This document shows, piece after piece, positions 1 to 32,000 of a stretch of DNA of 32,000 bases. The position numbers and the translations under genes are program-made. The notes below the pieces were generated by a model. That model was not told the origin of the DNA, ran no database searches, and was given only the letters and a program-made list of their open reading frames with translations. The stretch covers positions 7,014 through 39,013 of the forward strand of contig JAJRZD010000112.1 in the NCBI GenBank assembly GCA_024275415.1. The letters run 5' to 3'. Source of the DNA: an archaeon. GTDB taxonomy: Archaea > Asgardarchaeota > Thorarchaeia > Thorarchaeales > Thorarchaeaceae. Every line of letters starts with the position of its first letter. Positions within the stretch are counted from its first letter, which is position 1.

Positions 1-1743
1 CAGATATGCTTCTACCATTGCCATGATCTGCTCATTCGTTGAATGCAACATGATTATCGCGTTGCTTGGGCATGCCGCTGCACAGGTACCGCATCCATGG
101 CATTTGGCCTCGGTCACGTACGCAATATGGGGGTCTCGTGACATGTCCCAGCTTATCGCTCCGTAAGGACATGCTGTGATACAGGTGGCACAGGATGAGC
201 ACAGGTCTGGGATGACACGCGACACTGTTGATTCAATCTCGACTGCACCTTTTGCCATCAGTCCCACTGCTTTGGCTGCAGCCCCGCTCGCATCGATAAC
301 TGATTCCGAAGCGTTCTTGGCAGCCTGTGCAGCACCCGCAATCATGATTCCCGCGGTGTGCGTTGTGACAGGGTTCAGCTTCACATGTTCGGGATTGAAG
401 AAGCCATCCGAGCTTCTCGTGAGGCTAAAGGTATGGCTCACTTCCTCTATCCCTTCTGGAGGCACCATTGCCGTGGCAAGAACGATGATGTCTGGGTTGA
501 ATTCCATATCTGTGTCTGCGAGGACATCTTTCCAACGCATGGTGATCTTACCATCATTCACCTCTACTTCAGGTTTGGCGTCCGGAGGATACTTTGTGTA
601 GATGACATGCTTCTGCCGAGCAACTCTCTGAAAGTCCTCGTGCTCCTTGCCGTAGGTCCGGATGTCCTGATAGAGAATGACTACCTCATCAAGTCGATCC
701 GCCATGATGCCCGCTGTCTTTGCCAGTGCTGAACAGCAATACCGCGAGCAATGCTCGTGTCCTTTCCAGCCCGGCTCGCGAGAGCCGACGCATCCGATAA
801 AGGCGACCTTCCTGACTGGCTTCCCGTCACTCGGTCTGATGAACTGCTGCTCATCAGGTCTTCCTTGCAGGTCTCCCAGAGTCATGATATCTAATGATTT
901 GTCATAATTATAGAGACCCACTGGGACGTATGGTTGGAATCCTGTAGCCACTATCACGGCTCCGACCTCATACTTCTTGTGTTTCTTCAAGCCTTCTACT
1001 GAAACCTCCACCTCGAAATTGCCTATGTACCCTTCGAAGTTCACAATGACTGCGCCGGTTCGAATCTCTATGTTCTTGTGCTTTCGAACACGATGAATCA
1101 TGGGTTCCAATACCTCATGACCTGGCTTGTCACCAGGAAACATATGGGCCCACTTCCGGACATTGCCGCCAAGCTCCCTTTCTCGCTCGATGAGCACTAC
1201 CTCAAACCCTCTGTCTGCGATATCAAGGGCCGCCCTGAGCCCTGCAATCCCTCCACCCACGACAAGTGTGCGAGGAGTGATCTCAACCTTTTTGATTGGC
1301 AATGGCTCAAGATTTGCAGCCCGTGCCACCGCCATCCGAACTAGGTCATTGGCTTTGGCTGTAGCAGCTTCAGGTTCTCTCATATGACACCAAGAAACGT
1401 GCTCGCGTAGATTCACCTGCTCGAATAGATAACGGTTTAATCCGGCTTCTTCAACCACTCTCCGGAATGTAGGTTCGTGCATCCGCGGTGAGCAGCTGGC
1501 TACGATAACTCTGTTGAGGTTATGTTCATGTATCATGGTTCTGATGGTTTCCTGACCTGCATCACTACAGGTGAACATCTCATGAGTTGTAAATACAACA
1601 TTTGGTAGAGTGGCTGCTGTTTTTGCCACATCCTCGACATCCACAACTCCTGCAATGTTATGGCCACAATGGCACACGAACACACCAATCCGTAGCTCTT
1701 CCTTTGATTCCATGGCGTTCATTCCTACACTGTCTTCTGTCAT
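1..1743 (-). CDS. hdrA: Heterodisulfide reductase subunit A-like flavoprotein, short type (3' end runs off the window; at least 581 aa)
   Basis: Translated by hand: open frame from ATG at 1743 (ATGA overlap with the hdrB stop) to position 1 with no stop. Reads MTEDSVG...RIGVFVCHCGHNIAG, FTCS, ASCSPRMHE, VVGGGIAGLRAA (FAD), GCVGSRE...HCSRYCC, C-terminal CSSCATCITACP and CHGCGTCAAACP, ending QIMAMVEAYL. Alternative start at ATG 1713. Confidence 0.95.
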   Translation of the reverse strand, partial: MTEDSVGMNAMESKEELRIGVFVCHCGHNIAGVVDVEDVAKTAATLPNVVFTTHEMFTCSDAGQETIRTMIHEHNLNRVIVASCSPRMHEPTFRRVVEEAGLNRYLFEQVNLREHVSWCHMREPEAATAKANDLVRMAVARAANLEPLPIKKVEITPRTLVVGGGIAGLRAALDIADRGFEVVLIERERELGGNVRKWAHMFPGDKPGHEVLEPMIHRVRKHKNIEIRTGAVIVNFEGYIGNFEVEVSVEGLKKHKKYEVGAVIVATGFQPYVPVGLYNYDKSLDIMTLGDLQGRPDEQQFIRPSDGKPVRKVAFIGCVGSREPGWKGHEHCSRYCCSALAKTAGIMADRLDEVVILYQDIRTYGKEHEDFQRVARQKHVIYTKYPPDAKPEVEVNDGKITMRWKDVLADTDMEFNPDIIVLATAMVPPEGIEEVSHTFSLTRSSDGFFNPEHVKLNPVTTHTAGIMIAGAAQAAKNASESVIDASGAAAKAVGLMAKGAVEIESTVSRVIPDLCSSCATCITACPYGAISWDMSRDPHIAYVTEAKCHGCGTCAAACPSNAIIMLHSTNEQIMAMVEAYL

Positions 1744-2615
1744 TGGCTCACCCCACAACAGTCAATTACCGAATGAGGGTCAATCTTGTTCAGCTCGACA
1801 CCCAACATGTCCTCGTCCAAGCCCAATGCTGGCCCTAGAAACTGGGTGATGGGTAGCACTGGTATCTTCTGTCGATCACTGGTTCCCCCTCCGAACTGTA
1901 CCTGGGTCAGCTGGATATCACAGAACACACAAGCTGTCACAATCCCGTCTGCTCCAGCTTTGGTAACGTTATCGATCTTGTCCAGTCCAATGGTCGTAGC
2001 GACATCCTCATCCATTGCGAGCATCGGACCCCCACAGCAACGTGTCTTTCCAGGATAGTCCACTGCTTGTCCGCCCACAGCTTCAACCAGTCTATCCAGG
2101 ATAGTGGGGTTCTCGGGGTCGTCAACATGGACTATCTCGTAGGGACGTGTCACATGGCATCCATAGTGCGCCGCCATTTTGATGCCATTATAGGGCTTGA
2201 CAACAGCCCGTTCTATCTTGTCGAATCCAATATCCTCTGCCAAGACCTGTAAGAGGTGACGCACACGGACTTTACCACTGTACTTCAAACCCTCTTCTGC
2301 AAGTAAGGAATTCACCTCATCTCTAGCACGGATATCATGGTCAAGAAAGTGCTTGTTCGTCTTGAGAGACCCTGAACATGCACCACAAATTGCAAGGATG
2401 TCCTTTTCCTCGCGCTCAGCCAGTGCCAGTATTCTTCCACTCATAGACGCAAAAGCCATCCTGTCCATGGATTCGACGTATTGAGCGCCACAACAATTTG
2501 TATCTTTCAGCTCGATGACATTTACTCCGAGCTTCTCAAGGACCGCGATAGTGGCAGCCTCGTATGCTGGAAGTCTGACTGGGGTGGTACAGCCTCTATA
2601 GAGCAGCATATCCAT
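1740..2615 (-). CDS. hdrB: Heterodisulfide reductase subunit B (two CCG domains)
   Basis: Two complete CCG motifs: YRGC...NCCG...ICGAC and HYGCH...RCCGG...ACVFC. 291 aa, abutting hdrC and overlapping the short hdrA. Confidence 0.95.
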   Translation of the reverse strand: MDMLLYRGCTTPVRLPAYEAATIAVLEKLGVNVIELKDTNCCGAQYVESMDRMAFASMSGRILALAEREEKDILAICGACSGSLKTNKHFLDHDIRARDEVNSLLAEEGLKYSGKVRVRHLLQVLAEDIGFDKIERAVVKPYNGIKMAAHYGCHVTRPYEIVHVDDPENPTILDRLVEAVGGQAVDYPGKTRCCGGPMLAMDEDVATTIGLDKIDNVTKAGADGIVTACVFCDIQLTQVQFGGGTSDRQKIPVLPITQFLGPALGLDEDMLGVELNKIDPHSVIDCCGVSQ

Positions 2616-3166
2616 TAGCTCCCACTCTCCTCAGCAGCTTTCTTTCGTTCGAAATACCTTTTTCTCAACTTTCCAACGAACTCGTTGTTCATGTGTAGCT
2701 CAGGGTTCAGTCCAAGGTCCTCGCGTTCGTCCTCTTGAAAATCAGTGTATGCATCTTTCAGCATCCAACCATCCTCCAACACAGTCTTCACAGCCTCTTT
2801 GAAGACCCGCGGGACATGTCCTTCTCGTGCTGCAATCGTTCGAACAGCAAGGAATATCTCGGCAGGCGACACTCCCTCTTGGCAGCGTTCCTCACACATC
2901 CTGCAATTAAGACAGAGCCACGATTGGTCGCTCGAAAGAACTTCCTCTCGAAGTCCAAGGATGATTTTTTGGATCATTCGTCTTGGCCTGTATAGATCGG
3001 TCGCATTGGCCACAACACAGCTAGCAGTACATATGCCACATTGGATACACTTGTTGATGGCTTCACCGCCTTCTACCTTCTCAACCTCTTTGGCAAAAGC
3101 TGAGGTTGGAACATGAATAGATTTCTCTTGACCTTTTGTTGTACAAGTATGCATTATATTCGTCAC
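2615..3166 (-). CDS. hdrC: Heterodisulfide reductase subunit C (2x[4Fe-4S])
   Basis: CIQCGICTASC and WLCLNCRMCEERC; RRMIQKIILGLREEVL is typical of HdrC. GTG start overlaps the upstream TGA stop. Confidence 0.92.
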   Translation of the reverse strand: MTNIMHTCTTKGQEKSIHVPTSAFAKEVEKVEGGEAINKCIQCGICTASCVVANATDLYRPRRMIQKIILGLREEVLSSDQSWLCLNCRMCEERCQEGVSPAEIFLAVRTIAAREGHVPRVFKEAVKTVLEDGWMLKDAYTDFQEDEREDLGLNPELHMNNEFVGKLRKRYFERKKAAEESGS

Positions 3167-5973
3167 CTCGATTTGGTTGTTTCAAGCTCAGCCTCTGGAG
3201 CCAGACTTTCTATAGTATGTTCGGAATCCTGGCCTGCAATCATTCCCCCCAGTACAATTGATGCTCTCATGGCGGCCGCACTTCCCGCAGTCACTGAATC
3301 GGGTATGTCCTTCGGCCCATCAGCACAACCACAGACGAAGATACCCATCTTGCTGGTATCGACAGGAGAAGTGAGCTCGTTCCGTACATCGATGTAGCCT
3401 TCATCTGAGAGGGCGATTCCAAGCTCCTCTGCTAGTATATTGACATCATCTGCAGGAAGCAGACCTGGGCTTATCACCAAAAGGTCATGCTCAACCTTCT
3501 CAACGGAGCCAGTTTCTGTGTTCTCTACTTGGATCATGAGGTTGTCATTCTCAGGGTTCTCGTCTACTTCACCAACACGCCCTCGGACAAAGTTGACGCC
3601 AAATCGGGTCTTTGACATCTCGAAGAACTCCTCGAACCCTTTGCCAAACGCTCGAATATCCGCATAGTATATAGAAACCTTCGCCTCTGGGTCATGTTCT
3701 CTAGCCATCACAGCATTCTTGATGCCATACATACAACAGACCCTGCTACAATGGGGAACATTCTTCTGAGTATCTCGCGCTCCGACGCATTGCACGAACC
3801 CGATGTTCTTCGGCATTTTTCCGTCGCTCAGGCGTATCAGATGACCTTGAGTAGGACCCGCTGCATTGATGAGTCGCTCGAATTCCATGGCTGTTATGAC
3901 ATTCTTGAACTTACCATATCCAAGCCGTTTGTATTTGCTGACCTCAAAGAGCTTGTATCCAGTGGCAACTACAATGGCTCCCACGTTCAGGCTCAACCGT
4001 TCCTCCTTCATCGAGTGATCGATGGCATCTCTATCACATGCTTCCACACAGTTCATGCACTCACAACATATCGTGCAGTTCAGACAGCGCCCTGATTCAT
4101 CGAGGGCAGTATCTTCATCAAATCCAAGCTCGACCTCTGAGAAATCGCCTTTACGACTTGCGATGCTCTGATGGGGCATCTCAGCTCTGGCTTGTGGTAT
4201 GAATGTCGATTGGTCTATCTTTGGTCTTGCAATCCTGTAGACCTCAGGGTCTCGCCCTGCTCGAATATCCAGTCCGTTAAGGTATCTATCGATAGATATT
4301 GCAGCCTCCTCACCCTGCCCAACAGCCTGCACTACTGTGGCTGGGCCAAGAACACAGTCACCACCAGCGAAGACTCCCTCATTACTCGTTTGCAATGTGA
4401 CTTGATCTGTGATAATGGTACCCCACTCGGTAGTATCCAAATCGTTGTGGAGTGGAATTGGTTCTACAGACTGACCAACTGCGATAATCATAGTGTCTGC
4501 AACGACAGTGAACTCCGAATCAGGTATTGGGATAGGTCTCCTTCGCCCTGAGTGGTCAGGTTCACCCAGACGCATTCGGATGCACTTGACACCTTGCACA
4601 GTACCTTTCTGGGTCAGAACCTCTACTGGATTCGTGAGGAACATGAAGCGGATCCCCTCCTGACGGGCCATCTCTACCTCTGATGGGATGGCTGGGAGTT
4701 CGACCTGTGAGCGCCGGTATATCATTGTGACTTCGGACGCACCCAGACGAAGAGCTGTCCTACACGAATCCACGGCTGCATCGCCACCCCCGATGACCAC
4801 TACGCGTTCACCTAATTCTACAGGCTTGTGAGACGCGACTCTATCGAGAAAATCAATTGCATGGTATACACCTTTCGAGTCTTCACCTGCAATCATCAGT
4901 TTGTTACTGTGACTGGCGCCTGTAGCTATGAAGACTGCCTTGAATCCTTCATCTTTGAGCTCATCGATTGATTGTATCTCTCTGTCACAGACGAACTCGA
5001 CGCCGTGCTTTGCGACCCATTGGATCTCTTCCTGAAGGATGTCCCTTGGCAGTCGGTATTCAGGTATCGCATATTTCAGCAGTCCTCCCTCTTCTGATCT
5101 CTTCTCAAAAACAGTCACAGGATACCCTTTACGGGCAAGATGATATGCACATGAGATTCCTGCTGGTCCGGCACCCACAACGGCAACCCGTTCACTCCTC
5201 TTGATTTGAGGTTCCACCGTGACCTGTGTGTTGTGTTCTCTCTCGTAGTCTGAGAGGAAACGGTGGAGATTCCTGATGCTAACGCTCTCGTCATACTCTC
5301 CTCGTTGACACTGCCCTTCACACCAGCTTACACAGACCCTTCCGAGAGTGCCCGGGAATGGTATTGCATCCCGCACAATTCTGATGGCTTCTGCATATTT
5401 CTTTTGATTCATCAAAGTGACGAATGCCTGAGCATTCACGCCTGCTGGACAATTAATCCTGCAGGCTGGGTGGTCTCGTTTATCAATCGTGTACACATTA
5501 GGTGTAGCCTGTGGGAACGGTAAATAGGTCGCTTTCCTGAAGCCCAATCCCTCATCAAATTCATTTGCAACCTCGATAGGGCAGACCTCAGAGCAGTCGC
5601 CACATCCCGAGCATTTGTCTTCCAGAATGTATCGAGGTTTCCTGATGACTTCCACATGAAAATTGCCAGCTTTGCCAGTCACTCGCTTGACTTCAGAATA
5701 CGTCAGAAGCTCGATATTTGGATGTCGTGCAACCTCACTCAATCGTGGCGTCAGTATGCATGCTGAACAATCAAGGGTAGGGAAGGTCTTGTCTATTGCT
5801 GCCATATGTCCGCCAATGCTAGGCGTCTTCTCGACAAGATGGACTTTGAAACCTTGGTTTGCGATGTCCAATGCGGCTTGCATTCCAGCAACACCACCAC
5901 CTATCACGAGTGCACTGGGTTCCTGGGTGTCCTTATTTGCAGGATTTGTTTGCGTAGGATGATCAACAGTCAT
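3163..5973 (-). CDS. hdrA: HdrA core with an inserted GltD/NfnB-like NAD(P)H:flavin Fe-S module (HdrL-like), 936 aa
   Basis: HdrA motifs: GGGVAG, DKTFPTLDCSACIL, CSGCGDCSEVCP, ITAMEFERL, QCVGARD...CSRVCC, GCADGPKDIP. Insert motifs: CRINCP...GRVCVSWCEGQC, GAGPAG, GGGDAAVD, YRRS, FAGGD, RCLNC. SD-like AAGGAG at 5982-5987. Confidence 0.93.
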   Translation of the reverse strand: MTVDHPTQTNPANKDTQEPSALVIGGGVAGMQAALDIANQGFKVHLVEKTPSIGGHMAAIDKTFPTLDCSACILTPRLSEVARHPNIELLTYSEVKRVTGKAGNFHVEVIRKPRYILEDKCSGCGDCSEVCPIEVANEFDEGLGFRKATYLPFPQATPNVYTIDKRDHPACRINCPAGVNAQAFVTLMNQKKYAEAIRIVRDAIPFPGTLGRVCVSWCEGQCQRGEYDESVSIRNLHRFLSDYEREHNTQVTVEPQIKRSERVAVVGAGPAGISCAYHLARKGYPVTVFEKRSEEGGLLKYAIPEYRLPRDILQEEIQWVAKHGVEFVCDREIQSIDELKDEGFKAVFIATGASHSNKLMIAGEDSKGVYHAIDFLDRVASHKPVELGERVVVIGGGDAAVDSCRTALRLGASEVTMIYRRSQVELPAIPSEVEMARQEGIRFMFLTNPVEVLTQKGTVQGVKCIRMRLGEPDHSGRRRPIPIPDSEFTVVADTMIIAVGQSVEPIPLHNDLDTTEWGTIITDQVTLQTSNEGVFAGGDCVLGPATVVQAVGQGEEAAISIDRYLNGLDIRAGRDPEVYRIARPKIDQSTFIPQARAEMPHQSIASRKGDFSEVELGFDEDTALDESGRCLNCTICCECMNCVEACDRDAIDHSMKEERLSLNVGAIVVATGYKLFEVSKYKRLGYGKFKNVITAMEFERLINAAGPTQGHLIRLSDGKMPKNIGFVQCVGARDTQKNVPHCSRVCCMYGIKNAVMAREHDPEAKVSIYYADIRAFGKGFEEFFEMSKTRFGVNFVRGRVGEVDENPENDNLMIQVENTETGSVEKVEHDLLVISPGLLPADDVNILAEELGIALSDEGYIDVRNELTSPVDTSKMGIFVCGCADGPKDIPDSVTAGSAAAMRASIVLGGMIAGQDSEHTIESLAPEAELETTKSR

Positions 5974-6537
5974 TATTTAAACTCCTTAATCCAGAAATAT
6001 TCTCTAACCTAACAAAGCAGTGCAAAGTGTGACTTTCTCTGAGATAGGCCCGAAATGATTCATTGTTCAAATACTCAGACCATCGCATAGATGTGCACAC
6101 TCATTGGTCTTGGATAATCTTTGATCGCCATCAGAGTACAGTCACAGATGTTTGATGTCCATCAGAAGGTTAGTTAACCTGCTATACTAATTGGAAAAGA
6201 ATGAAATAAGTTTGCGCAGTTTGGAAACGTGCAAAGAATAATTGTTTATGTTTTGAAATGAGCTTATTATGATGTTGAAATGTCCGAAATGTGACATATT
6301 TCGGATGGCCGTGAAACACATGTCTGGAACGTGGTATTCCTGTTTAATGCCTGCCTTGGGGATAAAAGCCATTTCCAAAATGAATGTTTCTATAGAAGAA
6401 ACCGAACATGGTGGTGTGTGGCTATATGGAAGACACAAGTGCTCATACTAAGTCACCATTGATGCCACTCTAGACGAGTTAATCTATCTCTGAACAAATC
6501 TTGAATATCAGGTCGGACAGTTGGTTAGTATCAACTA

Positions 6538-8412
6538 TCATGCCAACACAGAAGGAACAATGCAATCACCAAGTCGATGCTTGATGGCTTCCAGTTTTGC
6601 TCGTTGTTCAGATAGAATCCTGTAGAGCAATTCAGGGGCATCTGGCACCGTTTCACGGTATACTTTCTCGATCCTCTCAATCTTGGCGAGGTGGTCTGGC
6701 ACCCTGAGCTTGAACTGCTCCTCATATTCGGCTTCCGAATATTCCTTGTCCAGATGCTTCTCAAACAATGATTTGAGGTCTTCGTAATGGGGGATATGTC
6801 CTGTTGGTGTTGCGATTGCATCGACCTCGTCATGCACCCTTAGTTCCATCCATTTCAACCAGACACGCTTGTCTGACTTATCAGTTATGAAATTACCTTC
6901 CTTATCTCTCAGGAAATAGTTCACAGCAAAGATGAGAGGGGGTGAGTCGATATCCACAACGAAATCTAGGTGGTTCTGGATATACCTGCCCAGTGGGATT
7001 GAGATGAAATCTAGATTTGAGAAAGGCTGAAACTTTCTCACACCACTTGGTCCCAATGTTGCTGCGGTGGTTTCTGACTCAAGGCTTGCACCCATTGTGA
7101 TGACGCCATGTTCCCAGTTCAATGACTGCTGAACAGGCACCCAGGTATCGCGGTCTCTTCCACCATAAATGATGCCTCCTACCTCCACACCGCGGGGGTC
7201 ATCTAGAGCATCGTCCAAGTTCGAGAGACCGTCCAGACCAATGGTGTATCTTGCGTTTTTGTGAGCATACGGGATGACCTCACCGTTTCGATCAACCTTT
7301 CCTTCAAACCATTCGCCCGAGAAATTGATTCCAGCCTTTGGAGGCGGGAGTCCGTCATCCAACCAGCGAGGCTCAGCATCCTCCGTCACAAGTACATTTG
7401 AAAAGATAGCGGGCTGTTTTGAATGGAGGACATCCCAGATTATTGGGTCATCCTTTTCAGTCACAGAACGGATGATTCCGAAGATACCTCGTTCGACATT
7501 CACAGCCCTGACCTTTCCATCTATCTTTCTGAGATATGCAAGATCATCTCCCACGATGGAATTGCCGCGGGTCATTGATGTGCTCGTCTTTCCACATCCG
7601 GATGGGAATGCCCCTGTGAAGTATGTTTTCCGTCCGGTGGGTCCATGTACGGCCATAAGGAACATATGTTCGGCAAGCCACCCCTCTTTGTCAGCTTTCC
7701 GAATCGCAAGGCGAAGTGCAAGCTTCTTCAGTCCGATAGTGTTCCCCGCATATTGAGTGTTCATACTGTAGACGGTATTTGTCTTGTAGTCAATCATGAC
7801 ACCTCGTTTCTTCCAGTCCGTGCTCACTGAATGGATGAGCTTGCCAGAAGAATGCAGCATCCAGAAGATCTCGTGATCCTCCGGCATCCTTCTGAAGTAA
7901 TCATACCCGCGTCGATAGAGTAGATCCTCACTGTGTGCCACATAGAACGAGTCAGTTATCTGTACGGCGGGAATGGAGAACGGCGAGTCCAGAGGACCGA
8001 GAACGAAGAAGCGAACGACCATCTTCTTATTTTCCATGGTTCCAGACAGTCGATCCCGGGCCAATTGCAGACCGTAGTCGCGGTCTATCTGAGATAGATG
8101 CTCACCTAAAACTTCACCTTTTGGTACTAAATAGACCGTACGTTCTTTATCTCGTGCCTGATCAAAATAACCATCGAAATGGACTGTGTGGTATGGGTTG
8201 GCAAGTGGTGCTTCCTCTCCCCGTGCTATCGCTGTGCGTCGGATGTACTCGGTGTCCTCTCTCGAATCATTGCATACGAACACCTTCATCGGCTTGCAGA
8301 GCCTTATTGCATCTGCTACGAACTTATGCACTCGCCTGTTAGGAATCGCAAGCAGTTTCCTAAAATTAGCATCAGTCAATGACTGTTCGAGAACCGACAT
8401 TATCTCGTTCAA
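6538..8412 (-). CDS. pckG: Phosphoenolpyruvate carboxykinase (GTP-dependent)
   Basis: YAGNTIGLKK, WLAEHM, GAFPSGCGKTS (P-loop with Cys), VGDDLA, ERGIFG, HKNARYT, IIYGGRD, VNYFLRD. 624 aa; TTG start with GGGGA 8 nt upstream (alternative ATG at 8400). Confidence 0.95.
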   Translation of the reverse strand: MNEIMSVLEQSLTDANFRKLLAIPNRRVHKFVADAIRLCKPMKVFVCNDSREDTEYIRRTAIARGEEAPLANPYHTVHFDGYFDQARDKERTVYLVPKGEVLGEHLSQIDRDYGLQLARDRLSGTMENKKMVVRFFVLGPLDSPFSIPAVQITDSFYVAHSEDLLYRRGYDYFRRMPEDHEIFWMLHSSGKLIHSVSTDWKKRGVMIDYKTNTVYSMNTQYAGNTIGLKKLALRLAIRKADKEGWLAEHMFLMAVHGPTGRKTYFTGAFPSGCGKTSTSMTRGNSIVGDDLAYLRKIDGKVRAVNVERGIFGIIRSVTEKDDPIIWDVLHSKQPAIFSNVLVTEDAEPRWLDDGLPPPKAGINFSGEWFEGKVDRNGEVIPYAHKNARYTIGLDGLSNLDDALDDPRGVEVGGIIYGGRDRDTWVPVQQSLNWEHGVITMGASLESETTAATLGPSGVRKFQPFSNLDFISIPLGRYIQNHLDFVVDIDSPPLIFAVNYFLRDKEGNFITDKSDKRVWLKWMELRVHDEVDAIATPTGHIPHYEDLKSLFEKHLDKEYSEAEYEEQFKLRVPDHLAKIERIEKVYRETVPDAPELLYRILSEQRAKLEAIKHRLGDCIVPSVLA

Positions 8413-8666
8413 TGTTCTATTCCCCTGATTTCACGGAGCACACATGTCCGGTTGATTCATCTCCAACATGACACACACGCCTGCTGCAACCTGACCCTTA
8501 AAACAGTTTTTCCATGAAACACGCAGTTGTTCAATCCCAAAAATAGATTGTCCAATAGGAACACATGTTCATGTCGTCTATGACAACACTCAAATGTTGA
8601 GGGCAGCCGATAACGGCTCATGCCTTGAAGGAGAGCAAGGTAGAAGAATGGATGATGGTGAGTCTG

Positions 8667-10847
8667 ATGCTGAAGGAGTTCACCTATGACGTACCAAAGA
8701 TAGAGCGCGGCTATGCCAATCAGACGCTCTACGTGAATTTGAGCACCAACGAGATCAAGGTCAAGCCTGTTGATGAGAAGATGAAAGAAACCTTCACTGG
8801 AGGAAAAGGCTTCGACCTGTGGCTTATGTGGAACGGGCTACCTAAAGACAAGGTTGTCAAATGGGATGATCCCGAGAATGAGATCTGTATCGCCTCAGGA
8901 CCATTGGGAGGCGTGACCCAGTACCCGGGAGCTGGAAAATCAATCGTGACGACAATCTCGCCTATGACTGGTATCCCGATTGACTCTAATGTGGGAGGGT
9001 ATTTTGGGCCCCACCTGAAGTTCAGTGGATTTGATGCCATGGAAATCCAGGGAAAGGCAAATTCTGATATCTATATCTTCATTGATGGAGATCACGGCAA
9101 GGTTCAGATATATGATGCCTCTGACCTTCCTGACACGGCCTACGAGATCACGCGGGTTCTTAGCGAAAGGCATACTGAAAAGGACGGTAAGGATCTGTCG
9201 GTGGTGTCAGCGGGACCTGGTGCTGAACATGCATGGATGGGGTGCCTGAACTTTAGCTGGTGGGATATGAGACGGAATATGCCTAGATACAAGCAAGCAG
9301 GCCGTGGAGGAGTTGGTACTGTATTCCGTAACAAAAGAATCAAGGCTTTAGTCTGCAAGATTCAGAAAATCACACTAGATATGAACAATCCTGCGGATCC
9401 GGATGGAGTAAAGAAGGTCGGTCGTGAGCATTCCAGCGAGATCCTCGAACTCGATTCAAAGCAGAACAGGATGCGTGTTGTTGGAACTGGACACCTGCCC
9501 AGCATCATGGACGAGTTCGACCTACTGCCAACACGCAACTTTAGGACTGGAAGTGATCCTGAAGCGAAGAACCTGTTTGGCGATGTCTGGGAAAAGATAT
9601 TCACGAATCCCGGAAAGGGCTGGGATGGATGTTGGAGACCCTGTGCCATCAATTGTTCACACTGCATTGAGGGCTTTGTCCCTAAAACAGGGCCATTCAA
9701 AGGCAAGACTGTTCTGGTCGATGGGCCCGAGTACGAAACCATCGCTGGGTGTGGTTCTAATATTGGTGTGTTCGACCCTCACTATGTTGCAGAGATGAAC
9801 TTTTACTGTGACGCCTATGGGATCGACACGATATCTTTTGGCACAACAATGGCATTCGTGATGGAACTCTTTGAAGAGGGATATATCGACGAGAAGGCTA
9901 CTGGGGGACACAAGCTCACATGGGGCGCAGGAGAAGAGGCGTTAGCTGTCCTTCACGAGATTGCTGAGGGTAAGGGCTTTGGCGGTGAGCACTTTGGCAA
10001 GGGGACGCACTATCTCAAAGGCTACTTCAGAAAATTCGGTGTCGATGAACAGATCATGCAGGACATAGGGATGGAACATAAGGGTCTTGAATACTCCGAA
10101 TACATGACCAAGGAAAGCCTTGCTCAACAGGGGGGTTACGGACTCGCCTTAAAAGGTCCACAGCATGATGAGGCATGGTTGATATTCCTTGACATGGTTC
10201 ACAACTATATGCCAACTTTTGACCAGAAAGCAGAGGCACTTCACTGGTTCCCAATGTGGCGAACATGGTTCGGGTTGAACGGACTGTGTAAGCTACCGTG
10301 GAATGATGTCGTTCCTGCTGACAATGCTCAGACTGATGAGCCTGCAAAGGTTCCCAAGCATATTGAGTTCTATGCACGGTTCTTCGAAGCGATGACAGGA
10401 CGTCCAACTAAGGGTGATGACCTCGTAGGCATGTCTGAGAAAGTCTACAACTTCCAGAGGATATTCAACATTCGCCAAGGCAAAGGGCTGCGAATAAATG
10501 ACTCTTTCATCCCATACAGGAGCGCTGGACCTGTCACTGATTGGGAATATAAGTCACGACAGGAACGTTATGATACCCAACTCAAGGAGTCAGGAATCGA
10601 TATTGATGGTATGACAACCACTGAGAAGAAAGACAAGCTACGAGAAATCCGGGAGGAACGTTACAGGCTCCTTACTGATGCGGCATACAAACGGCGAGGC
10701 TGGACACGGAATGGCGTGCCCACATTGGACAAGGTAAAGGCACTTGGACTTGACTGGATCCCCGGACTTGTTGATATCGTGAAGAAGCATACAGAGTCAC
10801 AGCCACCCAATGAAACACTTCCTGCTAGTGATGAGGCTTGGATGTGA
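8667..10847 (+). CDS. aor: Aldehyde:ferredoxin oxidoreductase family tungsto/molybdo-enzyme
   Basis: TFTGGKG, DSNVGG, LKFSGFDA, SAGPG, AGRGG, DGPEYET, CDAYGIDTIS, GLCKLPW, RGW. ATG 8667 was chosen because GGTGAG lies just upstream (the track starts at 8625). The substrate subfamily cannot be assigned. Confidence 0.9.
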   Translation: MLKEFTYDVPKIERGYANQTLYVNLSTNEIKVKPVDEKMKETFTGGKGFDLWLMWNGLPKDKVVKWDDPENEICIASGPLGGVTQYPGAGKSIVTTISPMTGIPIDSNVGGYFGPHLKFSGFDAMEIQGKANSDIYIFIDGDHGKVQIYDASDLPDTAYEITRVLSERHTEKDGKDLSVVSAGPGAEHAWMGCLNFSWWDMRRNMPRYKQAGRGGVGTVFRNKRIKALVCKIQKITLDMNNPADPDGVKKVGREHSSEILELDSKQNRMRVVGTGHLPSIMDEFDLLPTRNFRTGSDPEAKNLFGDVWEKIFTNPGKGWDGCWRPCAINCSHCIEGFVPKTGPFKGKTVLVDGPEYETIAGCGSNIGVFDPHYVAEMNFYCDAYGIDTISFGTTMAFVMELFEEGYIDEKATGGHKLTWGAGEEALAVLHEIAEGKGFGGEHFGKGTHYLKGYFRKFGVDEQIMQDIGMEHKGLEYSEYMTKESLAQQGGYGLALKGPQHDEAWLIFLDMVHNYMPTFDQKAEALHWFPMWRTWFGLNGLCKLPWNDVVPADNAQTDEPAKVPKHIEFYARFFEAMTGRPTKGDDLVGMSEKVYNFQRIFNIRQGKGLRINDSFIPYRSAGPVTDWEYKSRQERYDTQLKESGIDIDGMTTTEKKDKLREIREERYRLLTDAAYKRRGWTRNGVPTLDKVKALGLDWIPGLVDIVKKHTESQPPNETLPASDEAWM

Positions 10848-11023
10848 GCTGAGAACGGAGGTGATGGTATTCTATCCCCTCCTGTTTCTTTATTGCAGGC
10901 TAGAATGCAATGGACACTCTAGTGATATCATCTCAACTATCGGATTAGGAATGATTCGAGGTTTCATATCCTTCCTCAACGCAATCCCCGCAGTATATGA
11001 AGTAGTGGGCTTGACCTTCTTAT

Positions 11024-11386
11024 TCAATCTTCAACATACTTGTTTATGATGCTAATGAATTCGTCATAGCTGAATGGTTTCAAGAGAAAGTGCACTGAGC
11101 CTGCTTGTAGCGCTTCCTCTTGGACGGTTTCGTCCGCGCTGATGAAGAGCACTTTTGTGTCGTGCTTTATCTCAAGAATCTTCTTGGTAGCATTTACACC
11201 ATCAATGACTGTCATCCTGTGATCCATGATGACCAAGTCAATCTCGTCCAAATGCTTCAAAAATAGCTCAACCGCTTCTAGTCCATTTATCGCCTGCGCG
11301 ATTACCTTATGGTCTGTCATCTCCACGACATATTTCAGAAGGTTGTTCAGGTCTTTGTCATCATCAACAAGCAGGATCCGTGCCAT
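11024..11386 (-). CDS. Stand-alone CheY-like response regulator
   Basis: ILLVDDD, LVIMDHRM (phospho-Asp), FISA, FLLKP. 120 aa, no output domain. Confidence 0.92.
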   Translation of the reverse strand: MARILLVDDDKDLNNLLKYVVEMTDHKVIAQAINGLEAVELFLKHLDEIDLVIMDHRMTVIDGVNATKKILEIKHDTKVLFISADETVQEEALQAGSVHFLLKPFSYDEFISIINKYVED

Positions 11387-11405
11387 TCTCTATAAACCTA
11401 AGCCA

Positions 11406-11418
11406 TTCATTTAATGAA
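11406..11418. promoter_or_regulatory. Short palindrome TTCATT-T-AATGAA upstream of the receiver gene
   Basis: 6-bp arms with a 1-nt spacer, about 20-32 nt upstream of the 11386 start. The arms match the core of the 24213-24232 palindrome. Short enough to be chance. Confidence 0.25.
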
Positions 11419-11586
11419 CATTGTGGTTGTTACAGAGTTGGAAGGAGTCCAATCAGATGTCATACGACTGATAGTGTTAGAGATTCAGGTGTTAAAATTT
11501 CAGGCACATATCTATTTTTGTTTGTTTCAAACGGGAACTTCCTGCTGATTTTTCGCAGAGTCAGTTATTGTCTAAAACTCCAAGAG

Positions 11587-12057
11587 TCACAGAGTCAATC
11601 GCGCATGGCTATCTTGAGCGCTTTTCTTTAGCTCCTTTAACATCTTTACAATAAAAGGTGCGTCATCGCTATACAACTCAATAAGGGAGTCTATGTTAAC
11701 CACGATTTCTTTCAGCTGATCCACCATCTTCTTGACCCCTATGGAGATGAGCGAGCTGGCTTCTTCATCAATTGAATATAGAATCCTTCTTCTGCCTCGA
11801 CCAGTCTGTTTGTAATCCGCAGCACCATAGACTAGTCCTAGAGCCTCAAGCTGCGAAATGATGAGTCCTACATTACTTCGGGAGTAGTTTGTAAATTCGC
11901 AGATGTCGTCCACACTTAATCGTTCATTGGATTCATACTTGGCCACATAAAGGGAGGCAAGTACAGGTCCTGTATTCCTCGGCAGTCCCAACCAGTCTGA
12001 TTGCTTTTCAAAGAACCTGACTAAGTCAGGATAATCATCTGTTGTTGATTGTTTCAT
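11587..12057 (-). CDS. GbsR/MarR-family winged-helix transcriptional regulator
   Basis: GLPRNTGPVLASLY...LSVDDICEFTNYSRSNVGLIISQLEALGLV...GRRRILY. AGAGGA SD upstream. Confidence 0.8.
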   Translation of the reverse strand: MKQSTTDDYPDLVRFFEKQSDWLGLPRNTGPVLASLYVAKYESNERLSVDDICEFTNYSRSNVGLIISQLEALGLVYGAADYKQTGRGRRRILYSIDEEASSLISIGVKKMVDQLKEIVVNIDSLIELYSDDAPFIVKMLKELKKSAQDSHARLTL

Positions 12058-12127
12058 AAGAGAGTCCTCTCAATTTCCTTTTTTGATTATTATCATATAA
12101 AACTGTCGTATTTGTGTTATTTATAAT

Positions 12128-15100
12128 CTAATTGGCAAGCACATCCTCATCTGGAATTATAATCTCGAACGTGGTTTGCTTGTCTTTGCCAAGTTGGATG
12201 GACCAGCCGTGAGATTCGATGATTTTTCGGACAATTTGTAATCCGAATCCCCGACGTGGATCTATTGTTGATATTCTTCTTGTGAATATATCATCACGGA
12301 TATCATCAGGTATCTCTCGTCCATCATTGGCTATTGACAATATATACGAGGAGTCCTGCTTTTCACATCGGAAAAATATCTTCTGCGGTTTGCCATGCTG
12401 GAGTGCATTCTCCACAATATTTGTCAATGCTTGGGAAAGTTTACTTCTATCGCCAGTGATACGCAACTTGCAAGTGTTCTCAAAAGAAGTGCCTTCCGGG
12501 ATTAGTGTTGATGCCATATTGTCTATCAGCAAATGCAAATCAATGTCTTGTTGCTTATCAACAGTAAGACCCGCGTCAGCTAGCATAACAGAATGCTTGA
12601 CCATCTCACTCATTTCGACAAGAATATTGTTCATCTTGTCGATTTGCTCTTTATTCTCAGATGATTCAATGAGTTTGGTCATCATCCTCAATTTCAGAAC
12701 GAAGTTATTGATATCATGACCCATTGTATGAGCGAACTGACTCAGTTCTTCTCGTTGGTGCATCAACTCTCTTGTTGCCATAACCTGCTCAGTGATATCT
12801 CGCGAAACAGATACGAAGCCCTTGCCGTTCTCATGCAAAGATATCTTTGATGAAAACCAATGTTCACGACCTCGGATAACTACCGAATACTCGACAAATT
12901 GGGGTTTCCCAGTCACTCTAACTCTCTCGAACGCCACATTGAATCTCTTCCCAACTTCCGGCCCTAGCACATCTGAAGGAGTTTTTCCTATGAATTCATC
13001 AGGAAACCTTGGTAAATCTACCTTGTCTGCATTGATAAGTTCGACATATCGATTGTTTTCATCAAATACGAATACGAGATCCGACATTGAGTTCAGTATC
13101 ATTTTATAACGCTCTTTTGATTCCTGTAATTTCCTCAATACCTCTTTCCTTTCAGTGATGTCAACAACACTAGCATTGATATGTTTCTGTCCTTCATATT
13201 CTAACAATGTTGTCGTAATCTCAACGTCAATGATACTACCATCATGTTTTTTCAATCTCGATTCGAATGTTAATGACTTCGCATTGTCGAGCTCCTTCTT
13301 TAACTTGGCCCATCGCTTATGATCGTATAAGATATCAATATCGTGGACGGTCATCTTCATTAGGTCATCTATCGAATATCCCAGCATATCCGCTGCGGCT
13401 TTGTTCACATACATGAAGCTAGCATTTGGACGCACCCAGTAAATAGGGATAGGCGATGTGTCCACGCTAAACTGTGTTAGCCTTAGCCTGTGTTCATGCC
13501 TCTTGATGTCAGACATGTCCTTGTTTACAATGACATATCCTATTGGCTTGCCATTATCATCCTTTATTTGGGATACAGAACCGGCAATGTGTATCGTCCG
13601 TCCATCCTTTGTCTTCTGGATAGCCTCTCCCCGCCAGCCACCATTTTTCTTAATCTCTGACTTGACATCACTATCGGTCGTACCAGTTGGATATCGTAAT
13701 GGACGAAGAACATCACCGGCAACTTTCCCAATGACCTCTTTAGATTTCCAGCCATACATGTTTTCAGCTGCTCTGTTCCATGTTTTGATTATGAAATTCT
13801 CATCAGTAGAGATGACCGCGTCGCTTGCATTCTCCAGTAATGCTGCCTGCTCAAGGAGTTTCTGCTCTTGTTGCTTTTCAAACGTGATATCTTGTAGATG
13901 GATTAGATTGCCAAAAGTGAGTCCTGTTGTAGGGTCTTTTAGCGGTGTGACTCTTGCATCCACAAACATCTTTCCGGTTTTTGAGGTCTGATATAATCCC
14001 TCTTTGTGAATGATGTCAAAATCAAAGATGTTGGTGAATCTTGATGGCTTCCCCTCTGTCAATGCTTCTTTTACATTGTCAGGCGTATTTGGGTCTTTAT
14101 GTAGATCGAACCCTATAAGTTCCTCTTTCTGACTAACCCCAAACATTTTCAGACCAGCAGGATTGATGTCAATGATTTTTCCCTTCTCGTCAACCAGTTC
14201 TATAGCGATAGGAGACTCCATGAACATCCTTGCGAATTTCTCCTTGGACTCGTGGAGATCCATCTCATACTTCTTCCTCTCAGTCGTATTAATGAGGATG
14301 ACCTGATATAGCGTGGAGCCGCCAATCTGAATTCGGGATATGGTGCATTGAACCCAAAGTTCTCTTTGCTTAGGATCAATAATCACGAACTCTATATTCG
14401 ATTCCGCATCAGACCCCGTCAAGAACCGGTCTAGAAACGCTCTGACACGTTTTGAGTCCTTTGGATGGATATAATCCAGAAGCTGACGGGTTGCGAGCTT
14501 GGTGCATTCCTCCAGGGGTTTCTCAAGAACTCTGCACACAAGAGGGTTCGCGTATGATATCCTGAGAGGGTTGCCTTCCAGCAGGATGATTCCCATTGAT
14601 GCCTGATCCACTAACGCCCGATACTTTTCTTCACTCTTGCTCAATTCTTCTTGAACTTGCCGTTGCTCACTTATGTCCTGTATCATTCCATATAGAATCT
14701 CAGGATCACCATCCGGAGAATATTGGATTGATATGTTCACATTTGTCCATATGATCTCGCCATTTTTCGAAAAAAACCTGTGTGGGGCATTAAAGACAGA
14801 GCCACCTGCGGCGATTACACTCATATATTTTTCATAGCTTGCTTTGAAATCTTCGCGATGGACAAGATCCTTCGGCATCATGGCCAGTATCTCTGTCCGT
14901 GAATAGCCCAGCATTGAGCAAAGAGCAGGGTTGGCATCTAGTATCAAACCATCGGGGCGATAGACCAAGATCCCTAAACCACTGTTCTCGAAAATCGTTC
15001 TGAATCGTTCCTCACTTTCCATGAGTGCATATCGATCTCGCTTCGATTCTGTGATATCCTCGACCATGTAAATGGTGAAGACAGGCTCTCCTTTTGAGTT

Positions 15101-15811
15101 CAGGACGGCCGATACACTGACTCGTCCCCAGATACGTTCATTATCCTTTTTCATAAGCTGCTTTTCCAGCTGGTAACTATCTCTTATCCCCTGAACCATC
15201 TCTCTTGTTAACCTGCTCTCAAGTTCCTTCTCATCCCCTGTTGAGAACTCCAATATGTTCATGCCAGAGAGCTCTTCAAGCTCGAAACCAAGCATTTGCG
15301 CTAATGCAAAGTTTGCCTCAAGGATATAGCCATCAATTGTCACTCGGGCAATCCCAACTGATGCCCACTCAAAGATTGCTCTGAAACGAGATTCGCTTTC
15401 TTGTAACGCCTCCTCAATCTCCTTTTTTTCTACGGCATTCTTGATGTGATGGGCTAGCTCTTCGAATAGGTTCTCAAAATCCTCTACATCCTTCTTCAAG
15501 TAGAAGCTTGCTCCAAGATTCAAAGCACGAATTGCCACTTCCTCACGACTGCGTCCAGTAAACATTATGAATGGGATATCGCTGCCTGCACCGCGCAACC
15601 ATTCCAAGAGCTCAAGGCCGTTCATTTCCCCTTCTCCTAAATGAAAGTCACAGACAATGGCATCAAAGCCTTCTGACTCGATCCGTCTAAGAGCGTCCTG
15701 TGCAGACACGGATAAGAAGGTCTTGAACTCCGGATGCTCCCGTGTCAAGAACCTCTCAATCAGTACGAGAAGATCCCTGTCGTCATCGACTATGAGTATC
15801 TGTATTGTCAT
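12128..15811 (-). CDS. Soluble hybrid sensor kinase: REC + 7 PAS + HisKA + HATPase
   Basis: N-terminal ILIVDDD / IVCDF / FTG / YLKK. Seven PAS units ending in DITE-like motifs. H-box MGHDINN, N-box NIVENALQHG, NDG, GFGLQIV. No hydrophobic TM stretch seen. Confidence 0.93.
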   Translation of the reverse strand: MTIQILIVDDDRDLLVLIERFLTREHPEFKTFLSVSAQDALRRIESEGFDAIVCDFHLGEGEMNGLELLEWLRGAGSDIPFIMFTGRSREEVAIRALNLGASFYLKKDVEDFENLFEELAHHIKNAVEKKEIEEALQESESRFRAIFEWASVGIARVTIDGYILEANFALAQMLGFELEELSGMNILEFSTGDEKELESRLTREMVQGIRDSYQLEKQLMKKDNERIWGRVSVSAVLNSKGEPVFTIYMVEDITESKRDRYALMESEERFRTIFENSGLGILVYRPDGLILDANPALCSMLGYSRTEILAMMPKDLVHREDFKASYEKYMSVIAAGGSVFNAPHRFFSKNGEIIWTNVNISIQYSPDGDPEILYGMIQDISEQRQVQEELSKSEEKYRALVDQASMGIILLEGNPLRISYANPLVCRVLEKPLEECTKLATRQLLDYIHPKDSKRVRAFLDRFLTGSDAESNIEFVIIDPKQRELWVQCTISRIQIGGSTLYQVILINTTERKKYEMDLHESKEKFARMFMESPIAIELVDEKGKIIDINPAGLKMFGVSQKEELIGFDLHKDPNTPDNVKEALTEGKPSRFTNIFDFDIIHKEGLYQTSKTGKMFVDARVTPLKDPTTGLTFGNLIHLQDITFEKQQEQKLLEQAALLENASDAVISTDENFIIKTWNRAAENMYGWKSKEVIGKVAGDVLRPLRYPTGTTDSDVKSEIKKNGGWRGEAIQKTKDGRTIHIAGSVSQIKDDNGKPIGYVIVNKDMSDIKRHEHRLRLTQFSVDTSPIPIYWVRPNASFMYVNKAAADMLGYSIDDLMKMTVHDIDILYDHKRWAKLKKELDNAKSLTFESRLKKHDGSIIDVEITTTLLEYEGQKHINASVVDITERKEVLRKLQESKERYKMILNSMSDLVFVFDENNRYVELINADKVDLPRFPDEFIGKTPSDVLGPEVGKRFNVAFERVRVTGKPQFVEYSVVIRGREHWFSSKISLHENGKGFVSVSRDITEQVMATRELMHQREELSQFAHTMGHDINNFVLKLRMMTKLIESSENKEQIDKMNNILVEMSEMVKHSVMLADAGLTVDKQQDIDLHLLIDNMASTLIPEGTSFENTCKLRITGDRSKLSQALTNIVENALQHGKPQKIFFRCEKQDSSYILSIANDGREIPDDIRDDIFTRRISTIDPRRGFGLQIVRKIIESHGWSIQLGKDKQTTFEIIIPDEDVLAN

Positions 15812-16030
15812 GCAACCACCTCTTACCGGAAGTTGAATCAGCTGAGGTTGAGGAAACGTATCAAGTACTGCTGATGGCGTAGTACCCTAATCTCACTTTC
15901 ACATCGCCCTCCCTTTAATAAAATAATTCCGTCTAGGATATTTGAGAAAATATTATACCGGAAATTAGGAACCGTTTTCGCTTAATATGAACAAAAAACA
16001 AGTCCATCAACAAAGGTTTTTTATTTTCTT

Positions 16031-16051
16031 TATGTAATGATTTATTACATA
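16031..16051. promoter_or_regulatory. Imperfect palindrome in the AT-rich region between two divergent kinase genes
   Basis: TATGTAATGA-T-TTATTACATA, 9/10 arm match. Confidence 0.4.
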
Positions 16052-16143
16052 TAATATTGTAAAAAATGGTGATAATAAGACTTGTAATGAGGCTTACTTG
16101 TGCATCGCAATGACATTATGAACAATGATCAGCCATCGCGAGT

Positions 16144-19119
16144 GTGCGAACATTGGTGAGTAGTACAGATAATCCGAAGATTCTGATTGCAGGTGAGGAC
16201 AAGACGGCTTGCGGAGTTTTGAAATCCGCTTTAGAATCACGAGGTTATAGCGTTCATGTTGCATCTAGTGAGAGGGAACTCACAGAGTTGGTTGGTGAAA
16301 GGTTCTATGATGCTGTGCTTCTTAGCTTAGGGATGTCCTCATTATCGAGGCTTGTTTCGTTGCTATCAGTCAATAGTGGTACGACAATCCTATTCTATGA
16401 GTCTGGTGACAGTGATTCTCAAGGAGAAAGTATGCCATTCGGATTGTTTGTTGAGCCAGTAGATCTTGCTGAGGTTGCCCATAGATTAGAAGAAAGACTG
16501 GATGGAAGGACGGGTGTGAGAGGATTAAACAGCATACTTCAGGGTGTTAGGACTGATGAACGAAAAATAGAACGGATTGCACGATTCCTTCAAGAGGCTG
16601 TATGGATTGCAAAATGGGATTCCCTGGAGATCGAGTATATCAACCCTTCTTTCGAACGAATATACGGGGTCAACTCCAAGAATGTTATCGAACATAAAAG
16701 ACGTTGGCTGGATTTCATTCATCCTGATGATAAGGCAACTGCTAGAAAATACCTAGAATCTGTACGAAGAAGGTTGACTTTTCACCCAATCGAATTGAGA
16801 ATTATAACCCAAGATGGTAGGACTCGCTGGATTAGAACCAAAGTGTTTGCATTCCTTAATGAAGATGAGAAACTGAACTCATTCATTGGATTGGACATTG
16901 ACATAACAGACCAGAAAAACCTTCAATTTGCAATCCGTGAGAATGAGGCGCTATTCAAGAGCATCTTTGAGAAATCCCCTATCGCCATCAACATATTCAA
17001 TACTGATGGAACGCTCATAGCCGTCAATGAGGCAAGTATCAGTCAGTTGGGAGTGGAGAATAGTCGAGACCTAAGGGATATCAACTTATTCGATTTCTAC
17101 AAGGTCGATAGGTCTCAGCTACTGAGTGATAGTGATGTCTTCATCGAAAGCACATTGGACTTTGATGACCTAAGAAGGAATCGAACAATCCCTACTCATC
17201 GTAAAGGACAAGCATACCTAGAGTTGGCCATTTCCAGGCTCGGCCCGGATGACCCTGAAGGTTTTATTGTCCAGGTTTCTGATGTAACTGATAAGAAACT
17301 CGCAAACAGAAGAATCGCTGAAGAACAGGATAAGGCGAAGCTCTATCTTGATTCGGCCCGGGCAATAATCGTGGCGACCGATACATCGGGGAGAGTCACG
17401 CTGATTAACGAGTACGGATCCGAACTACTAGGTATCTCAGACTCCCGCTCTGATAAATATGTTTCATTCCTAGATTTTGTACCTAACGAGCATAAGAACT
17501 TGGCACATGAGCATTTCATCGCATCCTTAATGAACACAGACATGAATTCAATTGCTGAGATCCCACTACTGATGCCAGATGGAACTCAAAGAGTGTTTAG
17601 ATGGAAAAGTACAGTGTTGCATGAATATGGGGAAAATCCCGTAGGTCTCATTTCATATGGAGAGGATATTACTGAATTAAAAAATGCGATTCAAAACCTT
17701 GAAGAAAGCGAGAAGCTATTGAACCGTGTCTTTGAACGTAGCCCAATAGGAATTGCCATCGTCAATCCTCAGGGGACGATTCTAAGGATGAACTCGTCAC
17801 TCCTGAATATTCTGGGGATATCCCGTCCTGATGAAGTGGTTGGAAAATCATTATCCGATGATCCAAATTTATCAACCTTTGTGAGAGATATCTTAAGGGA
17901 CGATAGACCATTTCAAACAGATGTGAGATACGATTTCAGTCGCACTATAGACAAAGGTATCTTCCGTACATCAAGGCGAGGAATTGCGTATCTGAGGTTG
18001 ATTACTGCACCGCTGAAGACCGATGGAAATGGCCCTGCTAAGGACATTGTTATGATTCTACAAGATATAACAGAATCCAAGGAGTCTGAGCAGAGAACCC
18101 AGTATCTTGTCAAGATCCTCGAGAACATCTCTGAGGCAGTCATATCAACTGATCGGAAACTCAAGATTCTGTCATGGAATAGAACAGCAGAGAACATTTA
18201 CGGATATGAAGAATCTGAAGTAATCGGGAAGCTTTTGTTTGACGTCATCCCTACCGAGTATAACGAGCCAGATGACGAGGATTCCATAAAGCAGGTATTT
18301 TTGGATGGGAAGTGGACCGGTGAAGCGTATCAGTTGACAAGACTGGGCGAGAGGTTGCTTGTGCGATTATCTATCTCCACCCTGCGTGACAAGAACGATA
18401 TGATCGAGGGGTTAATATTTGTCATCCAAGACATCACAGAAGAAAAGGAAACAAAGAGAAAGCTCAAAGCAGAAAAAGATAGAGCGATGCTCTACCTTGA
18501 TATCATGGGGCATGATATCAGGAACAAACTTCAAGCGATGATGATGGGTTATGACATCATCAGTCGTCTGGTTGACAAAGATGAGATTGTTGAAGAACTT
18601 ATAGAACAGATACAGCAGTCAGCCGAGGCCTGTACCGAATTGATATCCAAGGTCAAGAGGACTGAGCGATTAACCAGTGTACCATTGGAGATTCATGACC
18701 TTAACTCTGTCGTACAAAGGAGTGTTTCACTTTTCAGTGCTCGGAACCCAGCGATTGACATCCAGCTTGAGTCATCAGTAAAACAGGCGAACATTGTTGC
18801 TGACGAGTTCATCGATGATCTAGTCCTCACCTTTCTTGAGAATGCTATCCACCACAACGACCGGGAGAGGAAGCGTATTTGGGTCAGTTTAGATTACACG
18901 AATGGTAAGTACTTGTTGACAATTGCCGATAATGGACCCGGCATCTCAGATGAACGCAAAAAATGGCTATTTGATAAGGAGAGACGATTCGGAGGGCTCG
19001 GATTGCACCAAGCAAAACAAATCGCTGACAAATATGGCGCATCCATCACAGTGAAGGATCGTGTGCCTCACGAGTACACTAGTGGTGCACGCTTTGATAT
19101 TGTATTTCCAAGGATTTGA
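16144..19119 (+). CDS. Soluble sensor kinase: pseudo-receiver + 5 PAS + HisKA + HATPase
   Basis: Degenerate REC (ILIAGED, DAVLLSLG, FVEPVD). Five PAS units. H-box MGHDIRN, FLENAIHHN, ADNGPG, GGLGL. GTG start uncertain. Confidence 0.92.
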   Translation: MRTLVSSTDNPKILIAGEDKTACGVLKSALESRGYSVHVASSERELTELVGERFYDAVLLSLGMSSLSRLVSLLSVNSGTTILFYESGDSDSQGESMPFGLFVEPVDLAEVAHRLEERLDGRTGVRGLNSILQGVRTDERKIERIARFLQEAVWIAKWDSLEIEYINPSFERIYGVNSKNVIEHKRRWLDFIHPDDKATARKYLESVRRRLTFHPIELRIITQDGRTRWIRTKVFAFLNEDEKLNSFIGLDIDITDQKNLQFAIRENEALFKSIFEKSPIAINIFNTDGTLIAVNEASISQLGVENSRDLRDINLFDFYKVDRSQLLSDSDVFIESTLDFDDLRRNRTIPTHRKGQAYLELAISRLGPDDPEGFIVQVSDVTDKKLANRRIAEEQDKAKLYLDSARAIIVATDTSGRVTLINEYGSELLGISDSRSDKYVSFLDFVPNEHKNLAHEHFIASLMNTDMNSIAEIPLLMPDGTQRVFRWKSTVLHEYGENPVGLISYGEDITELKNAIQNLEESEKLLNRVFERSPIGIAIVNPQGTILRMNSSLLNILGISRPDEVVGKSLSDDPNLSTFVRDILRDDRPFQTDVRYDFSRTIDKGIFRTSRRGIAYLRLITAPLKTDGNGPAKDIVMILQDITESKESEQRTQYLVKILENISEAVISTDRKLKILSWNRTAENIYGYEESEVIGKLLFDVIPTEYNEPDDEDSIKQVFLDGKWTGEAYQLTRLGERLLVRLSISTLRDKNDMIEGLIFVIQDITEEKETKRKLKAEKDRAMLYLDIMGHDIRNKLQAMMMGYDIISRLVDKDEIVEELIEQIQQSAEACTELISKVKRTERLTSVPLEIHDLNSVVQRSVSLFSARNPAIDIQLESSVKQANIVADEFIDDLVLTFLENAIHHNDRERKRIWVSLDYTNGKYLLTIADNGPGISDERKKWLFDKERRFGGLGLHQAKQIADKYGASITVKDRVPHEYTSGARFDIVFPRI

Positions 19120-19203
19120 GTCTCCACCAAAAAACGTCTCTCCGTTAAGGGGAAAATTCATACTTGTTGCTGAATCGTCAAGAAGAAATCATGTTCAAGA
19201 AGT

Positions 19204-19281
19204 GAGGAGGATACACAGAGTTCGGATCGCGGAAGGGAGATGAGAAAAGGGATTGTTTATCAGGTATCTGGTATCCTCCTC
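19204..19281. repeat. Inverted repeat / possible structured RNA
   Basis: GAGGAGGATAC (19204-19214) pairs with GTATCCTCCTC (19271-19281), extendable by CAGA/TCTG with one bulge. Confidence 0.45.
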
Positions 19282-19289
19282 TGCCCGTT

Positions 19290-19469
19290 TCAGTCTTGTT
19301 TGGTCTTCATGGTCCCCATTGGTTCTATGCATTTTTCGCAAACGATGAACAAACCATCTCGGCATCGATTGAGAAACCGGAGATAGTATTTCAGAGAATC
19401 ATCGTCTGCCTCAAGCTCTACAAGAGGAATATTCTGCATATTGTTGGTCCCACGAATTGTTATTGCCAC
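19290..19469 (-). CDS. Hypothetical 59-aa protein with a CxxC motif
   Basis: GTG start preceded by GAGAGGA. MAITIRGTNNMQNIPLVELEADDDSLKYYLRFLNRCRDGLFIVCEKCIEPMGTMKTKQD. Below the ORF-track cutoff; no family recognised. Confidence 0.35.
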   Translation of the reverse strand: MAITIRGTNNMQNIPLVELEADDDSLKYYLRFLNRCRDGLFIVCEKCIEPMGTMKTKQD

Positions 19470-19727
19470 AACAGGTTCCTCTCTTTCTTTATTATTTTTT
19501 ATAGTGTAATAATTATTTTATATATGTTTTTTGTATTAATTTTTATTTTAGCCTAGGTATTAATCTGACGAAGTCACGATAAGTCATATCCCCACAAGGC
19601 GATTGAAAAGAAAAATATTGTATTTATTACAGATAAAATTATTACAAGAACACAGATATACTCGCATGCTAAGGAAGTTGTATCCTCAGCTTATTCCCTA
19701 ATCGACCTTCCTCAATGGTGTTCTATA

Positions 19728-21616
19728 ATGAGGGACAATGGCTCGAATCAATCATCTCATGCTAACCAGCTGACTCCAATTGCATATCTCAATTTAATCT
19801 CTGTTCCAGTATGTATCTTCGACAATGTTGGTCGTATATGTGGGGCAAATGAAGAATTCATACGGATAATAACAGGCAAAAAACAATCATTCGAATCAGC
19901 AAGAGAGGAGATTGGGTCGCACGAAGTGGTTTCTCAGATTAAAGAGGCTAGCACGGATGATACGGTTGAACAGATTGACATTGACATAAATCATGAGTCA
20001 TATATTGCTCGTTTCACCAAGGATGAAAACTACTCGTCTGTTGTCCTTAACAAAAAATCTCATCAAAGAGCCATGGAGGTTGAGTTGGGAAAGAAGCTTG
20101 AGATGGAGCAGGTGAATGCAAGTATCGCATTCAGACTCTCCAAGACAACCGACTTCAAGCGCGCACTTGAAGAAACAATTACTGAGATTGGTTTTCTCCT
20201 TGGTGCAAATCAAGTCGAGTTATTCTGTCTTGATCCCAATTCAGGCCAGTTAAAACTCAATCTGAGTTGGTGTGCCTTGGACAACAAACACCCAATTCAA
20301 GCAGAACGCATACTTGACATGCTCGACATCCAGAAAGTCAAATCCAACAAGGGGAGTGAGAGGGCCTTTGACATCGAACAATGCATGAAGCCAGTTGAAA
20401 ATCAGATTGGAGTCAAGGGTGAGGTCATCTTCATTCCTATCGATGCCACTCAGGAGATTCTGATTGTAGCAATAGGGTCAGAATGTTTTGTTTGTGATAG
20501 AGAGAGATATAGACCTACTCTAGAGATCATTGCAAACATAATCCTAAATGCATTGCGTGTTCATCTGGCAGAAAGGAAGCTCCGACAGAGCGAAGAAAGG
20601 TACAGAAAAGTAGTGGAAGAATCACTTCAGGGCGTCATCGTGTTTCATGCAGATTCTGCTGAGATTGCCTATTCCAATCCCACTGCGTGCAAGATGCTTG
20701 GCTATTCGCTTGATGAACTCACATCCATGACCGCGAAAGATGTTGAAACAATGGTTCATTGGACTGATAGAAGCGAATTTAGAACACTGTTTACAGCAAT
20801 CAGAGAGGGAAAGAATGACAAGACCAAGACAGACATCAGGGTCACAAAGAAAGATGGGAAGATTGTTTGGTTCGAGCTATTACTAAGCAGGATTGAATTC
20901 GAAAATGAGCCGCATATCCTTGCGGCATTGATCGATATTTCTGAGAAACGACAGTCTATTGCGGACCTTCAGAACAGCAACCGCGACTTGGAACTATATG
21001 CATCACTTCTTCGCCACGACATGAAGAATGATTTGCAGGCAATCTTTAGCAATACAGAAGCAATCAATCTATTAATCCAGGATGACGAACTTGTCGAAGA
21101 GTTCACATCATCCACAATTGCTGCTGTTGAGCGGATGCTAGATGTTCTCAATATATTTGGTCGCCCAGATGATATGCAGGCTAAGGAAATTGCACCATTC
21201 CTTGAGAGTATCGCAGTGGAGGCTGCACGATCATATGTCGGTATGAGGTGTTCTCTAAAGATTGATCCTGATGTGTTTATGATTCGGGTGATAGGCGGCA
21301 GACTTCTCCCAATGGTCTTCACAACATACTGCGAAATGCAGCAAAATATGCTGGACCCAATCCAACAATTACAATAACAGCCAAAAGAGATGGAGAGTTC
21401 ATAGAGGTTCGAATGGCTGACAATGGACCCGGAATCGCCTCTGAAATCAAAGACAACCTTTTCGAAAAGGGCGTCACGACCGGAGGTACAGGTTTGGGTC
21501 TCTATCTCTCGAGAAAGGTAATGAATGCCTATGGGGGAACCATCAACTGCATCCCAGCAGGGCATGAAGGCGAGGGAGCAGTCTTCGTGATCAGATTGAG
21601 AATTTCGTCCGGATGA
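19728..21616 (+). pseudogene. PAS-GAF-PAS histidine kinase split by a 1-nt frameshift at ~21321 (pseudogene or sequencing error)
   Basis: ORF 19728-21377 carries the H-box LRHDMKN and reads ...LLPMVF. The alternative frame continues NILRNAAKYAG...MADNGPG...GTGLGL to the stop at 21616. The joined length would be 629 aa. Confidence 0.85.
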
Positions 21617-21619
21617 ATC

Positions 21620-22003
21620 TCATTCCAACTCATCAATGAGTTTCTGAATGGAAGCACGGAGTCGGTCGGATGAGAGAGCACCCTTAATCATATAATCCTT
21701 GATTCCCATATCGAAACACTTGCTAAGGGTTTCTTCCTCATCAATGGCTGTTAGTGCCACTACGACAATATCGGGAAATTTCTCCCGTACTTGTTTGATG
21801 ACCTCCAAGCCACTCATTTTTGGCATGACAAGATCTACGATGAGGATATCGGGAGGTGATGTTTCGATCTTCTCAAGAGCCTCAAGTCCATTCATCGCAA
21901 AATCTATGTTGAACCCTCTAAGCAGAACTCTAGCGGCCCGTATGAAATCTTCTGAGTCATCGACCAGTAAAATTGTCCCTCTAGTTGATTTCTTGGAATT
22001 CAA
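21620..22003 (-). CDS. Stand-alone CheY-like response regulator
   Basis: ILLVDDS, ILIVDLVMP, ALTA, YMIKG. TTG start with GGAGG upstream; overlaps the upstream ATPase gene by 23 nt. Confidence 0.92.
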   Translation of the reverse strand: MNSKKSTRGTILLVDDSEDFIRAARVLLRGFNIDFAMNGLEALEKIETSPPDILIVDLVMPKMSGLEVIKQVREKFPDIVVVALTAIDEEETLSKCFDMGIKDYMIKGALSSDRLRASIQKLIDELE

Positions 22004-23414
22004 TCCTTACGCCTCCATCCTTTTTCATTGTGTACATGCAATACTGCGATGTTCGAGGCCGAATACCCCTGACCAATGTTGCTGAAGCTCGTGTGCTGAA
22101 CCCAATGTGCATGTCAGCTAAATCGGCTAGCATCTCATTGACCTTTGGTGTGCTATTGTAGCCAATCGCAATACAAAGACCACTTTCCTGTGCGGATATC
22201 TCTGTTATATTCATTGCCCATCTGGACAAATCGCCGTAATCAAGCATTGATTGAAGGAATCCAAACCCTATGATAAGTAGGATCTCACCACACCCATTAG
22301 CGCGAAGCTCCTTCAGGGCGGTATCGAACGATAGTCGCATATCCTCAGCTCTTCCGCGTGTGAATATGACATATGGCTCACGTGCAATAATTGGGTCGTG
22401 ATCTGCTTCGTCTGAGAATCGCAATGATACCATTCGTACATTTGTGTTGAGTCTATCAAAGAATTCGTATTTCAAAGCCGCAGATTTTATCCTTCTAAAT
22501 GTGAGCTTGTTTGGAGGGATAATGACAACTCCTCCACCTTGATTGGTGAAATTCGAGATTGTCGTGAGAAGTAATGTGATTATGACTTCGTTGTCCACAT
22601 CAGCACCAATCTCCCAGAAACTAGTACTACCCAACCTGAATCCTTTGAAAATCTCGTCAAACGGTTGAAGTCCTAAATAATACCGCGTTCCTGAATGTGA
22701 TGTTGGTTCAGTTATCGAGAATTTCCGTAAGTCGTCACCATCTGCGTTCCACAACTGCGAGAATCCATCATCTGAAATCGTAAAACCCCTCGTCCGTGTT
22801 TCAATTCGTGTCCCACGGAGCTTCTTTAGAGTGATGTCTCTCCAGATCCCTCCATTTTCCTCTTCATAGGCTTGCAGAATCAAAACACCATCTACTGCGG
22901 AGCTGATATGTGATCCCGTTTCATGCTCAGAAATGATAACCACTTTAGCAAACGTGTCCTTGCTCAATTTGGAAAGTGAAGATACCAATGATTTGACATC
23001 TGCATTGAGCACTTCGGCAAGTGCTTCTATCGTGTCGATAACACAGAATGGGAAACGAGTTTGCCGGATTTTCTCGTCTATCACGCTAAGAAAGGTCAGC
23101 TCATCTGATATTACTGTAGTCGGGTCTTGAGGGTCCGCTATGCTGCTAGGTGAGGATAGGTCAAGAACAAGATCCGGTTGAATGACTTGATCCATCCACT
23201 CGAACTGGATGCGCATTGTATATGACGGGACTCTGGATGTGACATAGACGTAGTTTTTACTTTCATAGTGCTCATTTAGCAATTCTTTGAGAAGCGATAA
23301 TGCGAAGACTGTCTTGCCAGACCCTGAAGGGCCAGCGACAAGCACCGTCTGGCCATATTGTCGTCTCAGGAACTCGTGGAACTCTTGTGGGATTGAATAA
23401 TGTTCTATTTCCAT
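21981..23414 (-). CDS. GvpD-like double-domain KaiC-superfamily ATPase (second domain degenerate)
   Basis: Domain 1: GPSGSGKT, YVTSRV, VIDTIE, HISSAVDGV, KKLRG. Domain 2 begins LGLQPFDEIFKGFRLG but has no Walker A. Confidence 0.8.
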   Translation of the reverse strand: MEIEHYSIPQEFHEFLRRQYGQTVLVAGPSGSGKTVFALSLLKELLNEHYESKNYVYVTSRVPSYTMRIQFEWMDQVIQPDLVLDLSSPSSIADPQDPTTVISDELTFLSVIDEKIRQTRFPFCVIDTIEALAEVLNADVKSLVSSLSKLSKDTFAKVVIISEHETGSHISSAVDGVLILQAYEEENGGIWRDITLKKLRGTRIETRTRGFTISDDGFSQLWNADGDDLRKFSITEPTSHSGTRYYLGLQPFDEIFKGFRLGSTSFWEIGADVDNEVIITLLLTTISNFTNQGGGVVIIPPNKLTFRRIKSAALKYEFFDRLNTNVRMVSLRFSDEADHDPIIAREPYVIFTRGRAEDMRLSFDTALKELRANGCGEILLIIGFGFLQSMLDYGDLSRWAMNITEISAQESGLCIAIGYNSTPKVNEMLADLADMHIGFSTRASATLVRGIRPRTSQYCMYTMKKDGGVRIEFQEIN

Positions 23415-23436
23415 TTAGATACCAAACTCCCGTCTA

Positions 23437-24183
23437 TTAATCGATAGGAGGCATATCAGACACCTGAATGCCTTCGGAGCCAATGACCAGGAGTAATGGG
23501 TTCATCACATGCTGAATCCCTCTCATCTTAGAAATCTCAATTGTGCGGGTTCTTGTTGTTCCACGAGATAGGATCTTCATTTCCAACACGCCATCACTCA
23601 TGAAACCTTCAACACCGAACCGACCAATCTCATCCTCTTTTGGGCTCTCGCATGAGATGAGTGTCGTTATGTTATGCGCTTTCAATGCACGAACAAGGTT
23701 CAGCAGATCCTGCCTTATCGCAAAGATATTCTCTTTGAAGAGAGTCAGCGTCGTGATGGAGTCAACGACTATCCGCTTTGCATTGACCGATTTCACTGCC
23801 TTGAAGATGAGGTCAACAAGGGCGTTGATTGAGAACTCTTGACGGCCATGAATAGGATGATCAGGACGCATCTCTAGCCGGTCGTCCCTGAGCATCGGTG
23901 AGGCATCGATTATGCTTAGCTTGTTCTCGTTCTCAAATTCCTCAAGATCCCAACCGAATGCAGCCATGTTACGTATTGTCGAGCTTCTCGCTTCTTCAAG
24001 AGAAACTAGCACCCCGGGCTCATCATACATCCGAATCCCATTCACGAGAAATTGATTGAGAAGGATGCTCTTGCCGGTTCCGGGTCCACCACTTACAAGT
24101 ACGACATTTCCTCGCGGGATGCCTCCATTCAATGCATCATCCAATCCTGAAATTCCCGTGAGAGTTCTTTCTTTAACGCCCAT
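23437..24183 (-). CDS. kaiC: Single-domain KaiC-like (COG0467/RAD55-type) ATPase
   Basis: TGISGLDDALNGGIPRG, GGPGTGKS, VSLEE, IVVDSIT, SDGVLEM, KMRG. Start moved to ATG 24183 (AGGAG upstream; 248 aa) from the track start at 24327. Confidence 0.88.
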   Translation of the reverse strand: MGVKERTLTGISGLDDALNGGIPRGNVVLVSGGPGTGKSILLNQFLVNGIRMYDEPGVLVSLEEARSSTIRNMAAFGWDLEEFENENKLSIIDASPMLRDDRLEMRPDHPIHGRQEFSINALVDLIFKAVKSVNAKRIVVDSITTLTLFKENIFAIRQDLLNLVRALKAHNITTLISCESPKEDEIGRFGVEGFMSDGVLEMKILSRGTTRTRTIEISKMRGIQHVMNPLLLVIGSEGIQVSDMPPID

Positions 24184-24208
24184 TTTATTTGCTCCTTTCC
24201 TGTTGTAT

Positions 24209-24236
24209 GAACAATATTCATTAATGAATATTATTC
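24209..24236. promoter_or_regulatory. Palindromic operator candidate between divergent KaiC-like units
   Basis: Perfect 20-bp palindrome AATATTCATTAATGAATATT (24213-24232), extending to 28 bp with one mismatch. Confidence 0.6.
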
Positions 24237-24278
24237 TTGTTATATTAAGAAAATCTGTATTTATTTGAGAGGTCTTAC

Positions 24279-24971
24279 ATGCTGCTAAAGAAGTTGTTGA
24301 ACCAAGAAATCCCTGATGGGACGACACTAGCTTGTATTGGTAAACCTGGTAGTGGTAAGACCTTGCTTTGTATCAAACTTGCATATGAGTACACTCAAAG
24401 AAAAAAGAATGTGGTATATCTTACAACCGAAAACACACCCACAAGACTGCTTTCTCTTCATGAGCATCTCGGAATCCGTTTCGATATAGCGAACGATTTG
24501 CAGTACTTGAGGTTCATTGATGCCCATAGTTGGAAGGTTGGAGCAAAAGGAGAAGGACTTTCAACGACAATGATCTCGAACCCTGGGAATTTTTCCGAGG
24601 TGTCATTGGCAATTAACTCGGCTTCAAAGGATCTTCCAGAAGGGACACTTGTCATAATAGACTCGCTATCTGGACTGATGTTGGGTGCTCCAGACGAAAC
24701 ACGAATCAAGAATTTCTTCCACGTACTCTCTCAGCGACTCAATCAAAAAGGGTACACCCTTATCGCTATCGTCGAGGATGGGTGTCATGACCCCAAACTT
24801 ACGTTGGGTCTTCGAGCGTTAGCTCATAGCTCGCTCCTTATGAGAGTGACAGAAGATGGCATGGGCATGATGAATCGTGAGATACGCATAGCAGAGCTGT
24901 TGGGATGCGATGTCAATACGAAATGGCATCGAATTAGGGTGACAGACACTGGACCAGAGATTGGAGGGTAG
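24279..24971 (+). CDS. RAD55/KaiC-like ATPase, intact Walker A, no Arg-finger motif
   Basis: GKPGSGKT, YLTTE, FIDAHSW, IIDSLS. The C-terminal strand reads REIRIAELLG where KMRG is expected. Confidence 0.82.
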   Translation: MLLKKLLNQEIPDGTTLACIGKPGSGKTLLCIKLAYEYTQRKKNVVYLTTENTPTRLLSLHEHLGIRFDIANDLQYLRFIDAHSWKVGAKGEGLSTTMISNPGNFSEVSLAINSASKDLPEGTLVIIDSLSGLMLGAPDETRIKNFFHVLSQRLNQKGYTLIAIVEDGCHDPKLTLGLRALAHSSLLMRVTEDGMGMMNREIRIAELLGCDVNTKWHRIRVTDTGPEIGG

Positions 24972-24974
24972 TGA

Positions 24975-25619
24975 TTGAATCAGGTATATCTTGAAATCAG
25001 GGGGTCAAAAATCACTATTCCAGAAGGGACGCAGTTATTGCTCATTGGTCCTCCAGGAAGTGCAAAGATTAGGTTCGCTCTGAGTATCATGCGAAGTCAA
25101 CTGGCATCAGGGACAAAAGGAGTGTTCGCAACAATGACACTCACACCTAGTCAAGTTCGTGCTTTAGCTACAAAAATCAATACCTTGCCGGTTGGTAATC
25201 TAGAGATAATCGACGGTGTATCATCCATAGCGGGAAAGGCGTCAACTGAAAAAAGATCCTTCAGAAGTTTATCCGAACTCAACTCAATGAGTCTAGTACT
25301 CCTTGATAGCATTCAGAACGAACGTGGTGGTATCTGCTGTGTCGACAGCCTATCGACACTATTAATCTATTCAGATCCAAGCTCGGTGCTAAAATTCGTT
25401 CAGGTTGTAAGTGCAAAAATGAAATCTCAAGGGATAACGGGCATATTCGTCCTAGAGGAAGGTGTCCATGAGCCAGAATTGGCATCACTCCTGTCATTCA
25501 TACTGGATGGCGTGTTGCACGTTCGAGAAAATGACTCGCAAGGTGAACTAAGGTACGAGGCTCGGGTCGAATATGTTCGAGGAAAAATCGTAGATAGTAG
25601 GTGGGTACAATTAGACTAA
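24975..25619 (+). CDS. RAD55/KaiC-like protein, degenerate Walker A, Arg finger retained
   Basis: GPPGSAKI, IIDGVSS, VDSLSTL, LEEGVHEP, ILDGVL, EYVRG. TTG start 3 nt after the previous stop, with GGAGGG upstream. Confidence 0.8.
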   Translation: MNQVYLEIRGSKITIPEGTQLLLIGPPGSAKIRFALSIMRSQLASGTKGVFATMTLTPSQVRALATKINTLPVGNLEIIDGVSSIAGKASTEKRSFRSLSELNSMSLVLLDSIQNERGGICCVDSLSTLLIYSDPSSVLKFVQVVSAKMKSQGITGIFVLEEGVHEPELASLLSFILDGVLHVRENDSQGELRYEARVEYVRGKIVDSRWVQLD

Positions 25620-25672
25620 TCATCACATATAGATTGAAGTATAAAATACGATACATAGGGAGATGATTCAAA

Positions 25673-26194
25673 ATGACAGTTCCAGTCTACAAGGTGTTAC
25701 TTGTTGGCGAGCCGAATGTCGGCAAGTCCTCACTGATACGTAGAATGCTTTTGGGCGAATTCGATGAGAACTATTCAGCCACGGTAGGTGTGGATCTGAG
25801 TGCTATGGCCGTGACATTGGACGGAGGGCGATCTGTGATCCTTACCGTTATCGACCTTGGCGGTCAGGAGGATTTCACAGGACTGAGGACACATTATTAC
25901 AAGGACGCTCACTTCTCAGTTCTTGTGTATGATATTGCGAATCGAAAGAGCTTCGAATCACTCCCTGAATGGTATGAAGGTCTTTCTGTGGCACTAACTG
26001 GAAAGTCAGATTCTCGACTTCCGGGAATCCTTGTGGGCAATAAGAAGGACATTGAAACACTTGCACAAGTCGAAACAGTCGAAGCAAACGACTTCGCACA
26101 AAAGCTAGGCTGGCAATTCATAGAAACCAGTGCAAAAAGCGGATTGAATGTTGAAACCCTTTTCAAATATGTTGCCTCGGAGGTAGACAAGTGA
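25673..26194 (+). CDS. Ras-superfamily small GTPase, Rab-like
   Basis: G1 GEPNVGKS, G2 ATVGVD, G3 DLGGQ, G4 NKKD, G5 ETSAK. RabF-like YYKDA and LVYDI. 173 aa with no C-terminal Cys tail. Confidence 0.93.
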   Translation: MTVPVYKVLLVGEPNVGKSSLIRRMLLGEFDENYSATVGVDLSAMAVTLDGGRSVILTVIDLGGQEDFTGLRTHYYKDAHFSVLVYDIANRKSFESLPEWYEGLSVALTGKSDSRLPGILVGNKKDIETLAQVETVEANDFAQKLGWQFIETSAKSGLNVETLFKYVASEVDK

Positions 26195-26200
26195 TGGCGT

Positions 26201-26887
26201 CTACATTTCAGAAACCACAGATCTTATGATATCATTCAGTTGATGGATAGAAACGGGTTTCTCGAGCCATCCTACCAACCCTAGCGCCTCGACATCAACT
26301 TGAATATCTTCTTGTAGATACCCAGTCATGATGACAATCTTGGCATCAGAGTCAAGAGCCAAGATTTTCTGGGCAAGCTCATTGCCATCCATTTTTGGCA
26401 TTGCCAAGTCGGTGATGACGAGTGCAATTGATTTTGAATGTTGCTTGAACAATTCAAGAGCCTCAACACCATTCTTTGCACTTAGCGTGGGATAACCCAA
26501 ATGCCTCAGAAGAGAGGAAATGACCTTGAGAACCATTGGATCATCCTCAGCCAGTAGAATCGTGTTTCTATCAACTGCTGCTGGTTCATGTTCGATGTGC
26601 GGCAGTGCTCCAATTGTTTCCCTTGGTGCACTGTCTGTTGCTGCACTATCGGAGTCTCTTTCACCGATGCTCTGTACAATTTTAGTAGCATTCTTGCCGA
26701 GTTTTTGAATCGCTTTCATACTTGCTTTGGCTTGTTCAGGAAGGGAAGGATCGGCATCAAGCATCTCGGCTAAACCAATGATGCTCTGAAGGACATTGTT
26801 GAACTCATGCAGGACTCCTCCCGTAAGCTGACCTACTATTTCTTTGTCCCTATCTTTAGATGCTGTTTTGGGCTTCTTCCGCGTCAT
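26201..26887 (-). CDS. HisKA (DHp)-linker-REC protein lacking the HATPase domain
   Basis: GQLTGGVLHEFNNVLQSIIG H-box and two helices, an Ala/Asp/Ser-rich linker, then ILLAEDD, VITDLAMP, MTG, LEKP. Start ATG 26887 (GAAGGGA upstream) or 26914. Confidence 0.85.
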   Translation of the reverse strand: MTRKKPKTASKDRDKEIVGQLTGGVLHEFNNVLQSIIGLAEMLDADPSLPEQAKASMKAIQKLGKNATKIVQSIGERDSDSAATDSAPRETIGALPHIEHEPAAVDRNTILLAEDDPMVLKVISSLLRHLGYPTLSAKNGVEALELFKQHSKSIALVITDLAMPKMDGNELAQKILALDSDAKIVIMTGYLQEDIQVDVEALGLVGWLEKPVSIHQLNDIIRSVVSEM

Positions 26888-27173
26888 ATTATTCCCTTCA
26901 AGCAACAAGAACATGGTTCTTAGCAGGTTTTGAATATTGTGGAGTTGTTACGGGAAATGTAGGTCAATTGGACTCGATATGTTTCAATAGTGGCTACGAG
27001 GGCATCTTAGATAATGATCTTATTGCGACTTGAAAGGACACTGGGTTTGGTGTCGAGGAACCTATGAAGGACAATTGAAAGACACTCATCTGCGGAAAGG
27101 TGTTTTGCAGTATGATCATTTTCAAACTGATGTGATTAACAGCCTGAAAAAGTTCCTGCATGATCCCTTATTC

Positions 27174-27563
27174 CTACGACCTGTGCCTTTGCATCCCCCT
27201 TCGAATCTCATCAATTGTGGGAACCTCAATCCTGTGAGAGTAGTCGTCCCATTGCTTCCTGAATTTGTACAAGTACATGCCAATCTCAAGAGGGTTTCCA
27301 AAGAGGGTTTCAAAGTTCTCAAGGATTGTACCTTTGATGATTAATGGCAACTGTTCGAAAACTTGGATGTCATACTTCTCAGATGCCTTCCCTGATGCCT
27401 CTACTCGAATTCGCATCATTTCCGCAGGATCCTCTGACCTCGCAATGATTGCAACATCAATATCAGAGTTGGGATCAAATTCACTGGTTAAGCAAGACCC
27501 GAATAACAATACTTCTTGGTTCGACAAGAACGAAAGCTCTTCTCGTACCTTGTCAAGATTCAC
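27174..27563 (-). CDS. mntA: Minimal nucleotidyltransferase (MNT) antitoxin
   Basis: Exact GSX10DXD motif (GSCLTSEFDPNSDID). Start moved to GTG 27563, with GGAGG upstream and an 11-nt overlap with the HEPN gene. Confidence 0.85.
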   Translation of the reverse strand: MNLDKVREELSFLSNQEVLLFGSCLTSEFDPNSDIDVAIIARSEDPAEMMRIRVEASGKASEKYDIQVFEQLPLIIKGTILENFETLFGNPLEIGMYLYKFRKQWDDYSHRIEVPTIDEIRRGMQRHRS

Positions 27564-27958
27564 CCAGATACCCCTCCAGAAGTTCGATGAAGCGTGTGAA
27601 AGTGACCTTGACATTCTGAATTGATCTTAACACAATGGAGGCATCAATTCCATTGTACCGATGCACCAGAATGTTCCTAAGACCGTTGCATCGTGACAGG
27701 GAATTCGAGAGCTCTGCGTCTATGAATTTACGACTAAACAAGCTCTGGATATTCTCATAGTCACCCTTCGGCATGATGCCCGAATCCTTGCAGAGCATGG
27801 CAATTATGTCCATTGTTGAATCAACGGCGGAGCTGATATCATAATATATTCCTTTCAATGCAATACCTGACGGTTCTGGGAGTGCATCATCAATCTCTCG
27901 GAAACATTCGATAATAGGATATCTTCGACTTGTACCTCATGATTCTGCTTTCGTCCAA
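27553..27958 (-). pseudogene. hepT: HEPN (DUF86/HepT-like) RNase toxin, frameshifted near 27913
   Basis: RNILVHRY (RX4HXY). The upstream TTG 27958 frame reads MDESRIMRYKSKISY, and one extra base separates it from the frame IECFREIDDALPEPSGIALKGIYY. The joined length would be about 134 aa. Confidence 0.75.
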
Positions 27959-28054
27959 TGGCTTCACTGTTTAGACATCCATCTTCATAAGTTCATTCAA
28001 TGTTTTCTTATTATCTTTGGTTATTACAAATCCATGGGATTCATTCAAATCAAT

Positions 28055-29455
28055 CTAAGAACTGATGCTTTTAGTTCCCTCTACATTACTTAGTACACGC
28101 CCGAGCCTGATTAATGCATCATCTATCACATCGTCAGTGTCTGCAAGGCTTGTGTACATACGCGAGCCAGCCAAGGTCACAATGCCTTCTGCCATGTAAG
28201 CTGCCCCAATCTCTTCCATGAAACGGTGCCTTGCTTTGATTTCCCTGAGAACTGATTTGATCTTCAACAGACTGACCTTCACGAACATGGTGCCTGATGT
28301 TTCTAGGTGACAGATTGCTCCCTGATTGTATGCGACGAAAGGAAGTTTCAAATCCTCTATGACCTCCTCCAGACCCCGAGTCAATCTATCGCCCGCTCTG
28401 CCAGCTTTCACACAGGCATCAGTACGCTCAATCTCCTTGATAGCGTAGTAACCTGCTGCCGAACTTAGCGGGCTCGCAGCTAGTGTCCCTCCAACATAGG
28501 CTCTCTTCTTCGCACCAGCCACACCTGCTGCTAGAAGCTCCATGAGGTCACGACGACCTCCAAGACCACCAGCACCAGGATATCCCCCAGCAACTATCTT
28601 TCCGAACGTTGTCAGGTCGGGAGTCACGCCGAAATAACCCTGCGCTCCAGAGAGACCTATCCTACCAAAAGTCACGACCTCATCAAATATCAGAAGAACA
28701 TCGTACTCGTCGCATATCTCACGGACTTCTTTGTTGTATTCCTTATCGACCGGGCGCGTTCCGGATTCGGGGCCCATGGGCTCGATAATGACAGCAGCAG
28801 TCCCACCAAGCAGGCGATTTCGGGAAATCTTCTTTCGCAAAGCCTCTGTGTCGTTCGGGTAGACCTCGTGAGTGTGCTTCCTACAGGTGCCGGGAATGCC
28901 ATGAGCCTCAAAACTTCCTGTCCCAGGGATGTGGAGCCCATACACCATCTGGTCGCTCCACCCATGGTATGCTCCGCCAATCTTGATGACCTTCTTCTTG
29001 CCTGTTGCAAGGCGTGCCACTCGAATCGCAGCCATTACCGACTCGGTGCCGCTCCCAAGCATCCTGAACATCTCCACACTTGGAATGTGTTTGCATATCT
29101 CTTTGGCGAGCTTGAGTTCGTACTCAGAGGATAGACCAGTCACAGGGCCACTATACTCGATTAATTCGAGAACTTTTTGTCGAAGCGGAGAGTAGTTGTT
29201 GCCAAGAATAGTGGCACCGCCGGCTTGCAGGAAGTCTATGTAGCGGTTCCCGTCTATATCCCAAAGATACGCCCCATCGGCCCTGTCAATCACTATGGGA
29301 AAGGGATAGTTGAAGGCCAGATTGTGTTGCACGCCTCCGGGGATGAATCTACATGTTTCTGCGGTCATACCCTTTGACCCAGCACACCGATTATTGAAAT
29401 AGTCAAGATATTCGCTCATTGCCTTCGGCCGTACCGAATACACTGGTTGATCCAT
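28055..29455 (-). CDS. Class III PLP aminotransferase, glutamate-1-semialdehyde aminomutase-like
   Basis: IPGGVQHN, DGNRYIDF, SGTESVMAAIR, GAYHG, LIFDEV, TTFGKI (PLP Lys), GGTLAASP. ATG 29455 preferred because the track start at 29521 lies inside a terminator-like hairpin. Confidence 0.85.
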   Translation of the reverse strand: MDQPVYSVRPKAMSEYLDYFNNRCAGSKGMTAETCRFIPGGVQHNLAFNYPFPIVIDRADGAYLWDIDGNRYIDFLQAGGATILGNNYSPLRQKVLELIEYSGPVTGLSSEYELKLAKEICKHIPSVEMFRMLGSGTESVMAAIRVARLATGKKKVIKIGGAYHGWSDQMVYGLHIPGTGSFEAHGIPGTCRKHTHEVYPNDTEALRKKISRNRLLGGTAAVIIEPMGPESGTRPVDKEYNKEVREICDEYDVLLIFDEVVTFGRIGLSGAQGYFGVTPDLTTFGKIVAGGYPGAGGLGGRRDLMELLAAGVAGAKKRAYVGGTLAASPLSSAAGYYAIKEIERTDACVKAGRAGDRLTRGLEEVIEDLKLPFVAYNQGAICHLETSGTMFVKVSLLKIKSVLREIKARHRFMEEIGAAYMAEGIVTLAGSRMYTSLADTDDVIDDALIRLGRVLSNVEGTKSISS

Positions 29456-29510
29456 GAGATGTGAAAGTCGTCTGTAAATAGCAGATGTGTCAAGATAGGT
29501 CGATATGCTG

Positions 29511-29557
29511 AAAAAAGACATGGGAGCTCTCCAATATCCATTGGAGAGCTTTACCCA
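29511..29557 (-). terminator. Hairpin plus U-run downstream of the surface-protein gene
   Basis: 11-bp perfect stem AGCTCTCCAAT / ATTGGAGAGCT (29525-29550) with a 4-nt loop, followed on the minus strand by TTTTTT (29511-29516). Confidence 0.6.
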
Positions 29558-29623
29558 ATGAAAACCTTGCGGCTTTCTTTTTTGCGACTACATTCTATAT
29601 TTGATAAGCGCACCAGGAATCCT

Positions 29624-31948
29624 TTATTCTCTCCGCATGAACTTGAAGATCACTAGGATGACCAAAGTGGCTCCAAACCAGCTAAGGATTACCGTTAGCA
29701 CACCCTGCCATGGCACATTTTGCAGGATGTCAGTTGTAGTAGTTGACGTTGTCGTAGTGGTATCAGTTCCGGTAGTCGTAGTGGTCGTGGTGGTTGTTGT
29801 CGTCGTTGTGGTTGTCGTAGTAGTAGTTGTCGTAGTGGTGGATGCAGGCACAACTGTGACTAACACACTGTCCACTGCACTATTCTCGCCAACATCAAAA
29901 ACCACTAGTGTGAAGTTGTAGGTTCCAACCAGCAGGAAGTCAACTGAAAGCGAAACTGATTCACCATCCCAGCCTCCGGACTGAATCACAGTTCCATTCC
30001 GTAGAATCGTGAAATTCTTTGGATGTGCATCAGAAGCATTCCATTGAATGCGATTACCAGATGTGTTCTGCTCGTATTCCAAGTCAACAGGACCCTCAAT
30101 GACAGGAGGTGTCCCATCCACTACAGACACGAATACAGTATCGGTAGCTGAATTGGAACCCACATCTATGACCTTCAATGTGCAATTGTAGTTGCCAAAT
30201 GCCAACGTATCCACATTCAGAGTGACCTGTTCAGATGTCGAGTTCCATATGCCTGACCGAACAATTGTGCCATTGATATAGATCTCATATGATACCGGAT
30301 GTAAGTCTGATGGTGACCATGTAATCACATTCCCACTTGACCCTTCATCAAAGATGATATCAACAGGACTGTCAATTGTCGGATTGGTGCCATCATATAC
30401 TGTAACCCAGACCATATCGACTGCATAGTTTGAATCTGTATCGACTACACGTAAGGTGAAATTGTAAGTGCCCAATGTCAGGCCTTCGAGGTTCGCTACA
30501 ATGTCTACAGGACTTGTATCCCAAGGACCTGTTTCTATCAAGGTTCCATTCCTATAGATCGTGTAGTTTGAGGGGTTCTTATCGAGGACACGCCATGTCA
30601 CATTGACATTGACGCTATTCTCAGCAATTGTTGAATCTTCTGGCCCGTAAATGAATGGAATGATCGCACTTGCAACATTCACTATGACCACATCGGCAAC
30701 GGTATTACCACCGATATCAGTAGCTACCATTGTGAAATTATGTGCTCCTACAGCTAGTCCGTCAACATTGATTGTGATGGATTCACCTGTGGAATTCCAC
30801 GGACCCGATCGAATCTGTGAGCCGTTTTGCAGGACTGAATAGCTAACTGGGTGACTATCAGAAGGTATCCAAGTAATCGAGTATCCTGTTTCTCCTTCGA
30901 TGTAAAGGATGTCATCTGGACTGTTCGTATATGGTGCTGTACCATCAACGATTGTGATAATAACCTCATCAATAGCGATATTTCCAGAGGTGTCGTTAAC
31001 CTTGAGTGTGTAGTTGTAGACTCCTAACGTCAAACTGCTCAAGGAAACCGTGATATCACTGCCATCCCAGACATTGCTGTCCACATTCGTGCCATTCTGA
31101 AAGACAGTATAGTAATCAGGGTGTAATTCGGAAATGGACCAGATAAGCCACTCCGAGGCTCCTTCCGACACATCGCGGTCTGGTTCAGGGGTGATAGCTG
31201 GCGCTGTATCATCAACGACAGTTATCTGCACTTCATCGAAAGCTGAGTTTCCGGCAACGTCATAGACAACGCATTTGATGACATGCACCCCAATGCTCAG
31301 AGAACTCAGGGATGCTGTGATAGCGGAACCATCCCACGTGCCACTAAGCCAACTGACTCCATTGTCAAATATCTCATAGGATTTAGGATTTGCATCTGAG
31401 GGATTCCATGTGACTGAGGCACTGGGATCGCCCTCAGATATGGTCTGATCAGCTGGACTGTCAATCGTGGGAGGGTCTGGGTCATAGACAGATACGGTAA
31501 CTGTCACATCCGAGCTATTTCCAAGAGCCCCTTTGGCCGCTGTCCAAGCCCGAATGGTAAAGGTTCCAGTGGCTGTTGGTGTGAATGTCACTTGAACAGT
31601 AATTTGATTCAACGTGTTATCCAAGTCATCTGCACTATTATCCTGAACCTCAACCTCTGTGAAGGTGAATTGCGCATTGTCAGCCCAACTTGATACGATT
31701 TTTATATAGAATGCTTGGTCGCTGCCTGAATAACCACCTGCGTCGTATACTAAGGTGAACGGCACGCTATTGACCGCACTGACCGTTCCTGTGGCATTTG
31801 ATGCAAGTGTCAAAACACCTGAATTGGTATGACAGCCACCACACTCAGAGGTATAACTAGGATATGCAAGCACATTAACCCATGCCAGAGTAACGATTAG
31901 CGCGATCAGTATTGTGGGGATAATCGCTTTTCTAACTCGACGATTCAT
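29624..31948 (-). CDS. Membrane-anchored surface glycoprotein: signal peptide, CxxCH head, 6 Ig-like repeats, Thr linker, C-terminal TM
   Basis: MNRRVRK plus a hydrophobic h-region and VLA/YP. CGGCH at 31829-31843. Many NxS/T sequons. C-terminal hydrophobic helix followed by KFMRRE. AGGAGTGA SD upstream. Confidence 0.9.
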   Translation of the reverse strand: MNRRVRKAIIPTILIALIVTLAWVNVLAYPSYTSECGGCHTNSGVLTLASNATGTVSAVNSVPFTLVYDAGGYSGSDQAFYIKIVSSWADNAQFTFTEVEVQDNSADDLDNTLNQITVQVTFTPTATGTFTIRAWTAAKGALGNSSDVTVTVSVYDPDPPTIDSPADQTISEGDPSASVTWNPSDANPKSYEIFDNGVSWLSGTWDGSAITASLSSLSIGVHVIKCVVYDVAGNSAFDEVQITVVDDTAPAITPEPDRDVSEGASEWLIWSISELHPDYYTVFQNGTNVDSNVWDGSDITVSLSSLTLGVYNYTLKVNDTSGNIAIDEVIITIVDGTAPYTNSPDDILYIEGETGYSITWIPSDSHPVSYSVLQNGSQIRSGPWNSTGESITINVDGLAVGAHNFTMVATDIGGNTVADVVIVNVASAIIPFIYGPEDSTIAENSVNVNVTWRVLDKNPSNYTIYRNGTLIETGPWDTSPVDIVANLEGLTLGTYNFTLRVVDTDSNYAVDMVWVTVYDGTNPTIDSPVDIIFDEGSSGNVITWSPSDLHPVSYEIYINGTIVRSGIWNSTSEQVTLNVDTLAFGNYNCTLKVIDVGSNSATDTVFVSVVDGTPPVIEGPVDLEYEQNTSGNRIQWNASDAHPKNFTILRNGTVIQSGGWDGESVSLSVDFLLVGTYNFTLVVFDVGENSAVDSVLVTVVPASTTTTTTTTTTTTTTTTTTTTTTTGTDTTTTTSTTTTDILQNVPWQGVLTVILSWFGATLVILVIFKFMRRE
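29732..29839 (-). repeat. Thr-rich linker (33 of 36 residues Thr, 23 consecutive)
   Basis: ACN codon run, with synonymous codons mixed rather than a pure microsatellite. Confidence 0.95.
29849..31483 (-). repeat. Six tandem ~90-aa Ig-like beta-sandwich repeats
   Basis: Approximate consensus DxTxPxIxxPxD...EG...IxW...DxxPxxYxIxxNG...GxW...LxxGxYNxTLxVxDxxxNxAxDxVxVxV, repeated six times. Confidence 0.9.
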
Positions 31949-32000
31949 TGAAATTTCACTCCTCTCTCAATATCTATTTCTCACTTCGCCAGATCACGAC

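Follow-up and report, generated by a model that had tools for sequence, protein, structure and literature searches.

Organization of the hdr-mvh operon

The window (i.e., the whole 32,000-nucleotide stretch of Thorarchaeota DNA that was analysed) begins within an operon with the gene order long hdrA, hdrC, hdrB, short hdrA, mvhD, mvhG, and mvhA. The first of these genes (positions 3163 to 5973, minus strand) encodes the long HdrA (P0001), a protein of 936 amino acids (aa) which represents the Cys197-type half of the pair and carries an NfnB/GltD-like module. It is followed by hdrC (positions 2615 to 3166, minus strand), the start of which overlaps the stop codon of the long hdrA gene and whose 183-aa product harbors a 2x[4Fe-4S] complement, and by hdrB (positions 1740 to 2615, minus strand), which specifies a 291-aa protein with two CCG domains, overlaps hdrC by a single nt, and also reaches into the start of the short hdrA gene. 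The latter gene (positions 1 to 1758, minus strand) encodes the short HdrA (P0002), the arm-type half, which is composed of an N-terminal Cys domain, an FAD domain, and a C-terminal 2x[4Fe-4S] ferredoxin and which lacks the inserted ferredoxin and Cys197. The motifs of the short HdrA had been correctly identified in a preliminary description of this locus, but the extent of its gene is corrected here: the gene runs past the window edge, with its last 11 residues and stop codon outside the window, and its complete product in the contig is 597 aa in length.

The mvhD, mvhG, and mvhA genes are located just outside the window, downstream of the short hdrA gene, with mvhD (Pfam FlpD, 7e-51) positioned directly downstream and overlapping its end; these three genes had not been noticed in the preliminary description. 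The Mvh-Hdr gene set of hdrB, hdrC, mvhD, mvhG, and mvhA is complete in one operon, and the [NiFeSe] Mvh hydrogenase is encoded together with both hdrA genes. McrA is missing from the host genome (93%-complete assembly), and no RNA families were detected in the window by Rfam. An assignment of the host to ANME-1, prompted by the resemblance to systems described from ANME, was rejected in view of the missing McrA and the archaeal 16S.

Domain architecture of the two HdrA proteins

The short HdrA aligns to residues 6 to 243 and 326 to 652 of the solved HdrA chain 8rvu_a, the inserted ferredoxin being skipped, and presents HMFPGDKPGHEV at the place of KTFPTLDCSMCI in the solved chain. The position of Cys197 is occupied by Pro212 (codon at positions 1123 to 1125, minus strand), which forms part of the sequence FPGDKPG. 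The N-terminal domain of this protein (residues 20 to 150; positions 1309 to 1701, minus strand) contains C29, C31, C64, and C89, all of which are invariant across 14 orthologues, while the C-terminal ferredoxin domain (from residue 506; positions 1 to 243, minus strand) retains both CxxCxxCxxxCP motifs. In solved complexes, the C-terminal ferredoxin of HdrA is the docking place of MvhD and the hydrogenase arm (PMC12350162).

Residues 12 to 165 and 635 to 908 of the long HdrA align to residues 145 to 298 and 300 to 572 of 8rvu_a, respectively, and the protein has neither an N-terminal domain nor a C-terminal 2x[4Fe-4S] domain, which bears out the earlier description of both losses. The Cys69 codon (positions 5767 to 5769, minus strand) aligns to Cys/Sec197 of solved HdrA (8rvu_a/8rvv_A) and lies within the motif DKTFPTLDC69SAC72; the motifs and the codon position had been correctly reported. 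Residues C69, C72, E699, and K752 are invariant across 15 long-HdrA orthologues sharing 59 to 83% identity.

The first half of the inserted ferredoxin of the long HdrA (residues 113 to 165, CSGCGDCSEVCP; positions 5479 to 5637, minus strand) is followed by an NfnB/GltD-like module of 460 aa (residues 166 to 625; positions 4099 to 5478, minus strand), which is recognized by Pfam as Fer4_20 and Pyr_redox_2 and matches solved NfnA/NfnL/GltD chains at 1e-113 to 1e-60. Positions 3238 to 4098 (minus strand) encode the second half of the inserted ferredoxin, comprising C636/C639/C642/C646 with the invariant residues C630 and C633 located ahead of them, and then the C-terminal portion of the TrxR-like FAD domain, where the HA4 cluster motif (C729...C742, C746, C747) as well as E699 and K752 are found. 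The NfnB/GltD-like module is inserted exactly between 8rvu_a residues 298 and 300 and separates one cluster motif of the inserted ferredoxin from the other, and it is because of this insertion that the long HdrA still extends to 936 aa despite its two missing domains. The preliminary description was right that the inserted ferredoxin is present but omitted its interruption.

Motifs for two [4Fe-4S] clusters are evident in the NfnB/GltD-like module, as are Rossmann folds for FAD (GAGPAG) and of the NADP(H) type (GGGDAA...YRRS), and the Cys and Gly columns of the module are invariant among the long-HdrA orthologues. The GGGDAA...YRRS motifs suggest that NADPH would be the preferred nucleotide.

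Both HdrA proteins retain the GxGxxG sequence and the HA4 motif CxGxR...CSxxCC of the TrxR-like FAD domain. The N-terminal cluster domain and the trans ligand Cys/Sec197 do not occur together in either protein alone, but the pair together has both. Similarly, the long HdrA possesses only the inserted (NfnB-interrupted) ferredoxin, whereas the short HdrA possesses only the C-terminal one, and the short protein is, as had been proposed, the mirror image of the long one.

Complementarity and co-occurrence of the two HdrA types

The same division is apparent throughout the host genome (G000), in which all five N-terminal-less units carry the Cys, all five N-terminal-bearing units without an inserted ferredoxin lack it, and the three complete HdrAs show an N-terminal domain as well as the Cys. 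Two fused and two further tandem complementary HdrA pairs are also encoded by this genome. Across approximately 85 loci, the 172 HdrA units examined, which are not independent because they are related to each other, were distributed as 78 units with the Cys and no N-terminal domain, 65 with the N-terminal domain and no Cys, 27 with both, and 2 with neither. On these domain counts, the complementarity of the HdrA pair is not a product of chance.

The preliminary description had regarded frequent single-gene operons as an argument against pairing, and such operons proved to be rare. Both HdrA types are present in the loci of all 14 Thorarchaeota relatives wherever the contig is long enough (two loci are cut by a contig end) and in 48 of 50 homologous loci across phyla, including Chloroflexota, Planctomycetota, Zixibacteria, Myxococcota, Actinomycetota, Thermoplasmatota, and others. 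Cys197 is absent from all 48 partners at the cross-phylum loci, and the inserted ferredoxin is absent from 43 of them. The two units are fused in a single open frame at 20 loci, in the gene order of the window, and are arranged in tandem at a further 8.

In the phylogenetic tree, the cross-phylum partner (arm-type) proteins form a clade with support of 98/99, while the long HdrA is nested in a Thorarchaeota clade (support of 100/100) of HdrA' proteins, i.e., N-terminal-less, Cys-bearing units. A separate complementary pair from Chloroflexi is nested among complete HdrAs. As read from this topology, complementary loss of HdrA domains arose more than once.

Asymmetry of the bifurcation residues

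Residues E699 and K752 of the long HdrA are the equivalents of E356 and K409, the Cys197 and Lys409 residues of HdrA being confirmed in the literature (PMC12054007). In the short HdrA, the Glu356 position is taken by Gln and Lys409 is kept. The Glu356/Lys409 pair is retained in 97 of the 106 units that carry the Cys, complete ones among them, and in only 29 of 65 N-terminal-type units without the Cys, a count for which the assignment of Glu356 in divergent partners relies on local tblastn alignments beside a 5-residue deletion. Because only the long HdrA keeps the Glu356/Lys409 pair, it probably holds the single bifurcating FAD of the pair. The FAD of the short HdrA may still be redox-active, as the protein keeps Lys409 along with the FAD and HA4 cluster motifs. 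These residues agree with the two non-equivalent FADs that had been postulated previously.

Predicted structure of the heterodimer

A model of the heterodimer was generated from residues 12 to 167 and 622 to 915 of the long HdrA, entered as two chains (without the NfnB module), and residues 14 to 512 of the short HdrA (without the C-terminal ferredoxin). The long-short complex scored an ipSAE of 0.92, compared to 0.57 for the best control, although this score may echo the solved HdrA homodimers; of 80 solved complexes, 58 reach the ipSAE mark applied, as do 2 of 110 mismatched pairs. Contacts agreed between runs in at least 94% of cases, and the partner pLDDT was at least 88. In the model, the PTLDC loop of the long subunit (residues 63 to 79, including Cys69) is placed against residues 31 to 37, 61 to 70, and 89 to 97 of the N-terminal domain of the short subunit, and the predicted contact between the Cys69 loop and the N-terminal Cys region is the one anticipated in the preliminary description. 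Cys197 is reported to be a ligand of the N-terminal cluster of the partner (PMC9012536).

Proposed assembly and chemistry of the complex

We propose, with a probability of roughly 0.8, that the two hdrA genes represent the halves of a split HdrL-type pseudo-symmetric HdrA, whose products form an obligate heterodimer with one bifurcation site in a single operon-encoded complex. The co-occurrence of both types at 48 of 50 loci, the 20 fusions, the consistent absence of the Cys from the partners, and the complex model all point to the heterodimer that had been predicted earlier.

By analogy to solved HdrA complexes, in which the N- and C-terminal HdrA domains form an arm that feeds the FAD' of the partner (PMC12350162), the short subunit would act as the mobile arm, with its N-terminal domain providing three ligands of one [4Fe-4S] cluster and its C-terminal ferredoxin docking MvhD and the [NiFeSe] hydrogenase. 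The fourth ligand of this [4Fe-4S] cluster, Cys69, would come from the long subunit, which would also provide the HA4 cluster on the way to HdrCB and the only FAD in which the Glu/Lys bifurcation pair is complete. The only low-potential exit is predicted to be the inserted ferredoxin of the long subunit, which would be hard-wired to the NfnB-like FAD/NADP(H) module and would not serve free ferredoxin. Because Cys69, the Glu/Lys-equipped FAD, HA4, and the low-potential exit would all be contributed by the long subunit, the heterodimer is expected to contain one complete bifurcation site, located on that subunit. The other FAD, bound by the short subunit, would be non-bifurcating and is probably structural, as in the fused HdrA dimer BamE.

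The net chemistry is tentatively envisaged as a coupling of H2, NADP(H), and a disulfide by bifurcation or confurcation. One possible direction is the reduction of NADP+ by H2 at low H2 pressure, with the reduction of the disulfide as the pull, and the reverse direction is equally possible. A second bifurcation event may take place at the NfnB FAD, but this was not adopted as the default, since the scanned open reading frames near the operon included no NfnS/NfnA-like high-potential partner.

Alternative pairings of the HdrA subunits

The alternative that survives best is one of promiscuous pairing, in which the short HdrA dimerizes either with the NfnB-bearing long HdrA or with a plain HdrA', such as the paralogue encoded on contig C21 of the host genome, thereby forming two complexes with an NADP(H)-linked and a ferredoxin-linked exit, respectively, which share HdrBC and the hydrogenase. 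Such an arrangement is rather unlikely but has several observations in its favor. In six relatives (G010, G012, G015, G017, G019, and G024), a third HdrA unit, an N-terminal-less and Cys-bearing HdrA' without the NfnB module, is encoded between hdrB and the short hdrA gene (long hdrA, hdrC, hdrB, HdrA', short hdrA, and mvhDGA), with the HdrA' and short genes overlapping; long-short pairing, therefore, need not be exclusive, and the short subunit may favor HdrA' over the long HdrA in these relatives. Contig C21 carries the order hdrC, hdrB, HdrA', short2, and mvhD, in which short2 is 68% identical to the short HdrA and HdrA' shares 70 to 84% identity with the HdrA portions of the long protein, and this HdrA'/short2 pair could cross-pair with the products of the window; the placement of the long HdrA within the Thorarchaeota HdrA' clade is compatible with such an exchange. 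Against it, the long HdrA is the sole Cys-type HdrA of the operon in the window and in the loci of seven relatives, the host genome is balanced at five Cys-type and five arm-type units, and the fused forms fix the ratio of NfnB-bearing to arm-type units at 1:1. A possible Sec at position 197 of the C21 HdrA', suggested by an in-match TGA, was rejected, as the frame reads Cys (PTLDCSAC) and the TGA falls where two genes that use different frames meet.

It is improbable that the two proteins act separately, with the long HdrA and HdrBC constituting a stand-alone NADPH:disulfide oxidoreductase akin to the heterotrimeric HdrA2B2C2 of Methanosarcina and with the short HdrA and MvhDGA constituting a homodimer or a hydrogenase-linked module of their own. 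A heterotrimeric HdrABC of type Ia (HdrA2B2C2) is reported to be without a partner HdrA (PMC12054007), the FAD and HA4 motifs are kept by both proteins, and the Cys197/Cys200 pair may be a redox-active disulfide, its ligand role aside (PMC13518236). However, a short HdrA homodimer would leave the N-terminal cluster one ligand short and would be devoid of a low-potential exit, while a long HdrA homodimer would possess neither an arm from which to receive electrons nor a relay cluster between the FAD and the inserted ferredoxin, which are separated by approximately 33 A (PMC13518236). The overlapping or abutting arrangement of the four hdr genes, the single-frame fusions of both unit types, and their co-occurrence likewise argue against separate action. 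That one hdrA gene is a degenerating duplicate without function and the complementarity accidental is highly improbable: Glu356, Cys197, and one whole domain are indeed gone from the short HdrA, but both genes are intact, the 14 to 15 orthologues (59 to 83% identity) retain every cluster Cys, and the arm-type lineage is an old cross-phylum clade.

Comparison with known systems

HdrA heterodimers have already been proposed for the tandem and fused paralogues of ANME (HdrA5/6, 12/13, 3, and 4) by Chadwick et al. (2022, PLoS Biol, PMC9012536), where an identical logic abolishes the two-fold symmetry seen in the solved (HdrABC-MvhAGD)2 complex, and the complementarity of the N-terminal domain and Cys197 between two HdrA units of one cluster was likewise found here. 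In contrast to the ANME pairs, the Thorarchaeota host lacks McrA, the Cys-type partner carries an NfnB module, hdrC and hdrB lie between the two hdrA genes, and the operon also encodes a [NiFeSe] Mvh hydrogenase. The surveyed fusions begin with the Cys-type unit, whereas the order in HdrA3/4 is the opposite (PMC9012536).

Compared by description, HdrL of Desulfobacterium autotrophicum (Strittmatter 2009, PMC2702500) and the large HdrA from the MetFV-HdrABC-MvhD complex of Moorella consist of the same modules, i.e., an HdrA core bearing an NAD(P)H module of the GltD/NfnB type and a second complementary HdrA unit, with mvhD downstream, and the HdrL build and the gene order of the window recur in the 20 fused loci. 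Unlike HdrL, the locus described here comprises two genes split by hdrCB and coupled to mvhGA, and a single-polypeptide fusion in the strict sense is missing.

The type III (GltD-inserted) HdrAs, with classes A9 and A10, from ANME-1 and Bathyarchaeota (Microbiol Spectr 2025, PMC12054007), and HdrA9-11 of Chadwick 2022, likewise have the GltD/NfnB module within the inserted ferredoxin and retain E356/K409; the A9 class is derived from the N-terminal-less A6 class, and the Bathyarchaeota type III cluster also contains mvhADG (PMC12054007). No arm-type partner for type III HdrA is stated in that study, in which NADH was argued for from GXGXXG, whereas the GGGDAA...YRRS motifs of the long HdrA would point to NADPH.

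Experimental precedent for the proposed asymmetry is provided by BamE of class II benzoyl-CoA reductase (cryo-EM preprint, bioRxiv 10.64898/2026.04.10.717634), which is a fused HdrA dimer with a bifurcating FAD and the conserved Lys in just one of its TrxR-like domains, the other FAD being non-bifurcating. BamE differs from this locus in that it is one polypeptide with permuted domains, without an NfnB insertion, with an HydABC-like input module and a tungsten-enzyme output. The canonical methanogen (MvhAGD-HdrABC)2 complex (PDB 5ODC, 8RVU, and others) has the same subunit set, its HdrA parts match at approximately 1e-145 to 1e-131, and all cluster motifs are mappable onto it; it forms, however, a symmetric homodimer in which both bifurcation sites are complete, the low-potential exit is ferredoxin or polyferredoxin, and the substrate is CoM-S-S-CoB.

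Implications

The Thorarchaeota pair is a new example of a design already described for methane-oxidizing archaea and for fused bacterial HdrL, and not a new principle. Because the concept has been published, the value of the locus lies in a well-documented example and in a sharpened, testable prediction added here, namely, a single bifurcating FAD on the Cys-type subunit.

Flavin-based electron bifurcation of the HdrA type is central to anaerobic energy conservation, and to our knowledge, the diversity of HdrA outside methanogens is mostly uncharacterized. The locus represents a clean natural split of the HdrL design, in which the division of labor is legible from sequence: an arm subunit would supply the N- and C-terminal domains and the hydrogenase dock, and a catalytic core subunit would supply the Cys ligand, an FAD equipped with Glu/Lys, and the routes out to HdrBC and NADP(H). 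Mutagenesis and co-expression are also simpler with two separately expressible subunits than with a fusion of 1,400 to 1,500 aa.

As a tentative extension, for which we hold less than even odds, the split HdrL pair of Thorarchaeota may constitute a single-site bifurcating complex with an NADP(H)-wired low-potential branch and an [NiFeSe] hydrogenase input, which would couple H2, NADPH, and a non-methanogenic disulfide and in which the arm subunit could switch partners, and with them between an NADP(H) and a ferredoxin exit, where a third HdrA' is present. If true, NADPH could, for instance, be generated from trace H2 by the pull of disulfide reduction, or excess NADPH could be vented as H2, which would bear on hydrogen and syntrophy models of Asgard metabolism. 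The host being an Asgard archaeon, its handling of hydrogen and NADPH would also touch on models of eukaryote origins.

Gene organization of the locus and its host

The four Hdr genes are closely packed on the minus strand of the window, in the order long hdrA (P0001; 936 aa; 5973..3163), hdrC (3166..2615), hdrB (2615..1740), and short hdrA (P0002; 1758..1, continuing past the window edge). In contig C97 of the window genome (G000), where the window spans 7014-39013, the short HdrA comprises 597 aa, so that just its last 11 residues and the stop codon are absent from the window. Directly downstream of the short hdrA, outside the window, lies mvhD (Pfam FlpD, 7e-51), followed by mvhG (Oxidored_q6) and mvhA (NiFeSe_Hases), and the unit thus reads long hdrA-hdrC-hdrB-short hdrA-mvhD-mvhG-mvhA. 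A small ORF between mvhD and mvhG (L011:6305-6751, where L011 is the region of contig C97 reaching past the window start) returned no match in a Pfam search; it was called at 148 aa and is probably shorter, because it overlaps mvhD. To our knowledge, canonical mvhDGA operons carry no gene at this position. The mvhA gene for the [NiFe] hydrogenase large subunit (L011:3427-5366, approximately 1.6 to 3.6 kb before the window start) is terminated by a TAA codon after 438 aa and lacks the C-terminal metal-binding motif, while the start of a small ORF next to it, which contains an in-frame TGA, reads MTEEIPEGVLNLLEMVVRCYDC-U-LSC. Together, these two reading frames are predicted to constitute a split VhuA/VhuU-like [NiFeSe] large subunit. 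Elsewhere in the window, large ORFs of 1227, 991, and 549 aa are located between positions 11024 and 26914.

A methanogen or ANME archaeon was rejected as the host in favor of an Asgard archaeon, based on the absence of McrA from the window genome (93% completeness), an archaeal 16S fragment, and the closest public contigs to the long HdrA, which match its full length at 83% and 79% identity and are titled Candidatus Thorarchaeota. In view of the lack of methanogenesis genes, the disulfide substrate is unlikely to be CoM-S-S-CoB.

Complementary domain architecture of the two HdrA subunits

Alignment to the solved HdrA chains 8rvu_a, 8rvv_A, and 5odc_A placed residues 12-165 and 635-908 of the long HdrA on chain residues 145-298 and 300-572, respectively, with neither the N-terminal domain nor the C-terminal ferredoxin present, while DKTFPTLDC69SAC72 is retained (Cys69 codon at 5767-5769). 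The short HdrA aligned over residues 16-253 and 262-585, skipping chain residues 244-325, which correspond to the inserted ferredoxin domain, and it bears HMFPGDKPGHEV at the site where the solved chain has KTFPTLDCSMCI. The GxGxxG and CxGxR...CSxxCC motifs are present in both. The mirror-image domain losses, shared FAD site, cluster motif, and Cys codon position in the preliminary description are thereby confirmed; its motifs and coordinates were right, but it left out the hydrogenase genes that follow the short gene and an NfnB/GltD-like module within the long HdrA.

This module (residues 166-625; Pfam Fer4_20 and Pyr_redox_2) matches solved NfnA, NfnL, DPD, and GltD chains at 1e-113 to 1e-60 and splits the inserted ferredoxin precisely between its two cluster motifs. 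Its GGGDAA...YRRS motif is invariant among long-HdrA orthologues and suggests that the module uses NADP(H) rather than NAD(H). An extra cysteine pair, C630 and C633 (CLNCTICCEC; window 4075-4086), invariant in 15 orthologues, is situated just ahead of the second inserted-ferredoxin motif at the module junction, and may help to coordinate an additional or remodelled cluster joining the inserted ferredoxin and the module.

Distribution and evolution of the long/short pair

Every long-HdrA orthologue among 14 same-family relatives retains DKTFPTLDCSAC, and wherever the contig extends that far (it ends inside hdrB in G021 and inside the short gene in G018), the operon continues with a Cys-less N-terminal-type HdrA, then mvhD and mvhGA. 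The same complementarity is evident within the window genome, in which 13 HdrA units were mapped. Five retain Cys197 (solved-HdrA numbering) and lack the N-terminal domain, namely, the long HdrA, an HdrA' (Cys-bearing, without the NfnB module) on contig C21, the leading unit of each of two fused proteins on C73, and a 417-aa protein on C47. Their five partners show the reverse (arm-type), each being the next hdrA in the cluster (adjacent or past hdrC-hdrB) or the trailing unit of a fused protein. The remaining three units, two on C34 and one on C112, are complete HdrAs with both features. The fused double HdrAs on C73 (L013, G000:C73:44000-63999) occupy 6934-10335 on the plus strand and 12346-15387 on the minus strand, as open frames of 1173 and 1041 aa. 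In both, the Cys-type unit precedes the arm-type unit, and one carries MvhD fused at its end.

A wider survey covered 79 loci from many phyla, which together with the window genome's own units yielded 172 HdrA units: 78 with the Cys and no N-terminal domain, 65 with the N-terminal domain and no Cys, 27 with both, and 2 with neither. An arm-type partner was found no more than 4.5 kb downstream of 48 of the 50 N-terminal-less, NfnB-bearing units with enough context, so that the co-occurrence of both types anticipated in the preliminary description is borne out; the Cys is missing from every one of these 48 partners and the inserted ferredoxin from 43 of them. The pairs occur as one open reading frame (20), in tandem (8), with hdrCB between as in the window (15), or with an additional HdrA' between (5). 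These counts are descriptive rather than statistical, since the loci are related and the long HdrA served as bait.

In a tree of FAD-domain cores, the arm-type partners form one old cross-phylum clade (support 98/99), while in Chloroflexota a complementary pair emerged independently at least once from among complete HdrAs; the complementary pattern thus arose more than once. In the Chloroflexota loci L059 and L064, the Cys-type NfnB unit groups as sister to its arm-type partner among complete HdrAs (100/95), a placement which suggests that the split arose there independently and more recently. Some Thorarchaeota encode a complete NfnB-inserted HdrA of approximately 1120 aa (L036 3316-6687, L037 482-3844, and L043 5623-8988), with the N-terminal domain, the Cys (DKVFPQNDCAIC), the C-terminal ferredoxin, and an MvhD-like stretch close behind. 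Being complete, this protein could homodimerise by the same pairing logic.

The long/short pairing is not necessarily exclusive. In six relatives (loci L033, L035, L039, L040, L041, and L042; genomes G010, G019, G012, G017, G015, and G024), a third gene encoding an HdrA' of approximately 440 aa lies between hdrB and the short gene, which it overlaps, giving the order long-hdrC-hdrB-HdrA'-short-mvhDGA. Taken with the equivalent HdrA'/short pair on C21 of the window genome and the nesting of the long HdrA (100/100 support) within the HdrA' clade of Thorarchaeota, this gene order suggests that a single arm subunit may be able to work with either of two catalytic partners, one NADP(H)-linked and one ferredoxin-linked.

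Proposed heterodimer and its bifurcating site

In the solved HdrA dimer, the N-terminal cluster of one HdrA is completed by Cys197 of its partner (PMC9012536). A mobile arm, built from one HdrA's N- and C-terminal domains plus MvhD and the electron-input enzyme, feeds the partner's FAD' (PMC12350162). The low-potential path starts at that FAD and crosses the N-terminal cluster before reaching the inserted ferredoxin, with the Cys/Sec197 pair as a possible relay (PMC13518236). In the proposed complex, the short subunit would carry all that the arm needs, and the long subunit all that the catalytic site needs (Cys69/Cys72, the inserted ferredoxin, and the HA4 cluster toward HdrCB), such that the heterodimer would rebuild exactly one complete bifurcation site, at the long subunit's FAD. 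The low-potential exit would terminate at the NfnB-like FAD/NADP(H) module and not at a ferredoxin-binding surface, as has been argued from models for type III (GltD-inserted) HdrA (PMC12054007), and the reaction could run in either direction (H2 to NADPH or NADPH to H2).

For modelling of the complex, the long HdrA was stripped of its NfnB module and divided into two chains (12-167 and 622-915; alignment A1); its partner chain was the short HdrA minus its C-terminal ferredoxin (14-512; alignment A2). The ipSAE was 0.92 in all three runs (best control, 0.57), a mark that 58 of 80 solved complexes also reached, as did 2 of 110 mismatched pairs, although this pass may reflect resemblance to the solved HdrA homodimers and thus speaks to likeness, not binding. 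Contact agreement between runs was at least 94% and partner pLDDT at least 88. The confident interface (long 63, 65-66, 68-69, and 72-79; short 31-34, 37, 61-62, 64-67, 69-70, 89, and 93-97) sets Cys69 against C31, C64, and C89 of the short N-terminal domain, the contact expected in the preliminary description. Its heterodimer interpretation is supported by this model, the partner in 48 of 50 loci, and the 20 single-frame loci.

Its further proposal of two non-equivalent FADs also found support. E356 and K409, which are regarded as signature residues of bifurcating HdrA flavins (PMC12054007), correspond in the long HdrA to E699 and K752, which are invariant in 15 orthologues, whereas the short HdrA has Gln and Lys beside a 5-residue deletion. 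With complete HdrAs counted in, 97 of 106 Cys-bearing units keep both signature residues, versus 29 of 65 arm-type units. By this asymmetry, the single bifurcating site would reside on the Cys-type subunit, in agreement with the cryo-EM arrangement of BamE, a fused HdrA dimer with one bifurcating and one non-bifurcating FAD (bioRxiv 10.64898/2026.04.10.717634).

Relation to known HdrA systems

The heterodimer pairing has already been proposed and the HdrL/NfnB-inserted design described, and the locus is a further example of this kind. Like N-terminal-domain/Cys197 complementarity, with heterodimers proposed, has been described for tandem and fused ANME HdrAs and Moorella HdrA, as has NfnB insertion for ANME-1 HdrA9-11 (Chadwick et al. 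2022; PMC9012536). The name HdrL for the fused NAD(P)H-bearing protein dates from 2009 (PMC2702500), the GltD-inserted type III HdrA was defined in a 2025 survey which includes a Bathyarchaeota cluster with mvhADG (PMC12054007), and duplicated and fused HdrAs have been catalogued in Thorarchaeota and Lokiarchaeota (PMC11237513). The present locus extends these reports by an HdrL-type pair from an Asgard archaeon that is both split and hydrogenase-linked, by a cross-phylum co-occurrence and fusion count for exactly this long/short pair, and by an asymmetric Glu/Lys conservation that favors the Cys-type subunit as the sole bifurcating site.

Follow-up and report, generated by a model that had tools for sequence, protein, structure and literature searches.

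A thorarchaeial HdrA with a GltD/NfnB-like NADP(H) module inserted in its ferredoxin domain, encoded in an operon with a second HdrA and a hydrogenase

The gene hdrA(GltD), located in the 32,000-nucleotide stretch of thorarchaeial DNA analysed here (the window), encodes an HdrA that carries a GltD/NfnB-like module inside its ferredoxin domain (Table 1). An earlier note, made from the sequence without database searches, had proposed such a module, and a Pfam domain scan, a phmmer search against the PDB and a fold model all bore it out. The insert bounds given there, 4075-5472, lie within two codons of ours, and the motifs quoted (the first Cys motif, GAGPAG, GGGDAAVD, YRRS and CCECMNCVEAC) were all re-read from the DNA. 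Our preferred reading, to which we assign a probability of roughly 45%, is that HdrA(GltD) would be one half of an asymmetric HdrA heterodimer, in an H2/disulfide bifurcating complex whose low-potential arm is served by NADP(H) in place of ferredoxin.

Table 1. Position of the hdrA(GltD) gene, its parts and its neighbours (numbering of the window; residues are those of HdrA(GltD))
Feature	Position	Strand	Description
hdrA(GltD)	3163..5973	-	936 aa; HdrA with NADP(H) module, without N-terminal domain and without C-terminal ferredoxin domain
Host part 1 (residues 1-166)	5476..5973	-	FAD Rossmann site, Cys69/Cys72, first ferredoxin motif; alignment to 5odc 145-291
First ferredoxin motif CSGCGDCSEVCP, C121-C131	5578-5613	-	re-read from DNA
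GltD/NfnL-like cassette (residues 167-635, 469 aa)	4069..5475	-	Fe-S subdomain, FAD domain, NADP(H) domain, linker, permuted N-terminal segment
Cassette Fe-S subdomain	5230..5472	-	Fer4_20 profile positions 29-112; C171, C175, C214, C218, C222, His237
His237	5263-5265	-	position of the non-Cys ligand of the FAD-proximal cluster; mapped onto StnC Lys170/NfnA Lys-170 (PMC10482914, PMC11829005)
GAGPAG FAD site	5158-5175	-	re-read from DNA
NADP(H) Rossmann fingerprint	4708..4791	-	GGGDAAVD 4768-4791 and YRRS 4708-4719
Permuted segment (residues 596-635)	4069..4188	-	equals NfnB/GltD N-terminal helix and RCxxC; here after the flavoprotein core; C630 and C633
Second host ferredoxin motif CCECMNCVEAC, C636/C639/C642/C646	4036..4068	-	aligned to 5odc 293-303
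Host part 2 (residues 647-936)	3166..4035	-	remainder of thioredoxin-reductase-like domain; alignment to 5odc
Glu699	3877-3879	-	host part 2; aligned to 5odc E356
HA3 cluster, four cysteines	3733-3789	-	host part 2
Lys752	3718-3720	-	host part 2; aligned to 5odc K409
hdrC	2615..3166	-	Fer4_8; TIGR03290 E 2.7e-27; GTG start overlaps hdrA stop (GTGA)
hdrB	1740..2615	-	two CCG domains (PF02754 twice); TIGR03288 E 2.8e-73; start overlaps hdrC stop (TAATG)
hdrA2	1..1758	-	597 aa; final 12 codons left of the window; probable start ATG 1743-1741, overlapping hdrB stop (ATGA)

In the host part of the product, Pfam placed a FAD Rossmann site at residues 20-58 and a Fer4 domain at residues 114-136, and phmmer aligned residues 145-291 and 293-566 of M. 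thermolithotrophicus HdrA (5odc) with residues 20-166 and 636-909, respectively. The AF2 model (mean pLDDT 83.8) superposed on HdrA 5odh_A with a Z of 43.1 over 412 aa. A Glu356/Lys409 pair at the flavin has been given as the criterion for a bifurcating HdrA (Appel et al. 2021, as quoted in PMC9430772); the pair is present as E699/K752, and both residues are invariant in alignment A2. In the 120 homologues that we aligned, the HA3 cysteines C729, C742, C746 and C747 do not vary, and the inserted ferredoxin domain, although split by the cassette, keeps the cysteines of its two CxxCxxCxxxC motifs (C121/124/127/131 and C636/639/642/646), apart from gaps at cysteines of host part 1 in 2 partial sequences. 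Cys72, the counterpart of Cys197 in the methanogen enzyme, is present in all homologues that span its position. All 23 cluster cysteines of the protein showed no variation across these homologues, except for gaps in 2 partial sequences, and this invariance together with the E-values excludes a chance match. On the other hand, two domains of HdrA are missing: the protein begins 19 residues ahead of the FAD site, without the N-terminal domain, and stops after the TrxR domain, without the C-terminal ferredoxin domain.

The cassette cleanly separates the two Cys motifs of the inserted ferredoxin domain, with zero host residues lost in the alignment to 5odc. Pfam recognised Fer4_20 at residues 168-248 (E 2.9e-16) and Pyr_redox_2 at residues 262-554 (E 1.5e-54). 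NfnL (5jca_L) matched it with an E of 1.7e-89 and a Z of 40.4 (rmsd 1.6 A over 399 aa), and identity to NfnB/NfnL is ~41% over the aligned core. The native segment order of NfnB was not found, however, and the N-terminal segment follows the core: residues 596-646 correspond to residues 8-56 of 5jca_L and likewise to residues 5-43 of 4ylf_B, and residues 608-646 to positions 2-36 of the Fer4_20 profile (E 0.0022). The segments of the cassette are circularly permuted when set against NfnB, but run in the same order as those of the NfnL-like domain of StnC/NfnA(Bfu). The structural comparison likewise put StnC/NfnA(Bfu) nearest, with Z values of 51.5 and 49.6 vs 40.4 for NfnL; NfnA(Bfu) (9bov_A) superposed on model residues 167-645 with a Z of 51.5 and an rmsd of 1.7 A over 471 aa.

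These Bfu-type transhydrogenases (8oh5, 9bov, 9n5u) share with the cassette the permuted order and the boundaries, residues 168-642 being colinear with 8oh5_C (StnC) 101-573 and with 9bov_A 101-574. Their NfnL-like domain is itself inserted into another Fe-S domain, and it has an NADPH site whose Arg, R239 in StnC, has a conserved equivalent in the cassette. The hosts differ, however, since StnC/NfnA are NuoG-like with HydBC-type partners while the cassette sits in HdrA, and no HydB/C-like genes were found in the operon. The break that opens the cassette falls within the CxxC/CxxxCP motif of the distal cluster, and this cluster is therefore joined directly to the ferredoxin clusters of the host. 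In NfnB the distal cluster is the one in contact with ferredoxin.

The cluster next to the flavin also sets the cassette apart from NfnB. Glu is the fourth ligand of the FAD-proximal cluster in bifurcating NfnB, and it occupies this position in the stand-alone NfnB-like genes of our data set, whereas 104 of 104 inserted cassettes have His or Lys instead. Counted over the 120 homologues, the position holds His in 87 and Lys in 33; it is Lys170 in StnC and His237 in our cassette, and Cys114 of StnC corresponds to Ala181. We considered His237 as an Asgard-only trait and rejected it, as one group of deltaproteobacteria also has His, together with a CLE motif. The seven cluster cysteines of the GltD fold are invariant in the 120 homologues, and R307, the Arg equivalent to R201 of NfnL, is conserved.

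After the second Rossmann strand, members of the family carry either YRR[ST] or CLE[SKTD] at the same position. A Glu at the CLE-type position is typical of NADH binders. The earlier note had taken YRR as a mark of NADPH use, and the contrast between YRR and CLE among relatives strengthens the case that YRRS is a meaningful NADPH signal. A different mark, GxGxxA vs GxGxxG for NADPH vs NADH, was tried and rejected, GGGxxA being found in both motif classes.

The gene order is hdrA(GltD)-hdrC-hdrB-hdrA2-mvhD-mvhG-mvhA-vhuU, with the last four genes directly left of the window and with vhuU a selenocysteine gene. Overlapping start and stop codons, read from the DNA, join hdrA to hdrC, hdrC to hdrB and hdrB to hdrA2, and the genes from hdrA(GltD) to vhuU form one translationally coupled operon. 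It encodes together an Mvh/Vhu-Hdr set: HdrB with two CCG domains, HdrC, MvhD, MvhG, and MvhA with VhuU. The proposal that this HdrABC works without Mvh hydrogenase was thus wrong. A Pfam scan of the operon revealed no NfnA/NfnS-type partner. The usual partners of a GltD-inserted HdrA, an HdrA half without the inserted ferredoxin domain (hdrA2) and mvhD, are both there. Residues 20-253 of HdrA2 align to 5odc 2-235 and residues 263-584 to 319-648; the protein lacks the inserted ferredoxin domain and Cys194/197, and it has Gln at the Glu356 position and Lys at that of Lys409. Both domains missing from HdrA(GltD) were found in HdrA2, and these complementary losses imply, at the level of sequence, that the two proteins would form a heterodimer.

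Related loci (n=80) were gathered by a search with an alignment, a single-protein query having returned none. The insertion site is identical in all 80, most of them share HdrA(GltD)-HdrA2-MvhD as a conserved core, and GltD-inserted HdrA occurs in at least 15 bacterial and archaeal phyla. Within the Thorarchaeia family, 52 of 76 sampled genomes, about two thirds, encode a cassette-bearing HdrA, and the gene order of the operon is identical in the 12 relatives examined (12/12), as far as their contigs extend. Most bacterial relatives have MvhD and lack the hydrogenase; bacteria commonly fuse the two HdrA halves, and fused forms in other lineages measure 1460-1605 aa. In many relatives an extra plain HdrA is fused or adjacent to hdrA2. 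Relative L110 holds a 'plain' and a 'GltD' operon in tandem, each with its own hdrA2-mvhDGA, and on account of these tandem operons the two HdrA types look like alternative partners of the same hydrogenase arm. We built trees of the host parts and of the cassettes with FastTree only. A single ancient insertion followed by simple vertical descent of the whole gene was rejected: the tree of host parts needs at least 15 changes between 'with cassette' and 'plain', and it contains sister pairs inside single loci, while the cassettes alone form one clade. This pattern fits repeated precise loss of the cassette or gene conversion between tandem paralogues, either of which would be consistent with the trees.

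The architecture is already published, in HdrL (2009), in Moorella thermoacetica HdrA and in ANME-1 HdrA9-11 (2022), and our cassette HdrA belongs among the HdrL-type fusions, in agreement with the earlier note. HdrL of Desulfobacterium autotrophicum and Syntrophobacter fumaroxidans likewise joins HdrA and glutamate synthase in one large protein that has an NAD(P)H site; its gene always adjoins mvhD and is often near hdrBC (PMC2702500, PMC5947623). The Moorella protein partly answers to a case that the earlier note had named as refuting its reading, this architecture already characterised in another role: in the account of PMC9430772, citing Mock 2014, a fused form, HdrA of the MetFV-HdrABC-MvhD complex, was purified, oxidises NADH and works with MetFV. 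According to the description given there, its ferredoxin and TrxR-like domains are interrupted by a GltD domain, E696/K750 stand where E699/K752 stand here, and MvhD and HdrBC are its partners. However, by the same description it is one fused protein of 1487 aa, while in Thorarchaeota two genes are separated by hdrC and hdrB; it oxidises NADH, while YRRS is a motif of the NADPH type; and its complex is presented without a hydrogenase and with electrons passing to MetFV, while MvhGA and VhuU are in our operon and metF is elsewhere. A Moorella-like link to MetFV was unsupported: metF lies away from the Hdr genes, on a separate contig with mtrH-mtrA-mtrH and with no Hdr genes nearby.

ANME-1 HdrA9/10/11, as described by Chadwick et al. 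2022 (PMC9012536), are archaeal HdrA proteins that resemble ours in having the inserted ferredoxin domain split by an NfnB-like insertion of ~500 aa. Those authors proposed NADPH as the carrier and set out the logic of Cys197/N-terminal-domain complementarity for heterodimers. In their genomes the insertion was found 'only in some ANME-1', whereas we found it in Thorarchaeia and at least 15 phyla, and the Thorarchaeota gene, unlike those of ANME-1, is linked to a [NiFeSe] hydrogenase. With the methanogen complexes MvhADG-HdrABC/VhuADGU-HdrABC (5odc; PMC13518236) the operon shares HdrB, HdrC, MvhD, MvhG, MvhA/VhuU, the TrxR-like flavin site and HA3. The methanogen HdrA is a homodimer, whereas two complementary HdrA proteins are encoded here, and its acceptor is ferredoxin or polyferredoxin, where Thorarchaeota have a built-in NADP(H) module.

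The nearest homologues bear the name Thorarchaeota, and MCR_alpha (mcrA) was not found in the 92.9% complete genome; both observations agree with the non-methanogenic archaeal host suggested before. Unlike methanogens, the genome yielded no CoM/CoB or MCR markers: ComA was also not found, and its absence together with that of MCR_alpha argues against CoM-S-S-CoB as the substrate. HdrL is usually fused and without MvhAG, and DsrC is its presumed substrate, whereas DsrC was not found in the Thorarchaeota genome. Genome G000 contains a plain HdrA paralogue, with identities of 80% and 68% in the two host parts.

Sequence and fold model show that HdrA(GltD) retains the Glu/Lys flavin site, the HA3 cluster toward HdrC/HdrB and the Cys that completes the N-terminal cluster (HA4) of its partner. 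Between the two ferredoxin-domain clusters, which are also kept, is spliced a module of the NfnL/StnC type that holds two [4Fe-4S] clusters, FAD and an NADP(H) site. In the mechanism that we propose, electrons would be exchanged between H2, the Vhu/Mvh [NiFeSe] hydrogenase, MvhD, the C-terminal ferredoxin domain of HdrA2 and the bifurcating FAD of HdrA(GltD). From this flavin, one arm would run through HA3, HdrC and HdrB to an as yet unnamed disulfide; the other would run through HA4, the two ferredoxin-domain clusters, the distal GltD cluster (putative ligands C171, C222, C630 and C633), the proximal cluster (C175, C214, C218 and His237) and the GltD FAD to NADP+. The GltD flavin would act as a plain two-electron/one-electron converter as in StnC, not as a second bifurcation site. 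The net reversible reaction would be 2 H2 + R-S-S-R' + NADP+ = 2 thiols + NADPH + H+, and its benefit would lie at the H2 levels of sediments, which are too low for H2 to reduce NADP+ unaided. We place the module on the low-potential arm because the inserted ferredoxin domain is the low-potential exit in the solved complexes (PMC13518236), and the path to this exit runs through the cluster completed by Cys197 (PMC9012536). For the same reason, bifurcation to ferredoxin, which the earlier note had considered, is doubtful, since the module occupies the arm that delivers electrons to it. We prefer this reading because of the clean insertion, the kept host residues, the domain complementarity of the two HdrA proteins, the invariance of Cys72 and the cluster cysteines, the overlapping gene junctions, the conserved gene order, the adjoining mvhD/mvhG/mvhA/vhuU, the tandem operons of L110 and the plain paralogue of G000. 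The cassette also has its nearest match, in structure and in segment order, in StnC/NfnA(Bfu), where the domain lets NADPH in and does not bifurcate, and it has His rather than Glu as a ligand, and YRR. Against it, NADP+ would seem a wasteful acceptor of low-potential electrons when H2 is high.

The electrons could also enter through the module, a reading that we consider unlikely although it deserves weight. NADPH would then be a mid-potential donor, like NADH in Moorella HdrA and Flx-Hdr, feeding the HdrA FAD via the GltD FAD and the ferredoxin-domain clusters; one electron would go to HdrBC and the disulfide, the other would pass the C-terminal ferredoxin domain of HdrA2, then MvhD, and reach the hydrogenase, so that H2 would be evolved (2 NADPH + RSSR + 2 H+ -> 2 NADP+ + 2 RSH + H2). 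Moorella HdrA, the only purified relative and one with the same GltD-fused architecture, takes NADH as its donor (190 U/mg in the account of PMC9430772), which suggests that the GltD arm may be an input. The homologous module is the entry point of NADPH in StnC and NfnA (PMC10482914, PMC11829005), NAD(P)H is the only obvious donor in most bacterial relatives, which have MvhD and no hydrogenase, and H2 evolution is the role usually discussed for Asgard Mvh-Hdr complexes (PMC9723677). However, every solved Hdr complex takes electrons in through the MvhD/C-terminal arm and releases low-potential electrons through the inserted ferredoxin domain (PMC13518236). Moreover, little would be gained from the coupling, as NADPH reduces protons unaided at sediment H2 pressures, and the tandem plain and GltD operons suggest that the partner on the ferredoxin side was swapped, not the donor.

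The position of hdrC and hdrB between the two hdrA genes would also suit an arrangement without a super-complex, in which HdrA(GltD)-HdrC-HdrB is a simple NADPH:disulfide reductase and HdrA2-MvhDGA a separate, co-transcribed hydrogenase module. The plain HdrA fused or adjacent to hdrA2 in many relatives points the same way, and could be the true partner of HdrA2 there. We judge this improbable: HA4, the link between ferredoxin domain and FAD, can form only with HdrA2, as HdrA(GltD) has no N-terminal domain, the Cys72 that contributes to HA4 is conserved wherever it is covered, bacteria commonly fuse the two halves into one protein of 1460-1600 aa, and the gene junctions overlap. More improbable still are two bifurcation sites per polypeptide, with the GltD FAD bifurcating like the b-FAD of NfnB besides the HdrA FAD, an idea published by Chadwick et al. 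for ANME-1 (PMC9012536). The fold, the conserved R307 and the identity to NfnB/NfnL favour it, but the operon has no NfnA/NfnS-type partner, the proximal-cluster Glu of true NfnB genes is replaced in every inserted cassette, and the cassette groups with the StnC/NfnA type, whose flavin was shown to be non-bifurcating (PMC10482914).

Returning to the heterodimer with NADP(H) on the low-potential arm, a wider version of it is possible, though we hold it only tentatively. The Thorarchaeia operon would encode a ferredoxin-free bifurcating enzyme, in which exergonic disulfide reduction drives the reduction of NADP+ by H2 at very low sediment H2, or the reverse in syntrophy; it would provide Asgard archaea with a direct H2-NADPH link beside the paralogous ferredoxin-linked complex, and the His ligand of the proximal cluster would tune the NADP arm in a lineage-specific way.

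The details added by our analysis are the permutation of the cassette, the His at the proximal-cluster ligand position and the complementary losses in the two HdrA proteins, as read from sequence. HdrL-type enzymes are widespread, being found in 80/80 related loci examined and in many phyla, and the YRR/CLE dichotomy may serve as a sequence rule to tell NADPH users from NADH users throughout the family. Since a single operon holds all its partners, the split Thorarchaeial form lends itself well to expression and structural studies. Current models of energy metabolism and syntrophy in Asgard archaea give Mvh-Hdr complexes a central place and usually draw them as ferredoxin-linked; about two thirds of the sampled family genomes encode a version with the ferredoxin arm hard-wired to NADP(H), beside a plain paralogue. 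If NADP(H) does replace ferredoxin, hydrogen metabolism would be directly coupled to the anabolic NADPH pool in these archaea.

We found the whole of the module in a single minus-strand open reading frame, whose 936-aa product, HdrA(GltD), gave HdrA matches flanking a GltD/NfnB-like centre in NCBIfam and PDB searches. Alignment to the solved M. thermolithotrophicus HdrA equated residues 20-166 with its 145-291 and residues 636-909 with its 293-566. The cassette lies between host positions 291 and 293, with no host residue lost, and immediately after it comes the opening Cys of the inserted ferredoxin domain's second CxxCxxCxxxC motif. This residue-level alignment confirmed the earlier note's claim of a GltD/NfnB-like module inside the HdrA ferredoxin domain, and every motif quoted there was found in its place when re-read from the DNA.

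Features of the hdrA(GltD) operon and related loci (window coordinates unless prefixed; L009, stretch reaching left of the window; G000, source genome; other L numbers, homologous loci)
Feature	Position	Strand	Remarks
hdrA(GltD)	3163..5973	-	936 aa
FAD Rossmann site	residues 20-58		Pfam
Half ferredoxin motif	residues 114-136		Pfam
Cassette	residues 167-635 (4069-5475)		469 residues
Fer4_20	residues 168-248		Pfam
Pyr_redox_2	residues 262-554		Pfam
hdrC	next after hdrA(GltD)	-	GTGA overlap
hdrB	next after hdrC	-	TAATG overlap
hdrA2	next after hdrB	-	ATGA overlap
mvhD	directly left of window		FlpD, E 7e-51
Small extra ORF	L009:6305-6751	-	between mvhD and mvhG; tblastn 26-66% identity
mvhG	left of window, past mvhD and the short conserved ORF
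mvhA	L009:4050-5366		left of window; NiFe large subunit, 438 aa
vhuU	L009:3874-4038	-	~3 kb left of window; 54 codons; in-frame TGA in CU..C..H motif
Intergenic gap	5974-6537		564 nt
PEP carboxykinase, GTP-type	6538-8412	-	directly upstream of operon
Aldehyde:ferredoxin oxidoreductase	8625-10847	+	divergent from PEP carboxykinase
Plain paralogous cluster	G000:C21:75035-80156		hdrC-hdrB-hdrA(no cassette)-hdrA2-mvhD
Stand-alone NfnB-like gene	G000:C71:8156-9403		Glu ligand, YRR motif
metF (MTHFR) region	G000:C104:6450-12194 (L123)		with mtrH-mtrA-mtrH, DUF2114, cofE
Degenerate cassettes	L120:5082-6509; L083:10448-11761; L059:5168-6580; L078:13589-14992		second Rossmann glycine motif degenerate; neither YRR nor CLE

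The nearest solved relatives of the cassette in the PDB search were NfnL-like domains of Bfu-type transhydrogenase subunits, not NfnB, with T. sibiricus NfnA, C. saccharolyticus NfnA and S. ovata StnC matching at E 1e-114 to 1e-98. While these Bfu-type proteins are colinear with HdrA(GltD) over residues 168-642, the match to true NfnB/NfnL is split in two: NfnL 50-471 corresponds to residues 169-566, and NfnL 8-56, the N-terminal helix and RCxxC, to residues 596-646, C-terminal of the flavoprotein core. The Fer4_20 profile is likewise reversed, its positions 29-112 lying at residues 168-248 and its positions 2-36 at 608-646. Together, the split match and the reversed profile order indicate that the NfnB/GltD order is circularly permuted in the cassette, the opening lying after the second Cys of the CxxCxxxxCxxxCP motif and before the third. 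An AlphaFold2 model of HdrA(GltD) built with 69 homologues (mean pLDDT 83.8, >90 across most of the cassette) matched NfnA(Bfu) over model range 167-645 (Z 51.5, rmsd 1.7 A, 471 residues), StnC (Z 49.6), HdrA over 15-914 (Z 43.1, 412 residues) and NfnL (Z 40.4), the last confined to 165-567. Homology with DPD, NfnB and NfnA(Bfu) assigns C175, C214, C218 and His237 to the FAD-proximal cluster and C171, C222, C630 and C633 to the distal one, so that both cassette ends converge on the distal cluster, at most three residues from the host's second ferredoxin motif. The Stn/NfnABC literature searched speaks of no permutation, the arrangement itself being present in its structures; descriptive additions of the present work are the YRR/CLE rule, the His at the ligand position and the permutation common to StnC/NfnA.

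Across 120 homologues the 23 cluster-assigned cysteines are invariant (gapped in two partial sequences), among them C69/C72, eight host ferredoxin cysteines, seven of the cassette and the four of HA3, the cluster leading to HdrC/HdrB. R307 (= StnC R239, NfnL R201) is likewise invariant. The non-Cys ligand is Glu in bifurcating NfnB, Lys170 in StnC/NfnA, whose flavin was shown to be non-bifurcating (PMC10482914, PMC11829005), and His237 in HdrA(GltD). His occupies this position in 87/87 Asgard-type homologues and Lys in the remaining 33; a small deltaproteobacterial group also has His, which rules it out as an Asgard-only trait.

hdrA(GltD) is the first gene of its operon. The earlier note had proposed an HdrABC 'without Mvh hydrogenase' and pointed to the region left of the window for mvhD or flx genes. 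That proposal is refuted, as mvhD, mvhG, the NiFe large subunit gene and vhuU lie directly there. The last of these reads as the split selenocysteine VhuU-type C-terminus of the large subunit, and the combination of a short large subunit with a separate selenocysteine C-terminus points to a hydrogenase of the [NiFeSe] Vhu type. The ORF between mvhD and mvhG has no Pfam match; its tblastn matches, which cover almost every Thorarchaeial relative as well as the paralogous cluster on contig C21, indicate an extra small gene conserved within the mvhDGA cluster. On the other side, the gap between hdrA(GltD) and the PEP carboxykinase gene should hold the operon promoter.

The two HdrA proteins of the operon are complementary. 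HdrA(GltD) has retained the inserted ferredoxin domain together with Cys69/Cys72 (= Cys194/197) and Glu699/Lys752 (= Glu356/Lys409), but has no N-terminal domain and no C-terminal ferredoxin domain, both of which HdrA2 has. HdrA2, the product of the second hdrA gene, lacks the inserted domain (about nine residues replace 236-318 of the solved HdrA, 5odc), lacks both cysteines and has Gln at the Glu356 position. The same pattern was read as obligate heterodimers in ANME by Chadwick et al. (PMC9012536), and we infer an HdrA(GltD)-HdrA2 heterodimer. Since HA4, the cluster of the N-terminal domain, requires the partner's N-terminal domain and Cys197, HdrA(GltD) is predicted to be unable to link its own ferredoxin domain to its own flavin without HdrA2.

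The second Rossmann strand ends in YRR[ST] in most cassettes, and in the Thorarchaeial ones without exception, whereas ~20 of the 108 cassettes of the fetched loci, mostly of one clade, have CLE[SKTD]. An acidic residue at that position, as the Glu of CLE, is typical of NADH sites, and the presence of both motifs suggests that the family holds both specificity types. Against this background the earlier note's call of NADPH use is reasonable and stands as a probable one: judged by its motif, HdrA(GltD) is probably NADPH-specific. The sole purified relative, Moorella HdrA, oxidises NADH (PMC9430772). The cassettes with CLE/SLE in place of YRR (L084, L053, L056, L061, L066, L067, L074, L082, L087, L088, L116 and others) are predicted to be NADH-type members of the same architecture, and the four degenerate cassettes may have lost pyridine-nucleotide binding and kept their clusters.

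The window sits on contig C97 of a 3.5 Mb genome (92.9% complete) in which no McrA, ComA or DsrC was found. Its closest homologues (60-83% identical, 907-941 aa) are labelled Thorarchaeota, some Hermod-, Odin- or Promethearchaeota. When 301 genomes of the phylum were searched with a query spanning both junctions (full-length match, E <= 1e-199), 52 of the 76 genomes of the same family matched; in other Asgard families the variants measure 1120-1170 aa where an N-terminal domain is present, or 1640-1665 aa where the protein is fused. The twelve family relatives examined share the order hdrA(GltD)-hdrC-hdrB-[optional plain hdrA]-hdrA2-mvhD-orf-mvhG-mvhA as far as their contigs reach, and one genome has plain (cassette-free) and GltD operons in tandem, each with a separate hdrA2-mvhDGA. 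The source genome has one GltD-HdrA copy, to which the plain hdrA on C21 is 80% and 68% identical in the host parts; this plain gene has one in-frame TGA, possibly selenocysteine. Outside Asgard, the cassette occupies the identical site in 80/80 best loci from species-representative genomes (Desulfobacterota, Chloroflexota, Bacillota, Acidobacteriota, Bacteroidota, Bathyarchaeia, Hadarchaeota and others). It usually belongs to an HdrA(GltD)-HdrA2-MvhD set, in many cases fused and in many close to hdrCB; MvhGA adjoins only a few. All inserted cassettes (104/104) form one clade apart from stand-alone Glu-type NfnB-like genes. In a quick host-part tree (FastTree), cassette-bearing and plain paralogues are intermixed, with at least 15 changes needed, and those from the same locus are mutual nearest relatives in L079, L116, L011, L113 and L062. 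Set against the single cassette clade, this pairing suggests, as a lead, that cassettes were repeatedly and precisely lost or that tandem copies underwent gene conversion.

In the solved Hdr scheme the flavin bifurcates, sending the high-potential electron to HA3, HdrC and HdrB and the low-potential one out via the inserted ferredoxin domain (PMC13518236, PMC9012536). Mapped onto it, the parts would make a single full three-armed system in each heterodimer, with the HdrA(GltD) FAD at its centre and a low-potential arm that two more clusters and another FAD extend as far as the NADP(H) site. In NfnB, the counterpart of the distal cluster is the ferredoxin contact; fused here to the HdrA ferredoxin exit, it would be an apparent hard-wired bypass of free ferredoxin. 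Because the parts map to the three-armed scheme with the ferredoxin exit wired to NADP(H), we infer the electron path, direction and substrates of a reversible H2 : (disulfide + NADP+) oxidoreductase, a tentative reading with a probability of roughly 0.45. In this reading the cassette flavin would be a simple converter, since the cassette is StnC-like and lacks both the Glu ligand and an NfnS partner. The main rival, somewhat unlikely in our view, uses the same hardware with NADPH as mid-potential donor and the hydrogenase arm as low-potential outlet; it draws on the Moorella precedent and on the many bacterial relatives without hydrogenase. Two separate enzymes would be distinctly less probable than this, and so, by a little more, would a second bifurcation site on the cassette flavin. 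Part of the probability is given to none of these readings.

Given the stand-alone NfnB-like gene, a conventional Nfn-type enzyme is probably encoded in the genome as well. The genome's only MTHFR gene, metF, has neither metV nor hdr genes near it on contig C104; the electron donor of this MetF could be NADPH that the Hdr complex makes or uses.

The GltD-in-HdrA architecture is already known from HdrL, Moorella HdrA and ANME-1 HdrA9-11, for none of which do we know of an experimental structure or an established overall reaction. The definition of HdrL dates from 2009 (PMC2702500). In Moorella HdrA a GltD domain interrupts the TrxR-like domain, which is fused to an HdrA that has no inserted ferredoxin domain (PMC9430772), and in ANME-1 HdrA9-11 an NfnB-like stretch of 500 aa is inserted into the ferredoxin domain (PMC9012536). 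The literature searched treats Asgard Mvh-Hdr clusters as ordinary ferredoxin-linked complexes, and earlier mention elsewhere is possible. HdrA(GltD) is best filed with the HdrL type, as a split Thorarchaeial form that is linked to a hydrogenase and probably specific for NADPH, and the gene should be useful for specialist work on electron bifurcation and on Asgard physiology.

Follow-up and report, generated by a model that had tools for sequence, protein, structure and literature searches.

The window, as we call the whole 32,000-nucleotide stretch of DNA analysed, comes from a Thorarchaeota-like Asgard archaeon and contains a divergent cluster of seven genes whose identities, spacings and central palindrome, as given in the initial annotation, are all recovered by open reading frames and domain searches. 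The leftward unit consists of a single-domain KaiC-like ATPase (23437-24183, minus strand; PF06745, 225 bits), a GvpD-like ATPase (21981-23414, minus strand; PF06745 58 bits, PF07088 56 bits) and a receiver protein, REC (21620-22003, minus strand; PF00072, 83 bits). The first two genes are separated by 22 nt and the last two overlap by 23 nt. The rightward unit comprises KaiC-like A (KaiC-A; 24279-24971, plus strand; PF06745, 76 bits), KaiC-like B (KaiC-B; 24975-25619, plus strand; PF06745 52 bits, PF24336 (DUF7504) 39 bits) and a Ras-family, Rab-like small GTPase (25673-26194, plus strand; PF00071, 146 bits), with gaps of 3 and 53 nt. A convergent HisKA-REC gene (26201-26914, minus strand; PF00512 26.9 bits, PF00072 77 bits) closes the cluster, its stop lying 6 nt from that of the GTPase. 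PAS histidine kinases fill the surrounding island. As the initial annotation had noted, no kaiA or kaiB is apparent, with no KaiA or KaiB family match among the cluster genes in domain searches, and no Roadblock/MglB gene is present on the window's contig.

The leftward KaiC gene had been listed as 23437-24327, with a GTG start at 24327 that makes it overlap KaiC-A. We revised this start to the ATG at 24183, which is most likely the real one because it has an upstream AGGAG and yields a 248-aa product, the orthologues being 246-257 aa. With this revision, a divergent spacer of 95 nt remains (24184-24278, 25% GC). It holds the palindrome (24209-24236; 28 nt, with 14-nt arms and a perfect 20-nt core), a TATA-like TTATATTAA and, for each of the two units, SD-like sites, and is a candidate shared promoter and operator. 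The palindrome is single-copy in the 3.5-Mb genome with three mismatches tolerated, and is not kept in the orthologous spacers, which have another motif in common.

The GvpD-like protein (477 aa) contains two KaiC/RecA-like domains, of which the N-terminal one retains Walker A (GPSGSGKT) in intact form along with Walker B and KLRG, and the C-terminal one lacks Walker A. Its AlphaFold2 model (pLDDT 86, pTM 0.83) aligns with solved KaiC over both domains (~485 columns, E 1e-23), and every one of the best 50 hits in the PDB is a full-length KaiC of cyanobacterial type, whether natural, mutant or designed. The model thus predicts a double KaiC domain with an inactivated second domain. NCBIfam KaiC scores fall far beneath the equivalog cut-offs, and the KaiC-like Ser-Ser that occupies the phosphosite is not kept in orthologues. 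The PF07088 GvpD P-loop domain scores above its cut-off; the match to GvpD basic region 2 reaches 19.2 bits, under the cut-off of 27.9. REC is a stand-alone CheY-like receiver with the DD, D, T and K positions readable in the translation, and its TTG start lies 23 nt inside the end of the GvpD-like gene. A profile search with the GvpD-like protein returns 161 representative proteins at E<1e-30. The overlapping GvpD-like/REC pair is present at all orthologous loci and extends to archaeal relatives further afield, often beside histidine kinases, and is spread much more widely than the five-gene core described below.

The remaining three ATPases are smaller. The single-domain KaiC (248 aa) reads GGPGTGKS at Walker A, has EE as its catalytic pair, and shares 51-59% identity with genes in the same position of Hermodarchaeota loci, two contig-end fragments excepted. 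KaiC-A (230 aa) has an intact Walker A (GKPGSGKT) and orthologues at 34-41% identity in the same position of these loci. KaiC-B (214 aa; orthologues at 38-46% identity) has a degenerate Walker A (GPPGSAKI), as does the one Hermodarchaeota orthologue inspected (GPPGTVKA), and is probably an inactive subunit to judge by this motif. Apart from its orthologues, KaiC-B scores nearest to DUF7504 proteins.

The five genes from REC to KaiC-B, arranged REC <- GvpD-like <- KaiC | KaiC-A -> KaiC-B, form a core that is conserved in Hermodarchaeota and so occurs in Asgard lineages other than the window's own. It is found in 16 of the 19 genomes of Hermodarchaeota family f12, and as far as the contigs extend, neither the order nor the orientation of the five genes varies. 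Orthologues in this family match the GvpD-like marker profile at E<1e-160, one contig-end fragment excepted. Within the window's own family, the marker is present in only 2 of 86 genomes, the window's genome and G399. The HisKA-REC gene is absent from every orthologous locus and is a local convergent neighbour outside the conserved cluster. Its HisKA match lies exactly at the PF00512 cut-off, and the protein has no HATPase_c and hence no ATP-binding kinase domain. The module of ATPases, receivers and GTPase proposed in the initial annotation therefore loses this receiver, absent as it is elsewhere, while comparative genomics retains the ATPases, REC and the GTPase as a linked set.

The GTPase (173 aa) has intact G1-G5 motifs (GEPNVGKS, T37, DLGGQ, NKKD and SAK), a C terminus without cysteine, and Rab1, Ypt6, Rab6 and Rab11 as its best solved relatives. 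In the window it follows KaiC-B, on the unit opposite to the GvpD-like gene. The RAD55/KaiC pair precedes it here, but the neighbour that stays constant is the double-KaiC ATPase of the GvpD-like type, accompanied in Thor- and Hermod-type genomes by the overlapping receiver. In G399 the order is REC <- GvpD-like | GTPase ->, amid unrelated housekeeping genes, and the GTPase is 60% identical to that of the window, the two being sisters in the tree (100/91). All 13 loci of Hermodarchaeota genus g27 (12 loci plus that of G047) read KaiC -> GTPase -> GvpD-like -> REC, and a further metagenome relative reads GTPase | GvpD-like -> REC. In Lokiarchaeia family f29, a GvpD-like -> GTPase pair with a gap of 38-123 nt is present on 11 of 11 sufficiently long contigs, including that of the cultured Ca. 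Lokiarchaeum ossiferum (CP104013.1). Genomes of the same genus or family do not count as independent observations. The adjacency spans four gene arrangements in Thor-, Hermod- and Loki-type genomes. These neighbourhoods show a small GTPase to be syntenic with KaiC-family genes in all three, so the objection that it might not be syntenic elsewhere does not hold. The window's genome has 27 Ras-like GTPase matches in 3.5 Mb, which sets the chance expectation at ~2% per given neighbouring position. In the best GTPase tree without one long branch, the GvpD-associated GTPases all lie on one side of a branch with support 50/85, and their common origin is without statistical support in the trees. The adjacency is also not universal: the full core occurs without a GTPase in Hermodarchaeota genus g34 (3 genomes), and 12 of 13 GvpD-like paralogue loci in other Asgard families lack one.

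Outside the Asgard archaea, proteins of ~389 aa that fuse an inactive KaiC domain to an Arf/MglA-like GTPase form at least 120 clusters, carried by Methanosarcinales, ANME, Methanoperedens and Hydrothermarchaeales and named in databases as 'GTP-binding protein' or 'ATPase domain-containing protein'. Their operons run DUF7504 -> fusion -> Roadblock (Roadblock/LC7), and one contig unites GvpD-like -> REC, two KaiC genes, DUF7504, the fusion and Roadblock. The P-loop of the fusion N-domain is degenerate, as in KaiC-B. These clusters indicate that the link between KaiC and small GTPases is not particular to the eukaryote-like GTPases of Asgard archaea. The window's genome itself holds a second locus, Roadblock-like -> KaiB-like -> KaiC -> DUF7504, that adjoins GTPases.

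With moderate confidence, we read the locus as specifying a cytoplasmic signalling module in which KaiC-family ATPases are the foundation and the GTPase is the switch arm. PAS histidine kinases of the surrounding island would phosphorylate the receiver, which in turn would set the ATPase activity or oligomeric state of the GvpD-like ring; KaiC, KaiC-A and KaiC-B may join this ring in mixed assemblies. In the divergent pair, one KaiC-like protein is predicted to be active and the other has a degenerate P-loop. The ATP-dependent state of the ring could then be read out via the Rab-like GTPase, for which the ring may act as nucleotide-state regulator or as effector platform. As switch arm of such a KaiC-type hub, the GTPase would stand where Roadblock-type partners stand for bacterial MglA, or where the fused GTPase domain does in the euryarchaeal inactive-KaiC/GTPase proteins. 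Physical coupling is a putative part of this reading.

Conceivably, the functional unit is limited to the KaiC/GvpD-like proteins and receiver, with the GTPase an unrelated, separately transcribed gene that lies there by chance. The 53-nt gap after KaiC-B holds a TATA-like TATAAAAT, so the GTPase could have its own promoter. The favoured reading is in turn supported by the lack of an oligo-T run between the two genes in the window and by an SD-like GGAGATGA ahead of the GTPase ATG. The GTPase-free loci of g34 and of most other GvpD-like paralogues fit such an arrangement, as do the two nearest GTPase paralogues in the window's genome (59% and 46% identity), which sit in unrelated contexts, and the crowding of the compared genomes, with 17 to 27 GTPase genes each. 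We nevertheless regard chance as quite improbable, given that the orthologous GTPase of G399 again lies beside GvpD-like/REC where all other neighbours differ, that adjacency is complete in the g27 and f29 loci under differing gene orders, that ~2% is expected per position, and that in other archaea a GTPase is fused with an inactive KaiC domain. Taken together, these patterns argue against coincidence as the reason for the recurrent proximity of Rab-like GTPase and GvpD-like gene. It is unlikely, if somewhat less so, that the GTPase instead partners KaiC-A and KaiC-B, the rightward unit being a split counterpart of DUF7504 -> fusion -> Roadblock and the leftward unit a second, co-regulated arm. 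The close order KaiC-A -> KaiC-B -> GTPase, the degenerate P-loop and DUF7504-like scores of KaiC-B, the DUF7504 gene immediately before the fusion in euryarchaeal operons and the second locus of the same genome all accord with this. However, G399, f29 and the metagenome relative keep the GTPase/GvpD-like adjacency without KaiC-A or KaiC-B, and in g27 the GTPase lies inside the GvpD-like unit. The fusion GTPase domain is Arf/MglA-like (TPGQ) and merely 24% identical to the Rab-like GTPase, and KaiC-B is hardly nearer to the fusion N-domain than KaiC-A (48 vs 43 bits, no meaningful difference).

The GvpD-like protein might also act as haloarchaeal GvpD does, antagonising a transcription activator in an ATP-dependent way by removal or inactivation. 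The cluster would then switch gene expression without direct involvement of the GTPase. GvpD is known to repress gas-vesicle genes via GvpE, the PF07088 score and weak basic-region match recall it, and the palindrome is a possible operator in the shared promoter region. We consider this very unlikely: neither a GvpE-like nor another DNA-binding gene occurs in the cluster or orthologous loci, the window has no gas-vesicle genes, the basic-region match is below cut-off, and the recurrent GTPase neighbour is left unexplained. Under the favoured reading, a signalling module with a GTPase switch arm, otherwise partnerless Asgard GTPases gain a candidate and testable partner in the GvpD-like ATPase.

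No description of this cluster was found in the literature that could be searched, and its components recall several known systems. In cyanobacteria, the KaiABC clock passes its signal from KaiC via SasA/CikA to RpaA. The GvpD-like model shares the two-domain fold of this KaiC, and both systems have an output tied to His-Asp components, whereas the second domain lacks Walker A, the phosphosite Ser-Ser is not kept in orthologues, scores stay below equivalog level, and KaiA and KaiB are absent from the cluster. Haloarchaeal GvpD (PF07088 and PF20440), the gas-vesicle repressor, is similar in length (about 470-530 aa) and in its N-terminal KaiC-type P-loop domain; here, gvp genes and a GvpE-like partner are lacking nearby, basic region 2 is below cut-off, and a receiver and a small GTPase are the partners instead. 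Links between KaiC and REC are a published archaeal theme (PMC5847659), and the archaeal KaiC-like signalling hubs of Makarova, Galperin and Koonin 2017, of which PMC5847659 and PMC4858521 give summaries, include inactive-KaiC/REC fusions and KaiC with KaiB-like partners. Like the hubs in these summaries, the present locus combines several KaiC-superfamily paralogues, some P-loop-inactivated, with two-component parts (REC, PAS kinases); it differs in its fixed five-gene divergent architecture, in a double-domain GvpD-like gene that always overlaps a separate REC gene, and in the recurrent Rab-like GTPase, a link of which we found no mention in the searchable literature, where the 2017 paper is represented by its summaries. 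In bacteria, MglA/MglB of Myxococcus together with its response regulator RomR, and the conservon CvnA-D of actinobacteria (PMC4316618, PMC9481161), likewise tie a Ras-superfamily GTPase, genomically or functionally, to two-component proteins. Unlike these, the window's contig has no Roadblock/MglB gene, the GTPase is Rab-like with a normal DxxGQ motif rather than MglA-like, and the partner belongs to the KaiC-family ATPases, which are absent from those systems. The euryarchaeal operon also places a P-loop-degenerate KaiC-like protein directly before a small GTPase, on one contig along with GvpD-like -> REC and two KaiC genes, but joins the inactive KaiC domain to a GTPase of another subfamily in one polypeptide with a Roadblock gene next, whereas here the genes are separate.

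Gene calls together with Pfam and NCBIfam identities place seven genes in the cluster, with the spacings read in the initial annotation. The leftward unit contains a REC gene (21620-22003, -), a GvpD-like ATPase of 477 aa (21981-23414, -) and a single-domain KaiC of 248 aa (-). The rightward unit carries KaiC-like A (24279-24971, +), KaiC-like B (24975-25619, +) and a Ras-family GTPase (25673-26194, +), and is met by a convergent HisKA-REC gene without the kinase ATP-binding domain (26201-26914, -). As listed, the leftward KaiC begins at a GTG and runs into the rightward unit; we take ATG 24183 as the start, because an AGGAG lies upstream and the resulting 248-aa product matches the length of the orthologues. 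With this start the divergent spacer spans 95 nt at 25% GC, and the long palindrome noticed between the units (28 nt, 24209-24236) lies inside it. A genome-wide search finds this palindrome once, and it is missing from orthologous spacers, which rejects a conserved operator and leaves at most a species-specific site. The KaiC/KaiC-A spacers of Hermodarchaeota (fetched loci L035, L075, L076, L078, L081 and L082) have a common motif of about CTACAGACTTCCCAAAACC, in either orientation, that was not found in the window's divergent spacer. The 53-nt spacer 5′ of the GTPase contains no oligo-T run; it does contain an SD-like site and also a TATA-like element, and the GTPase may or may not share a transcript with KaiC-like B.

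The GvpD-like ATPase scores 56.4 bits against the PF07088 GvpD P-loop domain (cut-off 24) and 19.2 bits, below the cut-off of 27.9, against PF20440 (GvpD basic region 2), which precomputed tables assign to several of its relatives. Its AlphaFold2 model, built on an alignment of 19 relatives, reaches a pLDDT of 86 and a pTM of 0.83, and each of the 50 best PDB matches to this model is a full-length KaiC of cyanobacterial type, whether natural, mutant or designed, with both domains aligned (E about 1e-23). This two-domain alignment of the model with solved KaiC identifies the protein as a double KaiC-like ATPase. The P-loop of the N-terminal domain is intact and that of the C-terminal domain is lost (no G-x4-GK[ST]); invariant residues in the N-terminal domain comprise Walker A, the Walker B aspartate, one glutamate and the KLRG arginine. 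A SHISS motif (22887-22913) was considered as a KaiC-like autophosphorylation motif and rejected, as its Ser-Ser is not kept and orthologues read SPLDH or SPIDH. Profile searching of 1.8 billion representative proteins yields 161 relatives at E<1e-30, mostly of about 460-500 aa. A word-index homologue search returns one relative, a metagenome scan with the GvpD-like alignment returns distant relatives only (22-26% identity), and a related-locus search from the single GvpD-like protein found no locus. There are no gvp family genes among the window genes; a genome search with PF00741 gave no match, and neither did its positive controls. Two Pilin_N genes lie immediately 5′ of the GvpD-like gene in one distant relative (L063:191-2720), an arrangement reminiscent of the published link between KaiC-family ATPases and type IV pili loci of archaea (PMC4858521).

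The four KaiC/GvpD-type ATPases of the initial annotation are confirmed and amount to five KaiC-like domains, two of which have a degenerate P-loop. KaiC-like B reads GPPGSAKI at this position, and the P-loops of KaiC and KaiC-like A are intact. The best cluster scores against the NCBIfam KaiC equivalog, 196 and 54 bits, fall below its cut-off of 408. No cluster gene matches a KaiA or KaiB family, in line with the absence of kaiA and kaiB noted earlier, and the genome's KaiB-like gene is found only at another locus.

The REC and HisKA-REC proteins score 83 and 77 bits against PF00072, and receiver motifs are legible in both (LLVDDS...IVDLVMP...ALTA...IKG and LLAEDD...ITDLAMP...IMTG...EKP, respectively), with the acidic pocket, phospho-acceptor Asp, Thr and Lys all present. 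HisKA-REC scores exactly the HisKA cut-off of 26.9 bits, has the H-box HEFNN and gives no match to HATPase_c, which sets it apart from a hybrid histidine kinase. It is missing from every orthologous locus, and its proposed membership of the module does not hold. The cluster is surrounded by a His-Asp island, which comprises PAS kinases, a REC-PAS kinase, a stand-alone REC and a MarR-like gene. In a 549-aa protein (19728-21377, +), one PAS domain is recognised and about 290 N-terminal residues are without assignment; antisense to it and overlapping it, a 198-aa open reading frame (20969-21565, -) has no family match and probably does not represent a gene. Just outside the cluster, an overlapping pair (27174-27858, -) encodes an MNT-like nucleotidyltransferase (PF01909) and a HepT-like ribonuclease, typical of a toxin-antitoxin arrangement, and DNA matching this stretch at 67% identity occurs in same-genus genomes.

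Of 61 related genomes, only two, both from another family, have true orthologues of KaiC-like B (40-46% identity); in the genus and family of the window there is only a 29%-identical paralogue. The whole divergent core of REC, GvpD-like, KaiC, KaiC-like A and KaiC-like B is present at those two loci and at two more in GTDB genomes named Hermodarchaeota. Across 400 Asgard genomes, a profile search recovers GvpD-like orthologues in 16 of the 19 genomes of the Hermodarchaeota family (E<1e-160, except for one contig-end fragment). In the window's family the GvpD-like marker occurs in only 2 of 86 genomes, the window's and one other, and the cluster was found at neither the DNA nor the protein level in same-genus genomes. 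A recent insertion was considered for this distribution, but no signs of mobile elements are seen at the cluster, and its composition is unremarkable; either transfer or loss may lie behind the pattern. The flanks of the core vary by lineage (IscS/NifU genes in Hermodarchaeota versus PAS kinases in the window), indicating that the five genes travel as a unit. Far more widespread than the core is the GvpD-like-REC pair, whose genes usually overlap or lie a few bases apart and are often followed by histidine kinases or further KaiC-like genes.

The Rab-like GTPase has all of the G1-G5 boxes, scores 146 bits against PF00071 (cut-off 21.6) and has Rab1, Ypt6, Rab6 and Rab11 as its nearest solved relatives. 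Its C-terminal end (...ASEVDK) has none of the prenylation cysteines that eukaryotic Rabs carry there. The 3.5-Mb assembly (93% complete) gives 27 Ras-like GTPase matches, a density at which adjacency by chance would be expected in about 2% of cases per given position. A survey of 40 further loci, tabulated by lineage together with loci from the preceding searches, finds a GTPase next to the GvpD-like gene elsewhere, in the Hermodarchaeota genus g27, in G399 (the second genome of the window's family with the GvpD-like marker), in the Lokiarchaeia-type family f29 and on one metagenome contig. All 13 loci of g27, that of G047 included, read KaiC, GTPase, GvpD-like, REC, and the second Hermodarchaeota genus, g34, carries the five-gene core without a GTPase (3/3). 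At the single G399 locus, GvpD-like and REC are divergent from the GTPase, and fumarase is among the otherwise unrelated genes that flank them; on the metagenome contig the GTPase adjoins a GvpD-like-REC pair. In f29, which includes Ca. Lokiarchaeum ossiferum Loki-B35, a distant GvpD-like gene (21-25% identity) is followed on the same strand by the GTPase (gap 38-123 nt) without a REC in 11 of the 11 contigs that are long enough. The Ca. L. ossiferum pair maps to about 4,874-4,876 kb of CP104013.1, and its gap measures 75 nt. GvpD-like paralogues of other Asgard families have a GTPase at 1 of 13 loci. In three of the four aligned Lokiarchaeia GTPases 3′ of GvpD-like (L088:8551-9021, L089:6241-6717 and L093:4020-4505), the Ca. 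L. ossiferum copy among them, G3 reads D-[LI]-A-S-Q, with serine replacing the usual DxxG glycine.

A GTPase tree that includes every GTPase of two genomes places the G399 GTPase (60% identity) as sister to the window's (support 100/91) and resolves the cluster GTPases of g27 and of f29 each as a well-supported clade. When one long branch is removed, the best tree unites all GvpD-associated GTPases, but at a support of only 50/85; a single old partnership between GTPase and GvpD-like may exist. A complex prediction for GvpD-like and the GTPase, both given as alignments, scored 0.00 in a run without controls and weighs neither way. A defence system was considered as another reading of the cluster and rejected: the PADLOC matches are weak and partial (E 1e-4 to 2e-8), and for the ATPases they are confined to the P-loop region. 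The cluster is real and lineage-conserved, and its genomic link to a Rab-like GTPase is well supported.

One 7.8-kb contig carries a GvpD-like-REC pair divergent from two KaiC genes and, further along, DUF7504, a 404-aa protein in which a P-loop-degenerate KaiC domain is fused to a GTPase of Arf/MglA-like type, and a Roadblock gene. In this euryarchaeal fusion family, the best 120 clusters each have a length of about 389 aa, with Methanosarcinales, ANME-2, Methanoperedens, Methanocellales and Hydrothermarchaeales among the source names, and the family lies in DUF7504-fusion-Roadblock operons. Fusions with the GTPase motif TPGQ lie at L064:327-1541 (-) and at L065:6001-7170 and 10259-11434 (+); besides the second fusion, L065 has three V4R genes and two more Roadblock genes. 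Whereas the fusion is one polypeptide, KaiC-like B and the GTPase of the window are separated by a stop codon and the 53-nt spacer, and identity between the two GTPase domains is only 24%. Judged by sequence, the fusion parts are analogous and not orthologous to the window's genes, and such fusion-type evidence suggests that KaiC-like domains and small GTPases work together in archaea. A second locus of the window's genome (L001, G000:C104:12000-25061, about 4378-11883; relatives L128-L141) represents a grouping similar to the window's cluster and the fusion operons. It reads Rab-like GTPase and WD40, next a divergent GTPase, and finally a run of five genes for a 132-aa protein, KaiB/thioredoxin-like, KaiC, KaiC/DUF7504 and a 765-aa protein. 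Of 14 genomes of the family, 13 share this order; the 132-aa protein is Roadblock/LC7-like by language-model features only (0.94).

Starting from the established domain content, fold, gene order, gene overlap and recurrent adjacency, we propose a model in which nearby PAS kinases would phosphorylate the receiver, which may gate the ATP-dependent state that a GvpD-like ring adopts; other KaiC-like subunits might also be part of this ring. The state of this ring would be coupled to the Rab-like GTPase, with the ring serving as regulator or effector platform. A bolder reading, which we consider rather unlikely, gives KaiC-family rings (GvpD-like double-domain ATPases and inactive paralogues) an ancestral role dedicated to one Asgard Rab-like GTPase lineage, as its regulators or effector platforms, in a pairing already present in the ancestor shared by Loki-, Hermod- and Thor-type archaea. 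If true, control of a eukaryote-type GTP switch by a prokaryotic one, ATP-driven and phosphorelay-gated, would be older than eukaryotes themselves.

Eukaryote-like small GTPases number in the dozens in Asgard archaea, and their regulators and effectors are, to our knowledge, essentially unknown. The GTPase genes of MK-D1 do not generally share operons with Roadblock, longin or TRAPPC3 genes, and it is hard to predict partners of Asgard GTPases from operons or genome layout (Tran et al. 2024, PMC10933270). The repeated occurrence of GvpD-like/KaiC-family ATPases and a CheY-like receiver beside a GTPase offers concrete candidate partners, and because this pairing spans three Asgard classes, cultured Ca. 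L. ossiferum among them, it is open to direct testing with proteins or in culture. Through this pairing, GTP switches would become part of the KaiC-based signalling network proposed for archaea, and the large euryarchaeal inactive-KaiC/GTPase fusion family is an independent pointer to such a link. In the literature searched, we found no paper linking KaiC or GvpD to small GTPases in Asgard or other archaea; Makarova et al. 2017, which lay outside this comparison, may mention the euryarchaeal fusion.

Cyanobacterial KaiC has two KaiC domains, each with a Walker A, whereas KaiC, KaiC-like A and KaiC-like B of the window are single-domain and the second domain of GvpD-like is without one. Bacterial links between GTPases and two-component systems are described for RomR with MglA and for the conservon (PMC4316618). 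In MglA/MglB and conservon modules a Roadblock/LC7 gene lies beside the GTPase, unlike on the window's contig, which has no such gene and none of the genome's 12 PF03259 matches. Published archaeal systems include KaiC-like ATPases as signalling hubs, inactive-KaiC/REC fusions and KaiB-like partners (PMC5847659, PMC4858521). Like these hubs, the cluster combines KaiC-superfamily ATPases, inactivated paralogues included, with signal-transduction domains, its partners being the overlapping REC gene and the PAS kinases and REC proteins around it. From its gene content, the cluster appears to be a variant of the KaiC-type hub that has a genomic link to a Rab-like GTPase.
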